Shown here piece after piece: positions 1-64,000 of a DNA stretch of 64,000 nucleotides. Position 1 is the stretch's first letter. Every line of letters begins with the position of its first letter. Source of the stretch: Candidatus Harrisonbacteria bacterium (lineage in GTDB: Bacteria > Patescibacteriota > Minisyncoccia > UBA6257 > 02-FULL-45-10c). The notes below the pieces were generated by a model. The model did not search any database, was not told the origin of the DNA, and saw nothing but the letters and a program-made list of their open reading frames with translations. The stretch is taken from positions 33,412 through 97,411 of the forward strand of contig JACPTS010000001.1 in assembly GCA_016192685.1 (NCBI GenBank). Reading direction: 5' to 3'. The position numbers and the translations under genes are program-made.

Positions 1-157
1 CCCTCGCCGTTCACGGTAAAACTCCGAAAAGTTGACGGCTCAACTGACCGCGAATAAATACGGACGTAAGAAAGAACCGACAATGCCAAAGCCGACATTA
101 AAACTAATCCCGCCCAACCCAAATAATTTTTAATTTTTGAATCCATTTTCCTTAACC

Positions 158-403
158 TTAAGCTGCGAATTTATTATAAACCGAAGCCAACAACCAACCG
201 CCCACAAAACCGCCAACCAGATGCATCGCCGTTATCCAAATAGCGCCGTTCCAAGTGTAAGAAAATCCCGGATGCAGGCCGCCGACGGCTTGCACGGTCT
301 GATCTAAAACTCCGGTAGTAAGCGAAAGAGCCATTAATAAAAGCCAAGCGCCGCTCGCAAGAAGGCCGAAAGTAAGTCCCAATGCCTTAGAATTTAATTG
401 CAT
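158..403 (-). CDS. hypothetical small membrane protein (81 aa)
   Basis: ORF with 2-3 hydrophobic helices; no recognisable motif. Confidence 0.35.
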   Translation of the reverse strand: MQLNSKALGLTFGLLASGAWLLLMALSLTTGVLDQTVQAVGGLHPGFSYTWNGAIWITAMHLVGGFVGGWLLASVYNKFAA

Positions 404-457
404 AAAAAATATCAGAATCTATAATTTAAAACGACCTTTTTCTTATTTTTTATTTAA

Positions 458-598
458 ATGTTTCCAAAGAAGGGCGATGACTAAAACCAGTATTGTCCAA
501 ACTAAAAGCGTAGTAATCAAACCCGCGCCCCCGCCAGCCAGCCCATATCCTCTCCAATAGCCGCCGTCCCAGCCCATCATATTGTACATATAACGCAT
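458..598 (-). CDS. possible ~46-aa Gly/Trp/Tyr-rich membrane micro-protein (MRYMYNMMGWDGGYWRGYGLAGGG followed by one TM helix)
   Basis: read by eye in a frame different from the 450..698 track ORF; compact, ends before the next gene. Confidence 0.25.
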
Positions 599-628
599 CA
601 TAAATTTTTATATTTATAATTTTCGACT

Positions 629-1012
629 TTAAGAAAACCATTCCTTCCAATTTCGCGGCCAGCCAATCAGCAATAGAAGCGCAAGCGGCGCGCCCCAATT
701 AGCCCAGCGCTCCACAAAATCCAGCCAGCCTACGCCGACTAAAGGCCTGATCAACGCAGTCCAAAATCCCCAAAAAGCCATCCAAAGCAGCGCCAACCGA
801 ACTGGCCTGGCTAAAACTAAAATTGCTAAAAGCACATCCATTACTCCAATCCAAAAAAGAAGCGTGGTCGCGGTATTCGGGTCAGAAATTCCAAAATTCG
901 CAAACCAGCCGACCCAATCCTTTTTTCCCTGAAGCGCCAGCATTCCATGCCCAATAAACTCTCCGGCCACCGCCACCCGTAAAACCCACCCTATTACTTT
1001 TTTATTTTCCAT
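629..1012 (-). CDS. DoxX-like polytopic membrane protein (127 aa)
   Basis: four hydrophobic helices and overall pattern reminiscent of DoxX family. Confidence 0.4.
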   Translation of the reverse strand: MENKKVIGWVLRVAVAGEFIGHGMLALQGKKDWVGWFANFGISDPNTATTLLFWIGVMDVLLAILVLARPVRLALLWMAFWGFWTALIRPLVGVGWLDFVERWANWGAPLALLLLIGWPRNWKEWFS

Positions 1013-1035
1013 ATATATTCATTATACTCTTTTTA

Positions 1036-1172
1036 TTCTCCGTCGCCAAAAACCACGGACTTTAGTCCGTGAATGAAGGCGCGGAGAACCCTCCGAAGCC
1101 TTGGCGAAGGAGGGTTGAGGCTTTGGAGAATTCCGCTAGAAACCCCGGCCTTTAAGGCCGGGGAGCTTCATT
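1036..1172 (-). repeat. structured intergenic repeat, family 2, copy A (reverse orientation of copy at 39854..39987)
   Basis: reverse complement aligns along its whole length with 39854..39987; nested stems (ccgaagc/gcttcgg, ccctcc/ggaggg) and hairpins with compensatory substitutions. Confidence 0.6.
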
Positions 1173-1566
1173 ACTGAAACCTAATCTGGAAATTATACAT
1201 CCCCATAGAACAAAGTCCCCGCATCGTGCCTCGCGCCTGTTCCGGGGTAATGGCAATTTCTTCAATTCCTGATGGCTGAAGAAATTTTTGGTATGAAAGT
1301 TTTGGAATAACTAAACTGGCTGAACAATCAAAAGTCCCATTTGTCTTTACCCGCAAGGTAGTTGGCAGACCGGCTTTCGCGGAAATTAAGCGCGGCGAAT
1401 AACCGCCTTTGGCGGATACATCAATAATTTGTTTGCCGCCCGCGGCAGAAACAGAAGCTGTATCTCCGGCATTAATGCCCTCGCCAGATTTACCGGAAAC
1501 AAACCAGAGCGCTCCTCCTATCAGGAGTCCGCTTATTATAATAGAAATGATAATTGGCTTATCCAT
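1171..1566 (-). CDS. membrane-anchored secreted protein, possibly cupredoxin-like/metal-binding (Cys/Met-rich C-terminus GLCSMGMY)
   Basis: likely start at internal MDKPIII (track ORF 1171..1647 over-extended into the neighbouring gene); N-terminal TM helix; position next to copA and HMA genes. Confidence 0.4.
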   Translation of the reverse strand: MDKPIIISIIISGLLIGGALWFVSGKSGEGINAGDTASVSAAGGKQIIDVSAKGGYSPRLISAKAGLPTTLRVKTNGTFDCSASLVIPKLSYQKFLQPSGIEEIAITPEQARGTMRGLCSMGMYNFQIRFQ

Positions 1567-1573
1567 CCCTTTT

Positions 1574-2590
1574 TTATAAATTAAATAACGGATTAATAAT
1601 TCCAGCCGCGGCAAGCGTGTTAGCAAGATTGAATAAAGCCAGCGCAATCACAATAATTCCGGCGGTTTTAAAAAATATTCCCTTCCACGATTTATGCGCA
1701 ATGTTAAGCGCGCCAAACGAAAGAAGCGCGAGCATTGGTAAGGTGCCAAGCGCGAAGACAGCCATCGTAAGAGCGCCTTTTATAAAACTTCCAGTGGCGA
1801 GCGTGTAAAGTTGTATGGATTGCGTAAATCCGCAGGGCAGAAAGAAGGTTCCTATTCCAACCAACACCGGCGCTAAGTAATGATCGTGCTTGCTCCCGCG
1901 AACAATATGCTTTGATAGCCGCGCAGGAAGCGTAAATTGTAACCTCTTGGCAAAATGAAATATATCAAGCAAATTAATGCCGAGAATCAACATCGCCAAA
2001 GCAACCATAATACCAAGTACAATATTTGCGTTAAGCCCAAGCTGAAAAGCACTTCCGATTGTTCCGATAGCGCCTCCGAGTACAAAAAATCCACCTAATC
2101 TGCCCGCGTGAAAAAGTGTCTGCGTTCGCCAGGTGCCTCCTTCTTTCGCGGAACTTGCGGAAAGGGATAGAACCAATCCTCCAACAACCGCAAGGCAAGT
2201 AGATACCGAAGCGATAAGCCCGATGATAAATGCTGTTCCGTAACTCACATCGGAAGTAGTAATGAAATTAACCAATCCGGCTTTTTGAAGCGCAAGAAAA
2301 CCCGCAATAAACAATAAAGCGATTGGAAAGGCGTAAGCGAAATCTTCCCACCGAGCGTCTTTTCTGAATTGCTCTAATGAAATAGTATAGCCGTAACTTT
2401 TTACCGACTTCGTTAAATCTTCTGCCAGGGCTTCGGGCAGGCCGGTAAAATCTCCGGTTATCGTTACCTGATTATTCGCAAGCGATGCTTTAACCTGACT
2501 GATATTGGGGAATTCTTTAAAAGTTTCTTCAATCAAAAGAGTGCAGGAGGCGCAGTGCATGCCGTTCACATGAAAAATATATGTTTTCAT
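1574..2590 (-). CDS. HMA-domain protein fused to DsbD_2/CcdA-like permease (heavy-metal transport)
   Basis: N-terminal GMHCASC metal-binding motif; membrane domain with TCLAVVGG and FFLPCGF Cys motifs typical of CcdA/DsbD-type transmembrane domains. Confidence 0.55.
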
Positions 2591-4905
2591 AACTTCTTTA
2601 ATCTTAAAGAATTTAATACTACGGAAAGCGAACTAAAAGCCATTGCCGCTCCGGCAAAAATAGGATTAAGCAAAATCCCCCATACCGGCCAAAAAACTCC
2701 GGCGGCTATCGGAATTAAAAGTATATTATAAAAGAAAGCCCAAAAGAGATTTTGTTTTATATTAGCCAAAGTTTTTCTGCTGATTACGACCGCATTGGCG
2801 ATTCCCAGCGGATCACCGGATACCAGCGTAATATCCGCGGATTCAATAGCAATATCCGTACCAGTGCCGATGGCAATTCCGACATCCGCCTGCGTTAACG
2901 CCGGCGCGTCATTAATCCCGTCACCAACCATTGCCACCATTTTCCCCGAAACTTGCAATTCCTTTATTTTCTCGGCTTTGTCTTGAGGCAAAACTCGCGC
3001 CATTACTTTGTCAATGCCGACAATCTGCGCAATCGCGCGCGCCGTCCGCTCATTATCGCCGGTAATAAGCCACACCTCTAAACCAAGCGAGCGCAATCGC
3101 TGAACAGCTTCTTTAGCGGTTGGTTTAATAGTATCCGCCACGGCAATAATTCCGAGAAGCGTTTGGGCATCGGCAAGAAGTAAAAGAGTTTTTCCGTCAC
3201 TTTCCAATCTTTCAATCAATTCCTGCCTGGCGGAAATATCAATTTTTTTTGATTGCATCAAAGCCGCGTTTCCGAAATAAAGTTTTTTATTGCCCTTCTC
3301 CGCCGCGACATCTCCTTCAATGCCCTGTCCGGGAATAGCTTTAAAATTCGTCACCGCGTAAAGCCGCGCTTTTTCCACGGCGGCTTTCACTGCCCTATCC
3401 AAAGGATGAGACGAAAAAGAACCCAAACTGGCCGCGTAAGCCACAATTGATTGCGCGATCGGATGTTCTGATAATTTTTCCAGAGACGCGGCGTATCGCA
3501 CGACTTTATTTTCACCATTCTCTAAAAATGCGATGACATCAGTTACCGACGGTTCACCCTTGGTAATAGTGCCAGTTTTATCCAAAACAACGGCATTTAC
3601 TTTACCGGCTAATTCCAGCGCTTCCGCGTCGCGGATAATTACTCCGTGTTCCGCCGCCTTGCCAGTGCCAACCATAATGGAAGTCGGAGTAGCCAATCCC
3701 ATAGCGCAAGGGCAAGCCACCACTAAAACCGCGATAGAATTTACTAAAGCAAACGAAAAAGCTGAATCGGTTCCTAATACCATCCAGGCCGCAAAAGTTG
3801 CAACGGAAATGAATAATACAATCGGCACAAAATAAGAAACTACTAAATCCGCCATTTTTTGAATCGGCGCGCGGCTGGCTTGAGCCGCTTCCACCATGGC
3901 GACTATTTGCGACAAAAAAGAATCTTGGCCGACCTTAGTCGCTTTCATTTTAAAGCTGGAAGTTTTATTGATAGTCGCTCCGATTACCGCGCCGCCTTCT
4001 TTTTTATCAACCGGAAGCGATTCGCCGGTAACCATTGATTCATCTAAAGTCGCCACGCCCTCAATAATAATTCCGTCCACCGGAATTTTTTCTCCCGGCT
4101 TCACAAGAAGAACATCGCCAGACACAACTTTTTCAATCGGAACTTCCATTTCGTGCCTGCCTTCATGCAAAAGATGGGCGGTTTTTGCCTGAAGTTTGAG
4201 CAATTTCTTGATTGCTTCTGATGCCGATCCCTTAGCTTTAGCTTCCAAATATTTCCCTAAAATCACTAAAGTAGTAACTACTGCCGCAACATCAAAATAC
4301 ACATCCAATTTTATCTGCGACTTAATTTGGGCAATCTCCAGAAAAGTCACCGCTAATCCGGAAAAATAAGCTACTCCGGTTCCTAAAACCACCAAAGTAT
4401 CCATACTGACATTGAAACGCTTTAATGAAGCCCAAGAACTTACCCAAAACTGCCTGCCAACTATAAATTCAACCGGAGTCGCCAAAACCATCAATAAGAA
4501 AAATCTGGCGCTTTTAGGCAAAAAATCCGATATAAACGGAAAATAATCCGGCAGACTTAAAATTATAATCGCCGCGGATAAAACCGCTCCGGCAAAAAAT
4601 TTCTTCCAAAGCTTTTTAATTTCTTCCTCTTTTAACATTTTGGCATGATCATGCTCGCCCATATCGCCAGACATCCGCATATTTACCATTTGCTCTTCCA
4701 CTAATTCATAACCGGTTTTTTCCTTAACAAAACTTTGAATTTTTTGGCTATCAATATCAGTCTTACTTTCAACCACCGCTTTTTCAGTCGCATAATTCAC
4801 ATTAGCGGATTCTAATTCCGGCATTCCTTTTAATGCCCTCTCAATCGTTAGGGCGCAAGACGCGCAATCCATTCCTCTTACTATGAATGTCTTTTTTTGT
4901 TTCAT
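2587..4905 (-). CDS. copA: copper-translocating P1B-type ATPase
   Basis: N-terminal MDCASC HMA domain; CPC transmembrane motif ([11 protein letters not shown]); DKTGT phosphorylation site; GDGINDAP hinge; 772 aa. Confidence 0.9.
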
Positions 4906-4921
4906 ATTATTTTTCTTTTTA

Positions 4922-5350
4922 TTATACTCCTTTTTTAAAACTTAAAATTAAAAATAACAAAAAAATCGCCGTAGCAGTAAGGGCAGAAACCATGCAATAT
5001 AAGCAAATCGCTTTAATCACAAAAACCTGCAGATAAACAAACCAAAGCGAAGCCAAAAATCCAACAATCGAAATTCGCATTAAGCCACTAAAATGTTTTT
5101 TATTTCCATTCCATAAATACCAAATCACTAAAAACAAAATCAGAAAATAATAAAACACTCCCAAAAGCGCTACCGGGATTCCCCCCAAAGTTGAATAAAT
5201 ACTGGCCGTAACCTTATCGCAGCCTTCTATTATTGAACAAATTACCGGCGCTCCCTGATAATGCTTAATTGCGAGATAAGATGCGTCTAAAAGACCGACT
5301 AAGCTAAGTGCCAGAATAATCCAAGCTAAATTTTTATTATTCTTAAACAT
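4922..5350 (-). CDS. VKOR (vitamin K epoxide reductase) family membrane protein
   Basis: 142 aa, 4 TM helices, loop Cys pair (CSIIEGC) and C-terminal CLYC redox motif. Confidence 0.5.
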
Positions 5351-5428
5351 AATTACTAATAATTCAGAAAACTAAAAAGCCCCCTAAGGAGCAAAATGGC
5401 GAATCTAAAATCAGCTAATAATAGCCGT

Positions 5429-5896
5429 TTAGAAACGCCCCATAAATAAAGCCGGGCTATTTTCCAAAAGCGAAAGCCAGGTTTGTATCGGAATAAGAAG
5501 TAAGCCGTTAGAAAACTGATTTGCTAAAAGATTTAACGGATAAAAATAGCGGTTTTCTTTCCGATTATGCGGAATAATGGAGGGGGTAAGAAAAGCGAGT
5601 AAGACGAGGCTAATAATTATTAGTAAATTTTGCGAGGCCGTAAAATTGGAAAGTACTTTTGCGGCATTAAGATGAAAATTCGCTTCGCTAAAAGGATTAC
5701 TGCCGGCCGGGCATTTTGCTCCCATCATCAAAGCAGCAATGCAACCGGAAAAATGACCTGTTCCCATATCCATTGCCAGCGCCCCCAAAACCGAAAGGCT
5801 CGCAAAACTTATAACCGCCATTAATAAAATCCATCTCATAACGCTTTTATTATAGCTCATAATATACTTAAAATAAAAGAGGCGTTGACGCCTCAA
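5429..5896 (-). CDS. hypothetical membrane protein
   Basis: hydrophobic N- and C-terminal helices; real start probably at internal Met (MSYNK or MRWIL). Confidence 0.35.
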   Translation of the reverse strand: MRRQRLFYFKYIMSYNKSVMRWILLMAVISFASLSVLGALAMDMGTGHFSGCIAALMMGAKCPAGSNPFSEANFHLNAAKVLSNFTASQNLLIIISLVLLAFLTPSIIPHNRKENRYFYPLNLLANQFSNGLLLIPIQTWLSLLENSPALFMGRF

Positions 5897-5900
5897 ACTT

Positions 5901-6317
5901 TTAATTGCTTTTCGGCAATTTAGGCAAAAGGAAACTGACGATGCTTCTGCCGGTCTTAAGATTTTTTTTCATTTCTTCCTGGTCAGGATTTAAGATTAAA
6001 GCCGGCATTTCTAAATTGGTCGTAATGGGTTCTCTTTCGTTATTTAAGGGGATAACCTGAAATTTAAGGCCTTTCGGATTTAATTTTATAAGTTCCACCC
6101 GCATTAAAATAACATCAATACCCTCTTTATCCGCCATTCGCAACTTAGCAATGCTCATGGCATCAATAACGGAACAAATTAACTGGTAAAAAATATCGGC
6201 TAAAGCTTTCGGCTCCTCTACTCCAAGGCATTCAGCCACGTCTTTTGCGAACATTTCCACAAAATCATGCTGAAATTTCCCCGGGTCTTCGCGGTATCCG
6301 GCTTCAACAAATTTCAT
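5901..6317 (-). CDS. hypothetical protein (138 aa)
   Basis: clean ORF, no motif recognised. Confidence 0.35.
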   Translation of the reverse strand: MKFVEAGYREDPGKFQHDFVEMFAKDVAECLGVEEPKALADIFYQLICSVIDAMSIAKLRMADKEGIDVILMRVELIKLNPKGLKFQVIPLNNEREPITTNLEMPALILNPDQEEMKKNLKTGRSIVSFLLPKLPKSN

Positions 6318-6343
6318 TCCCTAATTTTGTTAAGGGACGCTAA

Positions 6344-7066
6344 TTAAAGAGTAACAAAATTATTGCTAAATTTCCAGTTTATTTTATACCAATTCAAGTG
6401 TTCATAGACGCTCGCCCAATATAAACCAAAAAAGAAGGCGAATAGCAGCTCTTCCAGCGGTATTCCAAAAATTAGTTTCCCCGAAATATTAGAAAAATTC
6501 CAAACCGCTTCAACATATCCCGGATACAATAGAATTAAAATCTGAAAATAAATAAAATAGATGCCGAGAAAAATCAAGCCGCTGGCCGCCATCTTTCCTT
6601 TTAAATCCGGCCGGCAATACCAAGCCGCGAAAAAACCGAATATCAATGAAAAAATTGCGCTATAAATCGGATTCATTACATTAGCAAAAATCAAAAATAC
6701 AAAAAGAAATGGCGGTAAAACTACTGCCAGCCAATGAAACCGGTGTTGTTTTCCATTCATTTCTTCAACGCTCATTTTTTCATGCCGCAATGGGAAAATC
6801 AATTCGTAAATTGCGGTCGCAATTCCGCCGATGGCAAAAGAAAAAATAAAGCTCTCCAAATCAAATCCGGTTCTTTGCGCCAAATCAAACAAGGTCGGCG
6901 GATTCCAATATTCCGGAACAAAAAGCGGTTCGGTTAAACCAAGCAAAGAAGTCCAAAAACTCATTTTCAGCATTTCTGACCGGCTCTCTTTTTCTTTGGT
7001 CAAAAAATAAACGATTACCCAGACCGCTAAAAGAATTAAACTCCAAAAAAACCAAGCATAATGCAT
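6344..7066 (-). CDS. hypothetical polytopic membrane protein (240 aa)
   Basis: at least 6 hydrophobic helices. Confidence 0.4.
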   Translation of the reverse strand: MHYAWFFWSLILLAVWVIVYFLTKEKESRSEMLKMSFWTSLLGLTEPLFVPEYWNPPTLFDLAQRTGFDLESFIFSFAIGGIATAIYELIFPLRHEKMSVEEMNGKQHRFHWLAVVLPPFLFVFLIFANVMNPIYSAIFSLIFGFFAAWYCRPDLKGKMAASGLIFLGIYFIYFQILILLYPGYVEAVWNFSNISGKLIFGIPLEELLFAFFFGLYWASVYEHLNWYKINWKFSNNFVTL

Positions 7067-7081
7067 ATTTAATTTCTCAAA

Positions 7082-7858
7082 TCACTTTATTGCCTCTAAA
7101 AACAAAAACAAAGGAATTTCTTTGCGGACGCGATCCTCCGCTTTGGCGCGCGGTCCAGATTCGCTTTTTTTATGGGAACTCCATTCTTCCAGGCGGCTCA
7201 CACAAAACCCGGATTTTTCCAGCGCCTTGAAATAAAACTGAAGCGGCCGATGAAAAGAAATCGTGTATTCGCTCCGCCGACCGCGAATTTGAGCCGAAGG
7301 ATGCATTTCAATTTTTGACCGCGATTCGGAAAGATAGCTGTCAATCCTCCGATACTGGATTTTATTTTTGGCATCCCATTCCCAACCGGAATATTTGGGG
7401 ACCCGAAAAGCCGGGTGGTTTAACACTAAAAATAATTTTCCTTCCGGCTTTAAAACCCGGGCGCATTCCTCAAAAACCCCATTAGCATTCTCTATATTTT
7501 GAATTGTCAGAATTAACACCGCCTTATCCAAGCTTTGGTTTTTTAACATTTTTAAATCATCCGCCGAAGCGGCAAAATAAAGAACCTGGCCCGGCGGATA
7601 GCCGCGGGTATGGCTTTTGGCAGCTTCAACCAGCTCTTTAGAAATATCCACGCCGATTACCTTAGCTCCTTTTTTCAAAAATTCGGCGGCAAAAAATCCC
7701 GGCCCGCAGCCCAAATCCAAAATCACCTCGCCTTTTTTAATGTTTAACAGCCGGAGCAAATTCGGTAAAATCACTTCTTTTTGATAAGTCCTTTCTCCGC
7801 TTAATAAATTTTGGTACCATCCGGCCACTCCTCCCCAGGAGGTTTTTAACTTTTTCAT
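7082..7858 (-). CDS. class I SAM-dependent methyltransferase
   Basis: motif I VILDLGCGPGFFA; motif II-like LKPEGKLFL. Confidence 0.8.
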   Translation of the reverse strand: MKKLKTSWGGVAGWYQNLLSGERTYQKEVILPNLLRLLNIKKGEVILDLGCGPGFFAAEFLKKGAKVIGVDISKELVEAAKSHTRGYPPGQVLYFAASADDLKMLKNQSLDKAVLILTIQNIENANGVFEECARVLKPEGKLFLVLNHPAFRVPKYSGWEWDAKNKIQYRRIDSYLSESRSKIEMHPSAQIRGRRSEYTISFHRPLQFYFKALEKSGFCVSRLEEWSSHKKSESGPRAKAEDRVRKEIPLFLFLEAIK

Positions 7859-7908
7859 AATTTATGCATCCTTTTCATCTCTAACAGTCTTTGCTATTAT
7901 AATATCAT

Positions 7909-7980
7909 TCCGGGATAGCTCAGCGGTAGAGCGGCGCGCTGTTAACGCGACGGTCGCAGGTTCGATCCCTGCTCCCGGAG
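7909..7980 (+). tRNA. tRNA-Asn (anticodon GUU)
   Basis: cloverleaf folded by hand: acceptor TCCGGGA/TCCCGGA, D-stem GCTC/GAGC, anticodon loop CTGTTAA, T-stem GCAGG/CCTGC with TTCGATC loop, discriminator G; CCA not encoded. Confidence 0.8.
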
Positions 7981-9603
7981 CAAAGGGCGTGATTTGGGGT
8001 AGAAATCCCCGAATCGTGCCTTCACTGGGGGCTTTTCCGAGGTTCGAATATTATTTCGAGGTTCGGAGAGCTCCAACGCATGGTTGAAAGGTTCCATGAG
8101 CAATGCACCGCTAAATATGGCGGTGTTTTGCTTTGGTTCGAATTTTTTCCATGCGGGGGTAAACTTTGCGAGTATTTCAAAGGCTTTGCTGTAACCGACG
8201 GTCAGTTCACCGTCTTTTATGGTGAGCGTTGAAAACATCAGGTTCATTAAGAGTCGTTTCTCGTCTATCGTCCGTTTCGGGTTTGAGTAAATCTCTTTGG
8301 CGCGATGCGCGAGATCAATAATACTTGCCCCTAGCTCATAGTATTTGTTACCCGCATTGTCTAGCTTCTTGAGTTCCGAAAGCACTTCCTCTTTTTCTTT
8401 GGTGTATTGATCATATTTCGTTTGATAAAATTCTGGCGTGATTTTGCCGTCAATCTTATCGTCATAAATTGCTTCAAGCCGTTTCTGCACGATCTGATAG
8501 CGGCTATTGAGGTTACTCCTAACGCCTGAACTGTAGGAAATCTCGTCAGCGTGGCTATCATTCAAGGCTTTCTTGATCCACTCAATGAGCCGTTCGTTTT
8601 TAAGGTTTATCTTCTCGAAGTACGGCATCAGGTTTTCCTCTACCTTTTCTTGGCGTATAAATTTGCGCTGGGTGCAATTGCGGTACTTATTGCAATGGCC
8701 GTACCAATGTCCTTTTTGAATTTCCCATGTAACCGATCCGCCACACTCCGAACACTTGATAAGTGCTTTGAAAAGCGGCGTGTGTTTGCGATAACGCGGT
8801 GCGCCATTTCTTTTAATTTTTACCTGTACCGCATTGAATAAGTCCTCGTTGATAAGCGGTTCATGTGCGCCTGCGTGAATTGCGCCGTTGTAGCGAATCT
8901 TGCCGATATAAAAAGGGTCTGTTAGGAGTTCGGCAACGCGGGATTTATAGACCTTGCCGCCACTCGAGCTTTTCAAACCCGCGTCATACAAAACATTCAC
9001 GATGGTCTTGGTTGAGTAATTGCCAGTTGCGTACATCTCAAACATTTTCTTTACGATATGCGCTTTCTCCTCATCGATGACATGAGTCTTGCGCCCTTTT
9101 TCTCCAATGCTCTTGTAGCCAAGCGGCGGTTTTGTCGGCAGCCATCCTTGCCGTAGTTTCTCGCCGAGCCCCTTTTTCACTTCCTCCGAAAGATTATCAA
9201 TATAGTTTTTTGCAAAAAGAATACGAATGCCCCAGTTTAGCTTTTCTTGCGATTTTGAGTTTTTGTGGAGTATCAACGAATCCTTCACGAGGTGTACTTG
9301 TCGTTCCTCATCTTCTTCGAGCCATTCATCAATCGAGACGGCGTCTTTGAAGTTACGGGTGAGACGATCCACTTTCTCGCAGATGATGACTTTGATTCCT
9401 TGCTTAGTTACATACTCCATCATCTGCCCGAAAACCTCTCGTTGTTTCTTGCCGCTTGCAGATTCAGAGATTGAAAAAACCTTGCCGATCTGGAATGTTT
9501 TCCTTTCGGCATATTCTTTGAGGAACTTCTCTTGAGCAGGCAGAGAATAGCCTGTTTCCTCTTGGTCTTTTGATGATACTCTTGCGTAAATTACGGCTTT
9601 CAT
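7942..9603 (-). CDS. large serine recombinase (integrase)
   Basis: N-terminal resolvase domain with catalytic Ser (IYARVSS), recombinase domain, zinc ribbon (CSECGG...CNKYRNC), coiled-coil; 3' end overlaps the tRNA-Asn 3' half. Confidence 0.85.
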   Translation of the reverse strand: MKAVIYARVSSKDQEETGYSLPAQEKFLKEYAERKTFQIGKVFSISESASGKKQREVFGQMMEYVTKQGIKVIICEKVDRLTRNFKDAVSIDEWLEEDEERQVHLVKDSLILHKNSKSQEKLNWGIRILFAKNYIDNLSEEVKKGLGEKLRQGWLPTKPPLGYKSIGEKGRKTHVIDEEKAHIVKKMFEMYATGNYSTKTIVNVLYDAGLKSSSGGKVYKSRVAELLTDPFYIGKIRYNGAIHAGAHEPLINEDLFNAVQVKIKRNGAPRYRKHTPLFKALIKCSECGGSVTWEIQKGHWYGHCNKYRNCTQRKFIRQEKVEENLMPYFEKINLKNERLIEWIKKALNDSHADEISYSSGVRSNLNSRYQIVQKRLEAIYDDKIDGKITPEFYQTKYDQYTKEKEEVLSELKKLDNAGNKYYELGASIIDLAHRAKEIYSNPKRTIDEKRLLMNLMFSTLTIKDGELTVGYSKAFEILAKFTPAWKKFEPKQNTAIFSGALLMEPFNHALELSEPRNNIRTSEKPPVKARFGDFYPKSRPLLREQGSNLRPSR

Positions 9604-9635
9604 TGTGGTTAGTCTGATTATAAATGGTTAACGTT

Positions 9636-9971
9636 TTATATCCAGAAATTTGGGGGAAGCCCCGCCTTGTCTGGGTATTCAAGGATTAGTTGCTTAACTT
9701 TGCGCTTTAATCCCTCAATGTCGTCCAAGACTTCGACGAGACGCCGAAACCAAGCATCGAATTCTGGTTTCTTGTCGATTTTGGCCTTGCTATCAGCGGC
9801 TATCAGATCGCAGGTGCGCCAGAGGAGTTTTGTGGTGTACGCCCTGCTTAAATGATGATCTTTTCTATCGAGTTCTTGCCACAATGCTCGTGCACTAATA
9901 TCAGGACGCTCTTTGAGTATTGTCCTTATTAGTTCTATGTGCAGGTTTTGTTTTTCTTTTGAGTATTTCAT
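9636..9971 (-). CDS. hypothetical protein (111 aa), possible small DNA-binding/directionality factor
   Basis: sits directly upstream of the integrase; basic, helical; no motif recognised. Confidence 0.3.
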   Translation of the reverse strand: MKYSKEKQNLHIELIRTILKERPDISARALWQELDRKDHHLSRAYTTKLLWRTCDLIAADSKAKIDKKPEFDAWFRRLVEVLDDIEGLKRKVKQLILEYPDKAGLPPNFWI

Positions 9972-10192
9972 GGATCGTTATTATTGATTTCACCCTGCTC
10001 CATTCCGCTCTAAGGGAGTTTATATGGTTCGTGATGGATTATTATTTTTGAATCGTTGTGCTGTTTTGCACGGTTTAGGACGGGGGGTGTTGTCGACGAT
10101 GGTTCGTTATGGGTTTTTTTTACAGTTCTTTAATTGTCTTTAAATTTCTTTAGGTTTCTTTACTGCGCGGAGTGTTCAGTCAGTTGAACACC

Positions 10193-10645
10193 TTACTTCG
10201 GAAACCGCTTATCGTAAGCCAATTTTCGCATCTGCCTTTCTAACTCTGTCGGGTCTCGCTGTTTAATTATCTGAACATCTTGTTCAGTCGGCTGAACGCC
10301 CTGTTCAATACGCTGAAGTAGTTGTTCAGCTATGTGAACACGCTCTTGATATATCCACAGATTCTTAACCCTGATTCGCTTCTCTGGCGTCCTCTCAAGA
10401 AGTCCTTTCCGAATCAGGCCACTCGTTCCCATGCTTATTTTCCCGATCGACCAACTTGCTAAATAAAGCCTTTGGATTTCTCGCAGCGATTCTTTTACTG
10501 TGGCAAAACCACTATGTCGTTTATCCCAGTCGGCGAGGCGACGATAAAGCAGCCAAAGTCGAAACTCGGTATCGTTGAGTTGCTTCTCAAGCTCGATTTC
10601 AATTCTGAACAGTTTTATGCAGCCTTTCTTTTTCATGATCGTCAT
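10193..10645 (-). CDS. hypothetical protein (150 aa), possible winged-helix DNA-binding protein
   Basis: contains iteron-like TGTTCAG DNA repeats; followed by a perfect 20-bp palindrome at 10171..10190. Confidence 0.3.
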   Translation of the reverse strand: MTIMKKKGCIKLFRIEIELEKQLNDTEFRLWLLYRRLADWDKRHSGFATVKESLREIQRLYLASWSIGKISMGTSGLIRKGLLERTPEKRIRVKNLWIYQERVHIAEQLLQRIEQGVQPTEQDVQIIKQRDPTELERQMRKLAYDKRFPK

Positions 10646-10812
10646 TGTAATTTTTGTCCTTGAAGTCGAGCCTCATCAGATGGTCAAAGAGTCCTACGAG
10701 TCGTTGGCCAACCTCAAACACTTCCTCGGGCGGCAAATTTTGCCCGAATTCGGCCCGAAGGATTGCAGATAGGTCATTTAGGTGCTCTTTGCTCAACATG
10801 GTGTGACACGGG

Positions 10813-11067
10813 TCAAACAGGCTCGTACAGGCGCGTCTTTAACGCCTTGAGTTGGTCAAAATAAGCGCGAACCTCGACCTTGAGCTCACGATTCCAGAAA
10901 GTCTCAAGGAGCTGGTCGAGCTCTCGAGACTTTCGGAATACAAAGTACGCCCGCCTGCGATCGGTTTTATCTATGGCTTCAATCGGCAAAAACAAAGAGA
11001 CCGCAGCAGCCAGCGCCAGATCTGCGGTTTGATAAAAATCTTTTGATTGCAGTATTTGCGTTGTCAT
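10813..11067 (-). CDS. hypothetical protein (84 aa)
   Basis: ORF only. Confidence 0.25.
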   Translation of the reverse strand: MTTQILQSKDFYQTADLALAAAVSLFLPIEAIDKTDRRRAYFVFRKSRELDQLLETFWNRELKVEVRAYFDQLKALKTRLYEPV

Positions 11068-11150
11068 AGTAATTTTTTTAAACGAAAAAGCAGACTTTTC
11101 TTTAAGTCTGCTCGAAAGGCCGTTGAGTCAATTACGACTCGTATTGTGTT

Positions 11151-11801
11151 TTAGAAATTGCGCTTGATTGTTCTATTTTCCCAAGTAAAAAGCGTATCTT
11201 TGGTGTTGATCACCTCTTTGATTCGGTTGTTTAGAGCATACATGGTGTCCTGAACTGTGCGTTTGTATTTCGCTTCCGCGATATCTTCCTGCCCGCCTGT
11301 CATCTGTCTGTAAACAGCTGACCAGTCAACTGGCTCATTTGGCCTGTATGAAAACATTGCGCGGCAGAAAAAGTGTTCATTCTTGAATGGCGGCAATGAA
11401 CACTTGCGCTTGCCAACGTGAATGGTTGCTTCCTCATCATCAAAATTTATTCTTTCGTCTTTGAGGGATACTGGCTGGTTAGTTTCTAGGGCATCAATTT
11501 TACTAAGATCAAATAAGCGCTGTCGTTCTGCGAGTAATTTTTTCTCTGTAATTCTATCAAGCTTTGGTATCACGTGTTGTGTGCCACCGTTTTGAAATTC
11601 AAAGGTGCGGATAGCGCCCTTCTTTTTCAGGGTTACGAGTAAATCTTCTATCATCTTAATACTGAGCCCATTTTGCGGTAATGATGGTATCTCAAGGATG
11701 TGAAGAGAAATTTCACCACCCCTTTTGGTTGTCTCATTCTTGATAAGAATTGTATCAATTATGTCTATGAGCCGTTGATATGGGCTCTCGGAGATATTCA
11801 T
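11151..11801 (-). CDS. hypothetical protein (216 aa)
   Basis: ORF only. Confidence 0.35.
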   Translation of the reverse strand: MNISESPYQRLIDIIDTILIKNETTKRGGEISLHILEIPSLPQNGLSIKMIEDLLVTLKKKGAIRTFEFQNGGTQHVIPKLDRITEKKLLAERQRLFDLSKIDALETNQPVSLKDERINFDDEEATIHVGKRKCSLPPFKNEHFFCRAMFSYRPNEPVDWSAVYRQMTGGQEDIAEAKYKRTVQDTMYALNNRIKEVINTKDTLFTWENRTIKRNF

Positions 11802-11824
11802 TGTAATTGTAATATCTAGCTTTA

Positions 11825-12148
11825 ATGAACCTCCCCGATTTGCCTCGTTTCTCTAAAAGTTGCACAAAATCCGATAAATGTAAACCAGCCGTGCGTTATT
11901 CACTTTTGCTATCCGGCGATATATTGTGTAAACTGATGTTAAGTCGCATTTTTATGTCGAAACTGAGTAAAAAAGCCAAAGCACTGCCAGAAATCCTAAC
12001 GCTCGCGCAGACGTGTGAAGTTTTAAATTGTCATCCGAATACGCTCCGTAACTGGGATCGCCGCGGAGTTTTAACAGCGATTCGCTTCGGGACACGCAAA
12101 GATCGACGTTACAAGAAGAGCGATGTTTTCAAGTTGATTGAATCTTGA
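11825..12148 (+). CDS. MerR/excisionase-family helix-turn-helix protein (start probably at internal MSKLSKK, about 11954)
   Basis: LTLAQTCEVLNCHPNTLRNWDRRGVLTAIRFGTRKDRRYKKSDV matches the HTH_17/MerR-type excisionase fold. Confidence 0.5.
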   Translation: MNLPDLPRFSKSCTKSDKCKPAVRYSLLLSGDILCKLMLSRIFMSKLSKKAKALPEILTLAQTCEVLNCHPNTLRNWDRRGVLTAIRFGTRKDRRYKKSDVFKLIES

Positions 12149-12163
12149 AATAAAAAGGTTAAA

Positions 12164-13984
12164 ATGACGATGAAAATTAAGGATATACCCAAAATAGAAC
12201 GCCCAAGAGAAAGATTTCTCCAAAAAGGGTCAGAGGCACTTTCAAAAAGTGATCTTTTGGCGATTATACTCGGAAGTGGGATAAAGGGTAAAAATGTTCA
12301 AAAACTCGCCCAGCAAATAATCAAGCAATTCAGCGATAAGTTTTTGGATGTTACTGTGGATGATCTAAAAAATATTTCTGGAATTGGAGAAGCAAAGGCA
12401 CTACAGATTGCAGCAGCTATTTCCTTAGTCAAAAGATTTTATGAAGAAGGCAAAGGAAATGAAGTTGTTATTAAAAATTCGAAAGACGCCCTCTCCCTCG
12501 TTTATGATTTGCGAGATAAAAAAAAGGAGCATCTGATTTGCCTATACTTGAATGCCAGAAATATTCTAATCAAAAAAGAAACAATTAGTATCGGGCTACT
12601 TGATAAAAGTCTTTTACATCCAAGAGAAATATTTTATCCAGCTGTTGAGTCAAATGCAGCAAGTATTATTTTGATTCATAATCATCCCTCAGGAGATCCC
12701 ACTCCAAGCGAAAAAGATATTGCGGTTGTGGAAAAGATAATCCGCGCAGGCGAAATAATGGGAATATCTGTAACAGATTTTCTCATTACTGCAGGTAGCG
12801 GAAATTATAGTTTTTACGAAACCCTAAAGGATAGAGGTACTGATTTTGAGTACGTGTCCGACGGATCACAGGGCGCATTGTTCGATTTATTAGAAACTAA
12901 AAAGGCTGATTATGGAGTAGATGCGGAAAGGATACAAGAAACCTATTTTTATATCCCGCCGATGAAAAAAAATCATCTCCAATTGCAGAATCGTAGATAT
13001 ATTGGGAGTAAACACAAACTGATTGAATGGATTTTTTCTATCATTAATAAAGAATGTAGAGGGGGAAACTCTTTTGCCGACGTTTTTGCTGGGACAGGAG
13101 TTGTATCAGCTGTCGCGGCACGGCATTTTGATGAAATAATACTGAACGATTTTTTATATTCTAATTATGCAATCTACCAAGCCTTTTTTAGTAAAGATGT
13201 GTGGGATAAAAAGAAAATTGATGATGTCATCAAAAACTATAACAACATTAATGGTGAAGATTTAGAAAATAATTACTTTTCTGAGCACTTTGGTGGAAAA
13301 TACTTCAGCCATAATTCCTCAAAGATAATCGGCTTTGTCAGAGAGAATATAGAGGAAAATAAGAATAATTTAACAAATAAAGAATATTACATTCTTATTT
13401 CTTCTTTGCTGTACTCAATCGATAAGATCGCTAATACCGTTGGTCATTATGATGCATATTTTAAGAAAGACCATATTGAAGATGGGTTTTTTATGAGGCC
13501 GATAGACCCCATTGAGGTAAAAAGGGTGACTATTTATAAAGAAGATACAAACTTATTGGCGAAGAAAATTAAAGCGGATGTGGTTTATATTGATCCGCCT
13601 TATAACTCAAGACAATACAGCCGTTTTTACCACGTGCTCGAGACTCTTACCAAATGGGACAAACCAAAGCTATACGGGACAGCACTAAAACCAGAAGAAG
13701 AAAATATGAGCGATTACTGTAAGGTACAAGCCAAAGACAGACTCGCCGAATTAATAAGAGACCTTAATGCTAAATATTTAGTAGTGTCTTACAATAATAC
13801 CTATGATTCAAAAAGCAATTCATCGAAAAATAAAATTACTCTAGAGGAGATAAAAAATATTTTAACAGCAAGGGGCAAGACAAAGATTTTTGAAAAAGAT
13901 TACCGACATTTTAATGCCGGAAATACTGATTTCAAAAATCATAAAGAATACCTTTTTGTAACCACCACTAATAATGCAAAATAA
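12164..13984 (+). CDS. fusion protein: RadC-like JAB domain (N-terminal) + D12-class N6-adenine DNA methyltransferase (C-terminal)
   Basis: N-terminal HhH (ISGIGEAKALQIAAA) and JAB motif ILIHNHPSGDPTPSEKD; C-terminal YIGSKHKL, FAGTGVVS (FxGxG) and VVYIDPPYN (DPPY). Confidence 0.75.
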   Translation: MTMKIKDIPKIERPRERFLQKGSEALSKSDLLAIILGSGIKGKNVQKLAQQIIKQFSDKFLDVTVDDLKNISGIGEAKALQIAAAISLVKRFYEEGKGNEVVIKNSKDALSLVYDLRDKKKEHLICLYLNARNILIKKETISIGLLDKSLLHPREIFYPAVESNAASIILIHNHPSGDPTPSEKDIAVVEKIIRAGEIMGISVTDFLITAGSGNYSFYETLKDRGTDFEYVSDGSQGALFDLLETKKADYGVDAERIQETYFYIPPMKKNHLQLQNRRYIGSKHKLIEWIFSIINKECRGGNSFADVFAGTGVVSAVAARHFDEIILNDFLYSNYAIYQAFFSKDVWDKKKIDDVIKNYNNINGEDLENNYFSEHFGGKYFSHNSSKIIGFVRENIEENKNNLTNKEYYILISSLLYSIDKIANTVGHYDAYFKKDHIEDGFFMRPIDPIEVKRVTIYKEDTNLLAKKIKADVVYIDPPYNSRQYSRFYHVLETLTKWDKPKLYGTALKPEEENMSDYCKVQAKDRLAELIRDLNAKYLVVSYNNTYDSKSNSSKNKITLEEIKNILTARGKTKIFEKDYRHFNAGNTDFKNHKEYLFVTTTNNAK

Positions 13985-14879
13985 AATTAAAAGATCCCCG
14001 TTGTTTTACGTCGGGGATAAATACAAGTTAATGAACCAATTGATTGGTTTATTTCCACGGGAAGTGAGCAATTTTTACGAACCTTTTGTCGGCGGCGGTA
14101 CGGTCTTTTTGAATGTTCAAGCGAACAAATACTATCTGAATGACAATGATAAAAATCTTATTGATATACAGAGATTTTTGATTGGTAGTTCAAGTAACCC
14201 AACCTCATTTTTTAAGAATGTTGAAAAGATAGTAAAAAGATATCATCTATCACGATCTTACAAGGAAGACGTAATCCCTTCTTCGTTAAAAAAGGAGTGG
14301 AAGAAAACCTACTTTGCCAGATTTAATAAAAGGGGTTATGAGAAATTAAGGGCTTGTGTAAATAAAAATATAAAGAATGAACCTTTGATTCTGTATATTT
14401 TGCTGATATACGGATTTAATAGAATGTTAAGATTTAATGGTGGTGGCAAGTTTAATCTGCCGGTTGGTAATGTTGATTTTAACAAAAATGTTGTTAACGC
14501 CTTAAACGGATATTTTGACTTTGTCCAAAATAAAAAAATAATCTTAAGCTCAAAAGATTTTAGAATCTATTTCGTTGGCAGGAAGTATGCAAAAAATGAT
14601 TTTGTCTATCTTGACCCCCCTTATTTAATAACGGCGAGCGAATATAATAAGCGTTGGGACGAAAAAGCTGATGCTGACTTACTGAAAATTATTGATGACC
14701 TGAACGAAAAAGGTGTTAAATTTGCCTTATCAAATGTTACTTATTACAACGGCAATAAAAATAACTTGCTGATCGATTGGATGAAAAAGTATAAGACTCA
14801 TAAGATTGAAAGTAATTATATTAATTACCATGATAACGGCAAAAAGCAGATCAGAGAAGTACTGATCACTAATTATTAA
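13974..14879 (+). CDS. Dam-like (D12 class) N6-adenine DNA methyltransferase
   Basis: YVGDKYKL, EPFVGGGTVFLN (motif I), VYLDPPYL (motif IV); 301 aa. Confidence 0.8.
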   Translation: MQNKIKRSPLFYVGDKYKLMNQLIGLFPREVSNFYEPFVGGGTVFLNVQANKYYLNDNDKNLIDIQRFLIGSSSNPTSFFKNVEKIVKRYHLSRSYKEDVIPSSLKKEWKKTYFARFNKRGYEKLRACVNKNIKNEPLILYILLIYGFNRMLRFNGGGKFNLPVGNVDFNKNVVNALNGYFDFVQNKKIILSSKDFRIYFVGRKYAKNDFVYLDPPYLITASEYNKRWDEKADADLLKIIDDLNEKGVKFALSNVTYYNGNKNNLLIDWMKKYKTHKIESNYINYHDNGKKQIREVLITNY

Positions 14880-14883
14880 GATT

Positions 14884-16410
14884 ATGAAAAAACGCGAATC
14901 AGAATATAAACCATTGTTGTTTACCACAACACTTAGAAATCCAGAACGATTAAAATGGTTTTTAGGTGTGCTTAAAGATTATGACGGACAAGTTCTCAAC
15001 GATACATTGGCTGAAGAAATTGCTGGTGAAATTATTCGAGTAGGCCTTTATAAACCGATCAAAATTAGTTCGACTGTTAAGAAGAAAATAGAAACCAAAG
15101 AGCCTCTGTCTGACAGGGAAGTCCGAATAGTGCTTGCTAATAATCCCCAAAACCATAAAGAAGCCGGTTTTAGTAAGGGCTGGGCTTCTAGATTTGATAC
15201 ATGGTTCAAAATAGCTAAAGAGCTTGGATTCGTTTATTACCAAAATGGCAAAAAAATCAGATTCTCTGAAATAGGGCTCAGGTTGGTTGATAATGAGCAC
15301 CCTGAATTTGAACAGCAGGCCTTTCTCAACGCATTCGTAAAATATCAGAGCAATAGCCCTTTCCGGAGAGTATTAAATGAAAATGCCCCTTTGATTTTAT
15401 TGTTAGGTGTAATTAAGAGAATAAATGCCGATAAGAGGTTTAACGGAACCGGAATTTCAAAGTTAGAATTGCCCTTAGTAATTTTCTGGAAAGATAACAA
15501 CGCAGAAAAGCTATATCAACTTATAAAGAAAATAAGAAAAGAGTACGGCTATAATCCGAGCTGGGAAGTTATCGTAGATATTTGCGTGAATCAAATAATG
15601 GGCGGCGAGTTCAAAAAATTTAACCACAAGTCCATAATGGTGGACTATCCGGATGAATTTATTAGAAAAATGCGATTGACCGGCTTGATCTCTTTAAGAG
15701 GAGCTGGTCGATTTGTTGATATAAATAAAAATGAACAAGCTAAGGTTGATTATGCTTTAGCGAATTATTCTCAATACAAAAAATACGCTTCAGAGGAAGA
15801 ATATTTTGAATACATGTCAATGGTGGATGAGAATCTTCTCTCGTTCGTTGCCAAACCAGTCAGCATTGGAGAACGCGATAAATTCTTGACTAAATGGATA
15901 AGCATTTATTCTTGGCAAAAAATTACTGACGAACTGCTTATTTTAGCTAAAGACAAACTGACAAAAGATGATATTTTGAAGTATTTATCAAGTCCAGTAA
16001 GGTTAGAGTTTCTTGTTGCTTTGGCGGTAAAATCTAAATTCCCCGATGTAAAGGTTATTCCTAACTATCCTTATGACGACGAGGGTTTACCGACGTCAAC
16101 GGCTGGCGGTATCGGTGATAAGGGAGATATTGAATGTTATGAGAGTGTTAATGGAGTACTGATTGAAGTGACTATGTCAGAGGGGAGAATACAAACAGTT
16201 ATGGAGATCTGGCCAATCGCTAGGCATTTAGAGGAGTTCAGTAAAAAAGTTGAACATTCGATGTGTTATTTCGTTGCCCCAAGTATTTTTAGAGATTCTG
16301 TACGGCAGATCGAATTTGTAAAAGAGAAAGACAATCTTTCTATTTTACCCAAGACCATCAAAGACTTTTTGAATCATTTAGAAAGTAGCAAGTCTCTATA
16401 CCCAGCATAA
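14884..16410 (+). CDS. candidate restriction endonuclease partner of the two methyltransferases (508 aa; possibly type IIS, AlwI-like; family not verified)
   Basis: operon position immediately after two adenine MTases; size fits type IIS/nicking enzymes; no unambiguous catalytic motif identified by eye. Confidence 0.35.
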   Translation: MKKRESEYKPLLFTTTLRNPERLKWFLGVLKDYDGQVLNDTLAEEIAGEIIRVGLYKPIKISSTVKKKIETKEPLSDREVRIVLANNPQNHKEAGFSKGWASRFDTWFKIAKELGFVYYQNGKKIRFSEIGLRLVDNEHPEFEQQAFLNAFVKYQSNSPFRRVLNENAPLILLLGVIKRINADKRFNGTGISKLELPLVIFWKDNNAEKLYQLIKKIRKEYGYNPSWEVIVDICVNQIMGGEFKKFNHKSIMVDYPDEFIRKMRLTGLISLRGAGRFVDINKNEQAKVDYALANYSQYKKYASEEEYFEYMSMVDENLLSFVAKPVSIGERDKFLTKWISIYSWQKITDELLILAKDKLTKDDILKYLSSPVRLEFLVALAVKSKFPDVKVIPNYPYDDEGLPTSTAGGIGDKGDIECYESVNGVLIEVTMSEGRIQTVMEIWPIARHLEEFSKKVEHSMCYFVAPSIFRDSVRQIEFVKEKDNLSILPKTIKDFLNHLESSKSLYPA

Positions 16411-16415
16411 ATAAT

Positions 16416-17156
16416 ATGTCTACGCAAAGAGGAAAAATCGTAAGTGCCGTCTTACAGATTCTAAAAGATAAACCAGAGGGCATTAGGTACTCCGAATTAT
16501 TCAGAGCCGTAAAAAATACTCTCCCAGAAGCAAACGACAATACCGTTCACAGCACTATTTGGGATTTGGATAAAAAAGTTGCAGAGATAACTAAACCAGA
16601 AAGGGGAATTTTCATATTGAGGCAATATATCAAGGAGGGGGCTGAAATAAAATTACGAGAGGAAAAAATAAGTAAGGGCATAAGCGAGAGCGCTTTTTAT
16701 GCTTCATTTGCGGATTATTTGGTTAAAGACTTAGGAGAGTGTACCAAGGCCGTTCCGCTTGGGGGCAATAGGTTTGGCGATAGATGGGGAACTCCTGATG
16801 TTTTTGGTGTATATAAATTTTCTGAAACTGACCGAATACGACCGCAACCAGAAATCGTGAGCGCAGAGATTAAGACTGATACAAGTCAAATTATAACAGC
16901 ATTTGGGCAGGCATGTGCCTATAAACTTTTTAGCCACAAGGTCTATCTGGTTATCCCTGAAGATGCCGAACGAGATATAGAAAGGGTAGAATCGCTTTGT
17001 ATGCGTTTCGGTATAGGTTTGATTTTATTTGATAAAAATAATGCTGAAAATCCTAATTGGGCTATCCGTGCTCGCGCCAATAAAAGTGAGCCTGATTTCT
17101 TCTATGTAAATAAATACCTTGAACAGCTCGGAGATGACTTGAAAAATTTATTTTAG
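16416..17156 (+). CDS. Mrr-like nuclease: N-terminal winged helix + PD-(D/E)xK catalytic core
   Basis: N-terminal IVSAVLQILKD...GIRYSELF (Mrr_N-like); TPDVFGV ... VSAEIKTD fits a PD..ExK motif. Confidence 0.5.
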   Translation: MSTQRGKIVSAVLQILKDKPEGIRYSELFRAVKNTLPEANDNTVHSTIWDLDKKVAEITKPERGIFILRQYIKEGAEIKLREEKISKGISESAFYASFADYLVKDLGECTKAVPLGGNRFGDRWGTPDVFGVYKFSETDRIRPQPEIVSAEIKTDTSQIITAFGQACAYKLFSHKVYLVIPEDAERDIERVESLCMRFGIGLILFDKNNAENPNWAIRARANKSEPDFFYVNKYLEQLGDDLKNLF

Positions 17157-17158
17157 AA

Positions 17159-18058
17159 ATGAAAGACGTTAAAGATTTAATAAAACTCGACGACGTAAAA
17201 AAATTAAAGGTTATGAATATTTTTCAAAAAATCATTGAGGTATTAACGGAAATTTTCTTTCGAAAGGACACAGCTCCGCCAAGCGTACCAACGCAGCCGC
17301 ATCAAGTTATTTCGACACCGCCGTCCCCAGATCAATCGCCAGCTCCAGTTCCTCCCTCAGTCGAACCAACAGTGACAGAATCCGCAACGCCCCTAACTCA
17401 AAATCAGGAACAGCCAGTTATTCTTAAAAATGCGGGGTTCTCCATTACTGCTGAACAATTAAAACAAATAGTACCCACGTTGTCAGATAGTAAATGCAAG
17501 GAATACTTGCCACATTTGTTTCAAACAATGACAGAGTTTGAAATAAATACGCCCATTCGTTTAGCTGCATTTATTGCTCAAACCGCACATGAATCAGCCG
17601 GATATTCCGCATTTCTTGAAAATCTAAATTATTCTGCACAAGCCCTTCTCAATACATGGCCAAACCGCTTTACGCCAGAAAGTGCTGCGATTTATGCACG
17701 ACAACCAGAAAAAATCGCAAACCATGTTTATATTAATCGTTTGGGGAATGGAGATGAGGCGAGTGGTGATGGATGGCGATACCGAGGACGAGGAGTAATT
17801 CAGACCACTGGACGCATTAACTACAAAGCATGTGGAGCTGGCCTAGGACTTGATTTGATCACATCTCCAGAATTACTTGAGCAGCCCTTAAACGCTTTTC
17901 GTTCAGCTGGATTGTACTGGAAGAGTCGCAATTGTAATTCTTTTGCCGACAGCGATAATTTCACTGGGCTTACAAAGGCAATTAACGGTGGTCTAAACGG
18001 ATTAGATGATCGAAAAGCTTATTATGCACGTGCAAAATCTGTGCTGGGCATTGTATAG
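17159..18058 (+). CDS. glycoside hydrolase family 19 (phage endolysin/chitinase-like) with Pro-rich N-terminal linker
   Basis: FIAQTAHESAGYS core motif typical of GH19; Pro/Ser/Thr-rich linker PPSVPTQPHQVISTPPSPDQSPAPVPPSVEP. Confidence 0.65.
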   Translation: MKDVKDLIKLDDVKKLKVMNIFQKIIEVLTEIFFRKDTAPPSVPTQPHQVISTPPSPDQSPAPVPPSVEPTVTESATPLTQNQEQPVILKNAGFSITAEQLKQIVPTLSDSKCKEYLPHLFQTMTEFEINTPIRLAAFIAQTAHESAGYSAFLENLNYSAQALLNTWPNRFTPESAAIYARQPEKIANHVYINRLGNGDEASGDGWRYRGRGVIQTTGRINYKACGAGLGLDLITSPELLEQPLNAFRSAGLYWKSRNCNSFADSDNFTGLTKAINGGLNGLDDRKAYYARAKSVLGIV

Positions 18059-18068
18059 TTAAAAAACT

Positions 18069-18611
18069 ATGTTCAATAAAACTGATTTTGAAAACATAGT
18101 TTGGGACTTCCTGTTCACGTACAGGCAGTTTCTGCTCAACGGATATTTACATAAAAGAGTAAACCATGATGTGTATGAAGCAAATACTGCTACTTGGAAT
18201 ACCTTACTTCTCAGCTTAGAATCGGGCGCTTTACTTGGTCTGGCAAAATTACTCGAACGAAAAGACGATTTAGGAAGACCATTTAATGGTGGCTTAGGAA
18301 AGACATTCAATAATGAAGAATTTAATAACGAAGAATTAAATGGAATTTCCGAGAAGATAATAAATCTGAGACATGCCTATATAGCGCATGCTGATTTATC
18401 AAAGATGCGCGATATAAACTCTTTTCTTACCAAAAATCGCTTGACTGGCACCGATATTGTTAAAATGTTTGATGCCCTTAAAAGTAGATTGATACAATAC
18501 CAGAAAAGCTTGAAGCTCGATGTCGATGTGCAAAAATTATTTACGGAAAGTCAAAATAGCGCACTTCACGATCTGAATAGCTGGCTAAAATCTTTTAACG
18601 CAGAGTCATAG
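18069..18611 (+). CDS. hypothetical protein with Rx5H motif (LRHAYIAH), possible HEPN/Abi-like
   Basis: 180 aa, alpha-helical composition, a single R-x5-H motif; weak. Confidence 0.3.
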   Translation: MFNKTDFENIVWDFLFTYRQFLLNGYLHKRVNHDVYEANTATWNTLLLSLESGALLGLAKLLERKDDLGRPFNGGLGKTFNNEEFNNEELNGISEKIINLRHAYIAHADLSKMRDINSFLTKNRLTGTDIVKMFDALKSRLIQYQKSLKLDVDVQKLFTESQNSALHDLNSWLKSFNAES

Positions 18612-18832
18612 TAGCTATTAAGAGCGTGGGGCTAACAGTCCTTGCATCTGATGCAGTGAAGTCTCGGGAAACTCAAATAATTCTTCCCAGCGGATGGTTC
18701 GAAACTCGTTGAAACGTGGGAGCTCAGAGATTATTATTCTTTTAACGAGACAGCCTGTCTACCGGCAGGCAGGTCTCAAGTTTCCTGCCCCCCTTGGAGG
18801 GAATCCCCGCTCCCGGAGCAAAAACAAAACAA

Positions 18833-18857
18833 AAAACGGCTCACTGGGAGCCGCTGG
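18833..18857 (-). terminator. intrinsic terminator for gene 18860..19045
   Basis: minus-strand hairpin cggctc-ccagt-gagccg followed by TTTTTT. Confidence 0.7.
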
Positions 18858-18859
18858 AT

Positions 18860-19045
18860 TTAAACAACATCGGGACCAAGATCAATTACGATGCCGCAAT
18901 GCGGACATTTAAAAAATCTTCCCTCTCCGTCCTCATCTAATGGATAGGCATCCACATGGGTCCAAACTTCATCTTCCTTTCTTTCTCCCGGAAAAGGCCG
19001 ATCTTTCGTGCATTCTTTTCTTATAATAGACTTACCTTTATCCAT
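18860..19045 (-). CDS. hypothetical small protein (61 aa)
   Basis: ORF followed by terminator. Confidence 0.3.
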   Translation of the reverse strand: MDKGKSIIRKECTKDRPFPGERKEDEVWTHVDAYPLDEDGEGRFFKCPHCGIVIDLGPDVV

Positions 19046-19265
19046 CTTTTTTCACCTTCTTTTTAGATCGCGGCGTAGAATATGATTCAACTCGGTCAAA
19101 CACATAAACCAAAAATTCTAAGGTTTCTGGAGCACGATCGCCAAAATTAACCGAGTCATACTTACAGGTTATCACGCAACCCATATCATCTATTTGAGCT
19201 CCACACTCTTTGCATACTAATATTTTCATCTCTTTTATCGGAGGCTTGTTCTTAGCTTCGGGCAT
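19038..19265 (-). CDS. hypothetical zinc-ribbon-like small protein (75 aa)
   Basis: CKECGAQIDDMGCVITCKY Cys cluster. Confidence 0.35.
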   Translation of the reverse strand: MPEAKNKPPIKEMKILVCKECGAQIDDMGCVITCKYDSVNFGDRAPETLEFLVYVFDRVESYSTPRSKKKVKKDG

Positions 19266-19337
19266 CCTATTTATTTTTTAAAAAACTTCTATAAAAATAT
19301 TAACAAAATTATAAAGGCCGCGCAAGCCCGAGGAAAT

Positions 19338-19369
19338 TAAAACAACTATACCCCTAATTCGTACGAATT
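19338..19369. promoter_or_regulatory. 32-bp perfect palindrome tatacccctaattcgtacgaattaggggtata (paralogue of 39485..39522)
   Basis: perfect dyad symmetry; lies between a terminator and the upstream region of gene 19038..19265. Confidence 0.4.
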
Positions 19370-19388
19370 AGGGGTATAAGGAAAAGAA

Positions 19389-19412
19389 AAAACGGCTCAC
19401 TGAGAGCCGCTT
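19389..19412 (-). terminator. intrinsic terminator overlapping stop of 19397..19861 (near-identical to 18833..18857)
   Basis: hairpin ggctc-tcagt-gagcc + TTTTTT on minus strand. Confidence 0.7.
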
Positions 19413-19861
19413 GGCAAATTTTTCTTCGCCTCTTCCTCTTCGAGCACTCTCAAGATCTTTTCCGCATTGGGATGGCGACTGTATTCCTCCATACCCTCAA
19501 TAAATTTTTTAAATTCCTTTGAAGTCAATCCGAGAGACAAAACACGACTTCGAAGTTCATCGCTATTCTCTGGCTCAAACTCAATTATCTCTACTATTTC
19601 TCCAAGATTTTTATATTTATAGCATTGTATAAGACGTTTTAATTGCCTAATTGGACGCCTTAAAAAATGAAAGGTATGCAATAAAGGAGCAAACAAAGCT
19701 AAAAGCACCAAATACCACCATGGAAATTTATTTTGCCTTAAAAATGGTAAATCGTTAATCATTAAATACCACATAGTGACATAATGAAAAACGATAACTA
19801 ATGCAACAAATGCAACAAAAATCCCAATCACGCTTGAAACCACCCAAATCAAGATTCCCAT
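19397..19861 (-). CDS. hypothetical membrane protein (154 aa)
   Basis: two N-terminal TM helices, charged C-terminal tail. Confidence 0.4.
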   Translation of the reverse strand: MGILIWVVSSVIGIFVAFVALVIVFHYVTMWYLMINDLPFLRQNKFPWWYLVLLALFAPLLHTFHFLRRPIRQLKRLIQCYKYKNLGEIVEIIEFEPENSDELRSRVLSLGLTSKEFKKFIEGMEEYSRHPNAEKILRVLEEEEAKKNLPSGSQ

Positions 19862-20007
19862 TCTAAACCCTCTCTAAACGAACTAAATATATTATAGTCT
19901 TTAAAAAATAAATAAGCAAATAAAGTAAAAAGGTCGCAAAGCGACCCACATTATTCCACAACCAACATCTCCAAAAAGAAAACTTTAAAAGGTGGTTTGC
20001 TTGTTTG

Positions 20008-20221
20008 TCGTACGGCAACTACGGAGCTTCATCACTCCCAACCAACAACAATATAAAGAAAAACTCGGATAAAAAAGAAGTCGGCATGCTTCATAGAGCA
20101 ACTACGGAGGCGCTAAAAGCTTGTTCTTTTGCGAAGCAAAAGTTTTAGCGCCGAGGCGTAGATGCGCTCCGCAGCTAGAGCGGAGCGACATCGGTGCTCA
20201 TAGAAGTATGCTGACTTCTTA
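20008..20221 (+). repeat. structured intergenic repeat family 1, copy 1 (complete unit about 20079..20221 plus partial upstream duplication)
   Basis: shares gcaactacggag...tttcgcgaagcaaaag...cgaggcgtag core with 37804..37952 and 63517..63667; copy-specific terminal inverted repeat aagaagtc(g/a)gcat(g/a)cttcatagagc. Confidence 0.6.
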
Positions 20222-20227
20222 AAAAAT

Positions 20228-20668
20228 CTATCCGAGTTTTTCGCGAACCACCCCACTGATCATTTTCCCATCCGCTTTCCCCTTCAACTCTGCCATCACT
20301 GCTTTCATAACAAGTCCCTGATTGCTTTTATCCGCAAGCCCAGCTAAAACTTTTTCCACTGCCGCCACCACTTCTCCCCGAGACATTTGTTTGGGCAAAT
20401 AAACTTCCAAAAGCGCCAGTTCGGATTTTTCTTTCTCCGCCAGCTCCGGACGGCCGCCTTTTTCAAAGGCTTCTACTGACTCTTTGCGTTTTTTTGCTTC
20501 CCGCAATAAAACTTGCATCACTTCCTCATCAGTCAAAACTGCGTCTTTCCCTTTAGCAATGGCTTGATTTTGCAACGCGGCATTAAGCATCCGCAAAACG
20601 CCGACTTTATCGGCATTCCCAGCTTTCATTGCGTCTTTTAAATCTTGAATAAGCTTCTGCTGAAGCAT
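20228..20668 (-). CDS. GatB/YqeY domain protein
   Basis: characteristic LTDEEVMQVLLREAKKRKESVEAFEKGGRPELAEKEKSELALLEVYLP. Confidence 0.7.
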   Translation of the reverse strand: MLQQKLIQDLKDAMKAGNADKVGVLRMLNAALQNQAIAKGKDAVLTDEEVMQVLLREAKKRKESVEAFEKGGRPELAEKEKSELALLEVYLPKQMSRGEVVAAVEKVLAGLADKSNQGLVMKAVMAELKGKADGKMISGVVREKLG

Positions 20669-20679
20669 AAAATAATAAT

Positions 20680-20889
20680 CTACAAAAGCCCAAGCTTTTT
20701 CGCTTTCTCCACTTCTTTTTGCTTTTCCACGCGATAAAGAGCCGCGATTTTTCTTTTTAATCGGTTTTTCGGACGGGCGCGAAATCGCCGCTTTTTTGCT
20801 TCTTTTAAAACTCCGCTTTGCTGAATTTTTTTAGAAAAGCGATACAAAAGCGAACCAGTTGTTTCTCCTTCTTTTTTTCGTACAAACAT
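20680..20889 (-). CDS. rpsU: 30S ribosomal protein S21
   Basis: VRKKEGE...LYRFSKK...GVLKEAKKRRFRARPKNRLKRK pattern. Confidence 0.6.
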   Translation of the reverse strand: MFVRKKEGETTGSLLYRFSKKIQQSGVLKEAKKRRFRARPKNRLKRKIAALYRVEKQKEVEKAKKLGLL

Positions 20890-20914
20890 GTTTTATATAA
20901 TAACAATTAAAAAA

Positions 20915-21274
20915 TTATTTATCAAGACTGGGGTGCGGCAAATGATTCCCTTCATTTTTAGACCAACCGCCAAGCAAATGCAAATGCAAATGGTCAATTA
21001 TCTGTCCGCCTTCCCGGCCGACATTAAAAACCAATTTATAGCCTTTTAATCCCCGCTTTTCCGCCAAGTCTTTAGCAATATAAATAAGAGCGGCCAAAAT
21101 ATCCCGATGATTGCCCTCTAAATGAGCAATGGACTGGATATGTTCTTTTGGCACCACTAAAATATGGACCGGAGCTGAAGGGCGGATATCCTTAAAAGCC
21201 AAGACTTGGCTATCTTCATACAAAAATTCAGTCGGCAATTCTTTTTTAGAAATTTTACAAAAAACGCACTCCAT
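20915..21274 (-). CDS. HIT-family (histidine triad) nucleotide hydrolase
   Basis: HLHLHLLGG histidine triad. Confidence 0.85.
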   Translation of the reverse strand: MECVFCKISKKELPTEFLYEDSQVLAFKDIRPSAPVHILVVPKEHIQSIAHLEGNHRDILAALIYIAKDLAEKRGLKGYKLVFNVGREGGQIIDHLHLHLLGGWSKNEGNHLPHPSLDK

Positions 21275-22599
21275 TATTTTAATCTTTTCTTCACTTCACT
21301 CACCAATTTCCTTAATGGCACAGTTTCTTGAACGCCATTTTTCAAATCCCGGATAATGATTGATTCTTCAAAAGCTTCTTTTTGGCCGAAAATAAGGGTG
21401 TAATCCGAACCCTCCTTGTTAGCGGAACGAAGCTGGGCCCCCAATGAATCTTTGCCAAGCGATTCCTTAACCGGCACTCCTTCGTCCCGCAAAGATTCAA
21501 TGAGTTTCAGGCTTCTTTTTTTGGCCAGTTCACCGATATGGATAAAAAATACTCCCGGCTTTTTACGAAGGCTTAAATTAACTTTGGCCGCTTTCATTAC
21601 CTCTATTAATCTTTCCAGCCCCACTGCTCCGCCTACGCCCGCGTTGGTTCTCGCTCCGAAAAGCTCCATCAGATAATCGTAGCGGCCGCCGCTAGCCAGG
21701 GCAAAATCAAATTTCCGGCCATCCTCCGAAACGGTATTGGTAAAAAATTCAAAAACGGTTTTATTGTAATAATCCAACCCCCGAACCAGCTGATTATCCA
21801 ATACATAAGATAAATCCAATTCCTCCAAAAATTCCAAAACATGCTTCAGGTGCCGGCTGCAGCTGACGCAAAGATTATCCAGAATAATCGGCGCTTCGCT
21901 TTTAAACTTCTGGCAATCTTCATTTTTGCAATCAAGGAGACGAAGCGGATTTTGCTTAAGGCGGTTCCGACAATCCCGGCATAACTTAGCCGCCAGCGGC
22001 CGATAATAAGCAATCAATTTTTTCCGATAATTCGGCCGGCAAATGCGGCAGCCGATGCTGTTGATGTGGAGAGAAATATCTTTAATTTTTAAATTTTCCA
22101 GCAGCCGGAAAATCGCAAGAATGACCTGGGCATCATAGACCGCATCGCTGTCGCCGCCCATAATTTCAAATCCCGCCTGATGGAATTGCCGAAAACGTCC
22201 GGCTTGCGGCTGTTCTTTGCGGAACATCGGGCCCAAATAAAAAAGTTTTAGCGGCTGGCCAAGATGGCTTAACCCATGCTGGACATAAGCCCGGACGATT
22301 CCGGCCGTTCCCTCCGGTCGGAGCACAAACCTATCGCCGGAAGTGCTTTTTAACACAAACATCTCTTTCTCCACGATATCAGAAGTTTCGCCCAAAGATT
22401 TTTCAAAAATCTCCGCTCTTTCCATCAGCACCGTGTCAATCCTATGGAAATTGTAATAATCGGCAATATAATCAATTTCCTGGCGGATTTTATCCCACCA
22501 CGGCTGATCTTGAGGCAAGATATCATGCATTCCCTTTGGGGAATGTAAATTTTGTAATTTAGATTTACTCATAAACTTTATGGACTTTATGACTTTCAA
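21274..22599 (-). CDS. hisS: histidine--tRNA ligase
   Basis: class II aaRS motifs (RPEGTAGIVRAY), HisS-like N-terminus GMHDILP, anticodon-binding C-terminus; 441 aa. Confidence 0.85.
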   Translation of the reverse strand: MKVIKSIKFMSKSKLQNLHSPKGMHDILPQDQPWWDKIRQEIDYIADYYNFHRIDTVLMERAEIFEKSLGETSDIVEKEMFVLKSTSGDRFVLRPEGTAGIVRAYVQHGLSHLGQPLKLFYLGPMFRKEQPQAGRFRQFHQAGFEIMGGDSDAVYDAQVILAIFRLLENLKIKDISLHINSIGCRICRPNYRKKLIAYYRPLAAKLCRDCRNRLKQNPLRLLDCKNEDCQKFKSEAPIILDNLCVSCSRHLKHVLEFLEELDLSYVLDNQLVRGLDYYNKTVFEFFTNTVSEDGRKFDFALASGGRYDYLMELFGARTNAGVGGAVGLERLIEVMKAAKVNLSLRKKPGVFFIHIGELAKKRSLKLIESLRDEGVPVKESLGKDSLGAQLRSANKEGSDYTLIFGQKEAFEESIIIRDLKNGVQETVPLRKLVSEVKKRLK

Positions 22600-23139
22600 C
22601 TAATACGAGAACGCTTGCGCTTTATTAATCGGCAATAGCCTTAATCTGGCTATGCCAATTATATATTTTTTATCCAGCGGCCCCCAGCTTCTTGAATCAT
22701 AACTATAATTACGATTATCTCCTAACACAAAATATTCGTTATCGCTTAAAATCTTAGTAAGATTGCCGGAAGTAAGCCGCCCCGGCGACAAATAATCTTC
22801 TGGCAACGCCAAGCCGTCAGGAAATTCTTGATTAGAAATAGTAACCTTGCCCTGCTGAATAACTACTTTTTCTCCGGGCAATCCGACAATTCTCTTAATA
22901 TAATAAGTAGAAGGGTTATTCGGGTACCTGAAAACTATCACCTCTCCTCTTTTCGGCTCGCGAAACTGATAAGTAACCTCATCAATAATCAGATAATTGC
23001 CGGTGCTGAAAGTCGGATCCATGCTGGCGCCGCTGACCAGAAACGGCTGGATTAAAAAAGTTCTAATCACAAAAACCGTTGCCACCGCAACTATGACTAC
23101 TTCCAATACTTCCCAAACGGCTAATAAAAAAGATTTCAT
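22600..23139 (-). CDS. lepB: signal peptidase I
   Basis: GASMDPTF (Ser box), KRIVGLPGE (Lys box), VLGDNRNYSYDSRSWG. Confidence 0.85.
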   Translation of the reverse strand: MKSFLLAVWEVLEVVIVAVATVFVIRTFLIQPFLVSGASMDPTFSTGNYLIIDEVTYQFREPKRGEVIVFRYPNNPSTYYIKRIVGLPGEKVVIQQGKVTISNQEFPDGLALPEDYLSPGRLTSGNLTKILSDNEYFVLGDNRNYSYDSRSWGPLDKKYIIGIARLRLLPINKAQAFSY

Positions 23140-23173
23140 GGCTGAATAGCATTTATTTTACTATAATAAAAAG

Positions 23174-23671
23174 ATGGATACAAGCAAACCGAATTTTGAG
23201 CTAATCATTGGCCTAGGAAATCCTGATAAAAAATATGAAAATACCTACCATAATGTCGGGCATCTTTTTGCAGACTACTTAAGCAGTCACATGTCACATG
23301 TCACGTGTCACATGTTAAAATCGGATGTCTACATGAACGAATCCGGAGCTTTTGTTAAAAAAATGCTTAAAAAATATGGCGCCAAACCAGAAGAGCTGCT
23401 GATTGCCCACGATGATAGTGACATTACTCTTGGAGACTATAAATTTTCTTTCGGCCGCGGAGCCGCCGGCCATCATGGCATAGAGAATATCCAAGCCGTC
23501 CTCAAAACAAAAAACTTCTGGCGGCTTCGCATTGGCATAAGACCTATAAGTCCAATAGGACTTATAAAATTAAAACGCCTCAAAGCGGGAAAATTCGTGC
23601 TTAAAAAAATCACCGCTGCCGATAAAAAAATCCTGGGAGAAATTTTTAAGCAGATAGATAGTAAACTATAA
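23174..23671 (+). CDS. pth: peptidyl-tRNA hydrolase
   Basis: LIIGLGNPDKKYENTYHNVG N-terminal signature; contains heptamer tandem repeat at 23287..23314. Confidence 0.85.
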   Translation: MDTSKPNFELIIGLGNPDKKYENTYHNVGHLFADYLSSHMSHVTCHMLKSDVYMNESGAFVKKMLKKYGAKPEELLIAHDDSDITLGDYKFSFGRGAAGHHGIENIQAVLKTKNFWRLRIGIRPISPIGLIKLKRLKAGKFVLKKITAADKKILGEIFKQIDSKL

Positions 23672-25171
23672 CTTGAAGGTAATCGTGAAGGAGACGCTCT
23701 TATCTAAATTAGCAACAATATTGGAAAGCGGCAGAGTAACGCCCCGAAAGCCTTCTTTAATCAAGGCATTTTTAAAAGCGAGAGCCGCCGCTTCGTTGTC
23801 CGCCCGGCCGCTCAATAGCGCGCTGGCCTGCTGAGAATCCATCAAAATCCGCTCCAGCGAAATGCCGCGGCCCGCCAAAACGATAATTTTAGAAAACAAC
23901 GGAGAGCGGCCAACGCTTTGTTCTTTAGCAACGGAAGCTTTATCCACTAATTGATTAAATTGCCTGGCTTTCGCCTGAAGCTCCGCCACTTCCGCTCCTC
24001 CCGGTTCTCGGACTACTACCCGCAATTGCTTCCCCAAATTAACGGAGGTTTGATAAATAACGCTGTCCGCCAAAATAAAAAGTAAAACTAAAAATCCCAG
24101 AGTGGCAATAAAAACATTACGCCAAATTTTGATAAAAAATTGAATCTGTGAATACCAGTATTCTTTTTCCGTGCCCACTGCCGTTAAACTGATTAATTTA
24201 TCCTCGGAACGCGGAATTTTTCCGCGAAGCGCGCTGCCAATAACCCCAAACCAGCCAGCCTCCAAATTCGGCAGCCCCTCCAATTTAAGATCTGCCACCT
24301 CAAATTGAAAATTTTCTTTGATAAAATTGGAAATTTCGGCATTTAAAGCCTGGGTAATTAAAATTAGCCTCCCCAGCCTCCCCTCCCAATGGCTGCCGTA
24401 AAAAGTAACCACCTTTTTAATTTCTCGGATAACGGTATCTTTAAATTCCGAAAATGGTATTTCCGAACTAAGTTCTCCGTCTGCCGGAATCAGCTTCCAG
24501 GGACTAAAGTAATGGAAATATAAATTGCCGCGGCGAAGAACCATAAAATCAATGCCGTCGCTGGCAACATTAAAAACCACCTGCGGCTTTTCAATGTCAA
24601 TTCCAACCGCCAGCGCTTGGATTGCCCGGCTGATTGCCAAAGCCGGAAACTCCACCGCTACGGCCGCGAATCCGGCCGATTCCAAACATTGCTGGTAATC
24701 ATCAATGGCGGCGCGATCGGCAAAAGCCGCCAAAACTTCCAGTTTCCCGTCTTTTTCCTGAAGGCCGATCTCCTGCCAATCGGCATATCCAGCCCCAAGA
24801 TCAATCGGAGAAATGCTTTTTAAATTCAAATTTGCCGCCTCCTCCAGGCTTTGCCCGGATAAAAGCGGCGTATTAAACACTTGAGTATAAACATTAGCCG
24901 AAGGAACGCTTAAAATAGCCAGCACTTTTTCTTTAGAACCGGCAAATTCAGCCTGCAAACGTTTTAAGCCGGCAATTAAACGGGCTTTGTCTTTAACCCG
25001 GCCGCCCCCAATAACGCCCGGCTCCAAAGTAACGGCTGCCTTTTTTAATAAGCCGTCCTGAAATTGGGCGATTCTCAAAACGGTATCTTTAATCTCCAAA
25101 CCGGCAATATTAGTTTTCGGAAAAAGCAATCCCTTGCTAAATTCTAAAAATTTTTTAAATGAAAAGACCAT
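23666..25171 (-). CDS. type IV pilus assembly PilM (actin-like ATPase) fused to PilN-like membrane/periplasmic domain
   Basis: N-terminal PilM-like domain (IAGLEIKDTVLRIAQF...), central TM helix, C-terminal PilN-like region; sits in the pilus locus. Confidence 0.55.
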   Translation of the reverse strand: MVFSFKKFLEFSKGLLFPKTNIAGLEIKDTVLRIAQFQDGLLKKAAVTLEPGVIGGGRVKDKARLIAGLKRLQAEFAGSKEKVLAILSVPSANVYTQVFNTPLLSGQSLEEAANLNLKSISPIDLGAGYADWQEIGLQEKDGKLEVLAAFADRAAIDDYQQCLESAGFAAVAVEFPALAISRAIQALAVGIDIEKPQVVFNVASDGIDFMVLRRGNLYFHYFSPWKLIPADGELSSEIPFSEFKDTVIREIKKVVTFYGSHWEGRLGRLILITQALNAEISNFIKENFQFEVADLKLEGLPNLEAGWFGVIGSALRGKIPRSEDKLISLTAVGTEKEYWYSQIQFFIKIWRNVFIATLGFLVLLFILADSVIYQTSVNLGKQLRVVVREPGGAEVAELQAKARQFNQLVDKASVAKEQSVGRSPLFSKIIVLAGRGISLERILMDSQQASALLSGRADNEAAALAFKNALIKEGFRGVTLPLSNIVANLDKSVSFTITFKL

Positions 25172-25178
25172 GAATATC

Positions 25179-25616
25179 TTATAATGATACCTCTTTTAAA
25201 GACTCTAATCTAACTTCACCGGTAGTAGAATCAACATTTAAAATTACCTCTAAACTGCGCCTTCTGGTCTGCGCCTTACCGACAGAAATTATCTTATGCT
25301 TCCCAATCGCAATACAGGGTAATTCCCGGCAGACCGAAACATCAGCGGAATAATTCCCTACCGCCAAAGTAGTGGTAGCGCTGGTATAAGTTTTATCCCT
25401 AACCAACTTCAGGATGGCATCTGCCGCGCCGGCTTTGGCCGCCAGCATCGCATCCGCGGATAATTTATTGCCAAACTCCGATTCAATAAAAATATACGAA
25501 GTAGCTGTAATCGCAATAATGATTTCCGCCACTAAACCGCCAAGAATTAAAATCGTCGGCAAAGCCGCTACTCCCTTATTTTGACACTTGATACTTGACA
25601 CTTGACACTTAAACAT
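25179..25616 (-). CDS. pilus-associated single-TM protein (PilO/minor-pilin-like?), 145 aa
   Basis: N-terminal TM helix, context between pilM/N and pilin-like genes; N-terminus encoded by heptamer repeat 25581..25608. Confidence 0.3.
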   Translation of the reverse strand: MFKCQVSSIKCQNKGVAALPTILILGGLVAEIIIAITATSYIFIESEFGNKLSADAMLAAKAGAADAILKLVRDKTYTSATTTLAVGNYSADVSVCRELPCIAIGKHKIISVGKAQTRRRSLEVILNVDSTTGEVRLESLKEVSL

Positions 25617-25618
25617 AA

Positions 25619-27445
25619 TTAACGGGACCAGTTAATAATTACGTCATCAACCCGCGGCAAACTCGCGCCAGCCGCGTCAAAAAACGCCTTATACCTGAAA
25701 TAACGCTTGTTATTATGGTCAGCCGAACGGACTTTCGCCTGAACATTCGGGCCAGCCGGCGCGTAATAACCTGCGCCAGAGCCATCGGAACCCAAATAAT
25801 TCCACGGGCCGGAACTGCTGTTGGAAGAAGCAATCTGGAATTTCACCGCCGTTCCGGACGGCTGGTTGCCCTGCCACATAATGCTATTTAAAGCCGCGCC
25901 GCCGGAAACGCCGGTATCAAACACGCTGGAAATCAAAATACAATTGCTATCGCAACTGGCCGGGATATATTCCAACCCCTGAGGATGCTTAAACTGCCCG
26001 TTACCGGTGCCGTTAGTCCCCCACTTGGTAACAAAAATCCCGAAACCGTCAAATTTCTGGACACGGTCATTATCGCCGTCGGAAACATAAATATTATTTG
26101 CCTGATCGGCAGTCACGCTTTGCGGTTTATTAAACTGCCCGTTACCGGTGCCGTTGGTTCCCCATTTCAGAAGAAAATTACCATTGGAGTCAAATTTCTG
26201 GATTCTGTCATTCCCAAGATCGGCAACAAAAATATTGTTTAAATTATCAACGCCAACGCCTTGCGGGAATTTAAACTGCCCGTTCCCGGTGCCGTTAGTT
26301 CCCCACTTCAAAAGAAAATTCCCGCTGGAGTCAAATTTCTGGACGCGGTCATTATCACGGTCAGCGACATAAACATTATTGGCGCTATCCACTGCCACAT
26401 CCTGCGGCTTTTTGAATTTTCCGTCACTGGAACCGTTAGAACCCCACTCCAGAAGAAAATTGCCGCTGGAATTGAATTTTTGAATCCGGTCATTATCTAA
26501 ATCAGCGATATAAATATTATTAGCGCTGTCTATCGCAATCCCCTGGGGATGCCCAAATTCTCCGGGGTCATTTCCGCTGGTACCCCACTTCAAAAGAAAA
26601 TTCCCGCTGGAGTCAAATTTCTGGACGCGGTCATTGTCTTTATCCGTAACATAAACATTATTCAGGCTGTCAATCGCCACTCCATACGGTTTTTTAAACT
26701 GCCCGTTACCGGTGCCGTTAGTCCCCCACTTGGTAACAAAAATCCCGAAACCGTCAAATTTCTGGACACGGTCATTATCGCGGTCAGCGACATAAATATT
26801 GACTAAATTATTAGTAACCGGCGTAATAGAGCCGGACGTGGTGGTAAAATCAACATTGGTCTGGGAAGTAAATTTATTATTTACTGAAGTTATCGGGCCT
26901 TCCTGTCCGGCGCCGCCGGACCAATCGGTCTGGCGGAAAACTTCATTTGGCCAGCGAGTTAAATAAACTTCTGACGTAACAATTGGCGAAGAACCGCTGA
27001 TTGACCAACTCGCCGCTCCGGTAATTTTTTGGGTGGAAGGGTCATCATTTAAAGCATTATAAACCGATTCAATATTGCCGCTGGCATTCCGGGAAACATT
27101 TTCAATATAAAAATAAACCGTATAAACATTGTTATTGACGTTCGTCTGCTGGTCACCGCTCTCAATCGCCAGCTGACCGGTAGAAGTGGCGACATAATAA
27201 TGATTAGCTGAACCTTTATTCAAGCCATAAAGATTTTGCCAATTCTTTCCTCCTAAAGCAGCGACATTATCAGCCATGGAATTAATCAAAGACGAAGCAA
27301 TTTCATATTGCTGGGACAGCTGGCTGGAACGGAGCACTAAAAATAAAGCTCCGGAAGCAACTCCAAGCATGGTTACGCCAACGCCTAAAGCAACGACTAG
27401 CTCAATTAAAGATTGGCCGCGAACCGAATTTCTGTCCCAAGACAT
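25619..27445 (-). CDS. pilin-like (type IV prepilin N-terminus) protein with six-bladed NHL-repeat beta-propeller
   Basis: N-terminal GQSLIELVVALGVGV prepilin-type helix; six ~47-aa NHL repeats (DRDNDRVQKFD..G.F...WGT.GTGNGQF..P.GV.VD..NN.YV.D). Confidence 0.6.
   Translation of the reverse strand: MSWDRNSVRGQSLIELVVALGVGVTMLGVASGALFLVLRSSQLSQQYEIASSLINSMADNVAALGGKNWQNLYGLNKGSANHYYVATSTGQLAIESGDQQTNVNNNVYTVYFYIENVSRNASGNIESVYNALNDDPSTQKITGAASWSISGSSPIVTSEVYLTRWPNEVFRQTDWSGGAGQEGPITSVNNKFTSQTNVDFTTTSGSITPVTNNLVNIYVADRDNDRVQKFDGFGIFVTKWGTNGTGNGQFKKPYGVAIDSLNNVYVTDKDNDRVQKFDSSGNFLLKWGTSGNDPGEFGHPQGIAIDSANNIYIADLDNDRIQKFNSSGNFLLEWGSNGSSDGKFKKPQDVAVDSANNVYVADRDNDRVQKFDSSGNFLLKWGTNGTGNGQFKFPQGVGVDNLNNIFVADLGNDRIQKFDSNGNFLLKWGTNGTGNGQFNKPQSVTADQANNIYVSDGDNDRVQKFDGFGIFVTKWGTNGTGNGQFKHPQGLEYIPASCDSNCILISSVFDTGVSGGAALNSIMWQGNQPSGTAVKFQIASSNSSSGPWNYLGSDGSGAGYYAPAGPNVQAKVRSADHNNKRYFRYKAFFDAAGASLPRVDDVIINWSR
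25960..26815. repeat. six near-identical ~141-bp tandem coding repeats (NHL units)
   Basis: first and last units nearly identical at DNA level; explains spurious plus-strand ORFs 25985..26806. Confidence 0.8.
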
Positions 27446-27462
27446 ATTTTAATTTTATCACA

Positions 27463-27705
27463 CTAAAAAGGGGCAGTCAGACTATTAAGAATTTTAGTTT
27501 TTTGCTGGGGAGTTAAAGTTTCTTTATGCTTGGCATTTAAAGTGGATAAAATCCGTGCTTTTTCCTCCGCGCTTAAAGCCGGCGGCGAAAAAACCGGACT
27601 GGTCCCGGCTGGACTTAAAAATCGGCCGCTGTTAAGCGAACTATACCAAATCAAAAACGCCAAAACCGCCACGGAAAAAATTATGATTAAATATTTATTA
27701 TTCAT
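27463..27705 (-). CDS. small membrane-anchored protein (80 aa)
   Basis: N-terminal TM helix. Confidence 0.3.
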   Translation of the reverse strand: MNNKYLIIIFSVAVLAFLIWYSSLNSGRFLSPAGTSPVFSPPALSAEEKARILSTLNAKHKETLTPQQKTKILNSLTAPF

Positions 27706-27713
27706 AATTCAAG

Positions 27714-28316
27714 TTATCGAAAGCAGGAGAACGTGCAAGAACTGAAACTTTGGGCCCGACCCTGAACCGACGCGGAATTTTGGTTCTCCACACTGCAAAC
27801 TTGGCCTGCAAAAGAGCTTGGTAGCATGATTCGCTCTCCGGCATTGCACTTGCATGTCGGATTATTATAAGGAAAATCTTCAGCCACCACTCCGCAAGTA
27901 CCGACATAAGAGCTGCTCAGCGTGGTAAGTGCCCAGGCCGCGTTGCCGTTCACGTCCGAGGCAGTCAGCACCTTGTTTGCCTCCGGGCTTCCGCCGCGGA
28001 TGCGAAGCTGGCCGTTAACGTCAAGTTTTTGCGAAGGGTCAGCCGCGCCAATGCCGACGTTGCCTGTCATCAGCAAAATAGGAGACGCATCCATCCTCAA
28101 CTTTACATACCCGCCTTGATACGCTGACAGCGAGGCATCATTTGCAACTGAATCCCATGTCAGCGAGACGCGGCCATCCACGTCTGAAGCCGTCCCTTCA
28201 CCCGAAGCAAATCCGCCTATGACAGATAACGTCCGATTTGGATTCGCCGTCCCAATGCCAACATTGCCGCTGGAAACAATTAAGCCGTTAACAGCGCCGC
28301 CGGTGTTTAAAATCAA
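27714..28316 (-). CDS. fibre-like secreted protein, paralogue A (TTG start; GNVGIGT(A/T)NP motif; Cys-rich C-terminus)
   Basis: first 23 codons and ~120 bp upstream identical to paralogue B; upstream ATG-initiated signal peptide lies in the +1 frame. Confidence 0.4.
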   Translation of the reverse strand: MILNTGGAVNGLIVSSGNVGIGTANPNRTLSVIGGFASGEGTASDVDGRVSLTWDSVANDASLSAYQGGYVKLRMDASPILLMTGNVGIGAADPSQKLDVNGQLRIRGGSPEANKVLTASDVNGNAAWALTTLSSSYVGTCGVVAEDFPYNNPTCKCNAGERIMLPSSFAGQVCSVENQNSASVQGRAQSFSSCTFSCFR

Positions 28317-28488
28317 GCCGCCAGTTTTAGACTGGCCGGTAGAGCCGGTATTAAGAGGCGCGGCCGCGTTGCCGCCGGGCGGAGCAACTATAAACCGATA
28401 GCAAAACCACTATGCTAAGAATGATGACTTTTAAGGAATCTTTAATTATGTAGGTCATAAATATCTTAATTATATCATATATTATTTC

Positions 28489-28989
28489 TCATTGGTTGCC
28501 GATCGCCATAACCGTTACCACGCCCGAGTCTAACGGATTGCCGTCATAATTGCCACAGCCGACATAGGCCTTGTCACTAGTAAAAGGATAGAAAATTGTA
28601 CCTCTACCCAGCTGAAACATGATCGAAGCTGCTGCTGTATCAGTTCTCTGGCAGGCACCCGTGACAGCGTAGTTTACATTCCCGAATGGTGTCTTCCAAT
28701 AGACCGAGTAGGAACCTGTACCCTCACGTATGACCCTGAGGACATTGAAAGATTCCCGGATGGCGCAATTAGTGCTTGGGCAGCCAGCGGACGTTCCGTC
28801 AAAGTTCACCCACGCCTTAAAGATATTCTCTTTTGTGATTGTATTCGCGGCAGGCGTAGCGGGCGCAGAGCCCGTGACCTTAACCGCGCCTGAAACCTCT
28901 AAGGCCTGAGTAGGATTTGTTGTCCCAATGCCAACATTGCCGCTGGAAACAATTAAGCCGTTAACAGCGCCGCCGGTGTTTAAAATCAA
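28489..28989 (-). CDS. fibre-like secreted protein, paralogue B (same N-terminal module, different C-terminal domain)
   Basis: as above. Confidence 0.4.
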   Translation of the reverse strand: MILNTGGAVNGLIVSSGNVGIGTTNPTQALEVSGAVKVTGSAPATPAANTITKENIFKAWVNFDGTSAGCPSTNCAIRESFNVLRVIREGTGSYSVYWKTPFGNVNYAVTGACQRTDTAAASIMFQLGRGTIFYPFTSDKAYVGCGNYDGNPLDSGVVTVMAIGNQ

Positions 28990-29165
28990 GCCGCCAGTTT
29001 TAGACTGGCCGGTAGAGCCGGTATTAAGAGGCGCGGCCGCGTTGCCGCCGGGCGGAGCAACTTGTCGGCTCTACCCAGCCGCCTTGCGCCAGCACTAAAT
29101 AAACCGATAGCAAAACCACTATGCTAAGAATGATGACTTTTAAGGAATCTTTGATAAGGTGGAAC
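28990..29165. repeat. duplicated 5' module (copy 2; copy 1 at 28317..28440) with 36-nt indel
   Basis: direct comparison of the two upstream regions. Confidence 0.8.
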
Positions 29166-29186
29166 ATAAATTTAAATAATTACTAA

Positions 29187-30695
29187 CTACCAATTCCCCT
29201 GAACACCGTACAAAACATCTTTCCAATGGACCCAGCCGACCGCCTCGGGTTCCCATGACCATCCGGAAAAATTTTTATCCGACCCAAGCTGGACGCCATA
29301 AGCATTGCTGTCTTGCGTAGTGCCATTTAAACGCAGCCATCCGCCGGACGACAAAACTTTTGCCCACCCGGTGACATTTTTCGGAAAACTGCCGGATAAT
29401 CCGCCGCTGACTCTAGCCTCGCAAGTTCCCGACGGGCAACCGCTCAAATCAGAGCTGTTAAAACTGAGCCAGCCGATATTTTCCGACCAGGCATATCCGG
29501 ACATTAAGCCGGAACCAAAATCCACACTCACCCCATAACTAACCGCGCCGCAACTGGAAGTATTGCCGCAATTAAAACTGAGCCAGCCGATATTTTCCGA
29601 CCAAGCCCAGCCGGAAACATTATAAGCAGATGGAATAACGCTTATTTCATTGCTTAAAGCACCCACCCCGACTGCATTTTCAGCCGCTACCTTATAATAG
29701 TAAGTTGTGCCATTAGTAAGTCCGCTATTAGTATAAGTCAAAACATTTCCGGCATTGGTATAAAAAGTTTCTCCGCCGGAAGATAAACCGCGATAAACTT
29801 TATAATTGGTTATTGGGGAGCCGCCACTAAAAGCCGGCGCTTGCCAGTTTAAAGTCGCTTGATTATTGCCGGCAGCGGCAGTTAAATTAACCGGCGCGTC
29901 CGGAACCGCCAGCGCGTTAACCGTTAAATTAAAATTAGCGGTTTTCACTAAAGTGCCGCTGGTAGCCGAAACAGAAATAGCGCTGGTCCCGGCCGGCGTA
30001 GAACCGGAAGTGGCAATCGTCATTTGAGAAGAGCAAGTCGGAGTGCAGCTTACCGGACTAAACAAAGCGCCCGTTCCGGCCGGTAAATTAGATACCGAAA
30101 AATCGGACGGTTGGGAAACGCCGGACAAAAGAGAAACATTTACCGCGGCATTCACTGAACCGCCCTGATAAACCGTACCCGAATTGGGCGAAAGGGAAAT
30201 AAAAAGATCCAGCGGCGGAGGCGCCACAGCCAACGATACCACCCCTTGGTTATTCAAAGTAAAATATTGCGCCGATGCTGAACCGGTTAATCCCAGAACC
30301 AGGCTATTGGCCGATGTTTCCCCGGTAACCTTAGCGAAATAAATATTCTCGGCAGTTCCCGGCGCCGGATCGGTAAATTGGATATTCGGCGGCAAGACAA
30401 TAGTTTTTACGATCGTTCCGGAAGAATAATCGGCGCCGTAAAATAGCTGATAAAAATCATTGCCGGCCGCGGAAGCATCAATATGAATTCCCCATTGCTC
30501 TCCCGATTCTTGAGTAATGGATTTTTGCTGGGCATCGCGAAGATTATTCACCAATTCTTTAGCAAAAAGATCTAATTCTTTTTCGGATTTAAATCCATAA
30601 ATATTTAAAGTCCCCACGCTCCCGAGAATGGCTAAGATTCCCATAATGACCATTGTTTCTAATAAGGTAAACCCGCGCATATTAAAATTATACAC
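29187..30695 (-). CDS. large pilin-like protein (prepilin N-terminus MRGFTLLE) with fibronectin-III domain and GW.WSENIGWLSFN repeats
   Basis: class III signal peptide-like GFTLLETMVIMGILA; FN3-like NYKVYRG...YYYKV; likely start at second Met (about 30680). Confidence 0.6.
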   Translation of the reverse strand: MYNFNMRGFTLLETMVIMGILAILGSVGTLNIYGFKSEKELDLFAKELVNNLRDAQQKSITQESGEQWGIHIDASAAGNDFYQLFYGADYSSGTIVKTIVLPPNIQFTDPAPGTAENIYFAKVTGETSANSLVLGLTGSASAQYFTLNNQGVVSLAVAPPPLDLFISLSPNSGTVYQGGSVNAAVNVSLLSGVSQPSDFSVSNLPAGTGALFSPVSCTPTCSSQMTIATSGSTPAGTSAISVSATSGTLVKTANFNLTVNALAVPDAPVNLTAAAGNNQATLNWQAPAFSGGSPITNYKVYRGLSSGGETFYTNAGNVLTYTNSGLTNGTTYYYKVAAENAVGVGALSNEISVIPSAYNVSGWAWSENIGWLSFNCGNTSSCGAVSYGVSVDFGSGLMSGYAWSENIGWLSFNSSDLSGCPSGTCEARVSGGLSGSFPKNVTGWAKVLSSGGWLRLNGTTQDSNAYGVQLGSDKNFSGWSWEPEAVGWVHWKDVLYGVQGNW

Positions 30696-30698
30696 AAT

Positions 30699-31904
30699 TT
30701 AAATTCCTCCAACTAATTGGTAAATCGGTACAATCACGGAAACCGCGATGGTGCCAATCATAACTCCGATAAAAAGAAGCAGTATCGGCTCTATGAAAGC
30801 CACCAGTACTTTTAAGGCTGAATCAACTTCTGATTCATAAAAAAGCGAAAGGGTTTTTAAAATTTCCTCAATATGGCCGGCTCTTTCGGAAACCGCGATT
30901 AAATTAGTCACCACCAGAGGAAATTCCGGCTCCCTGCGGAAAGCTTCACCGATAGTCAAACCCTTGGCAATTCCCTCCCGCGCGATTCGACGGAGACTAT
31001 CCCGCATTTTTTCCGAACCAACGGCATCAGCGGTAATTTCCAAAGACTCAATAATCGGCAGGCCGGATTTCATTAAAGAAGCAAGGGTGCTCGTAAAACG
31101 CTGGAGCGCCAATTGCTTGGAAACATTCTTAATTACCGGCAAACGGGCGCTTAAAAAGGAAAGAGTTTTTTTCCCCAAGTAAGAATTTATAAAATACCAC
31201 CCGCCTACCGCGACTGCCGCCAATAAAGGAAAAATTATCAGCGCATTGGCATTTAAAAATAAGCCGACGCCGAAAACAATCCGGGAAAAAATCGGCGGCC
31301 GGATGCCGCTGGAAATAAAAATATTGGCGATTTTCGGCAAAGCAAAAGTCACCAAAAGAATCAGCATCAAAAATGACATTACCAGCAAAATAATCGGATA
31401 GATTAACGCTCCCTGAACTTTATTCTTCAATTCTTGCTCCTTGCCGAGGGAAACGCTTAAATTATCCAGCACTTCGGTTAAATTCCCGGAGGCTTCTCCG
31501 GCCTTGATTAAATTCACAAAAGTTACGGAAAAATATTTTGGGTATTTGGCAAAAGTAGTGTAAAAAGGATTGCCCTTTTCCAGATTAGTCTTAATTTCTA
31601 TCAGCAAAGCTTTTAGAATGGGCTTGTCAAAATCATTGATTAAAATATCAATCGCCCGGAAAAGGTCGGTGCCGGCTTTCAGCATTAGCGCTAAATACCG
31701 GGATAAAAAAACTTTGTCGGAAATGGAAATAGTCTGGCCAAAAACTTTAGTGCCGCCGATATCATAAGCTTTAAGGACTTTAATAGAAACCGGCCGCCAG
31801 CCTTTACCGGCTAAAAATTGCAAGACTTCCGCCGAACCCCGCGCTTCTAGCTCTCCTTCGGTTACTCTGCCGTCTGCTTGCGATGCGATGTAGTGAAATT
31901 TCAT
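30699..31904 (-). CDS. pilC: type IV pilus assembly platform protein PilC (GspF family)
   Basis: two GspF-type repeats, 3 TM segments, 401 aa. Confidence 0.85.
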   Translation of the reverse strand: MKFHYIASQADGRVTEGELEARGSAEVLQFLAGKGWRPVSIKVLKAYDIGGTKVFGQTISISDKVFLSRYLALMLKAGTDLFRAIDILINDFDKPILKALLIEIKTNLEKGNPFYTTFAKYPKYFSVTFVNLIKAGEASGNLTEVLDNLSVSLGKEQELKNKVQGALIYPIILLVMSFLMLILLVTFALPKIANIFISSGIRPPIFSRIVFGVGLFLNANALIIFPLLAAVAVGGWYFINSYLGKKTLSFLSARLPVIKNVSKQLALQRFTSTLASLMKSGLPIIESLEITADAVGSEKMRDSLRRIAREGIAKGLTIGEAFRREPEFPLVVTNLIAVSERAGHIEEILKTLSLFYESEVDSALKVLVAFIEPILLLFIGVMIGTIAVSVIVPIYQLVGGI

Positions 31905-31905
31905 A

Positions 31906-33654
31906 TTATTCCCTGATAACTCTTAATACTTCCTCAATGGTCGTCATTCCACGCTCTACTTTCCGAAGGCCGTCTTCAAACATGGCCAGCATGCCTTTTT
32001 GGCGGGCTGATTTTCGCAATTCATCCAAAGAAAAATCAGGAGCGGCGATATATTTTCCGATTTCCTCATCAACCGAAAGCATCTCAAAAATCCCAATCCG
32101 GCCCTTTAATCCGCTCTGGCCGCAGGAACTGCAGCCTTTGCCGCGATAAAAAATTTTCGCCGGTTTGTAAACTTCTTCCAAGCCCAATTCCTTCATTTGC
32201 TTCTTAACTAATTCTAACAAATGGCTGTCCGGTTTGTAAGACTCAATGCAATGAACGCAAATTTTTCCGACTAATCTTTGAGCAATCACCAAATTCAATA
32301 CGGCAGAAATTAAAAAAGGAGGAACTTTCATATCAATAAGCCGGGGAATCGCGGTCGGGGCGTCATTAGTATGCACGGTGGAGAGGACTAAATGGCCGGT
32401 TAAAGCGGCATTAACCGAAATTTCCGCGGTCTCTTCATCTCTGATTTCTCCCACCAAAATAATATTCGGGTCCTGCCGAAGGAGCGACCGGAGAGCGCTC
32501 GCGAAAGTAATTCCCGCGGCCGGATTAATCTGGGTTTGATTTACATATTTAATGTTGTATTCCACCGGGTCCTCAACCGTCACAATGTTCACTTCCGGCT
32601 TATTTAAAGTATTCAAAACTGAATATAGCGTGGTGGTTTTGCCGGAACCGGTCGGCCCGGAAACCAGCACCATTCCAAAAGTTTTTTTGATATTGTCCTG
32701 CAAAATTTTTACGTGGTCTTCCAGCATTCCGATTTCTTCAAAAGAAGGCGGGGTTTGGCTGGCGGAAAGCAAACGCATTTCGGATTTTTCTCCGTAAAAC
32801 GTCGGGATAATAGAAACCCGGATATCAATATAATCCTTGCCTAACCGCTGGCGGAAGCGGCCGTCCTGCGGGCGATTATGTTCGTCCAGCTTAAGGCCGG
32901 CCAGCAGCTTGATGCGGGCGGTAATCGCCGGATGGACTTCTTTCGGCAAACGCATAATTTCTCTTAATACTCCGTCAATCCGATACCTTGCCAAAATTCC
33001 GTCTTCTAAAATCTCCAGATGAATATCCGAAGCCCGCAAAGAACTCGCGTAAGCGACCAAATTGTCCACTACCGCCACGATCGGCAATTCCTCCGCCGCT
33101 TCTTTTTCTCCCGAAACCCGCGAACGAAGAGACGCGGAAACATTTTCTTCAATGATGCGGCGAAAATCTTCCACTTCTCCCTTGGAATAAAGCGACAATC
33201 CAACATTTAAATCTTCTTTAGAGGCCAGATAAGGCTTGATTTCCGCGCCCAAATATCTGTGCAAAAATTCAATAATTTCCAGATTGCTCGGGTCCTCCAT
33301 TGCCACCCCGAAAGAGCCGTCTTCTTCTTTCTTAAAAACTACCGCCCTTTTTTCTTTTGATATTTCTTCCGGCAAAAGATGAAGAATCTTCTCATCCGCG
33401 GATTGAGAAAATAAATTGGCTTTGCCGACCCCGAAATACCTCGCCAGCAGCTCGTCAAGATAAGATTTGGTGATAATGCCTCGGGAAATTAAAGTTTGGG
33501 GCAAATCATGCCCTAAACGGGCCGCTTCCGCCACGACGACGTCAAAAGCTTCCGGCGCGATTAAGCCGTCACTGATTAAAGCTTCTTTTAATTTTTCGTT
33601 GGGAATCTGCATTAAAATTTTAAAGTTTGCCACCACGGCAATGCTGCCAGCCAC
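31906..33654 (-). CDS. pilB: type IV pilus assembly ATPase PilB (GspE family)
   Basis: Walker A GPTGSGKTTT, Asp box, His box, tetracysteine CVHC...CSSC. Confidence 0.9.
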   Translation of the reverse strand: MAGSIAVVANFKILMQIPNEKLKEALISDGLIAPEAFDVVVAEAARLGHDLPQTLISRGIITKSYLDELLARYFGVGKANLFSQSADEKILHLLPEEISKEKRAVVFKKEEDGSFGVAMEDPSNLEIIEFLHRYLGAEIKPYLASKEDLNVGLSLYSKGEVEDFRRIIEENVSASLRSRVSGEKEAAEELPIVAVVDNLVAYASSLRASDIHLEILEDGILARYRIDGVLREIMRLPKEVHPAITARIKLLAGLKLDEHNRPQDGRFRQRLGKDYIDIRVSIIPTFYGEKSEMRLLSASQTPPSFEEIGMLEDHVKILQDNIKKTFGMVLVSGPTGSGKTTTLYSVLNTLNKPEVNIVTVEDPVEYNIKYVNQTQINPAAGITFASALRSLLRQDPNIILVGEIRDEETAEISVNAALTGHLVLSTVHTNDAPTAIPRLIDMKVPPFLISAVLNLVIAQRLVGKICVHCIESYKPDSHLLELVKKQMKELGLEEVYKPAKIFYRGKGCSSCGQSGLKGRIGIFEMLSVDEEIGKYIAAPDFSLDELRKSARQKGMLAMFEDGLRKVERGMTTIEEVLRVIRE

Positions 33655-34205
33655 TTACTTATAAGTATAGTGGAAATCGCCGCAGGCAGCCAAAAGTAAT
33701 AGAATGAAATCCTATAGGACTTATCAGACTTATTGGTCCTATAAAATTTATATGTCAAATAAGAATTCCCGGCCAAAGCCGCGATTAAAAAAATAATTAA
33801 ATAAAATAGCCACAGCGGGTGGCCGACAACAAAAAATGCCGTAGCCAGAAGATACGGCTCAATCGGCTCAAAAAACCGCTCTTGGTATTTTTTATTGAAA
33901 TATTTCGCGGCCGCCAAAAAAACTAAAGCAGCGGCTAAAGACAAAAAATAGGGATTAAAAAACCGGGTGCGCGCGAAAAAAACAAAATAATCCCAATTCT
34001 GATAAGGCGGCAAAAATAACTTGCCTAAATCATTGCTCTTCCAAGTCAGATATTGCTGCCAAGATTGATAAACGGAAAAACCAAAAATAGCTAAAATGGG
34101 CAGGACAAGGACAAGCATACCAAAAAGCCCCCGCCTGGCAGGGGTTTTGGGGATAATCAATTGAACCGCGAAAGTAATCGCTAAAATAATTAGCGGCGCG
34201 CTCAT
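33612..34205 (-). CDS. hypothetical polytopic membrane protein (197 aa)
   Basis: hydrophobic; contains 9-bp gacttat-type DNA repeats at 33700..33745. Confidence 0.3.
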   Translation of the reverse strand: MSAPLIILAITFAVQLIIPKTPARRGLFGMLVLVLPILAIFGFSVYQSWQQYLTWKSNDLGKLFLPPYQNWDYFVFFARTRFFNPYFLSLAAALVFLAAAKYFNKKYQERFFEPIEPYLLATAFFVVGHPLWLFYLIIFLIAALAGNSYLTYKFYRTNKSDKSYRISFYYFWLPAAISTILISKWLAALPWWQTLKF

Positions 34206-34214
34206 TCTTAAAAA

Positions 34215-34802
34215 TTAAAGGTCTAAGCCGGCATCGGTGCCAACTTCATAAATACTATCGGCATTGCCGCCATCTTTCGTATTAGTTTCTTTATCATCAG
34301 CGCCGCCAGAGGCATAGCGAGTGCTCTCCATATTGGCATTTAATTCATAGGTCTTGGCAGTATTGTCGCAAGCATAAGAATAGAAATAATTGGTATCATT
34401 AGTCGGGTCAATCGGCAAAACTGAAAGTGCCGGACCGCCTGGAACTGCTCCAAAGTTGACCGGCACCCAGCCAGTGCCGTCCACTACTCTAGCGGCAGTA
34501 GCATCAGTAACCCTAGCCGCCGCGTGGCGGCCGGCGCAGTTAGCTGACATTCCGCCGGTCTGCACAAAACACATAGTCGCGCAAGCTTTAACGCCCGGAC
34601 CATCCAAGTCCGGGGAAGATAAAGTGGAAACATAAAGCGCCAGCGCGTTCCTTAACACGCCCATATCCTCAATTCTGGTGGTATCCCGAGCTTGGGCAAA
34701 AAGCTGGGCCGGATTTAATACTAAAACCGACACCGCGCCTAATACCGCGAGAATGCCGATAACAATGACTAATTCTAATAAGGTAAAACCTTTGGTTTTC
34801 AT
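34215..34802 (-). CDS. type IV pilin (major pilin candidate)
   Basis: MKTKGFTLLELVIVIGILAVLGAV prepilin cleavage/methylation motif; 195 aa. Confidence 0.85.
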   Translation of the reverse strand: MKTKGFTLLELVIVIGILAVLGAVSVLVLNPAQLFAQARDTTRIEDMGVLRNALALYVSTLSSPDLDGPGVKACATMCFVQTGGMSANCAGRHAAARVTDATAARVVDGTGWVPVNFGAVPGGPALSVLPIDPTNDTNYFYSYACDNTAKTYELNANMESTRYASGGADDKETNTKDGGNADSIYEVGTDAGLDL

Positions 34803-34886
34803 ATATATAATTTTAGACCTGTTGCGACTTATTAAAATTAATTATAATACAATAACGCTTAAGCGTAAAAATACGGCTGTGGATAA

Positions 34887-35255
34887 CTATTTTAGATATT
34901 CTTTAATCTTTTTCACCAAATCATCAATGGAAACCTGGGCTTTGACAATATATTCCACCACTCCCAGTTCCCGCCCCTTTTCAATATCAAGAGCCTGCCC
35001 CAAGTTGGAAATAATCATTACTGGAATTTTAGCTACTTGCGGGTCTGATTTTATTTCTTCCAGCACTTCAAAACCGGATTTGCCCGGCAGAATAATATCC
35101 AAAAGCACTAAATCCGGATTGCTGGCTTTTAAAAGCTTATTGGCCTCACTGCCGCTTTTTATGCCCACCAATTCAAAGCCTTCTTTTTTCAGCCGGTTCC
35201 CCAAAAGCGAAGACAAAAACGGGTCGTCTTCAATAAGTAAAATTTTCTTTGTCAT
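34887..35255 (-). CDS. single-domain response regulator (CheY-like receiver)
   Basis: KKILLIEDDP ... LVLLDIILPGKSG ... conserved Asp/Lys positions. Confidence 0.85.
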   Translation of the reverse strand: MTKKILLIEDDPFLSSLLGNRLKKEGFELVGIKSGSEANKLLKASNPDLVLLDIILPGKSGFEVLEEIKSDPQVAKIPVMIISNLGQALDIEKGRELGVVEYIVKAQVSIDDLVKKIKEYLK

Positions 35256-35348
35256 GTTTTTTAAATTATATAACAGAAAAGATTTTCAGACAATTAAAAA
35301 ATCCCGAATGGTCGGGATAATGATTATTAAATATTTTTCTCATTCTAA

Positions 35349-35522
35349 AATTTTTCCATTGCGTTTCTAAAGTCGTCCCCCACTTTTTTCCAGTCGGAAG
35401 CAAGGCGCTCTTCATCAGTTCCAAACTGTTCCTCATAAGTCTTATAGCTTGGAAAAAGGTTAAATATATTTCCCATTCCCTTAAGAAATGCCTGCCAATT
35501 AATTTTCATCTCCATTTCTTAT
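35349..35522 (-). CDS. possible 57-aa small protein (MEMKINWQAFLKGMGNIF...)
   Basis: found by eye; below the track length cut-off. Confidence 0.2.
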
Positions 35523-35591
35523 AGCCATTAAAATACTACTTATACATTAATATAAAATATCAAAATCTTCAACTATTCAATTTTTGAGCTA

Positions 35592-35619
35592 TTGACAAAC
35601 TTTAATTGATTGGTATAAT
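35592..35619 (+). promoter_or_regulatory. consensus sigma70-type promoter (TTGACA-16 nt-TATAAT)
   Basis: exact hexamers at 35592..35597 and 35614..35619. Confidence 0.55.
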
Positions 35620-35625
35620 GTAATT

Positions 35626-35713
35626 AATGCGGTTGGGCAACGCAGGGTGTTACCCCCATCTATCCCTGAATTATTCTAGAGTAATTCAGGATCATAGATG
35701 GGGGTCTTTTTTT
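35626..35713 (+). ncRNA. candidate ~85-nt small RNA ending in an intrinsic terminator (nested palindrome cccccatctat...atagatggggg + T8)
   Basis: promoter immediately upstream; strong hairpin 35653..35704 followed by tcttttttt; no ORF. Confidence 0.35.
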
Positions 35714-35754
35714 ATTTCAAAATCCAACTCCCGCTCCACCAAAATAAAAATAAA

Positions 35755-35950
35755 CTGATATATTTCGTAGAAAAAATAAGCGAAGATTGTTTCTTGTGCG
35801 GAAACTGTCGCAGGCAAATCGGCTTGGTGTCCCGCGAAGCGGGACCGATTTGCCGAGACAGTAGCGGTGCTTGCGAGCCGCCGGAGCGAGCGGACAACCC
35901 GGTTCCGCAAAGAAATAATCTGAGCAATTTCGTAGAAATATATCAGTTCA
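35755..35950 (-). terminator. large compound hairpin followed by U-rich tract on the minus strand: probable 16S rRNA transcription terminator/processing structure
   Basis: inverted repeats 35755..35773 / 35928..35946, inner GC-rich palindromes (caaatcgg...ccgatttg, gtcccgcgaagcgggac); on minus strand followed by TTTATTTTTATTTT. Confidence 0.4.
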
Positions 35951-36265
35951 TTTTTAAAGAAAACTTTCTAGTTATCCCAACCTTATGCGGCCCGAATTTA
36001 ATCGGACAAGCAAATCGAGACTTGAGGCTCCTCGATCAAAACCTTTGCCTGCATTTTTCAATGCAGTATCGTACTCCATCAAATATAAATATTTGATTTT
36101 TGTTTAATTGATCCACGCACAGCTTCCGCTACGCGTGCCTTGTTACGACTTCTTCCATGTCACCGAATCTACCTTTATCCCGCCGAAGCGGAATTTCAGA
36201 TATCCCCGGCTCCCCTGAAGTGACGGGCGGTGAGTACAGGACTCGAGAACGTATTCACCGCGGCG

Positions 36266-36304
<39 letters not shown>

Positions 36305-36701
36305 GCGAGTTTCAGCCTCCAATCTGAACTGGGGCCATTTTTGATGGGATTAGCTCCGCCTTGCGGCTTGGCAACCCATTGTAATGGCCATTGTAGCACG
36401 AGTGTAGCCCAGGGCATCAGAGGGCCATGCGGATTTGACGTCATCCTCTCCTTCCTCCCCCAAAAAGAGGGCAGTCCCCGATGACACATATAACATCAGG
36501 TAAGGGTTGCGCTCGTTACCCCACTTAAGGGAACGTTTCAAAATACGAGCTGACGACAACCATGCAGCACCTGTCCAGCCGTTCCTTGAGAGAACATCCC
36601 ACGTTTCTGCGGGATTTCGTCTGGATTTCAAGCCCTGGTAAGGTTTCTCGCTTACTGTCGAATTGAACCTCATGCTCCACCGCTTGTGCGAGTCCCCGTC
36701 T

Positions 36702-36733
<32 letters not shown>

Positions 36734-37195
36734 TCCCAGGCGGCCTACTTAACGCGTTAGCTTCGCCACCCCGAGGGTCGATACTCGAGATAGCCAGTAG
36801 GCATCGTTTAGGGCGTGGACTACAAGGGTATCTACAATTTTGTTGCTTCGCAAAACTTTTATACTCGCTATGCTATTCTCGCTCATACTGCTGCGCGCTG
36901 GACAAAACTAATTCGCTCATAGCGGAAATTTATCACCCTAGTCGCATTCGCTCCTGGGTATCCCGATAAATTTCCTATTCGCTCAAAGTTTTGTAACCAT
37001 CGCTCCGCAACATTCGCTCAAACAGCATAACTCGTTTAATAATAGTTTTGCGTGACACAGACATTTCTGCTGTGTTCTCTGTGTTGCCATAGAGTTCGGA
37101 CTATATCATTCTCGCGCTTTGAAAAACGAATATCAATCATCTTGATACTCGTAGATCAAAGAGCGAGAATCGGCGTATAGTCTCTGAGGGGTTAA

Positions 37196-37450
37196 TTATT
37201 TTCCTTTTAATTTTTTGAGGTGTTTTTTCACGGTACGATCAACTAATTTAAACTCCGGTTCTTCCAAAATATCATGCGTTGTATATCCATATCTCTTACG
37301 GTCATTGGTTTTCCAAATTGCTTCAATAGACGGCAATCCTCTGCTTTTCAGTTCTTCATTCACGGTTTCTAGAACAGCTTTTAATTTCTTATTTGATTTG
37401 CTTGTGCAAACGATTTCTACAAACCTAAATTTTGAGTCAGGCCTTGACAT
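37196..37450 (-). CDS. intron-encoded small basic protein (84 aa from MSRPDSK), function unknown (no LAGLIDADG/GIY-YIG motif seen)
   Basis: preceded by a perfect Shine-Dalgarno AAGGAGGTG 7 nt upstream of ATG; embedded in the rRNA insertion. Confidence 0.35.
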   Translation of the reverse strand: MSRPDSKFRFVEIVCTSKSNKKLKAVLETVNEELKSRGLPSIEAIWKTNDRKRYGYTTHDILEEPEFKLVDRTVKKHLKKLKGK

Positions 37451-37803
37451 CGTCCACCTCCTTTTTAAATTAACTTCCCTGCTGGTTGTCCGCACCGACG
37501 CGTTTTCACCAGCGATTTGTTTTTGAAATTTCAAAAACAAATCGCTGGTAGCGTCGGATACGCCGGATTTTCCAGCATATAGCCGATTTTACATTCCAGT
37601 GTTGCCACTGAAAGGGACCATATGCGTCTCCGGAAAATTCCGGAGTCACTTCTTTATACCCTAAAGAGAGTGAGATTATTTTTGCGAACCAATAAAATTA
37701 TATTTGCTTCACTTATTTATCTATTTATCGTGCGGCAACATTTATTTTAATTTCTTGCCGAACTGCCGAGTTATCATAGAGAAACTTTATACAATCTAAA
37801 CGA

Positions 37804-37952
37804 GCTCTGCCTGTGTTTCGTGCGGCAACTACGGAGCTCCGAAATGCTTGGCTTTCGCGAAGCGAAAATTTCGGAGCGAGGCGTAGACGCGTTTCGCCGC
37901 AGGAGCGAAACGACGCCGGTGCCGTCAGAAATACAGGCGGAGCGAGTAAAAC
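37804..37952 (+). repeat. structured repeat family 1, copy 2 (inside the rRNA insertion)
   Basis: core identical to copies at 20079..20221 and 63517..63667; own terminal inverted repeat c(t/c)gcctgt(g/a)tttc. Confidence 0.6.
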
Positions 37953-38170
37953 TCATAGACAATTCGGCGGAGCGGCATTTTCAAAATGAATGCCGATGCC
38001 GGTAGACAAATAAGTGAAGCAAATGAGTTCGTAAAAATAACCGAACGATCCTTTTTGCTCCCCACGCTTTCGTGCAATGAGAGTCAGTAATGCGCCAGCC
38101 AAATGCTTTCGCCTTTGGTATTCCCCACGATATCAACGGATTTCACCCCTACACCGTGAGTTCTATTGGC

Positions 38171-38459
38171 CTCTCGCACACTCTAGACAAGTCCCCTCTG
38201 TACAAATGTTTCCACTAAATTGAAATCATTGATTTTGTATCAAGTTCAAGGCGCGAGGAGGAAATCGTAGGGTTACCTACCTTTCCGACTCGCAACGCAG
38301 AAATTGATCAAAATCAAGATTCCCGAAGGGTAAGGAAATTTTTGTCAGCTTCTTCGTTAGTCGTCGCTAGTGTATCTAAAGATACACTTCGCTCCTCCTG
38401 CCTTGAATTTAACTCAAAATTTCCTTATCAATTAGTGAAAATATTTGTACAGAGGGGAC
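38171..38459 (-). other. ~290-nt intervening sequence (IVS) in 16S helix region ~E. coli 650, bounded by a perfect 33-bp inverted repeat
   Basis: gtcccctctgtacaaatgtttccactaaattga ... tcaattagtgaaaatatttgtacagaggggac; flanks align to 16S; core homologous to 61408..61678. Confidence 0.7.
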
Positions 38460-38989
38460 AGCAGTTTTTGCTGCAGCCTCGAAGTTGAGCCCCGAGATTT
38501 AACAGCAAACTTGCTGGTCCTCCTACGCACTCTTTACGCCCAATAAATCCGGATAACGCTTGGAGCCCTCGTATTACCGCGGCTGCTGGCACGAGGTTAG
38601 CAGCTCCTTATTCCTCTGGTACTATCAGCCTTGCGGCTTTCTCCCAGAGAAAAGCAGTTTACAATCCTTAGACCTTCATCCTGCACGCGGCGTCGCTCGA
38701 TCAGGCTTTCGCCCATTGTCGAATATTCTCGACTGCTGCCACCCGTAGGTGTACGAGCCGTGTCTCAGTCTCGTCGTTGGGGAACACCCTCTCAGGCCCC
38801 CTACTGGTCATAGCCTTGGTAGGCCATTACCCTACCAACTAGCTGATCAGACCTAGGCCGCTCCCAAAGCCCCTTGCGGGTTTTAATCCGAATGTTGCAT
38901 CGGATGCTATCGGGCATTACCCCGCCTTTCGGCGAGCTGTGCCCGTCTTTAGGGTACGTACCAAGGTGTTACTAACTCGTTCGCCGCTC

Positions 38990-39075
38990 GCCTTCGGCTC
39001 GGACAAATAACTTTTAACAAATAACTAATAACGAAATTGTTAATAGTTATAAGTTATTTAGTTATTAGTCCGAGC
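38990..39075 (-). other. expanded V1 helix of 16S (~60-nt AT-rich palindromic extension)
   Basis: ggactaataactaaataacttataactattaacaatttcgttattagttatttgttaaaagttatttgtccgag between conserved GCAAGTCG and GGCGAACG. Confidence 0.5.
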
Positions 39076-39448
39076 TAAAAGCTCGCACGACTTGCATGCC
39101 TTATCCACGCCGCCAGCGTTCATCCTGGACCAGGATCAAATCCTCTAAATAAAAGTCAGTTGCACAGAACCCTCGAACGAGTTCCTAGCAACTAACCTTC
39201 GTATTGGGACAACTAGAAAATTTTCTTTTTTACTTGTAATTTTACTAAATTACTAAATTTTATATATTTAGTTATCAAGCCAGCATGTATTATCTTTAAT
39301 TAGTAAAAATAATACACCTATCTTGCGGTTCGTGGTTTTCACCGAGTCAAACTCGGCTTCACACCAGCGGCAAGATAGATGCATTTAGAACCTATCTAGT
39401 AATCTATGAAATTTTTAAATAAAAACTTATTTCATTAAGGTAGTTCTA

Positions 39449-39476
39449 ATTATATTCATAAACAAAATCATGTCAA
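39449..39476 (-). promoter_or_regulatory. consensus promoter for the 16S rRNA gene (TTGACA-16-TATAAT on minus strand)
   Basis: minus-strand TTGACA at 39476..39471, TATAAT at 39454..39449, ~310 nt upstream of mature 5' end. Confidence 0.55.
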
Positions 39477-39484
39477 GAGCCTAT

Positions 39485-39522
39485 CCCCATACCCCTTATT
39501 CGTACGAATAAGGGGTATGGGG
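39485..39522. promoter_or_regulatory. 38-bp perfect palindrome ccccataccccttattcgtacgaataaggggtatgggg just upstream of the rRNA promoter
   Basis: perfect dyad; paralogue with compensatory changes at 19338..19369. Confidence 0.4.
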
Positions 39523-39525
39523 CAA

Positions 39526-39558
39526 ACAAAAAACTGACAAATGTCAGTTTTTTGTTTT
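39526..39558. terminator. bidirectional intrinsic terminator (A8-ctgacaaatgtcag-T7)
   Basis: hairpin flanked by A-run and T-run; downstream of 39584..39805. Confidence 0.65.
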
Positions 39559-39583
39559 GATGAAAATTCTCGAGAATTTTCTT

Positions 39584-39805
39584 TTAAGCTGCGTTACAAG
39601 TACCGCAGTCCTTGCAGTCAAGTTTAACCGGCACTGAAAGCGTAGCTAAGACTAAAGCGTTCCAATACCAGGCCAGCGGTTCAAGGCCTAATACTAAATT
39701 CTTCAGATAAACCGCTGTCCAGGCCATTACCAAAGACAATGCTCCGGCAGTCCAAAGCGCTTTCCAAAGCAAACATTTCGCAGAATGACTAAGTAAACTT
39801 TTCAT
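39584..39805 (-). CDS. small 2-TM membrane protein with C-terminal CxxCGxC motif (paralogue of 61681..61929)
   Basis: shared block LGLEPLAWYWNALVL and C-terminal C(K/G)(D/N)CG(T/M)C with the paralogue. Confidence 0.45.
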   Translation of the reverse strand: MKSLLSHSAKCLLWKALWTAGALSLVMAWTAVYLKNLVLGLEPLAWYWNALVLATLSVPVKLDCKDCGTCNAA

Positions 39806-39853
39806 ATTTTAATAAAAATAATTTCCGACCTTTTGTTAATTTTATTATAGCAT

Positions 39854-39987
39854 ATGAAGCTCCACGGCCTTACGGCCGTGGTTTCTCAGCGGAATTCTCC
39901 GAAGCCAACCCTCCTTCGCATAAAGCTTCGGAGGGTTCTCCTCGCCTTCATCCAACGGCCTTACGGCCGTGGTTTTCGGCGAAGGAG
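39854..39987 (+). repeat. structured repeat family 2, copy B
   Basis: see 1036..1172. Confidence 0.6.
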
Positions 39988-40315
39988 AATAAAAAATAAA
40001 AACCTGACCGAAGTCAGGGCAAGCAAATCTCGCGAATTTCTAAAAGTTTCGGATTTTCAATTGTCTTGTCATCCGCGTTATTTTTCTTCCATTGCTCAAA
40101 TTCTTGTTTAGCTTCTGCTAAACTTTGCGCCGATAAACGCTGTTCTTCCCCAAATACCACTCCTCCTCCGCCCGAAAGCAATTTTAATCTGCCAAAATGA
40201 ACCCGGTAAGAAAGAATCATGGCGCTTATCCGCGGTTTACAAACATCACTATCAAAATAGTAATCCGGCTAATCCAACTTGTCAAACAAAAAAATATCCT
40301 ATATAATATCTAAAT

Positions 40316-40573
40316 ATGAAAACCGATATTCACCCGCAATATTTTCCAAAAGCAAAAGTAAAATGCGCCTGCGGCACGATTTTTGAGGTTGGCTCAACCA
40401 AAGCCGAACTTCAGGTAGAAATCTGTTCTAACTGCCATCCGTTCTTTACCGGTAAAGAAAAGCTGATTGACACCGCCGGAAAAGTGGAGAAGTTCAAAGC
40501 ACGCCGCGCCAAAGCCGCGGAAAAACCAAAAGCGCAGAAAAAGCCGAGAGTGAAGAAACAGAAAAAATCTTAA
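40316..40573 (+). CDS. rpmE: 50S ribosomal protein L31
   Basis: MKTDIHPQY...CACG...[11 protein letters not shown] signature; Lys-rich tail. Confidence 0.9.
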
Positions 40574-40653
40574 TTTTTTCAAATAACGAATCATGAATAA
40601 TGAATCATGGGAAATTTTTTATCCCTAATTCATAATTCCTAATTCATAATTCC

Positions 40654-41376
40654 ATGATCCAGAAGATTATCTTAGAAATCCGTGCCGGCGCCGGGGGCGA
40701 TGAAGCCTCAATTTTTGCCGGCGACCTGGCCAGAATGTACCAGCGCTACGCCGCCACTCGCGGCTGGAAATTTTCTATTTTAGATACCAGTCCCGGAACC
40801 ATCGGCGGCTATAAAACTTTTATAAGCCGGGCGGAAGGTGAAGGAATTTATGATGCCTTAAAACAAGAATCCGGAGTGCATCGGGTGCAAAGAATTCCAG
40901 CGACCGAAAAAGCCGGCCGGGTTCACACTTCCACCGCCACCGTAGCCATTCTGCCGGTGGTAGAGCCAAAAGAAGTAAATATTAACCAGGGCGACTTGGA
41001 AATTACTTTTTCCCGCGCCGGCGGCCCGGGCGGACAGAATGTAAATAAAATTGAATCCGCAGTGCGGATTTTACATAAACCCACCGGCATTGTCGTTTCC
41101 TGCCGGCAAGAGCGAAATCAGCACGCCAACCGCGAACGGGCAATGGAAGTTCTCCGCGCGAAACTTTATGAAATCCAGCAATCAAAAGAGGTTGGCGATA
41201 TTACCGCCGCCCGCCGCGAACAAGTCGGCAGTGCCGACCGCTCGGAAAAAATCCGGACTTATAATTTCCCAGACGACCGCATAACCGACCACCGATTTAA
41301 CGTTAAAGTGCATAACATAGAAAAGGTTTTGGAAGGAGATCTGGACGCGCTTTTAAAGAAAATAAATAAAATCTAG
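40654..41376 (+). CDS. class I peptide chain release factor, RF1-type (PAT motif), lacking N-terminal domain 1 (240 aa)
   Basis: GGQ motif (AGGPGGQNVNK), PAT tripeptide (RIPATEKAG), starts at the domain-2 block EIRAGAGGDEA. Confidence 0.75.
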   Translation: MIQKIILEIRAGAGGDEASIFAGDLARMYQRYAATRGWKFSILDTSPGTIGGYKTFISRAEGEGIYDALKQESGVHRVQRIPATEKAGRVHTSTATVAILPVVEPKEVNINQGDLEITFSRAGGPGGQNVNKIESAVRILHKPTGIVVSCRQERNQHANRERAMEVLRAKLYEIQQSKEVGDITAARREQVGSADRSEKIRTYNFPDDRITDHRFNVKVHNIEKVLEGDLDALLKKINKI

Positions 41377-42797
41377 CTATTAAGTATGTCTATATCTTTC
41401 TGAAATCTCTCCGCTTGCGTTACTACCCGGTCGCCGTAAGTCCACAAATAAGTCCGCCAGCGGCCGCCGGCATAATACCGCGCCGCGGCAATTCGTTCAT
41501 TGGCAAGCGAAGCATTGGCCGCTCCGGAATCTTTAAGATATAAAGCTGTTCCCATAAAAGCGTCAGAATTCCGCCAGGGAGAAGGTGGGTTGCTTCCGGT
41601 CACTTCCGCGATTTTAGGCGAATAAAGTTTCCAGGTAGACGGAATAAATTGCGCCGGGCCCATGGCGCCGCCATAAAGGCCGTCGCGGTTCGGACAGGAA
41701 ACTGTTACTGTTTCCGGTTTAATGCCTAATTCGCTAATTAATGCCAAAAATATTGGCACATCTCGCGTCGGGTGCATAGCTTTTTGATAGGTGCAACGGC
41801 CAACATTCTGGCCAAGCGCCGATTCTTTGTCCAATACCGCCAAAGTCAAAGCTGCCCGCACGCCGGTTGCCTGCTCGGCGAATTTGGCAAATTCATAGGC
41901 CTCCTCAAAAGTAAGTTCGCCGCCGCCTAAAAATTCAAAAATCCGGCTGCGAATTTGAGCGGCGGTTTTCTGAGTTTCTTTCAAAAGCGCTTGATATTTT
42001 TGCTCATTGCCCTTAGTGGTTTTTAGCACTTCCGCCTTATCGCCTTTGACGGAATTTAAAGCCGCGCGCTGGGAATCCTGGTAAGCTTTCAACTGTTCGG
42101 TGTCATTCTTTTTAATTGCCAGCGTTTCTTTTTTGTCCAGCAAATCCTCACGCAGCCGAACCACTTTCTCCAAAGTTACCCGCAAACTTTCCTGAATATT
42201 GATTAAATCATTAACATTGGCGAAAAAATCGGAAAGCCGCGGCTGGCGAAGCAAAATTTCCGCCATACTGATACTTTCATTTTCATAAATATTTTGAAGC
42301 GAGCGGGTGAGAACGGCTTTATTTTGTTCAATTTTTTGCTCGGTGGTTAAAATTTGACTTTTATTAACCGTGATTTCTTTATCTAATTTTTGAAGCGATA
42401 AATTAACCGCCTTAATCTGCAAGGTTAATTTATTAATTTGGGCGTTCAATCGGTTAATTTCCGATTGCAAACTTTTCCCTTGAGTTTTGTATTTATCTAC
42501 CGTAGCTTGATATTCATCAATTTGTTTTTCCAGCTCCTCCAGCTGCTTTTCCAATTGCTGGCGTTCTTCATCGCTTTGAGCGGCCAGCGATAACTGATTC
42601 TGGCTGACCGGCGCCAGCGCCGAACCGAATACCAAATAAGAAAAAACGCCGAAAATAACCAGCGCTTTTGAAATAGTAATAAAAGGCAGCCGCAAAATCC
42701 GGTTTTGGTTAAGATTAACTATTTTGTTCAAATTTAAAAGCCGGCCCCGGCTCCCTATTGAATACAAATCCCGCAAAACTTTAGGCTTTGGTCTCAT
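41373..42797 (-). CDS. coiled-coil protein with C-terminal MltB-like lytic transglycosylase domain (likely start at MRPKPK)
   Basis: long heptad-rich region; C-terminal LDKESALGQN ... GPAQFIPSTW similar to MltB/SLT_2; the first 29 codons of track ORF lie in a repeat element. Confidence 0.5.
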   Translation of the reverse strand: MRPKPKVLRDLYSIGSRGRLLNLNKIVNLNQNRILRLPFITISKALVIFGVFSYLVFGSALAPVSQNQLSLAAQSDEERQQLEKQLEELEKQIDEYQATVDKYKTQGKSLQSEINRLNAQINKLTLQIKAVNLSLQKLDKEITVNKSQILTTEQKIEQNKAVLTRSLQNIYENESISMAEILLRQPRLSDFFANVNDLINIQESLRVTLEKVVRLREDLLDKKETLAIKKNDTEQLKAYQDSQRAALNSVKGDKAEVLKTTKGNEQKYQALLKETQKTAAQIRSRIFEFLGGGELTFEEAYEFAKFAEQATGVRAALTLAVLDKESALGQNVGRCTYQKAMHPTRDVPIFLALISELGIKPETVTVSCPNRDGLYGGAMGPAQFIPSTWKLYSPKIAEVTGSNPPSPWRNSDAFMGTALYLKDSGAANASLANERIAAARYYAGGRWRTYLWTYGDRVVTQAERFQKDIDILNS

Positions 42798-42824
42798 ATA
42801 ATAATTATAACTTAAAGCTCTGCC

Positions 42825-42905
42825 TCTCTGCCTACCGGCATCGGAGTCCGCTTGCCGCTGGAGCGAGCGAACCGCGGTTCTCATAGAAATATACTGGCTG
42901 GTTTT
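42825..42905. repeat. partial copy of repeat family 1 (3' stem module ggagtccgcttgccgctggagcgagcg)
   Basis: matches the 63600..63650 module. Confidence 0.45.
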
Positions 42906-42910
42906 CTAAA

Positions 42911-43654
42911 TTATTTTTTAGATTGTTCTTTAGCAGTAGTCTTGGAAGCTTCTTTTGCTGGCGCGGATTTTGCTTCGGCGGCCGGAGTGGCTGCTTCGCC
43001 AGTGGCCGCTTTCCCAGCTTCCCTTTCAGCTTTCTTTTCTTCCGTCTCCACTTTCAAACCTTCCACTCCGGCGGTAGCGGCTTGCTGCATCGCCAGCTCT
43101 TCTTCTTCAGTAACTTTCGCAGTCGCAGTCACAACCACGGTTTCCGGATTAACCAAAACTTTCACGCCAGCCGGCACGGCTAAATCTTTTACATAAATAC
43201 TCTGGCCGATATCCGCCAATTTAGAAATATCCACGGTGAGATGGTGCGGCAAATCAACGGGTAAAGCTTCCACTTCTAATTCCTGAAGCGCTTTTACCAA
43301 AAGCCCGTTTTTTTCTTTCACTGCCGGCGCCACGCCGACAAATTCCATCGGCACTTTCACTTTTAATTTTTCGTCCATCCGCACCTGATATAAATCCACG
43401 CTCTGCATTTCATCGGTAACCGGATCATAAGAAACATCCTGTATTAAAACCGGATGTTTTTTGCCTTCCAATAAAACTTGCACCACGGTATTTTCTCCGG
43501 CAGCTTTAAAAACTTTCCGGAATTCTTTTAATGGCACGCTTAAATGAAGATTTTCCAATCCCCTGCCATAAAGCTCCGCCGGCACTAAACCATCATTCCG
43601 AAGCGCTTTCACGCCGCGGCCCAATTTTCCCCGTTTTTGTACACTAAGTTCCAT
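42911..43654 (-). CDS. rplY: 50S ribosomal protein L25 / general stress protein Ctc form
   Basis: MELSVQKRGKLGRGVKALRNDGLVPAELYG... N-terminal L25 domain + C-terminal extension and Ala/Lys/Glu-rich tail. Confidence 0.85.
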   Translation of the reverse strand: MELSVQKRGKLGRGVKALRNDGLVPAELYGRGLENLHLSVPLKEFRKVFKAAGENTVVQVLLEGKKHPVLIQDVSYDPVTDEMQSVDLYQVRMDEKLKVKVPMEFVGVAPAVKEKNGLLVKALQELEVEALPVDLPHHLTVDISKLADIGQSIYVKDLAVPAGVKVLVNPETVVVTATAKVTEEEELAMQQAATAGVEGLKVETEEKKAEREAGKAATGEAATPAAEAKSAPAKEASKTTAKEQSKK

Positions 43655-43700
43655 AAAGAATATTGAATAATAATAACAAATCTGCCCGATAAGTCAATAA

Positions 43701-44225
43701 TTAGTAAGTAATTAAAGAACGGATGGGATAATCTCTCAGCTGTTTCCGGCCGCCCAATCCGCCAATTTCCAGCAAAAATCCCAGGCCGACTATCTCACCG
43801 CCAAGCTGATTTACCATCCGGACTGCCGCGCCAGCAGTGCCGCCGGTTGCCAAAACATCATCAATAATAATAACCCGCTCTCCCTTTTTAATAGCGTCAA
43901 TATGTATTTCCATTTTGGTTCTTCCGTATTCTAAATCAAATTCTTCAACAATAGTTTGGTGAGGCAATTTCCCTTTTTTTCTCATAATTGCTTGTCCGGC
44001 TCCCAGAAGATAAGCTACCGGCGCCGCCAGCAAAAAACCCCTGGCATCAATGCCCACTACTTTATCAACTTTTTCATCTTTAAAAAAAGCCGTTAACTCG
44101 TCAATAATTTCTCTGAATGCCTTCTGGTCTTCCAGCAATGGCGTGATATCCCTGAATTTCACCCCTGGGATAGGAAAATTATCCACCTCTCGGATTTTAG
44201 CTTTGTATTTATTTAAATCCATCAC
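43701..44225 (-). CDS. apt: adenine phosphoribosyltransferase
   Basis: VVGIDARGF ... VIIIDDVLATGGTAGA PRPP-binding motif. Confidence 0.85.
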   Translation of the reverse strand: MMDLNKYKAKIREVDNFPIPGVKFRDITPLLEDQKAFREIIDELTAFFKDEKVDKVVGIDARGFLLAAPVAYLLGAGQAIMRKKGKLPHQTIVEEFDLEYGRTKMEIHIDAIKKGERVIIIDDVLATGGTAGAAVRMVNQLGGEIVGLGFLLEIGGLGGRKQLRDYPIRSLITY

Positions 44226-44228
44226 CTT

Positions 44229-45095
44229 TTATTTCTTATTAAAAAGCTTCAATCTAGTTTTTACTGCCTCTTTAACGTCTAAAACCGATTTTGCCAATAA
44301 TCTATACGGCGCAATTTCTTCGGGATTTTCTTTTAATTCTTGCTCTAAACCATTTCTCCAAGCCACCCGAAGTTCAGTGCTGATATGAATAATACTCACC
44401 CCGGCATCAATCGCCGCCAGAAAATCTTCATCAGTATTTCCGGAGCCGCCGTGTAAAACTAATGGCACGCCAGCCGCTTTCCGGATGGCACGGATTCTTT
44501 CAATATCTAATCGCGGCTCTGGAGCATCTTTAAACATACCATGCAGGTTCCCTACTGCCGGCGCCAGCATATCCACGCCGGTTTCTTTCACGAACCACGC
44601 CGCATCTTCCGGCTTAGTTAAGTCCTCGGGTTTAATTGCCGCGCCTTTTGGCAATTCTTTTCTAATTATTGAACCACTGCCGATATTGCCAAGCTCGCCC
44701 TCAACTAAAATTTTCGGGTTTTTAGATTTTACGTACTGAACCACCTTTTTAGTCTGTTTGATATTTTCTGCAAGCGGCAAAGTACCGCCGTCAAAAAGAA
44801 TAGCGTCATAGCCGGTAGCCACGGCTTTTTTTATTTCCTCAAAAGATTTGGTATGGTCAGAATTCAAAAAAATCGGAAATTTATATTCCTCCCGCAGACT
44901 TTTCACCAACGCTACCGCTTGTTTCCGGCCTAAAAATCCAGCCTCGCCTTCCGAAGTACCAATAATTACCGGTACACCTAAATCTTTGGCCACCTCAAAA
45001 ATCGCCTTTAATTGCGATGTCTCGGCAACATTAAAATGCCCGATTGCTACTTTCTTTTTTTCTGTTTCTTTTAAAAGTTTTTTCAAAGTTTTCAT
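44229..45095 (-). CDS. fba: class II fructose-bisphosphate (ketose-bisphosphate) aldolase
   Basis: FNVAETSQLKAIFEVA..., SDHTKS, LVLHGGSGNTDEDF motifs. Confidence 0.8.
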   Translation of the reverse strand: MKTLKKLLKETEKKKVAIGHFNVAETSQLKAIFEVAKDLGVPVIIGTSEGEAGFLGRKQAVALVKSLREEYKFPIFLNSDHTKSFEEIKKAVATGYDAILFDGGTLPLAENIKQTKKVVQYVKSKNPKILVEGELGNIGSGSIIRKELPKGAAIKPEDLTKPEDAAWFVKETGVDMLAPAVGNLHGMFKDAPEPRLDIERIRAIRKAAGVPLVLHGGSGNTDEDFLAAIDAGVSIIHISTELRVAWRNGLEQELKENPEEIAPYRLLAKSVLDVKEAVKTRLKLFNKK

Positions 45096-45139
45096 ATCGT
45101 TAATAATAACAAAATTATCCGCATTATTAAAATAAGTAA

Positions 45140-46525
45140 TTATTTTTTATTTCTATCAGAAATATCTTTTATAATTTTTCGTAAAGATTTTTCCGCGGCT
45201 TCCAATTCTTTCATAATTTTCCTCAACAAATCCCTTTCTTCATCAACCAGCATGCGGTTAAGAGTTAATTCTTCCAATCTTTCAAATTGCTTTTCAAAAG
45301 TTTCGCTTAAATCATCGAAAATTTTATCCGCCTGCTTTTCCGCTTCTAAAACTTTATGCTGGATTTTTCTCCTTGTTTGATTCCAAATTATAAACGCAAA
45401 AAGGATTAAAATTACAGCCATCGCTATTGCGATTCTTAAGTAATTCCAGTGCCGGGATTTTATAATCAAAAGATCGCTTACTTCAATTGAATTACCAGCC
45501 CTATCAAAAACTTTTACGATAATTTGATGCTCTCCGGTCGGCTGCGGCGGCAAGACATAAAAACCTTTATTCTGTTTTAATTTTTGGGCATTAAAGAAAT
45601 TTCCTTCGTCTATTTTTATTTCATAGCGGTCAACTCCGCAAAGAGCGTCCGTAGTTGAAAAACCGATGCGCGGCTCTGATTCAAAAGTTTCCCGGCCATC
45701 CGGAAATTGAATTATAAAAGATTCCGGCGGTACCGTATCAATTTGAACGCGATAATGCCCCGCCTTCCCCCAGCCTCGCGCGTTTCTAAACTGAACGTGA
45801 AAATACCATACGCCGTCCTGGACGCCGCCAAGCTCTCTTTCAAAAATCGGAGGTTCATAAACTAAAATCGGCTGGGTATCTGAAAACTGGTCATAAAGCA
45901 CCTTTACCGCAGTCACGTCTTTGGGAAGTTCCCAGATGAATTTCGGATTATTATTTGAATACCAAGAATTTTGATCCGGATGAGTTAAGGAAGTAATGGC
46001 TGGCTTGATTGGCAAAGCCAGCGGCGCCAGTGCCGGTTTTGACGGTAAAATAGGCGGAATAAATCTCCAATTGGCGCCTAAAGCGCCGCCAAAAATATTG
46101 GTTCCCAAACCATCGGCAAGAAGAATTCTCGCGCTGCTGAAATTTAAAGCTCCCTCCCCTGCCTGTTTTACGTGAAAAGTAACAGATAAAACTTCGCCTT
46201 GCGAGCCGGAAAAAGGAGTGGTGTTGCCGCCGGCAAAAGTAATAAGGCCCTTTGAATTATCAAAAGCCGGCTCTACCGGCCAAAGCGAAAATATGGAACC
46301 GGACCTCGCAATGGAAGCCACCCGCAAATAGGATGCCGGAAAATTAATGGTCGCTTCCGCCGCGTTAATGGCATTGCCTCCGGAATGGACATAAACCGAA
46401 GTTTTAATAGTTTGTCCCACGCTGAATTCGCCGCTAGCCGGCGATATGCTATAGGTGCCGCCGGCGGCCAAAACCATTTCAAAAATTAAAAGGAAGGATG
46501 TTGCTGAAAAAATCAATTTTTTCAT
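45140..46525 (-). CDS. cohesin-like domain surface protein with TM anchor and cytoplasmic coiled-coil tail
   Basis: signal peptide; cohesin-like INAAEATINFPASYLRVASI...GEVLSVTFHVKQAGEGALNF; TM VILILFAFII; 461 aa. Confidence 0.45.
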   Translation of the reverse strand: MKKLIFSATSFLLIFEMVLAAGGTYSISPASGEFSVGQTIKTSVYVHSGGNAINAAEATINFPASYLRVASIARSGSIFSLWPVEPAFDNSKGLITFAGGNTTPFSGSQGEVLSVTFHVKQAGEGALNFSSARILLADGLGTNIFGGALGANWRFIPPILPSKPALAPLALPIKPAITSLTHPDQNSWYSNNNPKFIWELPKDVTAVKVLYDQFSDTQPILVYEPPIFERELGGVQDGVWYFHVQFRNARGWGKAGHYRVQIDTVPPESFIIQFPDGRETFESEPRIGFSTTDALCGVDRYEIKIDEGNFFNAQKLKQNKGFYVLPPQPTGEHQIIVKVFDRAGNSIEVSDLLIIKSRHWNYLRIAIAMAVILILFAFIIWNQTRRKIQHKVLEAEKQADKIFDDLSETFEKQFERLEELTLNRMLVDEERDLLRKIMKELEAAEKSLRKIIKDISDRNKK

Positions 46526-47391
46526 AATTTGCGGACAATAAAAATTGCTGCCAAAATAACTAAGAAAATAATCAAGTAAAATAAGTATGGGCTTTCAATT
46601 TGCACCGCGGCTTCTCCAATGGTTTCATTACCGGCCTTATCTATTGCTTTTACTTGTATTAAAATATCGCCTTTTTGATTTTCCAATACATAAGGACTGG
46701 TAACAATTTTCCAGCCCCCCGCCTTCCCATCTGCTATTTCCCGCAATTCATAACGCTCCAACCCCGATTCGCGGTCTTCAGTTAAAAAAGACACGAAATA
46801 TTTTCCGTCAAAAGCCAACGGGGTCCGGCTGATAATGGGTGAAAAGGCGTCCGGCGGGGCAACATCTTTCGGAAGCGCGAAAATTTTTGGTTTTGTTCCA
46901 ACTGGCGCCAAATTTATTTTAAAAGTAAGAGCTTTCAAACTAAGCTCCGCTTCGTCTCCAGACCCATTATTTAAAAGCATTTTTGAAGTGGAAAGAAATT
47001 TTAAAGTCGCTTCGCCGATATTTTTTGCCCTAAAATATATTTTAGTAATAAGGCCGTTTTGACCCTGAAATCCTGGATTAGGCAGTCCTCCTGCCATAGA
47101 AATAGTTCCCAAGACATTGGAAAATGACGGTTCTTTCGGCCACAAACTTAAAATTGAACCGACTTTATCAAATGTGACAACCTCCAATAAATTAGCTGGG
47201 AAATTAAGGTCCGCTTGAACCGCGTTAATTGCTTCGCCGAAACTTCTAATTCGGATTTCCGCTGGGAAAACATCATTTTGGTAAATTGGCTGGCTGGGCA
47301 ACTGAATATAAAGCTCCGCGGCTTGAACTAAATTTAAACCAAAAGCGGCAGAGAAAAACATAATTAAAAATTGTATTTTCATATTTTTCAT
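46522..47391 (-). CDS. cohesin-like domain surface protein with C-terminal TM anchor
   Basis: signal peptide; INAVQADLNFPANLLEVVTF...GLITKIYFRAKNIGEATLKF; C-terminal TM. Confidence 0.45.
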   Translation of the reverse strand: MKNMKIQFLIMFFSAAFGLNLVQAAELYIQLPSQPIYQNDVFPAEIRIRSFGEAINAVQADLNFPANLLEVVTFDKVGSILSLWPKEPSFSNVLGTISMAGGLPNPGFQGQNGLITKIYFRAKNIGEATLKFLSTSKMLLNNGSGDEAELSLKALTFKINLAPVGTKPKIFALPKDVAPPDAFSPIISRTPLAFDGKYFVSFLTEDRESGLERYELREIADGKAGGWKIVTSPYVLENQKGDILIQVKAIDKAGNETIGEAAVQIESPYLFYLIIFLVILAAIFIVRKL

Positions 47392-47395
47392 GATT

Positions 47396-48241
47396 TTAAC
47401 CGGTCCACCAATAAAGCATTATGCTGAAATCTATTAAATCCACCTTTCCGTCTTTATTAAAATCTGTCGCCGGATTTTTTGGAATCCCCCAGTTAAATAA
47501 TAAAATACTAAAATCTGTAAGGTCCACGCGACCATCCGAATTTAAATTACCAACTCTTCTTGAAATTGCTGGCGATGGCACTATCGGAAAAAGCCCGCCA
47601 TCTCCTCCACCACCACCTCCTCCGCCAGATGGCGCTGGAGCCGGCGCGGGAGCAGGGGCCGGCGCGGTCGGAGCTGGTTTTTTCGCGGAAACCTCTATCG
47701 GCGCAATGATTGCCACCATAGCATCATCTTCGTCTAAAGTTGCGTTAGAACTATTTTTTGTAGTAACGCGAATTTTGTAAGACCCCGCGGAAGCTGAATT
47801 GGTAATTTGCTTATCGCCGGTTACTCCAAATACAGCGTTAGTTCCGATTCGCACAATAATGGAACTGCCTCCGGAAATCGCATCACTGTCGTTTAAGACA
47901 TAGGTCAACGAACCGCTGGTTCCGGAAACCGCCGTAAATCCAATGGCACTGCCGGCGCCTGACCCGGCGGACGCGGCAAGAGTTTTTTGAGAATTATTAA
48001 TGAGCAAATCAACATCAGTAAAATCAAGGCCAGGAGGAATATTGAAAGCTCCGGATTGCGGAGTAATAATTATTTTTCCGGAAACCGGAACAACTGTTAT
48101 GGTTGTAAATTTAATAGTGTGATTGGCGGCGATTCCCGGTCCGGAATCAAACAATGTATCACTGACTAAATTAAGAGTAGCGGCTTTTACCGCGGCAGTT
48201 AAAAATAATAACGCTATTATTAAAATTTTTTTAAGATTCAT
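47396..48241 (-). CDS. secreted protein with (PA)n/Gly linker and C-terminal dockerin-like duplicated Ca-binding repeat
   Basis: NSDGRVDLTDFSILLFNW and NKDGKVDLIDFSIMLYWW (DxDGxVDxxDxxxL x2); PAPTAPAPAPAPAPAPSGGGGGGGG linker; signal peptide. Confidence 0.55.
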   Translation of the reverse strand: MNLKKILIIALLFLTAAVKAATLNLVSDTLFDSGPGIAANHTIKFTTITVVPVSGKIIITPQSGAFNIPPGLDFTDVDLLINNSQKTLAASAGSGAGSAIGFTAVSGTSGSLTYVLNDSDAISGGSSIIVRIGTNAVFGVTGDKQITNSASAGSYKIRVTTKNSSNATLDEDDAMVAIIAPIEVSAKKPAPTAPAPAPAPAPAPSGGGGGGGGDGGLFPIVPSPAISRRVGNLNSDGRVDLTDFSILLFNWGIPKNPATDFNKDGKVDLIDFSIMLYWWTG

Positions 48242-48488
48242 CCTTTATTCTATGCCGATAATCCAAATAAAAGTTTAAAAGAACCAGCGCCAATATAATT
48301 CCCCCGCCGATAAAAATTTGCTTATCCATTTCCGCTTCTTTTTTAAGAAGCTTAGTTTCTTTTTCCTGCAGTTGCTTATTAAGCGTATTGATTGGGTTTG
48401 GGGGTATATCAGTATTTACCCCCACAGCGCTTGCCTTAGAAAATAAAATTAATAAACCGGCTAATATCAGCAATAAATAATTTTTCAT
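48231..48488 (-). CDS. small bitopic membrane protein (85 aa)
   Basis: signal peptide + C-terminal TM. Confidence 0.3.
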   Translation of the reverse strand: MKNYLLLILAGLLILFSKASAVGVNTDIPPNPINTLNKQLQEKETKLLKKEAEMDKQIFIGGGIILALVLLNFYLDYRHRIKDES

Positions 48489-49582
48489 GCAAAAAGTAAA
48501 AATAACAGCGTCAATAAAAGCAAAATCAGCATAAGAAGCGTTATTAAAGCGAACGCCGGCAATAAAGCGGATGATTTTTTATCGCGATTTACCGGAATGC
48601 TGCCGGTATTTTTAATAATTTGCCGAACTCTTTTTCTCACTTGAAAACGGATAAATAAGATTACGCCGATAATCATCGCCAGCAGGGCTCCAAAAACCGG
48701 CAAAATAATATTTAAAGGAACAATCCAAAAAGTTGTCTCATCAGAAAGGCTCTGCCGGCCTTCTTCGCCGTAAGTCAAGCTAAGAATAGCTTTATAATTC
48801 CCAAACAGCAATTTATCGCTTTCCCAAAGAATTCTAAATTCCCGGATAGTTTTAGGGAATACTGAAGCGGATTCTTCATTAACATTTAATGCCGCTTCTT
48901 GCCGGCCAAGAGGGTCAATGATTTCCAAAATACCGTGCGGCCTGACTAAAACATTCCCAAGATTTTCTATTTTGGCGGAAAAATTCACTTTCGGCCGGAT
49001 ATAAATTAATTTATCCAGAGAAAAACCTCTTAACTGCGCTTCTTCAAAAATTTCTCCGGAAACTCTAAAATTAATAATGGTGCCAACTTGATAACCAATG
49101 CCGATGCCGGTTGTTTCCGGACGCTTAGGCGCGAGAGCCACAAAAATTCCTCCGAAATGGCCTCCGGGAGGAGCATTGGGCGGAACAACAATCGCAAAAG
49201 GAATTTCTTTGGTCTGGCCGGCGCCAAGATTTATAGATTTATCAGTTATTTTAATCCAGGAACTTATTTCAAAACCAGTCGGTTCGCCTTCTACGGCAAA
49301 TATCGGGGATCCTTGCTCGGAAAGGGACTTGATATCACGGGTAATTACGTAAAAAGTTTTATTCTCCGAACTTAAATTAGTTACTTTAATTTTAGAATTA
49401 AAAGTTTGGCCCGGGTCAATTCTCTGTTCAATTATTGCCGGCTGGATTTTTACGCCCGAAACCTCTTGCGCCTTTACAAATGAAAATTCTGGCAGGTGAA
49501 AACCTGCCAGAATTAACGCCGCCAGAAAGAAAATCTTAGAAGGTCGGCGTAGCAATATAATTAAGCGCTTGAGTATAATCAT
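48485..49582 (-). CDS. cell-surface protein with signal peptide and C-terminal TM anchor (DUF916-like architecture)
   Basis: 365 aa; WIVPLNIILPVFGALLAMIIGVILFI anchor followed by basic tail. Confidence 0.4.
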   Translation of the reverse strand: MIILKRLIILLRRPSKIFFLAALILAGFHLPEFSFVKAQEVSGVKIQPAIIEQRIDPGQTFNSKIKVTNLSSENKTFYVITRDIKSLSEQGSPIFAVEGEPTGFEISSWIKITDKSINLGAGQTKEIPFAIVVPPNAPPGGHFGGIFVALAPKRPETTGIGIGYQVGTIINFRVSGEIFEEAQLRGFSLDKLIYIRPKVNFSAKIENLGNVLVRPHGILEIIDPLGRQEAALNVNEESASVFPKTIREFRILWESDKLLFGNYKAILSLTYGEEGRQSLSDETTFWIVPLNIILPVFGALLAMIIGVILFIRFQVRKRVRQIIKNTGSIPVNRDKKSSALLPAFALITLLMLILLLLTLLFLLFA

Positions 49583-50705
49583 CGGCTGCTTCTTGTAAGG
49601 TGGAAATTTCTATCTTAAAGCCAATCTTAGTTCTGCCTTTATCAATAGTAGTGCCGTTAGCCGGTCCGGTATGAGCGAATATCTCAATCGGGGCGGACTG
49701 GCTGCCGATTCCGCTGTATAAAGCGGTGCCGAAAGTATCCCCGGCGGTTAAAGTGCTGTCCTCGCTGGTAATACCTTGCCAGCCCCAAGTGTTCTCATCA
49801 TCAATATCAGCTGTCGGCGAAGACCAGGCAACCGCGGTGGAAGTGGCGGTTTGCTGGAAATTATCAATATCCGAACCGTCACCGCTGGTCAAATTCTGGT
49901 CTTTCCAGATAGTTACGGAGAAGCCGTTTTTGGCATTAGTGCTGACGGTCAAATCTTGACGCGCCCGTTTAGCAGTATCAATAGTTAATTCTCCCCAGGG
50001 AATAGCGGTAGCGGTGGTAGTGACATCAGTTGTTCCACCTTCGCCGTTAGCTGTCGTTGTTGCCGAAGCAACACCAGCCACAGTAAAGGTGAAGTTGGTT
50101 GCGACCGTGGCAGTTACCGTAACATCAGGAACAATGGCAACTCGGGTACTCGCGGAATCAGCAGCCGGGGCAGTAATGCTGATAACATAAGAACCGGAAC
50201 TAGGAGGATTTACCAATTGGCTGTCGCCGGTCCCGCCAATTGTGGCATTAGTGCCGATTTTTACCGTAATCGGGGCGCTGGCCGCGACTGCCGCCGTGCC
50301 ATTGCAATGGGTAAAAGTGAAAACATTGCTAGTAGAAGTGGAGGTAATTTCAAAACCGGCGGTAGCGCCTGTTCCCGGACAAGCTCCAGCGGCAAAAAGA
50401 TTGAGGTCAGTGGTGGAAGATGCTATATCATAATCAGTCGCGTCAGTTGTGGAAAAAACCGGGGTGCTGGTCCCCTGAAATTGGTCAGCAAAATCAATTA
50501 CTATCGTTGAGCTCGCGGTAATCGGACTTTTAAGAGTAAATTTAATCGTGTGATTGGCTTTGACTGCCGGCTCAGAATCGCTTAAAGTATCAGAAACTGA
50601 CGTTAATTTGGCCGCCAAAGCGTAATTAACCAATAAAACTAAAGTTAAAGTTACTAAGATAAACAGCCAGTTTTTAGAATATCCCGATACCTTAAACTTA
50701 AACAT
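49536..50705 (-). CDS. secreted Thr/Ser-rich surface protein with WxL-like C-terminal tail
   Basis: N-terminal VSDTLSDSEPAVKANHTIKFT shared with 47396..48241; C-terminal ...DDYTQALNYIATPTF similar to the 53288..54610 C-terminus. Confidence 0.4.
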   Translation of the reverse strand: MFKFKVSGYSKNWLFILVTLTLVLLVNYALAAKLTSVSDTLSDSEPAVKANHTIKFTLKSPITASSTIVIDFADQFQGTSTPVFSTTDATDYDIASSTTDLNLFAAGACPGTGATAGFEITSTSTSNVFTFTHCNGTAAVAASAPITVKIGTNATIGGTGDSQLVNPPSSGSYVISITAPAADSASTRVAIVPDVTVTATVATNFTFTVAGVASATTTANGEGGTTDVTTTATAIPWGELTIDTAKRARQDLTVSTNAKNGFSVTIWKDQNLTSGDGSDIDNFQQTATSTAVAWSSPTADIDDENTWGWQGITSEDSTLTAGDTFGTALYSGIGSQSAPIEIFAHTGPANGTTIDKGRTKIGFKIEISTLQEAADDYTQALNYIATPTF

Positions 50706-50764
50706 ACTTTTATTATAGCAGGTTAAGTTTTAGTCCTAAGAGACGGCTGTGGATAACTTTTTTA

Positions 50765-52390
50765 TTAAGGAATTGCTCCCAACGATTTTAATGCCAATTT
50801 AAAACCATCAAAACTCGCGCTTATTACCAAATATTCATTAAAGAGACCATAATTAAAAGCTGAACCGGGACGGGAACCAATGGCATATCGAGTTTTTATG
50901 CCCAAAACCGATCCGTCTTTAAATTCGCCGAGGGTTTCCGGCGAAATGTAAAATCTTGCGGCATAATTTTCTAAAATCGGCGCGATAACCGGAGCCAAAA
51001 CCTGGGAATCTTTGATTTTCGCGACATAACCGGGCCAAGAGCCGTTGGCGTCATAATATCGGAAAGCGGTAAAATCATCATTAAAAGTTTGGCTCAAAAA
51101 ATCTTTATCAAAAACCGGCAAAAACCGCCGGAATAATTCCGGTAAAGACATTTGCCCGCCGTCTTCTTTTAAAATTTCCACTTCATTAAAACGATTGTCA
51201 GTTTCCGACGCGGAAAGGAAATAAGTTTGGTGGATTATTGAAGCGGTTTGTTTTAGCGCCAATTCCGGAGCGCCAACAAATAATGATTTGCGCGATTCTA
51301 CCGCGTATCTTACTCCTGCGCCGGCGCTGACCGACAATAAGCCAATTACCATTATTATCATTAATGGATTCCAAGCGGAAATCACGGGAACTGGCTGATA
51401 ATTTTTCACCGGAGGCAAATCGGAAACAGGAAATTCTCCTTCCATAACTTTATGGACATAAGCCCTAATGGTTTTTCCGGCAAAAAATAAGAAAAGCGGC
51501 AATAAAAATAAAAGGCTTATAATTCCAAAAATAAAATTAATCGGCATTATCCAAAAATAAGTTTCCTTAACGATATTTTGAGCCGGATTCCCAAAAGTTA
51601 AAACTGCCGCCGCTTTGTATCTTCCCATTCCGCTTCCGGATTTTTCCCTCTCCCAATTAAAAATAAATTCACGGCTTTTACCCGGTAAAACCGCTAACGC
51701 TTCAGCCGATAAAATAATATCCCCTTTTTCTTCGCCTTGATAATTAAAAATTTTAATTTTACCCGATGGATTTAAATTTACATTGCCGGTATTTTCAAAA
51801 TTAAGCGAAAATTTGACTTTCAACTCACGGTAAAAATTATTTTCCGCGATAAAAGATTTAATGGCGCCGCCAACCCGTTTTTCTCCGCTGACCCGCACCG
51901 ATAAAATTGAAGAAATAAATCCGGCGGATTTTAATTCTTGAGTTTTTCCGCTTAACGGCTGGGTGCCGATAAGAATCGCGGCCGCGTGGCTACCCGGCGG
52001 AGCGTCAGCCGGCAATTGCAAAGAAAATGGCAGAAATACGCTTTGCTTCCCCAATATCGTTACTGCGTTATCCTTGAATTTTACCCATTTAGCCAGCGAA
52101 TGTCCGTAAATTTCCGAATCCTCATTTAAAATCGGAACCGATTTATCGCTTAAATTAACGGCTGAAACATAAACCGTCAGGTCAGTTGAATTATTGTTGA
52201 AGATTTTTAACCCGCTGTTCCAATTTTCTCCGGGACTAAGATTAATTTCCAATAAAGAAGGCGTAACCGTAAAAGCAATCGATTCGCTTCCAAGAGTTAA
52301 AGAGACGGAAAAAATTCCAAGCAAAGCTGCGAAAATAACTATTTCATTTATTTTAAAAATAAATAGATTGTTAAAATTGTCATGGCGCAT
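50765..52390 (-). CDS. surface/membrane protein (541 aa) with extracellular domain, central TM and C-terminal domain
   Basis: signal peptide; WIMPINFIFGIISLLFLLPLFLFFAG TM. Confidence 0.4.
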   Translation of the reverse strand: MRHDNFNNLFIFKINEIVIFAALLGIFSVSLTLGSESIAFTVTPSLLEINLSPGENWNSGLKIFNNNSTDLTVYVSAVNLSDKSVPILNEDSEIYGHSLAKWVKFKDNAVTILGKQSVFLPFSLQLPADAPPGSHAAAILIGTQPLSGKTQELKSAGFISSILSVRVSGEKRVGGAIKSFIAENNFYRELKVKFSLNFENTGNVNLNPSGKIKIFNYQGEEKGDIILSAEALAVLPGKSREFIFNWEREKSGSGMGRYKAAAVLTFGNPAQNIVKETYFWIMPINFIFGIISLLFLLPLFLFFAGKTIRAYVHKVMEGEFPVSDLPPVKNYQPVPVISAWNPLMIIMVIGLLSVSAGAGVRYAVESRKSLFVGAPELALKQTASIIHQTYFLSASETDNRFNEVEILKEDGGQMSLPELFRRFLPVFDKDFLSQTFNDDFTAFRYYDANGSWPGYVAKIKDSQVLAPVIAPILENYAARFYISPETLGEFKDGSVLGIKTRYAIGSRPGSAFNYGLFNEYLVISASFDGFKLALKSLGAIP

Positions 52391-53355
52391 ATAATTAAAA
52401 TTAATCCCGCCAAGATCGGCCGGGAAATTACCCAGAAAAAAGCCGTATCTTGAACCACTTGTCCGTTTTCGGATTTCAAAGATAAAATCGCTTTATATCT
52501 TCCGAAATCTTTATTAAATTCCGACAAATTTGCCAGAGCGCCAGCCAAGTCTGACTTGGCGCCGCCGAAATTCCTTGATTCCCGATGGGGAGAAACCGCC
52601 AACTGACCGCTGAATTTTTCCGCGTTTATTTCGCTAATCGGCACCAATCCCGCTTCTTCGCCTCTCCGATTAAAAATCATCAGCTCTCCCTTGAGTTTTA
52701 TCGGCTTAACTCCGCTATTTTCCAATTCATAAGTAAAAGAAACCGGAAATCCCAATGAAAAAGTTTTATCGGCCGCGAACTTTTTTAAACGCAAAAATTC
52801 ATCATTCTTTTCCGCGATTTCCACATTGACCAAAACCTCCGGCCCGGCCATTCTTTTTTCCGCTTCTATTCTATCCGATCCTTCATAAAAAGCAATGCTG
52901 GCGTGATAAATTCCCGGCACTGCTCTTGGCCCCGCTTTAATCAAAAAATCAATGCTTTTTTTCTCTCCCGGCAGAAGCTGAATCACTCCCCTGTTAATTT
53001 CAATCCAATTTGCTAGTGATTTGGTGAGGTCCGCCTGCGCCGGGCCGTAAAATTCCTGCTCTCCTTCTTTTGTGTCTAAATTATGCACGGTGGCATAAAT
53101 ATTTGTTTTATAATTTGCATCGTTAGTTAAAATTATGGTTTCCTCAAAAATTTCTCTTGGATTTCCTTTCTCGTCTATAATTGCCGGTTCAATTTTTAAA
53201 TAGCCGGCATGAATATTGGCAAAAACTAAAAACAATCCGGCAACAATAAGAACCAATCTTAAATTAATTTTTAATGGATTAAACATTTTAAAAAACCGGA
53301 ACAATAATATACCCGACACTGCTTTGATAATCCTCCGGCGGCTGTTCCGGCCCAA
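52348..53355 (-). CDS. cell-surface protein with C-terminal TM anchor (paralogous architecture to 48485..49582)
   Basis: 335 aa; WVISRPILAGLILIICAMTILTIYLFLK. Confidence 0.4.
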   Translation of the reverse strand: MGRNSRRRIIKAVSGILLFRFFKMFNPLKINLRLVLIVAGLFLVFANIHAGYLKIEPAIIDEKGNPREIFEETIILTNDANYKTNIYATVHNLDTKEGEQEFYGPAQADLTKSLANWIEINRGVIQLLPGEKKSIDFLIKAGPRAVPGIYHASIAFYEGSDRIEAEKRMAGPEVLVNVEIAEKNDEFLRLKKFAADKTFSLGFPVSFTYELENSGVKPIKLKGELMIFNRRGEEAGLVPISEINAEKFSGQLAVSPHRESRNFGGAKSDLAGALANLSEFNKDFGRYKAILSLKSENGQVVQDTAFFWVISRPILAGLILIICAMTILTIYLFLK

Positions 53356-54610
53356 TCTGGGCTTTAAAAATTATATCCACTGATTCATTGGCTACCGGGG
53401 TAGGGCTAAAAGCCGTTTCTTTTGGGGAATTTTCCAGCTTGGCATAAGTATCATTGGCGGCAAAACGGCCGGCATTTCCAGAAAGGGTGTCGTCTCCGGA
53501 ATGATAACCATAACATCCCATATCCAATACCGGACAAGCAGCCGACCAATTTAAAGGAGTTTCATTAGTGCTATTAATCGGCGCGATTTCCGAACCACCG
53601 TCTCCTAATAATCCTTGTCTTTGAAATATAAAAATCCGGTAGCCATCCGTCCCATTAGTGGTAACGGTTAATCTTTGCGCCACTTCCGTCTCTAATCCTG
53701 GATTTAATGAACTAAAAGAAATATTTAACGGCGTGGTTGCCGCGTCGGTAATTATGCCTTCAGTCGCAGTTCCGGAAGGCAAACCGCTGATTGAAAAAGT
53801 TAGTTTTGCCGCTTCTGTTGCCAGACTGGGATAAGATGCGCCGGGCTTAAGTACAACCGGTTTATTATTTCCAAGATCAAAAACCCGGAAAAAATACACG
53901 GCATTGGCCCTTGCTCCGGCATGTTTAACGGTAAATTCATATTCCGAAGCCGCATTCCTGATATATATAAAGGTAGAAGTACTGGACCCAAATTCATTAT
54001 GAGTGCCGCAGCCATTTCCTATTCCGCTAAGACAAGAATCGGCATCAGATAAAGTTTTATTTTGAATTAAAGCATTATCTGATCCGGCGCCGTCCGCGTA
54101 ACACCAAAGCGAATTATCCGCGCAATCCGACGTTTCCACCACATCCTGGACATCGCGGGAAAAATCCGAATACTCGGAAAACTGAAGTCGGAATTTAGTA
54201 TTTTTATTTCCTATGCCGCCTAATTCCTTAATAGTTAAACGGAGTTTTATAATATTTTGATTTACGATATTAATAGGCGCGGCATTTTCATTCGCGAGCG
54301 CGACACCGGGAGTTTCATTGGTTTCATCGTCATACCAGCGCCAGTTTTGGCTGGCCGGAGTAAAATCGTTGAAATATAAAAATCCGGATAATACTACGAA
54401 ATTTGTGCTGGTTGATTCTCCGAGAGCGTTTTGGCCGCCGACAATTCCCTGCTGAAAACTGCTGGAGGTGGCAACTCCGCCAAATACGTCAATAACCGGA
54501 TCCCGAAAAATAAAATTCGGGCTGGTAAAATCCGCGGCAAAAACTAAAGCCGCGGAAAATAAAATCGCCGGTAAAATTAGATTAATTAGAATTTTGAGTC
54601 GTAGTTGCAT
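53288..54610 (-). CDS. secreted surface protein with WxL-like C-terminal tail
   Basis: signal peptide; C-terminal ...DYQSSVGYIIVPVF. Confidence 0.4.
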   Translation of the reverse strand: MQLRLKILINLILPAILFSAALVFAADFTSPNFIFRDPVIDVFGGVATSSSFQQGIVGGQNALGESTSTNFVVLSGFLYFNDFTPASQNWRWYDDETNETPGVALANENAAPINIVNQNIIKLRLTIKELGGIGNKNTKFRLQFSEYSDFSRDVQDVVETSDCADNSLWCYADGAGSDNALIQNKTLSDADSCLSGIGNGCGTHNEFGSSTSTFIYIRNAASEYEFTVKHAGARANAVYFFRVFDLGNNKPVVLKPGASYPSLATEAAKLTFSISGLPSGTATEGIITDAATTPLNISFSSLNPGLETEVAQRLTVTTNGTDGYRIFIFQRQGLLGDGGSEIAPINSTNETPLNWSAACPVLDMGCYGYHSGDDTLSGNAGRFAANDTYAKLENSPKETAFSPTPVANESVDIIFKAQIGPEQPPEDYQSSVGYIIVPVF

Positions 54611-56969
54611 TTTTATTAATTACAAAATTCGTTGTTGTTGAATTACTGACTGAAATATTTTCGCAGGTTCCCAAAACTTTTTTCCATTCTCCATTTTCCA
54701 GCCAAGTGCAATAAAATTCATTGGTAGCTTGGTCACGCAATTGAATTTTTTCTGAAATATCCAAATTCTGGATTCGCGCTGATTTGATAATCGCTTTTTC
54801 CGCGATAAATTCCTGAAACTTAGCAATTCCATTTTCAATAAATAAACCGAGTGAATTTAATGTCTGTCTTATTATGTCGCCTAGACCGCTGTCTGGCACT
54901 TCCGCGGTTTGAATTTCGCTAATAGGATTATCTTCGCTTGTCGTTGCCATTTCTCCGCTTGTTCCCTCCGGCGGGTCGTCAATCCAAACCTTAATAGATT
55001 CTACGTCCAGATTTTTTACCGCATCGGCGGTTGTTATTAAAGCGTTACCGACTGAAAATCCTAAATCGGCAGTAGGAATATTTAAACTGATTGTAGCAAC
55101 TAAAACGCCGCCAATAAAAAAGCGGGTGTTAACGCTGCCATTTATTTCAACGCGAAGTTCCTGAAAATTCGCGGTAGAAATCGCAACACCGGTATCAACA
55201 ACTGAACCAACTTCTGAACCGCCGGCGCGGTTTACCGCTATCCAATTTGACGAAGCAGGTGTGGCGCGAAAATATACTCCGTTGGTATCGGCCGCTATAT
55301 CGCCGTTTAACGCCCTGACAGCAAACCCCGCTTCAATTCGGTGATTGGTCAAAGTTAGCGGCATTACCCTTGCTTCCATTACCGGATTATTATCCCTGTT
55401 CATCGGCAACGGGCCGCCAGACCCCAAAATCGCCCCCTCCCCAACCGCTAAACTTCCGGCAGTGCTTGCCCGGAGCCGAATCGCGGAACTACCGGCAACT
55501 TTTGCTATAACTGCTCCGTCAGCGTCTTCGTCAAAAACTAATCCGCAAATATCGGCTGTATCAGCGACTATAACGGCTAATGGAGCGCAGGTTGCCAGCC
55601 ATTCTCTTTGATAACCCCGCCAGGAACTGTTAATCCGGCCATAAACATAAAGCTGGTCCTCCTTAGTTGGCCCGCCGACTGTTACTCTGGAAAAATCAAG
55701 ATTGCCGATTCCGCTTTGCGTAATTGAAAAAAGAGTGGCGGTTGAAGAACCAACCACAAAAGCCGGCCCGTTTATTCCGTCAGGATTCACCGAAAGAAGC
55801 CCCAGAGGGGAAGTGGTGCCAATGCCCACGTTGCCATTATTAAAAATAATCTTATCATCTTGGAACTCGGCAGCTGTTACTTCCCCGGATGGACCGGCAG
55901 TGCCGGTGTTAGCCCGAATTTGAACAACGCCATTTGATGTCCTGTTGGCCAATGCTACAATGTCACTTCCCGGGAAGATAAGGCCGAACCTTCTCTTGCT
56001 GGCTGAATCAAGATATTGTATTCCCTCGCTTGCGCCGCCAGCAGTGCCAATAAAGGATATGATAGACCCTGCCCCGCCAATACCGACTTTCGTCCCCGGA
56101 TCCGCCGTCCCGATGCCGATGTCGCCGCTTCCCTGCTGAACCACAAACTGCGACGCTCCAACCGTAAACCCCTGGCCGCTGGCGATAGTAGAAGTTCCGG
56201 AAGCGCCGATTAAAGATAAATTACCGGTAGCCGTGATATCCGCCACCGAAGTGATATTTCCCAAAAACAAAGCATTTCCATGCACGGAAAGCAATTGAGA
56301 AGGAGAAGTGGTGCCAATACCGACAAATCCGCTTAAAGGATTTAAAAGCAGATTTCCGCTAAGAGCATTTCCCTGAATCGTTAACGAATTTGAGGAAGTG
56401 GCGTTAATCTGCGGCGTCAATGCTCCTAAAAACAAATTTCCGCCGGTTAAAACCGGAATCTGATTTCCGCTTGCCGACGGCGCGGCATGAAAACCATCCA
56501 AAGTATCGGAATTAATTGAATAGCCGGACGAAACAACGCGCTGCCGTGGAGATAAATTTTCAAAAACTTCCGCCCCGTCGCCCGGCGCGCAAGTCACGCC
56601 GACTTTTTGGGCAACTTCCGTATTTACGTATATTTCATCCTGCGATTGGAAATCAAAATCTAAAATATCTCCTCCGCTTAAAGTATCGCCTATTCCGGCA
56701 TCAAAAACGCCATTTTTAACTAAAACTGTCATTGTTGATGGAGCGCCAGCCGGCCAAAGTTTATTATCCGGAGCCCCGACTGCCGCGTCATCATAAAAAG
56801 AAAATTTAAAACAAAATTCTGTTCCGGATTCGCCCAGCAAAATCCCAGAAGCGTCCAGCAATCTTCCTTGGTAATTTAAAATTCTGGGGACGCCGGCTGC
56901 GGCAAAAATTTTAGTACCGGCAATTAATCCCAGCGCCACCATTAAAATTTTTAGAAACGTCTTCTTCAT
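54582..56969 (-). CDS. large secreted fibre-like protein (795 aa) with repeated G(N/D)(V/I)GIGT(T/A)xP motifs
   Basis: signal peptide; GFVGIGTTSPSQLL, GDIGIGTADPGTKV, GNVGIGTTSPLGLL; same motif as in paralogues 27714..28316 / 28489..28989. Confidence 0.5.
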   Translation of the reverse strand: MKKTFLKILMVALGLIAGTKIFAAAGVPRILNYQGRLLDASGILLGESGTEFCFKFSFYDDAAVGAPDNKLWPAGAPSTMTVLVKNGVFDAGIGDTLSGGDILDFDFQSQDEIYVNTEVAQKVGVTCAPGDGAEVFENLSPRQRVVSSGYSINSDTLDGFHAAPSASGNQIPVLTGGNLFLGALTPQINATSSNSLTIQGNALSGNLLLNPLSGFVGIGTTSPSQLLSVHGNALFLGNITSVADITATGNLSLIGASGTSTIASGQGFTVGASQFVVQQGSGDIGIGTADPGTKVGIGGAGSIISFIGTAGGASEGIQYLDSASKRRFGLIFPGSDIVALANRTSNGVVQIRANTGTAGPSGEVTAAEFQDDKIIFNNGNVGIGTTSPLGLLSVNPDGINGPAFVVGSSTATLFSITQSGIGNLDFSRVTVGGPTKEDQLYVYGRINSSWRGYQREWLATCAPLAVIVADTADICGLVFDEDADGAVIAKVAGSSAIRLRASTAGSLAVGEGAILGSGGPLPMNRDNNPVMEARVMPLTLTNHRIEAGFAVRALNGDIAADTNGVYFRATPASSNWIAVNRAGGSEVGSVVDTGVAISTANFQELRVEINGSVNTRFFIGGVLVATISLNIPTADLGFSVGNALITTADAVKNLDVESIKVWIDDPPEGTSGEMATTSEDNPISEIQTAEVPDSGLGDIIRQTLNSLGLFIENGIAKFQEFIAEKAIIKSARIQNLDISEKIQLRDQATNEFYCTWLENGEWKKVLGTCENISVSNSTTTNFVINKNATTTQNSN

Positions 56970-57087
56970 AAAAATTGAACATAAAAAAAATCCCCCCGAA
57001 TCCGGTAGGCCGTAGAACTACCTAAATCTCCTTATTATATTTAATATAACGAAAAATTCATTGGAATAAAATGATTGTAAAAAAAAT

Positions 57088-57300
57088 CTAAAATTTATAA
57101 TTTTCAACTAATATCTCGGGCACTTTTTCTCCGGATTTTAAAATTATTTTTATTAAAAGAAGTTTTTTGCAATGCTGGCAATACATTACAAAAGAAATGC
57201 CCGAACCTTCTTGACTGGGCTCCAAACTTTTTATAATAACTCCTCTGCAATTCGGGCAATGAACTATCGCCCCATCGCCTTTGTGAACATATTTATCCAT
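57088..57300 (-). CDS. zinc-ribbon small protein (70 aa)
   Basis: CPNC ... CQHC. Confidence 0.35.
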   Translation of the reverse strand: MDKYVHKGDGAIVHCPNCRGVIIKSLEPSQEGSGISFVMYCQHCKKLLLIKIILKSGEKVPEILVENYKF

Positions 57301-57331
57301 ACAATTTTATCCATACAATTTAATATACCAT

Positions 57332-58591
57332 TTAAATTTCAAAATATCCCTGAAGCAAATACTCTTTAGAAAATTTTTCCAGTTCTTCGCGATTGAAATA
57401 TTCCGTAAAAATTTTGTTCCAAAGCGCTTCCTGATGGTGATAAAGATATTTAATAAGCTCTTTTTGCTTCACCAAGCTCATAACCGTATCCACTAAATCA
57501 AAACTAACCAATATGTCGTTCCCGACCTCATCCTTAAAATAATCGCCTACCCAGCCTAAATTATGCCAAAACTCCAATTCCTTATTTAATTGGGGATATA
57601 AGCCGCTTAATTTAATTAAATCTTCTTCGGCTTTTAACCAATGCAGGGCTTCCGGATTGATCCGGGGGACAAAAAGCCGCCAATCATTTTCATCATCTTT
57701 GGCAAGGTAACGCTGGACCACCAAAAAAAGCGCCCGTTCATTTTCCGGCAGATGCCGCTCCATCACATCGCCGCGCAAAAGAGAGATTAAATTTTCCGAA
57801 AAAGTTTCCGGCACTTCCGCGATTTTCTTAAAAATATCGGAATAAAACGGCACCTCGTGCAAGTAATGCGCCACCAAACTCATCATCCGCAAAAGTTCTC
57901 CGGATATTCCAAGCGAAATCGGAATAACAAAGACCACTCCCAATTCCTTAAGGTGGCTGATATTATGCCACTTTTTCATCACGAATTTCTTCGTTATCTC
58001 ATTCCATTTTTCACTCAAAGCATGGACTACAATCTTCCTTTTTTCAAAATCATCCGGCGTCAAATCTTCATATTGCTTAAAAAACACGTCATTTAACCAC
58101 TCATTTCCCTCAAGAAAACGGAGAGCGCTATAAACTTCCAAAAGATTTTCTTTCGCAAGCATCTCATCAATAGAGCTATATCCTAAAAATTCCATCACTT
58201 TTTTCGGCGGTTCTTTTTTTAATAATTGCTTCGCGACTTCCTGTTTTAAAAAGAAACCGTGATTTATTTCCGCAACTTTTTTTATCGTTTCCAGAATATT
58301 ACGGCAGTCCTTTTGGCTATTGCAGACTCTGCCGCCAAGGGCATTAAAAATTAAATTATCATCGGCTTCTATCTTAGAAATTAAGGCGTCATATACCTCC
58401 TTAGCGGTGGCAGCGCGGGAAATTCCGAGAGTCAACAAAACTTCTTTAACCTTAGTTTCGTTTTCTTCGGCTATTTTTTCAAAAATGCCGCTTTTTCCGG
58501 TTACATGATTTAATCGGTCTTCAATTTTATAAAGAGCGTTTTTGTCTGCCCTCAATATTTTTGCCAATTTATCGGTTGCCAGTCTTTCCAT
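57332..58591 (-). CDS. hypothetical protein (419 aa)
   Basis: long clean ORF, no motif recognised. Confidence 0.45.
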   Translation of the reverse strand: MERLATDKLAKILRADKNALYKIEDRLNHVTGKSGIFEKIAEENETKVKEVLLTLGISRAATAKEVYDALISKIEADDNLIFNALGGRVCNSQKDCRNILETIKKVAEINHGFFLKQEVAKQLLKKEPPKKVMEFLGYSSIDEMLAKENLLEVYSALRFLEGNEWLNDVFFKQYEDLTPDDFEKRKIVVHALSEKWNEITKKFVMKKWHNISHLKELGVVFVIPISLGISGELLRMMSLVAHYLHEVPFYSDIFKKIAEVPETFSENLISLLRGDVMERHLPENERALFLVVQRYLAKDDENDWRLFVPRINPEALHWLKAEEDLIKLSGLYPQLNKELEFWHNLGWVGDYFKDEVGNDILVSFDLVDTVMSLVKQKELIKYLYHHQEALWNKIFTEYFNREELEKFSKEYLLQGYFEI

Positions 58592-58593
58592 AT

Positions 58594-59631
58594 TTATAAT
58601 TTTTTAATTTCTATTTTAAATTTATGCCATCTCGGATTTTCAAATTCACGCTTAGTTAAAATGCCCTCCGTGGCGCCGATATGTTCCACTACTGAAGTCG
58701 CATTGGCGCTGGCCAATCTTATCGCGTATTTAATCGCCTCAGACGAATAAGTCCTATCAGTCCTATCAGACTTATCTGTCCTATTGGGCTTATCCGCCCG
58801 ACTCATCAAGCCAGCCACAAATCCGGAGCCGAAAGAATCACCGGCGCCGGTGCGGTCCGCAACTCGTCTTTCTTTAAAAATTCCGGCTTTATATAAATAT
58901 TTTCCGTCAGAAACCGTAACGCCATTCGGGCCGTCGGTCACCGCCACAATGCCGGGAGTTAATTTATCCAGTTTTTTAAAAACTTCTTTTTCTTTATTAA
59001 ATGGAATCCCGACCAAATCCGCGGCTTCACCGGCGTTTAAAACCAAAAAAGCCAGATCTTTTAAATGAGCAAGAATTTCTTTTCTTTTATGCTGAATATG
59101 ATGCCCGCTCGGGTTAAAAGCCACCTTAATTTTATTTTTTCGCGCAAAAGCAAGGAGGATTCCTAAAAGTTTATCCGACTCGCCGGCCAGCGATAAATAC
59201 CACCAGCTAGCTTTTAATTTGCTCCAGGGAATATCTTCTTTAATCAGAGTATCGGAAGCGCCATGGTGCCCCAAAATCGTCCGTTCGCCTTTTTCCAATA
59301 AAAGAACCGAATAGGCAGTGGACTTTTCTTTTGACTTAGAAAATAACGACTGGACTTTTTCTTTTTTTAATCTTTCCGCGATTTCCCTGCCGGCCAAATC
59401 CTCTCCAACTTTTCCAAAACAAGCGGTTCGCAAATCTTGCCTCGCAAAAGTAACGCTGGCATTGGCAGAATTGCCGCCGATAGTTGAATAAACTTTTTTT
59501 ACTTCCAGCTTTTCACCGAATGGCAAAGCTATGGCTTTTCCGGAAGGCGCGCCGGAGTCATTGATAATCGGAAAATCCGATTCTAAAAAATTATCTCTGG
59601 TTACTGAACCAATAGTTATTACATCAAACAT
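58594..59631 (-). CDS. PfkB-family carbohydrate/nucleoside kinase
   Basis: GG motif (STIGGNSANA), DRTGAGDSFGSGFVAGL; contains 9-bp tandem repeats encoding DKPNRTDKSDRTDRT. Confidence 0.8.
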   Translation of the reverse strand: MFDVITIGSVTRDNFLESDFPIINDSGAPSGKAIALPFGEKLEVKKVYSTIGGNSANASVTFARQDLRTACFGKVGEDLAGREIAERLKKEKVQSLFSKSKEKSTAYSVLLLEKGERTILGHHGASDTLIKEDIPWSKLKASWWYLSLAGESDKLLGILLAFARKNKIKVAFNPSGHHIQHKRKEILAHLKDLAFLVLNAGEAADLVGIPFNKEKEVFKKLDKLTPGIVAVTDGPNGVTVSDGKYLYKAGIFKERRVADRTGAGDSFGSGFVAGLMSRADKPNRTDKSDRTDRTYSSEAIKYAIRLASANATSVVEHIGATEGILTKREFENPRWHKFKIEIKKL

Positions 59632-59666
59632 AGTCTAATAATAACACAAATAAAAAATCCGCTTTA

Positions 59667-60251
59667 TTATAAGCGGACGCCAGTTAAGGCAAAAAACAGC
59701 ATTCTAACTAAAGGAATAATCGGCAGGAGCGGTAAAATTATAAAGAGCAGCGCCATATAAAGCAGCGCGTTCGCCTCAATCTGCCAACGGACATTTTCCG
59801 GCAGCCATATGCCCCAAATCCTCCAGCCATCAAGCGGCGGAACCGGCAATAAGTTAAATACCCCAAGCATAAGATTAATAAAAACAATGTAGGTAATCAC
59901 TGCCGGAAGATATCCGCTCCCTAACGGCAAAAGCCTGAGCGCCAAACCGGCAGCCGTCGCCATCAGAAAATTAACCGCCACTCCCGCCAAGCTTACATAA
60001 ATAGTTTCTTTTTCATTCAATCTATCAAAATCCACCGGCACCGGCTTTGCCCAGCCGATAATCATTCCTCCCAGCAACATTCCCATTACCGGAATTAAAA
60101 TTGAACCGATAAGGTCAATGTGCGGAAGAGGATTTAAAGTCAAACGGCCGGCTCTTTGCGCGGTATCGTCGCCGAATTTCAAAGCCATCAATCCATGCGC
60201 CACCTCATGAAGAACAATTGAGAAAATAAAAATCGGAAGCAGAACCAGCAT
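59667..60251 (-). CDS. site-2 protease family (peptidase M50) membrane metalloprotease
   Basis: HEVAHG zinc motif, NLLPVPPLDG motif; 194 aa. Confidence 0.8.
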   Translation of the reverse strand: MLVLLPIFIFSIVLHEVAHGLMALKFGDDTAQRAGRLTLNPLPHIDLIGSILIPVMGMLLGGMIIGWAKPVPVDFDRLNEKETIYVSLAGVAVNFLMATAAGLALRLLPLGSGYLPAVITYIVFINLMLGVFNLLPVPPLDGWRIWGIWLPENVRWQIEANALLYMALLFIILPLLPIIPLVRMLFFALTGVRL

Positions 60252-60327
60252 TCTGGCCCCTTATTCAATTTTGCAATAGCTATAAAAAGCTTAAATTTTT
60301 AACCGCCGATTGTCAAACCCCGTCAAA

Positions 60328-61359
60328 CTACTTCTTTCTTTTTAAAACTTTTTTTACCGCGGCTTTTATATCTTTCACTCCCATGCCGTATTTTTCTATC
60401 AAATCCTTCGGCGGCCCGGATTCGCCAAAAATATTCTGCAGGCCGATAAATTCCATCGGCACGGGTAAATTTTTCGCCAGCAGCTCGGCAACGGCGCCGC
60501 CAAGCCCTCCCAAAACCTGATGCTCCTCCACCGTAACTGCCGCGCCGCAAGTTTCCGCAACTTCCAAAATAGTTTTTTCGTCTAAAGGTTTAATCGTATG
60601 GCAATTAACCACATAAGCGCCGATTCCTTCTTCATCCAGTTCTTTTGCGGCCAGAAGCGCGTAATGCACTAACGAACCGCAGCCGATTATCGCCACTTGC
60701 GGATTTTTCTTACGGCTGCCCTTTCCGGCCGACTCCCAAAAAATTTCCGCTTTTCCCGGCGTAAAAGGCGTTTCTTCCGTAGTAAGTACCGGCATTTTCT
60801 CGCGGCCGAATCGCAGATAAACCGGACCCCAAATTTTAGCGGCGGCCATAGTGGCTTTTTTCGCTTCAATCGCGTCGCAAGGAACAATTACTTTCATATT
60901 CGCCATCACCCGCATCGTGGCAATATCCTCAATCGCCTGATGAGTGGCTCCATCCGGGCCAACGGAAATTCCGGCATGGGCGCCGGCAATTTTCACATTA
61001 GAATCGTTGTAGGAAATAGTAGTCCGAATCTGTTCCCAGTTCCGGCCAGGGGAAAAAGTCGCGTAAGAAGAAATAAACGGAATTTTCCCGCTTACTCCCA
61101 AACCAGAAGCAATCGTCGCCAAATTTTGTTCCGCGACTCCGACTTCAAAAAACCGTTCGGGAAATTTTTTAGAAAAAGCTTCCGAACGGGTAGATTCAGT
61201 TAAATCTGCGCAAAGCACTACTACATTAGAATTTTGGTCTCCGGCAATTACTAAACCTTCGCCATAACCGTCACGAGTCGCCCGCTGTTCAATATCTTTA
61301 TCAAAAATTTTAGAACTTAACTTTACTTTAGAATTAAGCATGCTCAAAAATTTACTCAT
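60328..61359 (-). CDS. transketolase, C-terminal (pyrimidine-binding) subunit
   Basis: FEVGVAEQNLATIASGL, HAGISVGPDGATHQAIEDIA. Confidence 0.85.
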   Translation of the reverse strand: MSKFLSMLNSKVKLSSKIFDKDIEQRATRDGYGEGLVIAGDQNSNVVVLCADLTESTRSEAFSKKFPERFFEVGVAEQNLATIASGLGVSGKIPFISSYATFSPGRNWEQIRTTISYNDSNVKIAGAHAGISVGPDGATHQAIEDIATMRVMANMKVIVPCDAIEAKKATMAAAKIWGPVYLRFGREKMPVLTTEETPFTPGKAEIFWESAGKGSRKKNPQVAIIGCGSLVHYALLAAKELDEEGIGAYVVNCHTIKPLDEKTILEVAETCGAAVTVEEHQVLGGLGGAVAELLAKNLPVPMEFIGLQNIFGESGPPKDLIEKYGMGVKDIKAAVKKVLKRKK

Positions 61360-61407
61360 AGGTCCAATAAGACTTATCAGACCTATTATGAAAATTCTCG
61401 AGAATTA

Positions 61408-61678
61408 GGAATCTATTTTAATAATAATTCCCTAACGCGATACTAGCCAATTTTGGCTAGGACAAGGCGCAAGGAGGAAATCGCAGCTTAAGCTGCCTTT
61501 CCGACGAGCAACGCAGTCATAGACAAAATTGGCTGTATCCCTTTGGGTTGTCGCTAAAATGAATTATCTCTGTGTCGTTCCTCCTCGAGGTAGCTATGGC
61601 TACGATCTCGTCGTCACTCCTTGAGCTAATTCATTTTAGCTGACAACGCGTTGGTGAATTTTTATTAAAATAGATTCC
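61408..61678. repeat. ~270-bp TIR-bounded structured element, paralogue of the 16S IVS (38171..38459)
   Basis: terminal inverted repeats ggaatctattttaataa / ttattaaaatagattcc; core caaggcgcaaggaggaaatcgcag...cctttccgacgagcaacgcag matches the IVS core with compensatory hairpin changes. Confidence 0.6.
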
Positions 61679-61680
61679 CC

Positions 61681-61929
61681 CTACATTCCTCCTTTTTCTT
61701 CTGCCGAACACATTCCGCAGTTGCCGCAATGGGATTTTTTACCTAAAGCAAGGACGCCCAAAACTAAAGCGTTCCAATACCAGGCAAGCGGCTCAAGGCC
61801 CCAAACTAAATTTTTCTGCCATACTGCTAACCAAGCCAGCGCAAGTGATGCCGCCGCCGCCAGCCATAAAACATGGCCAAGAAGCGGCCGCCAGCAGCAA
61901 TGCCAGTGCCATTTTCCGTGATTCATCAT
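61681..61929 (-). CDS. small membrane protein with C-terminal CGNCGMC motif (paralogue of 39584..39805)
   Basis: LVWGLEPLAWYWNALVLGVL block; stop codon abuts the TIR element. Confidence 0.45.
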   Translation of the reverse strand: MMNHGKWHWHCCWRPLLGHVLWLAAAASLALAWLAVWQKNLVWGLEPLAWYWNALVLGVLALGKKSHCGNCGMCSAEEKGGM

Positions 61930-62006
61930 AAAAAAATTATAAAATCTTAATTTTTACGACCTTTTTCGTCAACAAAATAACTAATTATTATTATAACAAA
62001 TCTGCT

Positions 62007-62870
62007 TTATTGATGCTCGCTTTTAATCTGCCCGCCAAGCGTCCGCAATTCCACCAGCGCCTTTTTTGCCTCATCTGGTGTTGGCGGTTTGCCATGCCAT
62101 TCAAAACGATTTTCCATAAAACTGACTCCTTTCCCGGGAACTGTATGCGCGATAATCACGGTTGGTTTTTCATAAATGGCTTTTGCTTCATTCACTGCGG
62201 AAATAAAAGCGGCAATGTCATGACCGCCAACTTCAATCACGTGCCAATTAAAAGATTCATATTTTTCCCGCAATGGCTCAAGCGGCATTACTTCTTCGGT
62301 AAAACCGTCAATCTGGATATTATTCCGGTCCATAATTACGGTAAGATTATTTAATTTGGATTTTTGCTTGCCGGCAAACATAATCGCTTCCCAAGTATTA
62401 CCCTCTTCATGTTCACCGTCAGAAGTAAGGCAATACACGCGGGATTTTTTCTTATCCAGCCGAGCGGCGAGCGCCATACCGATAGCTTGCGAAATCCCGG
62501 AGCCGAGCGGCCCGGAAGTAGTTTCCAAACCTGGTAGAGAATTTCGGTGGGGGTGCCCCTGCAGCCGAGAATTTATTTTCCGAAGCGTAAAAAGTTCTTC
62601 CATCGGAAAATATCCGGCATTGGCAAGCGCCGCGTAAAGCACCGGGCAAATATGGCCGTTGGAAACCACTACTCTGTCCCTATCCGGCCAGCCGGGGTTT
62701 TTCGGGTCGTGATTTAAAATATGAAAGTAAAGCGCGGTAAAAATATCCGCCATCCCAAGCGGTCCGGCTGAATGCCCGGATTTTGCCTCAACCAGCATCT
62801 CAATAATATCTTGTCTAATCTTGTTAGACATCTCCTCTAAAAACTGCAATTTTTTCTCGTGAAGCTCCAT
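62007..62870 (-). CDS. transketolase, N-terminal (TPP-binding) subunit
   Basis: GHSAGPLGMADIFTALYF, TSDGEHEEGNTWEA. Confidence 0.85.
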   Translation of the reverse strand: MELHEKKLQFLEEMSNKIRQDIIEMLVEAKSGHSAGPLGMADIFTALYFHILNHDPKNPGWPDRDRVVVSNGHICPVLYAALANAGYFPMEELFTLRKINSRLQGHPHRNSLPGLETTSGPLGSGISQAIGMALAARLDKKKSRVYCLTSDGEHEEGNTWEAIMFAGKQKSKLNNLTVIMDRNNIQIDGFTEEVMPLEPLREKYESFNWHVIEVGGHDIAAFISAVNEAKAIYEKPTVIIAHTVPGKGVSFMENRFEWHGKPPTPDEAKKALVELRTLGGQIKSEHQ

Positions 62871-63499
62871 TAAATATTTTTTAATTTAAGATACGCCTCT
62901 TTTGGATTTTTACTCCCCCAAATATACGACGCTGAAACTAATATATCCGCACCCACTTCTTTTATCTTTAAAGCATTTTCTAAATTCACTCCGCCGTCTA
63001 CTTCTATTTTAACATCTGGGAATTTTTGCCGCAAAGCTCTTATTTTTTCCAACTGATTTTCCTTAAATTTTTGGCCGGCCAGTCCCGGATTCACCGCTAA
63101 AATTAAAAAGCCGCTGGCATCGCCGGCATAACTAAACAAGCGCTCCACCGGCGTGTCCGGCTTAATCGCAAGAAAAAGTTCCGTGCCAAAAGCCACGCAT
63201 TTCATTTTCATAACATCTAAATCTCTCACTGATTCCAAATGAACAATAGCTCGTTTAACTTTAGCATCCAGCCACGCATCCAAAACCTCATCCGGATTTT
63301 GAACCATTAAATGAACTTCAAAATTTAGCTTGTAGCTTGAAGCTTGTAGCTCTTTAGAGTTATTCCACAGCTGATTTCGCGTAAATTGGCCGTTGGAAAC
63401 ATCAAGATGAGCCCATTCCGCGCCAAAATCCTGCGCAGTTTTTATTCTTTTCTCCACTTCTTTAAAATCGGTTTCGTTGATTGCTGGGATTACTTGCAT
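62870..63499 (-). CDS. rpe: ribulose-phosphate 3-epimerase
   Basis: HLDVSNGQF ... EVHLMV ... GGVN barrel motifs; contains heptamer repeat 63327..63354. Confidence 0.8.
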   Translation of the reverse strand: MQVIPAINETDFKEVEKRIKTAQDFGAEWAHLDVSNGQFTRNQLWNNSKELQASSYKLNFEVHLMVQNPDEVLDAWLDAKVKRAIVHLESVRDLDVMKMKCVAFGTELFLAIKPDTPVERLFSYAGDASGFLILAVNPGLAGQKFKENQLEKIRALRQKFPDVKIEVDGGVNLENALKIKEVGADILVSASYIWGSKNPKEAYLKLKNI

Positions 63500-63516
63500 A
63501 AATAAATTTTAACATA

Positions 63517-63667
63517 AAAGCGGGTAACTATCTTTCGTACGGCAACTACGGAGCTCCGAAAAGATTGGTTTTTCGCGAAGCGAAAATTTTCGGAGCGAGG
63601 CGTAGGAGCCGCTTGCCGCTGGAGCAAGCGGACTCCGGTGCCGATAGGAAGATGGTTACCCGCTTTT
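63517..63667 (+). repeat. structured repeat family 1, copy 3 (complete, with ~21-bp terminal inverted repeats aaagcgggtaac(t/c)atctt)
   Basis: cgtacggcaactacggagctccgaaaag...tttcgcgaagcgaaaattttcggagcgaggcgtag... Confidence 0.65.
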
Positions 63668-63676
63668 TTATAGCAA

Positions 63677-63699
63677 ATAAAAAACCCCGCAATTGCGGG
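63677..63699 (-). terminator. intrinsic terminator after gene 63701..63985
   Basis: cccgcaattgcggg hairpin followed by U-run on minus strand. Confidence 0.6.
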
Positions 63700-63700
63700 A

Positions 63701-63985
63701 TTAATAAAAAACTTTATTTGTAAATTCCAGCTTGGCGTCTCCAAAGCAATTCATCGTATAAACCGTTACCGAAGAATTCCGGGGGTTATTATGTTCAATC
63801 TCGTAATTAGCGCGCTCATAATCCCAACCTTCCAAAAGATACCGCAAGCCAATAATTGCCCGGCCATGGGAAACCACCGCAATTTTCACCGGCCCCAATT
63901 CACAGGGGAGTTCTCGAACTTTTTTTAAAAATAAACTCAATCTCCCTTCGGCTATCTGCAGAATGCTTTCGCCGCCAATCGGCAC
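63701..63985 (-). CDS. histidine-phosphatase (phosphoglycerate-mutase-like) family protein, C-terminal part (start beyond window end)
   Basis: VVSHGRAIIGL motif. Confidence 0.45.
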   Translation of the reverse strand: MPIGGESILQIAEGRLSLFLKKVRELPCELGPVKIAVVSHGRAIIGLRYLLEGWDYERANYEIEHNNPRNSSVTVYTMNCFGDAKLEFTNKVFY

Positions 63986-64000
63986 TCGTTCTAAAATCGG

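Follow-up and report, generated by a model that had tools for sequence, protein, structure and literature searches.

How does an integrase whose gene runs into the neighbouring tRNA gene recombine at that site, and where does the element that carries it begin and end? The window, that is, the whole stretch of 64,000 nucleotides analysed here, comes from a tiny-genome Patescibacteria bacterium. It contains an intact tRNA-Asn(GTT) at 7909-7981 on the + strand (ARAGORN; Rfam tRNA, 65.7 bits) and, on the - strand, a large serine recombinase gene in its integrated form (7942..9603, 553 amino acids). The overlap of the two genes, described in an earlier note on this DNA, was confirmed: the last 13 codons, which lie inside tRNA-Asn together with the stop, are antisense to the tRNA and supply the C-terminal 13 residues, and the stop codon TAA is complementary to TTA (7942-7944) in the anticodon loop. 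The same note had proposed an integrated element at 7909-18822, delimited by 20-bp direct repeats taken as attL and attR. Our analysis points to different limits, 7982-18723 (10,742 bp, about 10.7 kb), and this segment probably belongs, as an integrated copy, to a large family of integrative elements in Patescibacteria.

By its domains and modelled fold, the open reading frame can be assigned to the large serine recombinase family, and its catalysis is predicted. The Pfam domains were Resolvase (PF00239, 1.2e-22, residues 3-153), Recombinase (PF07508, 3.6e-18) and Zn_ribbon_recom (PF13408, 3.2e-5), the latter at 24.7 bits, slightly below the cut-off of 25.3, and the PHROG 95 integrase family was matched at 1e-81. 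Among 57 homologues, the Arg-Val-Ser-Ser columns of the motif YARVSS (residues 6-11) were at least 90% conserved, as was the zinc-ribbon residue C315, while C295, C298 and C321 were invariant. The AF2 model of the homologue P0051 showed long helices forming a coiled coil at 329-451, and its top Foldseek matches were the full-length SPbeta, Bxb1, LI and phiC31 integrases (E = 1e-20 to 1e-9). A search for homologues gave more than 3,900 at E <= 1e-10; among the best 120, identity within the alignment never fell below 50%.

The limits of the element were read from the junctions of 80 related JGI loci and L113. Element-derived sequence ended at a 4-bp core, GAGC (GCTC on the opposite strand), at tRNA positions 71-74, which in the window are G71-A72-G73-C74 at 7978..7981 (+). 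Six integrated elements with both ends available, the window included, measured 8.8-11.1 kb, and in all six this core was the sole sequence shared by attL and attR. Close relatives located in different hosts and different tRNAs lost identity exactly at the core (e.g., L025 versus L026). L113, whose integrase is 73% identical, carries a nearly identical copy of the integrase-side (P') arm of the window up to GCTC, where identity stops and a P arm follows. The crossover dinucleotide is therefore placed, by inference, within GAGC. A tRNA-type arm, mostly of tRNA-Asn, came directly after the integrase gene at 52 of the 80 JGI loci; some of the relatives' tRNA arms contained a group I intron. At 12 of the 80 the arm was of attP type, and these junctions could be tandem arrays rather than free circles, since no related contig was demonstrably circular.

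The spacing of an outer motif distinguishes the two kinds of arm. TCGAAC lies 12 nt from the core in the tRNA arms (52 loci) and 17 nt from it at the 12 loci with P arms, which comprise element far ends and attP-type junctions. In the window, the host-side (B) half-site is the 3'-terminal ~22 nt of the tRNA (7960-7981), with GTTCGA at 7960-7965, 12 nt from the core. At the far end, GTTCGA (18697-18702), a 17-nt spacer and the core GAGC (18720-18723) make up the segment 18697..18723. In large serine recombinases the zinc-ribbon motif is shifted by 5 bp between attP and attB, being closer to the centre in attB, as published for the LI integrase (PMC3783163). Considering that the spacings of 17 and 12 nt match this signature, the far end was read as the element-side (P) half-site of attR. 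The family thus has the two features expected of serine integrase sites, a short common core (GCTC, 4 bp, 6/6) and an outer motif 5 bp nearer to the centre in attB-type arms. The P' arm (7982..8048) includes a hairpin (7996-8010) that covaries among relatives and, 60 nt away from the core, a distal GTTCGAA (8042-8048). In this arm, 59 loci had a TTCGAAC-to-core distance of 61 nt and 5 loci a distance of 60 nt, and the wobble bases were fixed in 57 of 61 distinct sequences. We know of no described counterpart of an extra TTCGAAC at a fixed 60-61 nt.

The repeat on which the former limits were based is a real one. Its first copy, ATCCCTGCTCCCGGAGCAAA (7965-7984, +), covers the tRNA from T-loop to 3' end together with the following AAA, in the sublocation usual for tRNA islands, and the second, ATCCCCGCTCCCGGAGCAAA (18803-18822), matches it at 19 of 20 positions. 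They were the sole matches to the 20-mer in 64 kb with up to 3 mismatches, against a chance expectation of 0 in 100 shuffles, and identity ended at the 20 nt with no extension on either side. The lone mismatch falls at tRNA position 63: A51 pairs with the T found there in the tRNA but would not pair with the C of the distal copy. Were the element 7965-18822, with the crossover inside the repeat and the tRNA 3' end restored by the element as in classical tRNA islands, the flank after the distal copy would be the host flank, and this part agrees with the data: the B'-side flank (18820..18860, +; AAAAACAAAAC..., hairpin 18838-18854) opens with the same 10 bases, AAAAACAAAA, as the flank beside the attR core of L044, which indicates that the original attB probably ended there. 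The junctions speak against the remainder of this reading. Within 10 kb, long repeats derived from the tRNA were absent from all relatives, which share GCTC alone; their element sequence stops at the 4-bp core instead. The conserved P arm and the coding tail described below precede the distal copy, so that the attR core ends 79 nt short of its start at 18803. The distal copy diverges exactly at the TCGAAC expected of a tRNA arm, and a circle closed through the repeat would have a 560-aa open reading frame lacking the conserved tail. A serine recombinase, moreover, does not use long identity, a caveat that the earlier note itself had correctly raised. We consider a crossover within the repeat very improbable; the 20-nt repeat is a by-product and not a recombination site.

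The sequence between the attR core and a second GAGC (18816-18819) is a 96-nt relic (18724..18819) that includes part of the second repeat copy (18803-18822). It has P-arm-like spacing, with a core, 17 nt and then TCCAAG, a 4/6 match to TCGAAC, and it ends with 13 nt copying the tRNA arm. Two decayed P arms are likewise found distal to the intact element of L044. The most probable origin of the relic is an older member of the family, one end of which, with an arm mimicking the tRNA, has decayed.

The core also falls within the coding sequence of the integrase. At the far end, a segment of 34 codons plus stop (18618..18722, -), encoding LPRFNEFRTIRWEELFEFPETSLHQMQGLLAPRS and having no start codon of its own, behaves as a detached last 'exon': joining the two cores puts it in frame with the integrase gene, giving 575 instead of 553 amino acids. 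The same in-frame fusion to a conserved tail, with no stop, was observed in 6/6 integrated elements with both ends, the window included, and at the 12 attP-type junctions the integrase frame runs across the core into the conserved tail. Homologous tails were present at the far ends of L025, L026, L044, L048, L053 and L060 as well as at the attP-type junctions. Among the best 120 proteins at least 11 carried a tail by a regex count, or about 20 when the C-termini were read, and 37 ended in a tRNA-encoded peptide by the same regex count. Junction anatomy, spacing, reading frame and conservation are therefore direct observations across the relatives.

It is conceivable, though we are inclined to doubt it, that the tail has no regulatory role, that the continuation of the frame is a side effect of the DNA constraint on the P arm, and that the functional enzyme is the ~540-aa common core in both states. 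In the models, the canonical fold of the family extends to about residue 500, and the crossover point maps to a predicted disordered linker; since this lies beyond the canonical fold, the integrated form would keep all known domains. Two unrelated tail types occur among the homologues, the tail gave no match to a known domain in Pfam, and it was modelled at moderate confidence (pLDDT 50-73). The residues 'RT', and with them part of the conservation of the tail, are forced by the DNA motif TT(C/A)GAAC, which also fits a constraint on DNA. Such a constraint does not readily account for conservation that continues for ~100 nt after the core, much farther than a 25-bp half-site would reach, and that follows a pattern at the amino-acid level, W..FRT..W...F..P......Q(I/M)..LL. 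The tails of L025 and L026 differ by 6 synonymous and 2 non-synonymous codon changes, and a frame kept free of stops in all six elements argues in the same direction, in favour of a tail maintained as protein.

Between the two ends, the gene content is that of a mobile island. Next to the integrase there is a conserved backbone of small genes (9636..11801, all -) encoding proteins of 111 aa (9636..9971), 150 aa (10193..10645) and 66 aa (10599..10799), a DUF5659 protein (10813..11067) and one of 216 aa (11151..11801); by tblastn, the last four were found in the same place beside the integrase gene at many related loci. Pfam matched the DUF5659 protein alone, and PHROG and PADLOC matched none of them. 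They are followed by an HTH_17/MerR-type excisionase-like protein (11825..12148, +; Pfam HTH_17, 1.5e-8; PHROG excisionase families), with homologues in L030, L033, L035, L040 and L041, which is a candidate directionality factor or regulator.

The cargo begins with a type IIS-like restriction-modification (R-M) cassette (12164..16410, +), identified by Pfam and PADLOC, in which a RadC-Dam fusion with a D12 methyltransferase domain (12164..13984) and a second D12 methyltransferase (13974..14879), both PADLOC MTase_II (2e-130 and 8e-105), precede an AlwI-family endonuclease (14884..16410; PADLOC REase_II, 4e-133). This cassette was 79-86% identical in L093, a different element with a 50% identical integrase. 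The 246-aa product of 16416..17156 (+), previously regarded as an Mrr-like nuclease, lacked profile support, and only a wHTH hint and a PD...EIK motif of the PD..ExK type could be read in its sequence. It is followed by a GH19 endolysin-like protein (17159..18058, +; PHROG 181, E = 3e-87) and a HEPN/AbiU2-like protein (18069..18611, +; E = 1e-5, just under the Pfam cut-off, with a visible RHAYIAH motif). With a complete R-M system and an AbiU2-like HEPN protein, the segment qualifies as a defence island. The cargo of relatives included Gabija-like OLD plus UvrD, type I R-M, AbiEii and Schlafen-like genes, and relatives also had replication genes beside the integrase gene. No capsid, portal, terminase or tail genes were detected with Pfam and PHROGs, the GH19 endolysin-like gene being the only one of phage type, and the segment does not classify as a prophage; the best integrases in IMG/VR were only 26% identical. 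The R-M part had a GC content of 0.348 against 0.434 in the host. The comparison of composition proposed in the earlier note gave the most atypical tetranucleotides of the window across the island (distance 0.30-0.345, against 0.11-0.20 in most host windows). An integrated element at tRNA-Asn thus stands on its recombinase, its defence-type cargo and its composition, with the corrected limits.

Whether the copy in the window still moves was approached through other sequence collections. Among Logan contigs of this population, every one reaching the site was occupied (at least 8 sequencing runs); an empty site was not found, nor was an excised circle of the element. There were no syntenic relatives, those with a flank protein 59-74% identical lacking synteny, and the junction pattern for all four att forms gave 0 matches in the JGI and IMG/VR collections. 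Besides the 553-aa form, the protein cluster of the integrase contained just a 367-aa annotation. Constant occupancy, a circular-form protein that is nowhere on record and an adjacent relic showing that decay occurs at this site would all suit a fixed, immobile remnant with a domesticated or decaying integrase, whose junction features are merely historical. We regard this as unlikely, given that the integrase frame with its catalytic motif YARVSS is intact, and so are the P' arm, the P arm, the core and the tail, without loss of frame. In addition, base 8004, which lies 23 nt inside the P' arm, is the common end point of three Logan contigs, each from another run, and one further contig stops at 7982; as far as contig ends can indicate, this suggests that variants co-exist at the site. 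The window copy may well be mobile still.

Several known systems resemble the element in part. It shares with the phage and ICE serine integrases (Listeria A118/LI, Bxb1, phiC31, SPbeta SprA, TP901-1) the resolvase, recombinase and zinc-ribbon domains with a coiled coil, the very short common core, the same outer motif in attP and attB half-sites with a 5-bp shift, and a candidate small directionality factor. It differs from them in sequence, with a structure-based identity of 12-17% and weak sequence matches to solved structures, in its target, a tRNA 3' end, and in an attP located inside the integrase frame, where integration changes the C terminus of the enzyme. A tRNA gene is also the target of the Myxococcus phage Mx8. 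Serine integrases were 'not known' to use tRNA genes (Hudson 2015), and such use was later predicted for only 14 of 297 (Mageeney 2020). An attP inside the integrase frame is described for Mx8 IntP/IntX, where integration alters the integrase (Tojo 1996), and for SSV-type archaeal integrases, which use tRNA genes and whose integrase is split (Peng 2008; PMC7253208). The element has the same arrangement, an attP within the integrase gene and an encoded protein changed on integration, in a different enzyme family: the integrases of Mx8 and SSV type belong to the tyrosine recombinases and have long segments of identity, and SSV splits its gene in two fragments, whereas the exchange here is limited to ~34 residues appended to the canonical fold.

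The tycheposons of Prochlorococcus, compared by their descriptions, are likewise integrative with site-specific integrases, many with autonomous replication genes and some with ecologically relevant cargo. They target tRNA genes and form tandem arrays with remnants. In contrast to the element, they are cyanobacterial and overwhelmingly use tyrosine recombinases (large serine recombinases occur in 27 of 937), without reported overlap of integrase and attP. Classical tRNA islands of the Islander type share the position beside a tRNA, the integrase at the tRNA-proximal end and a displaced-looking tRNA 3' fragment. This class was rejected: none of the 16 listed element ORFs has a Phage_integrase domain, the sole recombinase being of serine type, and the fragment as a crossover product is incompatible with its start beyond the P arm and core and its absence from relatives. 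SCCmec-type islands are cargo-rich, carry no virion genes, form tandem composites and are inserted by the serine recombinases CcrAB at the 3' end of rlmH, a protein-coding target, with 15-18 bp repeats and in Firmicutes hosts. The likeness lies in a serine recombinase and an insertion at a conserved gene's 3' end, and the differences are a tRNA target, one recombinase instead of two and a Patescibacteria host.

Taking these observations together, the recombinase would recombine the attP of the element with the extreme 3' end of tRNA-Asn as attB. On the host side the enzyme would read the final ~20 nt of the tRNA, with TTCGAA of the T-loop as the zinc-ribbon-domain motif; on the element side it would find this motif 5 bp farther from the core, which is what the structural model of serine integrases calls for. 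Because the crossover would lie within the 4-bp core GAGC, the tRNA would stay whole and only its trailer would be altered. Under such a crossover excision would join 7981 to 18724, leaving an empty site that retains the relic and reads ...GGAGC/TCAGAG, and the circle junction would read ...CGTGGGAGC/AAAGGGCG. The attP would be contained in the 3' end of the integrase frame; the free (or tandem) form would encode the 575-aa enzyme with its conserved ~34-aa C-terminal tail, and integration would leave the tail codons 10.7 kb away, with an integrase of 553 aa ending in a short, arbitrary tRNA-antisense peptide. The HTH_17 protein may be the excision factor, and the exchange of tails may change the activity or direction of the enzyme. 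Integration would thus swap the tail of the enzyme because the recombination site lies inside the integrase's own gene.

The only tRNA gene of the window is tRNA-Asn(GTT), at 7909-7981(+) (Rfam, 65.7 bits). Its 3' half is covered by an open reading frame at 7942..9603(-), whose stop codon is the complement of the TTA of the anticodon loop and which encodes a large serine recombinase (LSR) of 553 residues with Resolvase, Recombinase, and Zn_ribbon_recom domains. All the testable features of the LSR family are present in this enzyme. The NCBI record of the protein, MBI3045959.1, is identical but partial, is filed under Candidatus Harrisonbacteria (the host being a patescibacterium), and has 367 residues and no catalytic domain; the 553-residue frame is intact in the window and in Logan contigs. 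The 20-mer ATCCCTGCTCCCGGAGCAAA, at 7965-7984, has a second copy, ATCCCCGCTCCCGGAGCAAA, at 18803-18822. When both strands were searched with up to 3 mismatches, these were the only two matches in the window, and none was found in 100 shuffles. The repeat and the overlap of the LSR frame with tRNA-Asn, both described in an earlier note, are confirmed. The identity does not run beyond the 20 nt, and the mismatch falls at tRNA position 63, where the T of the tRNA has A51 as its partner, with which the C of the distal copy would not pair.

The earlier note had read the region as an island of about 10.9 kb (7909-18822) bounded by the 20-bp repeats. The reading of an integrated serine-integrase element at tRNA-Asn stood, but its ends are two 4-bp cores, at 7978-7981 and 18720-18723, and not the repeats. 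The comparison of related loci located them. Seven elements, with backbones 88-95% identical, adjoin the sequences of different hosts (tRNA-Asn, tRNA-Gln, and intron-containing tRNA-Asn); their identity stops at ...CATCCCATATGGCTC, and the tRNA body of each host then follows. The related loci L025 and L026 keep 94% identity as far as the base preceding the tRNA 3' end, and L113, the locus with the closest attP-form integrase (73% identity), matches the integrase-side arm of the window almost base for base up to GCTC and then differs. In the six integrated elements with both ends visible (that of the window and those of the loci L025, L044, L048, L053, and L060; 8.8-11.1 kb) attL and attR have nothing but GCTC in common. 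In tRNA orientation this core is GAGC, tRNA positions 71-74, which places the crossover at the final acceptor pair and the discriminator. The tRNA is left intact, and what the element replaces is its trailer alone (with CCA where encoded).

The arms that flank the core are also ordered. By a strict anchored classification, TCGAAC of the T-loop lies exactly 12 nt from the core in the tRNA arms of 52 of 80 loci, and T(C/A)GAAC lies exactly 17 nt from it in the tRNA-less junctions of 12 loci. The far ends of integrated elements have the spacing of 17 nt too, including 18697-18723 in the window. In the structure of LI integrase with DNA, the motif of the zinc-ribbon domain is 5 bp further out in attP than in attB (Rutherford et al., PMC3783163). 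Since the spacings of 17 and 12 nt agree with this rule, the former junctions are of attP type and the latter arms of attB type, and 18697-18723 is thus a true P half-site, whose core is at 18720-18723. With TC of GCTC as the central dinucleotide, the end of the motif would fall at position 19 in attB and position 24 in attP, which are the values for LI. By these criteria of core and half-site, the predicted element covers 7982-18723, that is, 10,742 bp.

A second TTCGAAC, at 8042-8048, encodes the conserved F-E-P of the integrase. It is found at a fixed distance from the core, 61 nt in 59 loci and 60 nt in 5, the window among them, and the sequence in between is variable. In 57 of 61 distinct sequences the two wobble positions do not vary. 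This pattern suggests a role at the DNA level, possibly as an accessory binding site. The integrase-side arm also has a hairpin (7996-8010), 12-14 nt from the core, in the same place in L025, L044, L060, L061, and L088, and the stem survives changes of sequence (GGGGTAGAAATCCCC in the window, GCAGAGCTTTTGGCTCTGC in L088, and others). In tRNA orientation a run of T comes after the hairpin in several relatives, so the element may supply the terminator of the tRNA.

At attP-type junctions the integrase frame runs on across the core, without a stop, into a conserved tail of one of two types, LLxxW(D/N)(D/E)FRTxxW...F..P......Q(I/M)xxLL (type 1) or ..D(V/I)RT(Y/F)(Y/F)Q.. (type 2). Integrase homologues numbered more than 3,900 at E <= 1e-10. 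Among the best 120, each with an identity of 50% or more across the aligned region, a regular-expression count gave 11 with the type-1 tail and 37 ending in a tRNA-antisense peptide (...R(G/E)QDSNLxP); the tail carriers in the best 120 rise to about 20 once the remaining C-termini are read. The tail codons of the window, at 18618..18722(-), encode LPRFNEFRTIRWEELFEFPETSLHQMQGLLAPRS followed by a stop and lack a start codon. When the cores at 7978-7981 and 18720-18723 are joined, the tail comes into frame and the protein has 575 residues. The same in-frame and stop-free fusion was obtained in 6 of 6 integrated elements, the probability of a frame match by chance being about 0.0014, and the tails of L025 and L026 differ by 6 synonymous and 2 nonsynonymous codons. 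Integration would strip this C-terminal tail from the protein, and excision or tandem insertion would restore it.

The AlphaFold2 model of P0051, a homologous integrase in the tail form, had a mean pLDDT of 81.8 and showed the canonical LSR fold as far as residue 500 or so; structurally it was closest to the integrases of SPbeta, Bxb1, LI, and phiC31. A disordered linker (505-517) lies just ahead of the core-encoded residues (about 522), and the tail forms short helices (524-552) of moderate confidence only. Considering that the crossover is located beyond the canonical fold, integration spares all the known domains and trades a module of about 34 residues for a short arbitrary peptide. The tail had no match in Pfam, and a search with its 34 residues among 1.8 billion representatives gave 8 short fragments only.

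The two ways of placing the ends make different predictions. Recombination at the cores is expected to give a circle with the junction ...GGTTCGAAACTCGTTGAAACGTGGGAGC directly followed by AAAGGGCGTGATTTGGGG and an empty site ...ATCCCTGCTCCCGGAGC directly followed by TCAGAGATTATTATTC. A model based on the 20-nt repeat, which takes the repeat copies as the ends, predicts ...CCTTGGAGGGAATCCC(C/T)GCTCCCGGAGCAAA joined to GGGCGTG for the circle and ...GGAGCAAA joined to AACAAAAC for the empty site; the circle would then encode a protein of 560 residues without the conserved tail.

The distal copy of the repeat begins 79 nt past the attR core, within a segment of 96 nt (18724-18819) bounded by two GAGC cores, at 18720-18723 and 18816-18819. 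Beyond the second core the sequence is AAAAACAAAAC, and its 10 bases AAAAACAAAA also open the host flank at attR of L044. From the outer core inward, the first 13 nt of the segment copy the tRNA arm and the divergence comes exactly at the expected TCGAAC; 5 nt further there is TCCAAG, a 4/6 match to that motif. This layout is that of a P arm and not that of a displaced tRNA end. L044 offers a precedent: distal to its intact element there are two more P arms, both decayed and with degenerate tails (about 1491 and 2047, within 1481-2756), and TTTTGTTTTTGCTC is present twice, at the host junction and at attR of the intact element. Host-side flanks beside the core differ widely among hosts, so the enzyme seems tolerant there, and such tolerance would allow elements to be stacked. 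Our preferred reading, to which we give even chances, is that the segment is the remnant of an older family member with a tRNA-mimicking arm, the present element having been inserted later between it and the tRNA; the segment may also have arisen by some other kind of duplication. The 78 nt before the distal copy were considered as a group I intron or tRNA exon remnant and this was rejected, the similarity consisting of one 20-nt hairpin that is found elsewhere too. This hairpin, CCTG(C/T)CTACCGGCAGGCAGG, occurs at 18754-18773 of the window, in a group I intron of L069 (3379-3398), and in an unrelated chromosomal region of L013 (4696-4715), and could be a small repeat scattered through these genomes.

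Empty sites and excised forms were sought in several collections. Exact look-ups in Logan contigs with the methyltransferase of the left flank and with the right-flank proteins, including one of 75 residues, returned only occupied or truncated contigs; those with the methyltransferase or the 75-residue protein came from at least 8 sequencing runs, and all were occupied by the element or ended near the tRNA. Three of them from different runs (L005, L006, and L007) end at 8004, 23 nt past the core, and L008 ends at 7982, 1 nt past it. Since assembly graphs typically break where coexisting variants diverge, these ends at identical bases hint that other elements or alleles occupy tRNA-Asn in the same communities. 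A GTDB scan with the flank methyltransferase gave 12 loci of at most 59% identity, none with a tRNA or flank synteny, and its closer homologues in the protein collection (68-92% identity) were on contigs without synteny or ending inside the gene. A degenerate pattern for attL, attR, attB, and attP had no match in JGI metagenomes and IMG/VR; the window's own sites were unmatched as well, and therefore its organism is not in these collections. No terminal overlap was found among 39 full-length contigs of relatives, and the circular-form protein of the window element was absent, its integrase cluster having two members only.

The targets of the family were studied in 80 JGI loci fetched with the integrase set on the plus strand. 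A convergent tRNA directly follows the integrase in about 40 of them, mostly tRNA-Asn, with a few Gln, Lys, Tyr, Ser, and Asp. In about 16 further loci (L030, L033, L039, L052, L057, L065, L066, L068, L069, L080, L084, L093, L094, L096, L097, and L100) there is a tRNA-Asn that ARAGORN missed because of a group I intron in the anticodon loop, confirmed by Rfam RF00028 in 5 of these loci. The use of intron-containing genes fits the recognition of only the 3' 20 nt or so of the tRNA. Group I introns have lately been reported in tRNA-Asn genes of Patescibacteria (PMC13011429). A search for repeats of the tRNA 3' end within 10 kb gave none above noise in the relatives and recovered that of the window as positive control. 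In L053 (9512-9547) the core-adjacent arm is just a tRNA 3' fragment of about 20 nt, GCTCGGGTGATAGGATTCGAA, with unrelated sequence and then a separate tRNA-Lys beyond it; here the attachment site seems to have been no more than the bare end of a tRNA. In two unrelated elements, L026 (11632-11756) and L089 (11581-11696), an identical foreign sequence, CGTACCCCTTTTAGTAGACACTTTAGAAACCC..., replaces the tRNA or P arm, beginning at or just before the expected core, and the two contigs break off at the same point; such junctions may be insertion sites of another repeated mobile element.

The cargo agreed by profile matches with most of what the earlier note had listed: restriction-modification (R-M) genes (a RadC-Dam fusion, a second Dam-type methyltransferase, and an AlwI-family endonuclease), a GH19 endolysin-like protein, a HEPN/AbiU2-like protein, and an HTH_17 excisionase-like protein. 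The nuclease at 16416-17156, which it called Mrr-like, had no profile support, the name coming solely from a visible PD...EIK motif. The island has the most deviant tetranucleotide composition of the window. The fusion, at 12164-13984(+), joins a RadC-like JAB domain and a UPF0758 N-terminal domain to a D12 adenine methyltransferase; it is the first gene of the AlwI-type cassette and is kept in L093 at 79% identity. The whole cassette is in L093 at 79-86% identity, beside an integrase just 50% identical, from which the cargo is seen to be modular. Next to the integrase the family has small genes for proteins of 150, 66, and 216 residues and a DUF5659 protein, with annotation that gives no function, and related elements have replication genes in the same region (Toprim, Prim-Pol, Rep_O-like, and HTH_36 proteins). 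The cargo of relatives varies and is mostly defence-related (R-M systems, Gabija-like OLD and UvrD, AbiEii, SNase and Schlafen-like proteins). Pfam and PHROG searches found no virion genes in the window element, and a prophage, or a satellite with packaging genes, was rejected as profile searches gave no such genes. The related element in L096 contains a LOOT RNA (RF03000, 66.5 bits) at 3083-3190(-), upstream of the integrase gene. Elsewhere in the window, the 16S rRNA gene (36101-39151(-)) was matched in two pieces, 36101-36924 and 37940-39151, about 1 kb apart, which indicates an insertion; insertions in rRNA genes are common in Patescibacteria.

According to Hudson 2015, serine integrases are not known to use tRNA genes as targets; Mageeney et al. 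2020 predicted such targeting for 14 of 297 and called for experimental proof, and Durrant et al. 2022 make no mention of tRNA. The dozens of independent junctions resolved here to the base pair show tRNA targeting by serine integrases, against these reference works. The tyrosine integrases of Mx8 and of SSV-type elements have the same arrangement as the window family, with the gene spanning attP and integration altering the C terminus; we found no report of this for a serine integrase in the open-access literature. The closest ecological analogue is that of the Tycheposons, a minority of which have LSRs. Taking these observations together, we tentatively propose, with more doubt than confidence, a very large undescribed clade of Patescibacteria serine integrases specialised on tRNA 3' ends, in which the universal T-loop TTCGAA would be the zinc-ribbon motif and attP would lie in the integrase's own gene; removal and restoration of the tail would act as a state-dependent switch of activity or direction, a serine counterpart of Mx8 IntP/IntX, and TTCGAAC at 60-61 nt would be an accessory binding site new to this enzyme class.

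The interest lies in the family more than in the single island; the family shows tRNA ends targeted by a serine integrase, sites that follow the 5-bp rule, and attP inside the integrase gene. As the sites obey a rule derived from crystal structures, the family is a natural test of that structural model, and the tail swap is a testable idea for how a serine integrase could sense the state of integration. The tail "exon", the 96-nt segment, and the read-through of the integrase into the tRNA are easily misannotated. The family is a source of integrases whose target, the final 20 nt of a tRNA, is universal and can be predicted. For Patescibacteria, which are difficult to cultivate and for which genetic tools are scarce, a native integrase with a known attB would be of use. 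In nature, these elements of 9-11 kb carry R-M and other defence genes between ultrasmall bacteria.

Follow-up and report, generated by a model that had tools for sequence, protein, structure and literature searches.

Restriction endonucleases (REases) of the AlwI family are described with a pair of adenine methyltransferases (MTases), one for each strand (PMC12898733, PMC9799307). The fusions and contexts described for RadC comprise helix-hairpin-helix (HhH) domains, ArdC, DnaG primase, DinG/RAD3 helicase, conjugative polyvalent proteins and RadC/ArdB moron modules. RadC itself is nearly universal in bacteria; its function has been disputed for decades and its name is contested as well, and no biochemical activity has been established for it in the literature.

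The locus described here lies in the window, a 64,000-nucleotide stretch of a Candidatus Harrisonbacteria genome. What is new, as read from sequence, is a RadC clade fused to the lead MTases of restriction-modification (R-M) systems, of the D12, C5 and N4/N6 classes, with a conserved peptide at the junction. The original prediction had called the architecture unfamiliar, and the searched literature likewise contained no characterised RadC::MTase fusion. The view that the architecture is rare was rejected: RadC::MTase proteins are abundant in metagenomes and merely unstudied, some of them carrying no annotation but 'DNA repair protein RadC'.

An AlwI-family cassette and the element that carries it

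All seven predicted ORFs between 11825 and 18611 were recovered on the plus strand, tightly packed with spacings of 15, -11, 4, 5, 2 and 10 nt, and GC content was low at 12-16 kb of the window. The first gene (11954..12148, plus strand), overlooked in the original prediction, encodes an HTH_17 (MerR/excisionase-type) DNA-binding protein of 64 aa from ATG 11954 (Pfam HTH_17, 35 bits), in a reading frame open from 11825. It belongs to the cassette and is the probable transcriptional controller: at related loci L003 and L004 an HTH_17 gene (58 bits) stands immediately upstream of RadC::M1, and at L012 a 75-77% identical HTH is fused in-frame to M1. The second gene (12164..13984, plus strand) encodes the 606-aa RadC::M1 fusion, the lead MTase, assigned by Pfam, NCBIfam, PADLOC and homologues.

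M2 (13974..14879, plus strand) overlaps M1 by 11 nt and is a Dam-family D12 N6-adenine MTase, as had been proposed, with TIGR00571 at 135 bits (above cutoff), Pfam PF02086 at 97 bits, a match to T4 Dam (1yfj, 139 bits), and FVGGG and DPPY motifs. The 508-aa candidate endonuclease (14884..16410, plus strand) proved to be of the AlwI family (Pfam RE_AlwI PF09491, 138 bits with the cutoff at 23; PADLOC REase_II, matched along its entire length, 443 bits), and the small, catalytic subunit of R.BspD6I is matched by its C-terminus. In the two-domain MTase profiles PDLC03287 and PDLC03292, M1 corresponds to the N-terminal half and M2 to the C-terminal half, and the pair adjoins the REase, so that profiles and literature pairing agree with the type IIS-like system that had been suggested. 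We consider it very probable that four genes (HTH regulator, RadC::M1, M2 and REase) make up a mobile type IIS R-M cassette of the AlwI family, in which each D12 enzyme would protect one strand of an asymmetric site and unmodified DNA would be cut by the AlwI-type nuclease. Site avoidance gave no informative signal: observed/expected ratios of candidate sites were 0.72 for GGATC, 0.85 for GAGTC and 0.99 for GCATC, with GATC itself depleted genome-wide.

Left of the cassette, a tRNA-Asn (GTT) gene was located using ARAGORN (7909..7981, plus strand), its 3' end (7965-7984) forming the left attachment repeat, and a displaced copy of this 20-nt repeat, 19/20 identical, lies at 18803..18822 on the plus strand. 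Between them, a large serine recombinase (7942..9603, minus strand; Pfam Resolvase, Recombinase and Zn_ribbon_recom, PHROG integrase 276 bits) is followed by four small left-arm ORFs on the minus strand (9636-9971, 10193-10645, 10813-11067 and 11151-11801), which gave no match in Pfam, NCBIfam, PADLOC or PHROG profile searches. L003 and L004 hold integrase homologues (47-50% identity) in the same position, as well as homologues of an 84-aa left-arm ORF, and the L004 integrase gene likewise adjoins tRNA-Asn. GATC density is 3.4 per kb within the element and 1.05 per kb outside it. Mobility is based on the integrase, the tRNA-Asn, the 19/20 repeat, low GC, the GATC contrast and the sister elements L003 and L004, and the cassette very probably rides a 10.9-kb serine-integrase element in tRNA-Asn. 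Pfam and PHROG profile searches of the element returned no conjugation or virion genes. Polyvalent proteins are multi-domain (up to 15 domains) and carried by conjugative or phage elements with transfer genes (PMC5512222); the fusion, which joins RadC to one MTase only, was accordingly not assigned to that class. Of the 'defence-island signature' originally proposed, the defence core stands as an R-M system, its setting being this integrative element and not a chromosomal island.

The three remaining plus-strand genes had been counted as parts of the module. The first (16416..17156) encodes a 246-aa protein whose AlphaFold model (pLDDT 81.7) predicts a PD-(D/E)xK nuclease fold, carrying a catalytic D...ExK, after a winged helix; searches of Pfam, NCBIfam and PADLOC gave no Mrr_cat or other nuclease family match, so the label 'Mrr-like' holds for the modelled fold and architecture and fails as a sequence family. 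The second (17159..18058) is a GH19 peptidoglycan hydrolase or endolysin-like protein with a Pro-rich N-terminal region, the predicted lysin (Pfam 38.8 bits, above cutoff; PHROG endolysin 295 bits). The third (18069..18611) is a probable AbiU2-type HEPN protein with an RHAYIAH motif, the HEPN_AbiU2 match (E=1e-5, 25.5 bits) falling just below the 26.8-bit cutoff. Since all three genes are absent from 24/24 related loci and the cargo of a sister element differs, they were placed outside the system as element-specific cargo.

The RadC::M1 fusion and its junction peptide

As predicted, RadC and D12 modules are read in-frame within a single uninterrupted ORF. The RadC N-terminal domain (aa 5-79, 12176..12400, plus strand; UPF0758_N, PF20582, 82 bits) carries the HhH GIG motif, with HHH/HHH_5 matches in homologues P0138 and P0206, and the JAB metalloenzyme domain (aa 104-219, 12473..12820, plus strand; PF04002, 124 bits) matched the RadC homologue of PDB 2qlc (E=4e-24). 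The RadC part as a whole scored 214.6 bits with the NCBIfam equivalog NF000642 (cutoff 180), and its motifs HPREIF, HNHPSG and PSEKD (E, HxH, S..D) are intact here and conserved throughout all fusions. The M1 core (aa 270-606, 12971..13984, plus strand; FADVFAGTG ... DPPY) is a D12-class N6-adenine MTase with FAGTG and DPPY motifs (Pfam MethyltransfD12 PF02086, aa 279-537, 125 bits; PADLOC MTase_II, aa 270-601, 433 bits). The earlier suggestion that the JAB domain processes protein adducts found no support; RadC is fused to D12 and N4/N6 MTases, which form no covalent intermediate, besides C5 enzymes.

A conserved linear motif between the two modules had escaped the original prediction. At the junction, the peptide EYVSDGSQGALFDLLETK (aa 229-246, 12848..12901, plus strand; from translation) contains the core QGALF (aa 236-240, nt 12869-12883), in which Q236 and F240 are invariant and L239 is at least 90% conserved. 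Qxx[LIMV]F occurs at a fixed offset in 117/119 homologues, Q, L and F being constant and the second and third positions free to vary, whereas about 35 standalone RadC representatives lack it. The bacterial clamp-binding consensus, QL(S/D)LF, leaves room for variation (PMC9690074), and QGALF resembles it as a predicted clamp motif. In the AF2 model of the fusion the junction is the lowest-confidence, unstructured stretch, which is weak evidence for a disordered linker because the model is poor overall (pLDDT 61).

The motif also occurs apart from RadC. It is kept in the RadC-less M1 of L009, in the LexA::M1 linker of P0149 (as QLPLF), at the extreme N-termini of P0185 (QLALF), L014 and L015, and in HhH-only::motif::M1::M2 proteins, which lack JAB. 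Among RadC-less relatives it was enriched, at 6/38 (0.9 expected; 0/5000 shuffles reached 6). In an independent RadC-less lineage, 25/28 proteins begin ME[IV]Q[KR]x[FL]F; entropy is at most 0.8 bit at Q, [L/F] and F (0 at Q and the final F) and 2.2-3.4 bits over the next 17 residues, giving an N-terminal conservation island. HTH_3-fused forms lack the motif and many M1 relatives are without any N-terminal tail, so it is not essential for methylation.

We tentatively read Q-x-x-L-F as a beta-sliding-clamp-binding motif that, together with the HhH domain, may recruit the methylase and RadC to newly replicated DNA, a reading that falls somewhat short of an even chance. DNA binding by HhH domains is non-specific. 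Together with the peptide, this domain would draw the lead methylase to clamps left on DNA that is newly replicated or acquired or has been repaired, sites would be methylated promptly, ahead of nuclease action, and the benefit would be greatest while the element is becoming established in a naive host. The JAB, intact in its catalytic motifs, would be brought along to process nucleic acids at that site, in an accessory role, since relatives make do with the peptide by itself or with HhH and peptide. Hemimethylated sites are normally restriction-resistant, so a selective need for replication-coupled methylation is not obvious. The broader proposition, that R-M MTases of the RadC::M1 family are coupled to the replisome through the clamp peptide and that RadC is a clamp-delivered enzyme working with methylation, is possible though doubtful. 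For the best explanation as a whole, an R-M cassette with a clamp-recruited RadC::M1, we estimate a probability of about 0.45.

Relatives of the fusion and alternative readings

The cassette is conserved en bloc in L001-L007 and at 72-89% identity across several candidate-phyla-radiation lineages, Omnitrophota and Brocadiaceae. Its passage between phyla and its place on an integrative element fit an alternative that we regard as rather unlikely, although it ranks first among the competitors: RadC would be an establishment or anti-restriction DNA-processing factor fused for early co-expression, a role in keeping with RadC/ArdB modules, with RadC-bearing polyvalent proteins of conjugative elements and with the association of RadC with anti-restriction modules of mobile elements, and the peptide would dock M2 or the REase or act as an MTase-stability degron. 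Against the establishment role, RadC is in every case joined to a lead MTase whose R-M system is complete, never to an orphan anti-restriction methylase, and in SUP05-type symbionts the fusion occupies chromosomal loci without an obvious element. The clamp identity of the motif comes from its sequence, and Q-x-x-[L/F]-F might just as well be a degron, a site of processing, or a peptide that docks M2 or the REase. Docking of M2, however, is unneeded in motif-bearing relatives in which M1 and M2 are already one polypeptide, and docking of the REase is at odds with L013 and L014, where the motif persists and no REase was detected.

The N-terminal position held by RadC is occupied in other M1 relatives by LexA (DNA-binding domain and S24 peptidase, P0149), by an Xre HTH (P0183; HTH_3::M1::M2 forms about 45 clusters) or by HTH_17 (L012). 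This equivalence would suit RadC as a signal-responsive controller that binds DNA and, through metallopeptidase activity, releases the MTase on DNA damage or ssDNA, which we judge improbable. RadC does not replace a regulator, because the window, L003 and L004 have a separate HTH gene beside it; non-specific HhH binding suits targeting and not operator recognition; the RadC JAB reportedly lacks the ubiquitin-tail groove needed by a peptidase, and a Gly-Gly site is absent from the junction. The LexA fusion, moreover, keeps Q-x-x-L-F as a separate element.

RadC is dispensable: unfused M1-M2-RE cassettes occur at L015, L016 and L019, and L012 looks like a RadC deletion. A functionally neutral fusion, born of accidental read-through from a neighbouring radC and hitch-hiking on a successful mobile cassette, would account for this, but seems very unlikely given that RadC is N-terminally fused to the lead MTases of unrelated R-M systems, that these MTases belong to three unrelated classes, and that the fused RadCs form a clade of their own. 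At one lpdA locus, a C5 fusion precedes an NgoFVII-type REase and a D12 fusion an AlwI-type REase, RadC thus remaining constant while MTase and REase were swapped. The catalytic motifs are unbroken and, across phyla, evolve under purifying selection, with pN of 0.10-0.28 in the JAB domain and 0.10-0.31 over every fusion segment, pS being saturated throughout. An assembly or frameshift artefact joining two genes, which the original prediction had named as its own refutation, is refuted, since at least 120 protein clusters (90% identity), drawn from independent assemblies, show the same architecture of about 603 aa, which is also uninterrupted in 7 genome loci. On these sequence comparisons the fusion is real and selected, and we are highly confident that the lead MTase is a genuine four-module protein of HhH, JAB, Q-x-x-[L/F]-F peptide and D12 core.

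Comparison with known systems

The RadC-MTase fusion offers a rare functional clue for RadC, by strong guilt-by-association, and the cassette is a compact, clonable system in which to study it. In candidate-phyla-radiation and symbiont genomes, whose genetic tools are limited by restriction barriers, active R-M systems are hidden behind labels reading 'DNA repair protein RadC'. Q-x-x-L-F suggests that R-M modification may be coupled to replication by the sliding clamp, and no report of clamp-coupled bacterial R-M enzymes was found in the searched literature. Eukaryotic DNMT1, a maintenance MTase, couples to PCNA via a PIP box N-terminal to its catalytic domain. The predicted motif would be functionally analogous, an MTase with a Q-initiated hydrophobic clamp peptide, but there is no homology, clamp binding by the window's protein is predicted, and the bacterial consensus is QL(S/D)LF. 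If true, the clamp peptide would be the bacterial counterpart of DNMT1-PCNA, and would give RadC its first defined molecular context.

With AlwI-family systems (AlwI, GGATC; PleI/MlyI/BstNBI, GAGTC; SfaNI-like), the window's cassette shares the AlwI-family REase, an M1 with a Dam-type M2, the operon organisation and the pair of D12 m6A enzymes, one per strand, which in that family are separate or fused. It differs in the N-terminal RadC and Q-x-x-L-F peptide of its lead MTase, and in being carried by a serine-integrase element in a candidate-phyla-radiation bacterium. The fused profiles of 646 and 722 aa we take to be two-domain MTases of the M.FokI/M.StsI type; M1 and M2 of the window align to their halves but are separate, translationally overlapping genes, and fused M1::M2 relatives exist. 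R-M MTases of the SsoII/EcoRII/MspI type are HTH-fused and autoregulating, with the accessory DNA-binding module N-terminal to the MTase. The HTH_17::M1 of L012 and the HTH_3::M1::M2 proteins belong with these, whereas in the window the HTH is a gene of its own and the fused module is RadC. Known RadC fusions, like the one described here, join HhH and JAB to DNA-transaction enzymes in mobile or conflict contexts; here, by contrast, a complete R-M system supplies the partner, its modification enzyme, and the fused RadCs form a clade marked by its junction motif.

The RadC::methyltransferase fusion and its restriction-modification partners

Seven close-packed ORFs occupy 11825–18611 on the + strand, separated by gaps of 15, −11, 4, 5, 2 and 10 nt. 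The original prediction that ORF 12164–13984 (606 aa, RadC::M1) joins RadC in-frame to a D12 methyltransferase (MTase) was upheld by domain matches from Pfam, NCBIfam and PADLOC. Pfam placed UPF0758_N (RadC N-terminal domain) at aa 5–79, the RadC JAB domain at aa 104–219 and a D12-class N6-adenine methyltransferase at aa 279–537, all far over the curated cutoffs and all on the + strand; the first 219 residues form a full RadC equivalog (NCBIfam, 214.6 bits against a cutoff of 180), and aa 270–601 match the PADLOC type II MTase model at 433 bits. The sole solved relative of the N-terminal part is the RadC homologue 2qlc. The AlphaFold model of the whole fusion was poor (mean pLDDT 61, pTM 0.47) and was set aside as a guide to domain packing.

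Clustering at 90% identity gave at least 120 clusters of proteins of ~603 aa from independent assemblies (75–81% identity), with the same four Pfam domains, and uninterrupted RadC::M1 is encoded in seven genome loci; these independent clusters and intact loci rule out a frameshift or assembly artefact. The split into two genes by a stop or frameshift, against which the prediction was to be judged, was not seen, the same ORF being unbroken in independent assemblies.

The second MTase, M2 (13974–14879), is a Dam-family D12 enzyme (TIGR00571, 135 bits), with phage T4 Dam as its closest solved relative (139 bits). Six T4 Dam hairpin residues (F111, M114, R116, N118, P126 and R130), which we take to be DNA-recognition contacts, are conserved in M2 except R130, which is replaced by V; this residue mapping hints at an xATC half-site for M2, as a lead only. 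Nothing on the T4 Dam contact residues was found in the literature searched. ORF 14884–16410 encodes an AlwI-family endonuclease (REase; 138 bits in Pfam and, over its full length, 443 bits for PADLOC REase_II), with a C-terminus similar to the catalytic small subunit of R.BspD6I. On two-domain MTase profiles, M1 aligns to the N-terminal half and M2 to the C-terminal half. In published descriptions, AlwI-family REases come with two MTases, a 'DNA adenine methylase' and a Dam-type enzyme, fused or separate, one per strand (PMC12898733, PMC9799307). The proposed type IIS system with an asymmetric site is therefore supported, because the REase is of the AlwI family, M1 and M2 correspond to the two profile halves, and the pairing is published. 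Published sites of the family include GGATC, GAGTC/GASTC and SfaNI-like GCATC.

All island proteins were mapped onto 24 related genome loci. The block of RadC::M1, M2 and REase is kept in Saccharibacteria, Magasanikiibacteriota, Parcubacteria, Omnitrophota and Brocadiaceae, with identities of 75–89% for M1, 71–88% for M2, 73–87% for the REase and 61–73% for RadC. The small HTH_17 gene (11954–12148 in the window) lies directly upstream of the fusion in two loci (L003 and L004), and in L012 an HTH 75–77% identical to that of the window is fused in-frame straight to M1; the upstream HTH belongs to the cassette. The 246-aa nuclease, the GH19 lysin and the HEPN-like gene, originally counted as parts of the module, were found in none of the 24 loci and do not belong to it. 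A promoter and terminator scan of the operon has no bearing on its regulation, because promoter-like sites were no commoner than in shuffled sequence.

An integrative element at tRNA-Asn and its cargo

A large serine recombinase (7942–9603) adjoins tRNA-Asn, and attachment repeats identical at 19/20 positions, one at the tRNA-Asn 3' end (7965–7984) and one at 18803–18822, bound an element of ~10.86 kb. GC is low at 12–16 kb of the window, and GATC density is 3.41 per kb inside the element versus 1.05 per kb outside, about threefold higher. A sister element (L004) has the same tRNA-Asn/integrase layout with other cargo past the REase; its attR repeat was looked for and not found. From the integrase at tRNA-Asn, the 19/20 repeat, GC, GATC and L004, the setting is therefore a mobile element rather than a chromosomal defence island, and the defence-island signature of the original prediction was dropped.

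Recognition-site avoidance by k-mers in the window gave no informative signal, because GATC is depleted genome-wide in the host (O/E 0.46, z −13.8; window 1–64000, element 7965–18822 versus flanks). The low GATC of the host and the higher density inside the element suggest that the host has long been under GATC-directed restriction pressure and that the element arrived recently. Other depleted words in the window are CTCAG/CTGAG (O/E 0.49) and GCAGC/GCTGC (0.64).

Among the cargo, the GH19 assignment (17159–18058) is solid by Pfam and PHROG, and the HEPN_AbiU2 match of ORF 18069–18611 falls slightly under the Pfam threshold. The 246-aa winged-helix and PD-(D/E)xK protein (16416–17156) is 100% identical to NCBI HYY86_00275, which identifies the host as a Candidatus Harrisonbacteria MAG, and belongs to a family of >3000 members without a Pfam model. 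One relative (L027) lies between a 367-aa uncharacterized protein and a 985-aa ResIII/SWI2_SNF2 helicase, with a 746-aa N6_N4 MTase upstream; another (L025) is solitary and adjoins LexA. Two direct repeats of 41 nt (83% identical; 18815–18855 and 19371–19411) lie immediately outside the element on its right side. Each has a hairpin AACGGCTCACTG(G/A)GAGCCG, and they flank two small Zn-ribbon-like ORFs (18860–19265, − strand); the first repeat scores terminator-like.

RadC::methyltransferases in other genomes

Representatives at 50% identity were searched and scanned with Pfam. Each of the three main classes of DNA MTase has members with full RadC fused at the N-terminus: D12 (P0121, P0123), C5 cytosine (P0132, P0138, P0142, P0213) and N4/N6 beta-class (P0206). 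Every fusion retains intact JAB motifs, purifying selection acts on all segments (pN 0.05–0.31, pS saturated), and in a neighbour-joining tree the fused RadCs form their own clade, with D12 and C5 partners mixed, separate from standalone RadCs. A variable locus downstream of lpdA in SUP05/Bathymodiolus-symbiont genomes carries RadC::D12 with an AlwI-family REase and a beta-class MTase in one genome (L011), and RadC::C5 with an NgoFVII-type type IIP REase in two others (L020, L021); MTase and REase are swapped here while RadC is constant. Given the cassettes that are unfused or HTH-fused (L012, L015, L016, L019), RadC is dispensable to the cassette. Published RadC fusions are to HhH, ArdC, DnaG and DinG, and published contexts are conjugative polyvalent proteins and RadC/ArdB modules; fusion of RadC to an R-M methyltransferase was not reported in the literature searched. 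RadC::methyltransferase is a general architecture, and one unrecognised in that literature.

Two Omnitrophota proteins (P0022, P0076) are full RadC::D12 MTases annotated in NCBI merely as 'DNA repair protein RadC', a label that hides an R-M methylase. In a SUP05-like gammaproteobacterium (L010, 6050–16029), RadC::D12, a 423-aa coiled-coil protein, an AlwI-like REase and a beta-class MTase lie between duplicated class I ribonucleotide reductase 3' ends (6050–9982 and 15628–16029), the 1310-aa reductase having an apparent intein-like insertion. The ORF that follows (16042–18690) starts with the first 11 residues of RadC, MPKIKDIPKID, and continues into an apparent large C5 and N6 MTase by sequence motifs; it looks like the scar of a cassette replacement via recombination in the radC 5' end. 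In L022 (892–2739), a RadC::C5 ORF continues in-frame as the C-terminal portion of ribosomal protein S5, with L30, L15 and SecY next in order; the arrangement reflects either a chimeric assembly or a large deletion.

The junction motif and the role of the RadC tag

A junction peptide after JAB is common to all fusions; the window copy is EYVSDGSQGALFDLLETK (aa 229–246), with the core Q-x-x-[L/I]-F. Close homologues carry the motif at an unchanging offset in 117/119 cases (QGTLF, QRTLF, QLTLF, QLSLF and others), with Q, L and F constant, positions 2–3 variable, and Q236 and F240 invariant; standalone RadC representatives (~35) stop short of it. Cleavage by JAB at the junction was set aside, there being no Gly-Gly site and RadC reportedly lacking the ubiquitin-tail groove.

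Occurrence of the motif does not depend on RadC. It is kept at the protein start in a RadC-less M1 (L009), at the extreme N-terminus in P0185 (MSAAQLALF), L014 and L015, as QLPLF in the linker that joins LexA to M1 in P0149, in JAB-less proteins with the RadC HhH domain (P0422–P0427) and in a RadC::M1::M2 triple fusion (P0418). Of 38 M1 proteins that lack RadC but have an N-terminal tail, 6 contain the motif versus 0.9 expected (0/5000 shuffles reach 6), always 19–41 residues ahead of the catalytic core. In an independent search seeded with the RadC-less L015 protein, the opening residues are ME[IV]Q[KR]x[FL]F in 25/28 proteins. Conservation of Q and of the last F is 100%, and only L or F precedes that F (entropy ≤0.8 bit), while the 17 positions past the motif have entropies of 2.2–3.4 bits, a pattern characteristic of short linear motifs.

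P0149 (558 aa) joins a complete LexA (DNA-binding domain and S24 peptidase) to an M1-type D12 MTase, and would be an SOS-repressor::methylase architecture. In L009, a JAB-only RadC gene (9170–9631, − strand; 154 aa, Pfam 146 bits) is found upstream of, and divergent from, an M1 gene (9917 onward, + strand) retaining QGALF; fission or inversion of the fusion may have produced this arrangement. M1::M2 proteins of ~690 aa (P0431–P0447) have other N-terminal tails with conserved PIQQSFDFGFDF or EPQILLWE, which could be variants of the same Q-initiated hydrophobic motif.

The bacterial clamp-binding consensus is QL(S/D)LF, tolerant of variation (PMC9690074); the junction motif fits it and is a candidate clamp-binding motif. 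The modules, their conservation and the R-M identity are established. The best reading, held tentatively at a probability of about 0.4, is that the peptide, aided by non-specific HhH DNA binding, would bring the lead methylase to sliding clamps on DNA that has just been synthesised or acquired, with the RadC JAB enzyme carried along. Neither R-M methylases nor RadC were reported to bind the clamp in the literature searched. It is possible, if unlikely, that RadC has an establishment or anti-restriction role and that the peptide serves as a degron or as a docking site for a partner. A regulatory or damage-responsive role for RadC, for which LexA and HTH modules filling the same position would speak, is improbable, since the window has a separate HTH gene alongside RadC; that the fusion is neutral is very improbable.

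Taken alone, the R-M system is a typical representative of a family already described. What is new is the RadC tag together with the junction motif, and these make this known kind of system genuinely useful for getting at what RadC does.

Follow-up and report, generated by a model that had tools for sequence, protein, structure and literature searches.

We asked what a propeller-bearing protein is doing inside a type IV pilus (T4P) operon of an ultrasmall bacterium, Candidatus Harrisonbacteria (Parcubacteria/CPR). CPR bacteria (Patescibacteria) cannot do without other cells, and of their attachment organelles type IV pili have the best support; to our knowledge, no partner-recognising molecules have been described outside Saccharibacteria. 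The gene lies in the 64,000-nucleotide stretch of DNA analysed here (the window), and the deposited record with the identical protein is named 'MAG: 6-bladed beta-propeller [Candidatus Harrisonbacteria bacterium]'. Here we establish the domain architecture, family relationships, synteny and repeat history of this protein. It is probably a modular minor subunit of the type IV pilus, with a six-bladed NHL propeller, that acts as a tip adhesin, and it is one variant within a large, hitherto unnamed family of module-swapping pilins. A gene deposited only under the name of its propeller can thus be read as a likely pilus-tip component, and the NHL pilin offers a concrete candidate specificity determinant for Harrisonbacteria.

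The window contains a single T4P operon (Table 1). Its genes lie on one strand with overlaps or short gaps, running from a response regulator through the major pilin, PilB, PilC, two modular pilins and a 145-aa gene to PilM/N. The NHL pilin gene lies in the stretch from PilC to PilM/N and is read in the same direction as the PilB and major pilin genes. An earlier note, made from the DNA letters, had placed the protein in a T4P locus with PilB, PilC, PilM/N, a major pilin, a regulator and an FN3-containing pilin, and all of these are present. The PilC-PilM slot is conserved across Parcubacteria (loci L003, L004 and L012). In relatives, the position syntenic to the second modular pilin is taken by a 153-aa pilin, and the slot of the 145-aa gene is kept; its product has a pilin-like N-terminus lacking Glu at +5, and we consider it a putative PilX/GspK-type minor pilin. 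Pfam and NCBIfam searches with the small neighbours returned nothing for this 145-aa protein, an 80-aa ORF (27463-27705), a 197-aa membrane protein (33612-34205) or two 'MILNTGG' ORFs, and the roles suggested for such small ORFs are read only from position and N-terminal motifs.

Table 1. Features of the T4P operon and of the NHL pilin gene, in window coordinates.
Feature	Position	Strand	Evidence or remark
PilM/PilN-like fusion protein	23666..25171	(-)	
Putative PilX/GspK-type minor pilin, 145 aa, N-terminus KG/VAALPTILILGG	25179..25616	(-)	start overlaps stop codon of NHL pilin gene
Probable modular minor type IV pilin gene (NHL pilin), 608 aa	25619..27445	(-)	ORF coordinates exact
Predicted class III leader peptide, aa 1-10 (MSWDRNSVRG)	27416..27445	(-)	motif conservation; probable cleavage G10/Q11
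Alpha-1 helix, aa 11-67 (QSLIELVVALGV...), E15 at +5	27245..27415	(-)	AF2 helix 11-67; E in 72/72 homologues
Globular pilin beta-sheet module, GspI/PilV-like, aa 68-167	26945..27244	(-)	
First jelly-roll strands, aa 168-214 (FRQTDWSGG...NVDFTTTSGSITPV), ending at insertion site	26804..26944	(-)	
Six-bladed NHL beta-propeller, aa 215-496, six 141-nt units	25958..26803	(-)	TRF, Pfam, AF2, PDB sequence and Foldseek matches
Rest of predicted jelly-roll (galactose-binding/CBM-like), aa 497-608, from SCDSNCILISSVFDTG	25622..25957	(-)	AF2, fold comparison, propeller-removed query
88-nt tract in unit 1, probable gene-conversion donor	26694..26781	(-)	equals 25989-26076
88-nt tract in unit 6, probable gene-conversion recipient	25989..26076	(-)	equals 26694-26781
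53-nt exact tract in unit 2	26583..26635	(-)	equals unit 4 26301-26353
53-nt exact tract in unit 4	26301..26353	(-)	equals unit 2 26583-26635
Second modular minor pilin: GspH/ComGD-like N-terminus, FN3, Trp-rich 'GWAWSENIGWLSF' repeats	29187..30695	(-)	
PilC platform protein	30699..31904	(-)	T2SSF E=1e-53
PilB assembly ATPase	31906..33654	(-)	T2SSE E=2e-116, plus MshEN
Major pilin (MKTKG/FTLLELVIV)	34215..34802	(-)	N_methyl E=8e-6
Single-domain response regulator, operon head	34887..35255	(-)	E=1e-21

The N-terminus of the NHL pilin has the layout of a class III prepilin: a short basic leader ending in Gly, MSWDRNSVRG, and then the hydrophobic stretch QSLIELVVALGV with Glu at +5, the predicted mature start reading QSLIE. 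Searches with Pfam N_methyl (PF07963/TIGR02532; Pfam and NCBIfam) gave no match to the protein itself at E<=0.01, and the pilin assignment therefore leans on family-level evidence. Among 72 homologues that lack the propeller, N_methyl matched 55 (E<=0.1; best 8e-6). Glu occupies +5 in all 72, position -1 is Gly or Ala in 69 of 69 (G 60, A 9), and -2 is Lys or Arg in 46 of the 72. Gln at +1 and Leu at +3 each occur in 68; Gln at +1 is atypical for prepilins. This conservation supports the earlier note's reading of the protein as pilin-like.

Structure prediction points the same way. In the AF2 model of the full-length NHL pilin (pLDDT 88.3), a helix of 57 residues (11-67) leads into a beta-sheet, and in a propeller-less homologue (P0121; pLDDT 92.8) a helix spanning residues 7-65 is followed by a sheet and then a beta-sandwich. 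Searched against PDB sequences, a profile built from the propeller-less homologues gave only marginal matches (E about 1), to the alpha-1 helices of TcpA and geopilin, so that fold comparison was required; by this measure the predicted pilin sheet is GspI-like. The predicted fold resembles that of core minor (pseudo)pilins of the GspI/EpsI/XcpV and PilV type, without detectable sequence similarity, and the NHL pilin is far larger. A search of the 64-kb window for a prepilin peptidase (A24) gene found none, and the 197-aa membrane protein beside the major pilin does not carry an A24 signature.

Were the helix a mere signal anchor, the protein would not be a pilin at all: it would belong to the cell surface, anchored in the membrane or secreted, its place among pilus genes would be fortuitous, and its propeller might be lactonase- or lyase-like. 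Such a protein would explain the missing N_methyl match, the bare NCBI name '6-bladed beta-propeller' and the weak SGL and ScyF-like matches, which fall under their cut-offs. It would not be expected to show an invariant Glu at +5, conserved residues at -1 and -2, a predicted helix of 57-59 residues or a GspI-like fold in the model, nor to occupy a slot conserved across Parcubacteria with its stop codon overlapping the start of the next pilin-like gene, and we give this explanation hardly any credence.

The propeller of the presumed minor pilin is unambiguous. Pfam NHL matches the product with E=2.6e-39, and the array consists of six in-register units of 47 aa (141 nt), detected by TRF as a period of 141 with 5.8 copies and 70% matches. 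The AF2 model shows 24 strands across aa 215-495 (block-mean pLDDT 77-98, mostly >90), and six repeats closing into one ring. Its closest PDB sequence matches are Thin (E=9e-72) and TRIM71 (E=2e-59), and Foldseek aligns it to the NHL domains of TRIM71 and Thin with TM-scores of 0.87-0.89. Structure prediction therefore bears out the six-bladed NHL propeller that the earlier note had proposed. An enzymatic NHL/SGL role was also considered, and the matches were sub-threshold only. Elsewhere, NHL domains bind RNA or proteins, or serve as enzymes. Although the propeller resembles those of the TRIM-NHL/PknD type in sequence and fold, its context differs, as it is predicted to be extracellular on a pilin; their ligands cannot be carried over to it.

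The propeller might instead be a nucleic-acid receptor. DNA uptake has been proposed for CPR pili, and a propeller at the tip of a competence-type pilus could bind DNA or other nucleic acid with its NHL top face, as TRIM71 and Brat do, for uptake by a nucleotide-auxotrophic CPR cell. The nearest solved relatives of the propeller are indeed RNA-binding TRIM-NHL proteins (TRIM71 complexes 6fq3 and 8j72; Brat 4zlr). However, the propeller is acidic overall (pI 5.1; 33 D+E against 28 K+R), and recognition of a variable surface ligand better fits a CBM-like carrier whose slot holds LamG, Kelch and Trp-rich modules in relatives. Moreover, T4P-2 pilin mutants of the Saccharibacterium TM7x, pilX2 included, showed no competence defect (PMC11623550). 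We regard a nucleic-acid receptor as quite improbable, and favour an adhesin.

Where the propeller sits in the chain proved informative. Rather than being simply fused to the pilin module, the whole propeller appears, in the predicted structure, to be inserted into a loop of a CBM-like jelly-roll made of aa 168-214 and 497-608. When the propeller was removed from the query, proteins of ~310-350 aa were matched over 97-99% of the query length at 40-65% identity, and a propeller-less homologue of 315 aa occupies the identical operon slot in another Harrisonbacteria MAG. The family comprises 2,916 clusters at 50% identity (E<=1e-10), with LamG, DUF1554, Kelch or Trp-rich repeat modules found at recurring positions in other members. 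This exposes a common scaffold of pilin plus jelly-roll on which interchangeable modules are displayed, so that partner range in different Parcubacteria could be compared, or predicted, from the module content of the slot.

We classified 83 related loci, and in 46 of them two genes take the place of one, the break falling exactly where the NHL propeller is inserted; in L012, for example, the pair consists of ORFs 5989-6633 and 6642-7478. In these, the first gene encodes a pilin of ~210-230 aa that stops after the first jelly-roll strands, and the product of the second, a distinct protein, has a Sec-like signal peptide, a binding module and the remaining jelly-roll. A tentative reading, which we doubt more than we favour, is that the conserved jelly-roll is a docking device and more than a carrier: two chains would complete one beta-sandwich in trans, and the window's NHL protein would be the fused, single-chain form. 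If so, Parcubacteria would rely on strand complementation to equip the pilus tip with exchangeable adhesins that are not themselves pilins, and which host or partner these episymbionts recognise would depend on the module swapped in (NHL, LamG, Kelch or Trp-rich repeats).

For the NHL pilin itself, we infer processing, tip location and adhesin function, and picture them as follows. Prepilin peptidase would cleave the prepilin after G10. The hydrophobic alpha-1 (aa 11-67, Glu at +5) and the GspI/PilV-like sheet would make the protein part of the minor-pilin priming complex, and this complex would end up at the pilus tip with the NHL pilin on board. Jelly-roll and propeller together would form a bulky ligand-binding head, and its likeliest target would be glycans or proteins on the surface of a host or partner cell.

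Analogy with modular pilins in the literature makes the earlier suggestion of a tip adhesin plausible. Modular pilins work as adhesins, a concept set out with an InterPro survey by Raynaud et al. 2021 (PMC8179133), and with a pilin module, a jelly-roll and NHL repeats in one product the protein described here is modular in their sense. In Streptococcus sanguinis, the minor pilins PilB and PilC carry a vWA and a lectin module, respectively (PMC8179133). Like these, the NHL pilin joins an N-terminal pilin module to a bulky binding module that is not pilus-specific, and is encoded in a pilus operon. Unlike these, in which the module is appended through a C-terminal linker, it holds its module inside a jelly-roll loop, and its family has several recurrent module sites as well as two-gene split forms. 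The survey dataset lists one architecture of N_methyl with three NHL repeats (PMC8179133); as Pfam N_methyl misses the NHL pilin, a signature-based survey would probably have overlooked it.

A second parallel is TM7x (Nanosynbacter lyticus), in which a jelly-roll is found in PilX1 and a beta-propeller in PilX2, and deletion of pilX2 roughly halves host binding (PMC11623550). Compared at the level of architecture, the PilX2 propeller is seven-bladed, RCC1-type and C-terminal, whereas that of the NHL pilin is six-bladed and NHL-type, and jelly-roll and propeller share one chain here but are divided between PilX1 and PilX2 in TM7x. The PilY1/PilC tip adhesins of Pseudomonas and Neisseria likewise display a beta-propeller at the T4P tip via a minor-pilin complex, the location we propose for the NHL pilin, and have variable N-terminal modules, in some cases with NHL repeats. 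PilY1, however, does not belong to the pilins, and its propeller forms a family of its own (IPR008707), while the NHL pilin pairs an NHL propeller with a pilin N-terminus. Membership of the PilY1/PilC group was rejected, the protein giving no IPR008707-type match in Pfam or NCBIfam. GspK also carries an inserted domain, but within the pilin fold; in the NHL pilin the insertion lies in the additional jelly-roll and not in the pilin sheet.

We then considered whether the repeats make this a variable locus, since the earlier note had described the units as near-identical and prone to expansion, contraction or gene conversion. They are not near-identical: in keeping with the TRF score, pairwise identity is 62-81% for DNA and 51-77% for protein. 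The identity it had reported between first and last unit, over about 75 nt, is real and longer, with 88 nt exactly shared (Table 1). With background per-site identities of 0.68-0.81, a run of this length would arise by chance with a probability of 2e-15 to 9e-9. The tract contains no synonymous differences over 28 codons, which rules out chance or selection, while other unit pairs differ by 8-15 synonymous and 12-23 non-synonymous changes per 47 codons. Set against the nearest orthologue, it is similar to unit 1 but not to unit 6. Mosaic tracts without even synonymous changes support local gene conversion, and the identical tracts would reflect occasional short intragenic events, in one of which 88 nt were probably copied from unit 1 to unit 6; an assembly or polishing artefact is also possible for this tract.

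Gene conversion is the part of the earlier expectation that finds support; frequent expansion or contraction does not. A phase- or size-variable adhesin, switched or altered as slipped-strand or unequal recombination among the 141-nt units often changed the number of blades, would draw on the 88-nt and 53-nt exact tracts and on two short forms. Metagenomic P0010 has four units and otherwise corresponds to P0004: the genes show 98.6% identity outside a 282-nt in-frame deletion, whose breakpoint lies inside a 49-50-nt tract common to units 4 and 6. Metagenomic P0007 corresponds to P0009 but has five units, including a hybrid unit 3/4. A 4-unit contig belongs to ERZ28563641 and a 6-unit contig to ERZ27254752. 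The short forms were either recovered on short metagenomic contigs or lack a recorded contig, and their junctions inside identical tracts show exactly the pattern of de Bruijn repeat collapse, so that either unequal recombination or assembly collapse may have produced them. An NHL ring of four or five blades would, moreover, not be expected to close. Internal repeats in a propeller gene are in themselves no evidence of hypervariability, and the divergence among the units and the constancy described below further argue against frequent change. We consider a variable adhesin unlikely.

Among orthologues, six units is the norm. Across ten proteins, 50 of 60 units best match the unit at the same position in another orthologue, indicating an old six-unit array. 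Six units are present in fourteen distinct full-length orthologues, and apart from the two short forms every full-length orthologue has six at 47-aa spacing, P0093 having six with indels. From these alignments, the array appears to be an ancient, structurally constrained propeller that has been homogenised only locally, and not a contingency locus.

The NHL gene lies where the earlier note had placed it, at 25619..27445 on the minus strand, and encodes a 608-aa protein; an identical protein has already been deposited, on a 608-kb contig. Because Pfam N_methyl had no match to the product at E<=0.01, its status as a pilin needed further work. In every full-length orthologue a short basic leader precedes G-Q-[SA]-L-I-E, and a propeller-less query (aa 1-214 joined to 490-608) retrieved 625 proteins, many of them 310-350 aa long, with 97-99% query coverage and 40-65% identity. 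In an alignment of 72 homologues the leader ends in G (60) or A (9) at -1, with K/R at -2 in 46, and the mature part has Q at +1 in 68, L at +3 in 68 and E at +5 in 72/72. This class III motif, together with N_methyl matches in 55 of the 72, bears out the original pilin-like call. We infer a prepilin cleavage site at G10/Q11, and conclude that the protein is a minor pilin of the GspI/PilV-like type that carries a CBM-like jelly-roll in addition. No prepilin peptidase gene was found within the 64-kb window.

In the full-length predicted model (pLDDT 88.3), residues 11-67 form a helix, and 24 strands lie within aa 215-495, where block-mean pLDDT is mostly >90. By sequence, the 282-aa propeller region matches solved NHL domains including Thin (E=9e-72), TRIM71 (E=2e-59), Pizza6 and PknD, and fold comparison gives TM-scores of 0.87-0.89, normalised on TRIM71/Thin. 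The strand count and these scores confirm a six-bladed NHL propeller, as first proposed, but not a simple fusion of pilin and NHL repeats. Across the insertion site the propeller-less homologue P0121 reads GSIKPAVSGCDGDTENCELISS, and the window protein GSITPVTNNL-[282 aa]-SCDSNCILISS; the propeller is therefore an insertion in a jelly-roll loop, which agrees with its adjacent N- and C-termini.

Trp-rich 'WAWNDxIGWI(D/S)F' repeats occupy the NHL-propeller site in other family members, and some carry LamG or DUF1554, inserted in the pilin sheet after its first hairpin. P0012, a 917-aa NHL orthologue outside the window, has a Kelch-type propeller of ~310 aa besides the NHL one, making two propellers per pilin; the Kelch site is a few residues past the NHL site, into the C-terminal jelly-roll. 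Another Harrisonbacteria MAG has a collinear operon with every gene matched, where the NHL slot holds a 315-aa propeller-less homologue and the FN3 slot a plain pilin of 153 aa, and one complete Parcubacteria genome has LamG modules in both slots. An exhaustive profile search gave 2,916 50%-identity clusters at E<=1e-10, whose lengths range from 207 to 1,533 aa; their matches fall into two to four stretches, interrupted at recurrent profile positions. GTDB species representatives contain at least 489 related stretches, mostly in Parcubacteria-type CPR.

Classification of 83 loci with N-part and C-part HMMs gave 20 single-chain loci, 17 with the N-part only and 46 split into two adjacent genes; the window NHL protein is thus a less common, fused, propeller-bearing form of a very common CPR pilus component. 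In those 46 the split point is exactly the NHL insertion site (e.g. 5989-6633 + 6642-7478 in locus L012). The first gene encodes a pilin of ~210-230 aa; the product of the second, ~290-340 aa in length, combines a Sec-like signal peptide with Trp-rich repeats and the C-terminal jelly-roll part, and the pair may form a two-chain domain. At three loci (L092, L093 and L100) the pilin N-part gene is separated from the second gene by small genes whose products, by eye, resemble GxxExxY-type and four-helix-bundle ('23S rRNA intervening sequence') proteins.

Gene order and family matches uphold the initial description of the neighbourhood as a type IV pilus locus (table), beyond whose PilM/N fusion lie peptidyl-tRNA hydrolase, signal peptidase and HisRS. 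The 197-aa membrane protein has no match in Pfam or NCBIfam and no prepilin-peptidase signature; its slot is filled by a 196-aa gene without Pfam match in another Harrisonbacteria MAG. The C-terminal third of the FN3 pilin consists in part of Trp-rich 'GWAWSENIGWLSFN' repeats, covered by no Pfam family, and this repeat type also fills the NHL site in the homologues P0159, P0162, P0171 and P0194 and in split second genes. In each of the frameshifted paralogues a signal-peptide-like start (MFHLIKDSLKVIILSIVVLLSVY... / MTYIIKDSLKVIILSIVVLLSVY...) is read in a different frame from the body (VAPPGGNAAAPLNTGSTGQSKTGGLILNTGGAVNGLIVSSGNVGIGT...), with the same 1-nt offset in both; ~190 nt are identical between the copies, and one has a 36-nt deletion. 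Pseudogenisation, a copied error or programmed frameshifting may account for the arrangement.

Features of the pilus operon and of the low-GC island in the window (island genes read from the sequence)
Feature	Position	Strand	Remarks
Response regulator	34887-35255	-	operon gene
Major pilin	34215-34802	-	MKTKG/FTLLE; N_methyl E=8e-6
197-aa multi-pass membrane protein	33612-34205	-	between major pilin and PilB; overlaps PilB start
PilB		-	T2SSE, E=2e-116
PilC		-	T2SSF, E=1e-53
502-aa (FN3) pilin	29187-30695	-	GspH/ComGD-like N-terminus, FN3 domain, Trp-rich repeats
Two frameshifted paralogues	27714-28458 + 28489-29167	-	between FN3 pilin and 80-aa ORF
80-aa ORF		-	between frameshifted paralogues and NHL gene
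145-aa gene		-	start overlaps NHL gene stop codon
PilM/N fusion		-	after 145-aa gene
Serine recombinase	7942-9603		low-GC island
RadC-fused DNA methyltransferase	12164-13984		low-GC island
Lysozyme/chitinase-like ORF	17159-18058		low-GC island

Tandem Repeats Finder reports a period of 141 nt in 5.8 copies (25989-26800), with matches of only 70%. Cut in register, the gene yields six units of 47 aa (aa 215-496; window 26803..25958), and to call them near-identical, as the earlier note did, was an overstatement, since pairwise identity is just 62-81% in DNA and 51-77% in protein. Its remark on the identity of the first and last units was correct and even understated: units 1 and 6 have an exact 88-nt tract in common (26694-26781 = 25989-26076), and units 2 and 4 one of 53 nt. 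At the codon level, 28 successive codons are identical in units 1 and 6 with zero synonymous changes, and the remaining pairs have 8-15 synonymous and 12-23 non-synonymous codon differences per 47 codons. The chance of an 88-nt identical run is 2e-15 to 9e-9 at background per-site identity.

Among ten six-unit proteins, 50 of the 60 units best match the equivalent position in another orthologue, and units at the same position in different orthologues are at least as similar (identity 0.67) as units within one protein (0.53-0.67), which argues that the six-unit array predates the sampled lineages and has been stable since. Against the nearest orthologue, the window's 88-nt tract is closest to unit 1 (0.78) and farthest from unit 6 (0.60), and the flanks of unit 6 are still unit-6-like (0.74), a mosaic that marks the copying of a short stretch of unit 1 into unit 6 by gene conversion. 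Lineage-specific homogenised patches occur elsewhere, e.g. 2/4 and 4/5. The proposed recombination among repeats therefore stands as short gene conversion but not as frequent expansion and contraction, given the positional orthology and the six-unit norm.

All full-length orthologues examined have six units save P0010 and P0007, with P0093 having six with indels. P0010 corresponds to P0004 but has four units, the genes being 98.6% identical outside a 282-nt in-frame deletion whose breakpoint is resolvable only to a 49-50-nt tract common to units 4 and 6; P0007 corresponds to P0009 but has five units, one of them a 3/4 hybrid. Such forms match the expected outcome of unequal recombination, and equally that of repeat collapse by a short-read assembler; one form is on a 2.4-kb contig, and no contig is recorded for the other. 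Frequent size variation of the array is unlikely.

Core minor pilins (GspH/I/J/K or FimU/PilV/W/X type) prime assembly and finish at the filament tip (PMC8179133, PMC11623550), and modular pilins of bulky build are believed to sit at the tip and to act in adhesion (PMC8179133). By analogy, the window protein is most likely a tip-displayed binding head, whose CBM-like jelly-roll and NHL propeller would together recognise a partner-cell surface. A nucleic-acid receptor at the pilus is less likely because the propeller is acidic (pI 5.1) and the slot carries unrelated modules in relatives. Modular pilins, and in CPR minor pilins that bear a beta-propeller, are already a published concept (PMC8179133, PMC11623550), and one survey dataset already has a single N_methyl + NHL architecture (PMC8179133). 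The window protein adds to the modular pilins a member that had so far gone unrecognised. To our knowledge, three features are undescribed: the insertion of the propeller in a jelly-roll, how widely modules are swapped, and the abundance of split forms. The split forms may build a shared jelly-roll in trans, as a docking mechanism for exchangeable adhesins.

Elsewhere in the window, a low-GC island (~7900-19000; 0.34-0.40 vs ~0.44 elsewhere) holds, besides the genes in the table, a second methyltransferase-like ORF and a 508-aa ORF that, on a reading of its sequence, is possibly a restriction enzyme; the island resembles an integrated mobile element that carries restriction-modification genes. 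The 16S rRNA gene (36101-39151, minus strand) matches Rfam over 36101-36924 and again over 37940-39151, with ~1 kb in between that includes an ORF of 114 aa (37196-37540). CPR rRNA genes are known to carry insertions, which this split resembles. About ten large proteins with signal peptides, secreted or membrane-anchored, are encoded in a row on the minus strand (45140-56969); one of them, of 795 aa, has 'GNVGIGTTSP' motifs as in the frameshifted paralogues. The run may be a second surface-structure locus.

Follow-up and report, generated by a model that had tools for sequence, protein, structure and literature searches.

Among described systems, the nearest counterparts of the genes analyzed here are the mosaic adhesive trimer (MAT) proteins, exemplified in Bdellovibrio bacteriovorus by Bd2133 (PDB 8OND), Bd3182, and Bd2439, which begin with a signal peptide and a constant N-terminal domain and continue as a trimeric fibre with swappable tips (PMC10769870). 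MATs are displayed on the predator surface and recognise prey, some of them end in an S74 domain, and a possible link to type IV pili has been raised (Caulton et al. 2024, PMC10769870). Here, we analyzed two tandem genes, copies A and B, that lie on the minus strand as direct repeats in a 64,000-nt window (the whole stretch of DNA under analysis) from Candidatus Harrisonbacteria. Based on sequence comparisons, the best explanation is that both are tandem paralogues within a widespread and uncharacterised family of secreted fibre-like proteins of the candidate phyla radiation (CPR; Parcubacteria). Members of this family open with a Sec-type signal peptide, which is followed by a constant module (~55 aa), at least one GNVGIGT-type fibre repeat, and a variable C-terminal tip, with the module following the consensus W-x-E-P-T-x-x-P-P-G-G-N-x-x-A-P-L-N-x-G-x-x-G-Q-x-K-x-G-G-L-I-L-N-T-G-G-A-x-N-G-L-I-V-x-x-G-N-V-G-I-G-T.

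Searches of Pfam and NCBIfam with both repaired proteins returned no family, and literature searches on the GNVGIGT motif and on CPR bacteria with pili and tail fibres found nothing. In PHROG, the tip of copy A matched the tail fibre family phrog_11355 (E = 2e-10) and the repeats matched phrog_9942 and phrog_3269 (range to 1e-5), while a PDB sequence search matched the body of copy A to the Bdellovibrio MAT fibre Bd2133 (8OND, E = 5e-9) and to 8OL4 via the sGNvGIGTxxPtxxLeV repeat. Given these tail-fibre and MAT matches, the label of fibre protein used in the first-pass annotation is a reasonable one. An AF2 monomer model of the copy A body was poor (pLDDT 52).

Like MATs, the CPR family combines a signal peptide, a constant N-terminal part, a repeat fibre, and a swappable C-terminal tip, and both occur as many paralogues per genome. 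The tips of the CPR relatives are diverse: several carry PF13884 (Peptidase_S74) and resemble the MAT S74 subgroup, and others are collagen, H-lectin, or Gly-rich. One distant relative, P0050, has a Shufflon_N match. The two groups differ in that the CPR constant module, at ~55 aa, bears a W-x-E-P-T…GGLILNTGG signature not shared with MATs, whereas the MAT N-terminal domain is ~130 aa and beta-rich (the MAT chains in the PDB being without that domain), and in that the CPR proteins are ~170–400 aa in length, compared to ~1000 aa for MATs. Also unlike MATs, the genes described here are found in a CPR bacterium and inside a type IV pilus operon. As for the defining features of MATs, a signal peptide was recognised by inspection across the family, being present but out of frame in the window, and a fibre repeat with variable tips, with or without S74, was found as well. 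Because the constant-base, swappable-tip logic is the same and both S74 and varied tips occur, we describe the family as MAT- or tail-fibre-like: its members would work like MAT or tail-fibre adhesins, with MAT membership considered putative while the repeat and tip features are in place. Phage tail fibre and spike proteins share with the family the constant-base, variable-tip logic, and the repeats and the copy A tip match tail-fibre profiles; unlike phage genes, however, the ones in the window are flanked by pilus and housekeeping genes with no phage context, and the proteins have a Sec signal peptide.

The two copies and their shared segments are arranged as follows.

Copy A 5' ORF: 29024..29167, minus strand; ATG at 29167, 47 codons MFHLIKDSLKVIILSIVVLLSVYLVLAQGGWVEPTSCSARRQRGRAS, TAA at 29026-29024.
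Copy A body frame: 28489..29070, minus strand; (SRQ)VAPPGGNAAAPLNTGSTGQSKTGGLILNTGGAVNGLIVSSGNVGIGT…, tail-fibre-like tip domain, TGA at 28491-28489.
Copy B 5' ORF: 28351..28458, minus strand; ATG at 28458, 35 codons MTYIIKDSLKVIILSIVVLLSVYS…, stop at 28353-28351.
Copy B body frame: 27714..28409, minus strand; open from 28409 to the stop at 27716-27714.
Shared segment 1: A 29099..29152 and B 28390..28443, minus strand; 54 nt identical, KDSLKVIILSIVVLLSVY (alignment; repeat family D4).
Copy A-only segment: 29063..29098, minus strand; 36 nt encoding LVLAQGGWVEPT.
Shared segment 2: A 28922..29062 and B 28249..28389, minus strand; 141 nt identical (alignment; repeat family D2).

The 5' ORF of copy A encodes MFHLIKDSLKVIILSIVVLLSVYLVLAQGGWVEPTS, followed by the out-of-frame residues CSARRQRGRAS up to the TAA; it thus covers the signal peptide and the first part of the module (…LVLAQGGWVEPT), and is ~80–85% identical to the N-termini of the relatives P0001–P0003. 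In copy B, the 5' ORF includes the hydrophobic signal segment, is without the 36 nt, and then runs out of frame to its stop. For both copies, the body lies in the +1 frame relative to the signal-peptide frame, and both body frames run on without interruption (190 and 224 codons) and carry no further lesion. In copy A, no ATG, GTG, or TTG occurs in the body frame ahead of the TTG at 28989. In the body of copy B, the module gives way to a second GNVGIG repeat and then to an end rich in Cys; this body is annotated by NCBI from the TTG at 28316 as a 200-aa protein (MBI3045984.1; HYY86_00355, on a 608,392-bp contig). Identical DNA common to the two copies totals 195 nt (54 + 141), the second segment begins at the same extra base in both, and past the shared part the C-terminal portions are unrelated. 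The 36 nt found in copy A only (12 codons) would hold the likely signal-peptidase site together with the conserved W-x-E-P-T motif. This geometry had been described in the first-pass annotation, all of whose factual statements were confirmed here: alignment and a repeat finder both returned the shared upstream DNA with a single 36-nt indel, ahead of unrelated C-termini; the ATG-initiated signal-peptide ORF is out of frame with the body and ends in the shared segment in both copies; in copy B, 31 open body-frame codons without an ATG precede the TTG at 28316; and the first 23 codons from the TTG, reported as identical, do encode identical residues, with a synonymous difference at the 23rd codon (ACA/ACG).

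Both copies are embedded among type IV pilus genes.

Upstream context: 29187..33654, minus strand; type IV pilus genes (Pfam).
PilB: 31906-33654, minus strand; Pfam T2SSE.
PilC: 30699-31904, minus strand; Pfam T2SSF.
Prepilin-type protein with fn3 domain: 29187-30695, minus strand; Pfam N_methyl and fn3.
Downstream context: 23666..27705, minus strand; from Pfam and synteny with locus L003.
80-aa ORF: 27463-27705, minus strand.
Prepilin-type NHL beta-propeller protein: 25619-27445, minus strand.
145-aa ORF: between the NHL-pilin and PilM, minus strand.
PilM: 23666-25171, minus strand.

L003 is the syntenic locus of a related genome, with 77–89% nucleotide identity over the aligned genes, and its gene order is PilB, PilC, fn3-pilin, fibre gene, small ORF, NHL-pilin, Avd-like gene, and PilM. 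The position of the fibre gene between PilB/PilC/pilin and NHL-pilin/PilM is thus kept, and the genes beside copies A and B match their L003 counterparts in length, with a single intact gene (P0001) in L003 in place of the two copies. The similarity of copy B to P0001 extends past the module (51% identity over 140 aa), and by this measure copy B is probably the P0001 orthologue, with copy A probably an added paralogue with a different tip.

The frame change itself could be traced to one base, present in both copies.

Copy A lesion: 29062..29063, minus strand; AA, against one base in relatives; CCG ACA A GTT GCT.
Copy B lesion: 28389, minus strand; identical extra A, between TAT at 28392-28390 and GTT at 28388-28386.
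Copy A junction strings: CCGACAGTTGCT with a single A; CCGACAAGTTGCT with the extra A.
Alternative junction strings, copy A flank: CCGACAAGTTGC versus CCGACAGTTGC; further junction string GTTTATAGTTGC.
Peptide across the repaired junction (recoded product or intact allele): …WVEPTVAPPGGNAAAPLNTGSTGQSK.

In DNA alignments, the window reads GAG CCG ACA A GTT GCT CCG where L003 and L016 both read GAG CCG ACA CTG GCG CCG, and the same site is CCG ACT GTG GCG in L014 and CCG ACC GTG GCG in L015. The context immediately 5' of the lesion is unlike between the copies (ACA in A, TAT in B), and, compared to an intact ancestor, copy B corresponds to a single 35-nt deletion and copy A to one base at the join. 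When the N-terminal profile of the family (alignment A3) was placed on the window, it split in two, with positions 1–36 in the ATG frame and positions 34–87 in the +1 frame. Since the family profile matches both frames of the same DNA, the ATG-frame and body-frame ORFs are not chance ORFs; judged from this profile, they are one gene split in two and not a leader followed by a gene, with the conserved motif straddling the frame change. The competing possibility is that both genes are expressed unaltered, i.e., that ribosomes translate the leader ORF and begin the body separately at the TTG (28989 or 28316) by coupling or re-initiation, yielding non-secreted proteins of 166 and 200 aa. This TTG is indeed the first possible body-frame start, 34 nt past the leader stop, and the 200-aa product is the one annotated by NCBI, but the codon falls in the middle of the module (GGL-ILNTGG), and a product begun there would miss the signal peptide as well as half of the constant module, both of which are kept in relatives. 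No Shine-Dalgarno-like sequence was seen ahead of the TTG by inspection, none of the relatives examined begins at this TTG, and a cytoplasmic role for a surface-fibre family is not evident. We thus view separate translation of leader and body as improbable.

We next evaluated whether the same split is found elsewhere in the family. A search of a protein collection with the joined-frame protein yielded 162 relatives at E ≤ 1e-3, the best 120 of which were inspected. Nearly all of these best 120 of 162 encode signal peptide and module in a single ORF (…WVEPTVAPPGGN…), with an N-terminus that by inspection consists of a charged stretch, a hydrophobic stretch, and an AxA-like site, followed by the W/F-x-E-P-T/S module. 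The closest ones among the best 120 of 162, P0001–P0006, share the KDSLKVIILS…LVLAQGGWVEPT signal region, and a start inside the module was seen only for P0105, P0116, and P0118 in the same set. JGI metagenomes were also scanned with the module alignment, 80 loci were kept, and the module profile was run over stop-to-stop fragments of every locus. Across the ~105 module copies detected in these 80 loci, signal peptide and module were in the same frame in essentially all cases, the one exception being L078, which carries the lesion of P0118. This lesion, observed in four assemblies (L010–L012 from ENA and L078 from JGI), is a frame break inside the signal peptide at a ATATTTTTATT tract (T-run), while in P0105 (L013) an ATA replaces the ATG start of the otherwise matching L040 and L042. 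Located at sites other than the one in the window, the P0118 and P0105 lesions are in line with sporadic damage to a quickly evolving multigene family, and not with conserved recoding. Near-identical tandem 5' modules are also frequent in relatives, where they are joined to differing 3' parts (295 nt at 99.3% in L060, 228 nt at 96.9% in L061, and 345 nt at 89.6% in L035).

There are multigene surface-protein families in which gene conversion keeps a constant 5' part alike and pseudogenes are common. The locus is like such families in its tandem paralogues, whose 5' modules are identical and whose 3' parts are unrelated, in the lesion found in both copies, and in the sporadic lesions found elsewhere; it is unlike them in that there is no evident switching mechanism and no intact donor copy in the window. 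The suggestion of a cassette system made in the first-pass annotation survives in a looser form, since a constant 5' module with variable tips and near-identical tandem modules are both found. A shufflon or invertible cassette was rejected because the two copies are on the same strand as direct repeats with only weak, scattered inverted matches, and no recombinase domain was detected among the ORFs scanned around the locus.

The first-pass annotation had also proposed a programmed +1 frameshift. Under this reading, the ribosome would shift at A-AGU-U, decoding Thr or Tyr and then Val, to give …EPT-V-APPGGN… and a secreted fibre at some efficiency. In yeast Ty3, the frameshift site is GCG-AGU-U, to which the heptamers ACA-AGU-U (A) and UAU-AGU-U (B) are superficially similar, and skipping one base at ACA-A-GUU yields exactly the EPTVAPPGGN of P0002 and P0003; the undamaged body frames of both copies are likewise in line with such a shift. 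However, the split arrangement is kept in no relative, including the syntenic orthologue, the insertion of any A ahead of GTT makes an AGT-T string by itself, and the P-site codon is not the same in A and B. AGT is also an ordinary codon here (121/14,149 codons, or 8.6 per 1000), with in-frame AGT-T occurring 51 times in 35 ORFs of the window. The zone of overlap reads GTA GAG CCG ACA AGT TGC TCC GCC CGG CGG CAA CGC GGC CGC GCC TCT TAA, and by inspection none of its 0-frame codons is a +1 re-pairing codon. There is no stop at the shift point: the 0-frame stop is located 11 codons 3' of the frame change in the motif, so that a shift at this stop would destroy the motif.

No stimulatory element common to A and B was found, the sequence upstream of the site being unlike between the copies. 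The RNA fold predicted downstream of the site was not significant compared to shuffled sequence (z = -1.4), and its main stem includes the A-only 36 nt that are missing from copy B. An Rfam search at the site gave zero matches, even at E ≤ 1, and literature searches on CPR and programmed frameshifting returned nothing relevant. The likeness to the prfB +1 frameshift (CUU UGA C preceded by a Shine-Dalgarno-like element) is one of geometry only, i.e., a short 5' ORF followed by a +1 body; unlike prfB, copies A and B are without a slippery codon, a stop or rare codon at the shift point, a shared stimulator, and conservation. With codon, conservation, and stimulatory element all lacking, assignment to the prfB/Ty-like recoding class was rejected. 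Overall, the body frame of relatives includes a normal start with its signal peptide, no frameshift signal was found, and the search for the same split, set beforehand as a check on this idea, returned nearly all single-frame relatives, so that the frameshift reading fails; we consider a programmed shift at this site very unlikely. Similarly far-fetched, in our view, is a scenario in which the extra base is real and passed by a Ty3-like +1 shift without tRNA slippage, such that the fibres would be made at a low, tunable level and gene conversion would carry this "dimmer" from one paralogue to another in a fibre family that serves an episymbiotic CPR bacterium in host attachment.

The best reading is instead a non-programmed lesion, either a mutation spread between the copies or an assembly or curation error, and the earlier suggestion of an artefact or lesion copied from one copy to the other survives as an option. 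What does not stand is the earlier argument that occurrence in both copies speaks against an error, since the lesion lies in the 141-nt identical segment and hence in one repeat unit. An assembler stores a 141-nt exact repeat as one sequence, and gene conversion or duplication can spread a mutation, so the two copies are not two witnesses.

We lean towards the extra base being a real, non-programmed mutation in a repeat-homogenised 5' module, with both genes as recent pseudogenes, a reading that is somewhat probable from the sequence. We infer that the organism truly carries the extra base and that neither gene gives a product. Duplication or gene conversion would have held the 5' module identical and thereby placed the extra base in both copies; with ATG and signal peptide out of frame with the body, neither gene would then yield a secreted fibre, leaving both as recent pseudogenes, and copy B would further be without the 12 codons of the cleavage site and W-x-E-P-T motif. 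In support of a real lesion, the assembly is otherwise accurate, as Logan contigs from several sequencing runs match the flanks at 100% over 6.7, 4.4, and 1.5 kb (12.5 kb) and the neighbouring genes are as long as in L003; tandem paralogues in relatives show homogenised 5' modules, and natural 5' lesions occur in other family members (P0118, P0105). The runs include SRR12113418, SRR12113401, and SRR4343430, from groundwater samples, and contig L004 is shared by 15 other runs. The absence from copy B of a motif kept in nearly all relatives also indicates real decay. Because both body frames are fully open with no second lesion, any inactivation must be very recent. Counting against a real lesion, the extra base sits exactly on the repeat-unit boundary in A and in B, a placement that is unlikely to arise by independent mutations and would be expected from an off-by-one join.

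This boundary placement leads to the assembly or curation artefact, in which copy A would be intact (CCG ACA GTT GCT), copy B would perhaps carry a genuine 35-nt deletion, and the extra A would come from a join between repeat and flank or from a minority variant used for both copies. In this scenario, the shared 141-nt unit opens with the extra base in A and in B, with copy B explained by the one deletion and copy A by the one base at the join, and the completely open downstream frames of A and B are accounted for. Short-k assemblies break at this repeat, so that the 608-kb contig required some repeat resolution. Every Logan contig ends at the repeat, and no independent assembly across the lesion was found: the k=31 contigs L004 and L005 begin at window position 28278, which is 30 nt into the repeat, and L001 terminates at a different one. 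Yet de Bruijn assemblers use exact unitig overlaps and seldom produce 1-nt indels, the remaining window is a perfect match to the Logan assemblies of several runs, no further split gene was seen in the 12 kb comparable with L003, and the natural 5' lesions elsewhere in the family provide a precedent for true damage. On balance, an artefact is a possible explanation, if a less probable one than a true mutation. Exact look-ups of products (NHL pilin, PilC, the 80-aa ORF, both bodies, the 47-aa leader, and a partial A) recovered the organism at 100% identity in Logan runs, though on contigs that end at the repeat, and MBI3045984.1 is the only product of the lesion region in the databases. Look-ups of the hypothetical repaired proteins gave zero matches, a 38-nt exact DNA pattern had zero matches in JGI metagenomes, and the GTDB representatives do not include the genome. 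Separately, as a gauge of assembly quality, a short release-factor gene at 40654-41376 was considered as a second frameshift and rejected, as it starts after rpmE and is without domain 1.

Taken together, the frameshift itself carries little weight, adding a further disrupted gene, or an error of assembly, to a surface-protein family that evolves quickly. For annotation, both genes are better described as frameshifted than by the 200-aa protein with a TTG start, and, as a caution, a lesion seen in two copies of a repeat should not be treated as two observations. Of greater interest is the context, namely a very large and unnamed CPR fibre family with swappable tips, MAT-like in its organization, and encoded here between pilus genes. 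By analogy with these systems, it is plausible that the CPR fibre proteins are host-attachment determinants of episymbiotic bacteria.

Lesions at the 5' end also occur in other members of this family of secreted fibre-like proteins. One database relative, P0118, carries a separate lesion of its own (L010:370-520, L011, L012 (ENA), L078 (JGI)): the frame that holds the ATG and signal peptide ends after 15 codons, and the body resumes in another frame, with the break located within the ATATTTTTATT tract. Because the lesion sequence is identical across four assemblies, it is probably real in the population from which it comes. A second relative, P0105 (L013:150-300), has ATA at the position of the ATG start in the otherwise matching genes of L040 and L042, which indicates either that the start codon has been lost or that an unusual start is used.

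By inspection, a TATAAT box lies 10-14 nt 5' of the signal-peptide ATG both in copy B of the tandem fibre genes (window 28460-28480) and in the orthologue at L003, the syntenic locus of a related genome (L003:5765-5790), and no Shine-Dalgarno-like sequence was seen between box and ATG in either gene. Taken together, this spacing and the bare interval hint that the transcript may be leaderless from the signal-peptide ATG, or may have a very short leader.

The neighboring pilus genes contain repeats of their own. Five tandem 141-nt repeats correspond to the propeller blades of the NHL pilin-like gene (window 25989-26803), and the fn3 pilin-like gene includes a 44-nt direct repeat (window 29458-29615), coding for WSENIGWLSFN, at which short-k assemblies are interrupted. 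At the syntenic locus, the following gene is flanked by the NHL pilin and PilM:

L003:8976-9755, 259-aa gene with Avd-like domains (Pfam PF22296 bAvd, PF05635)

Such domains are those of the accessory protein type of diversity-generating retroelements. The matching place in the window (25179-25616) holds a 145-aa ORF without a Pfam match.

Elsewhere in the window, one gene is short and another is interrupted:

40654-41376, + strand, peptide chain release factor gene, product only 240 aa
36101-36924, - strand, 16S rRNA gene, Rfam SSU match, part 1
37940-39151, - strand, 16S rRNA gene, Rfam SSU match, part 2
37196-37540, - strand, 114-aa ORF inside the 16S insertion

For the release factor, the Pfam PCRF match begins only at profile position 101, and N-terminal domain 1 is thus absent; rpmE (L31) directly precedes the gene start, and no frameshifted piece was seen upstream. 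The 16S rRNA gene (36101-39151) is split by an insertion of ~1015 nt between its two SSU matches, and no 23S rRNA was found within the window.

Across the family, members often occur in tandem arrays of two or three (L060, at 2210 and 3596; L061, L035, L045, L053, L057, and L074). In these arrays, the paralogues are 72-99% identical at the nucleotide level in their 5' modules but differ in their 3' parts, and in L060 the common stretch begins ~30 nt before the start codon. This pattern suggests that the constant part evolves in concert and that the tips are swapped.
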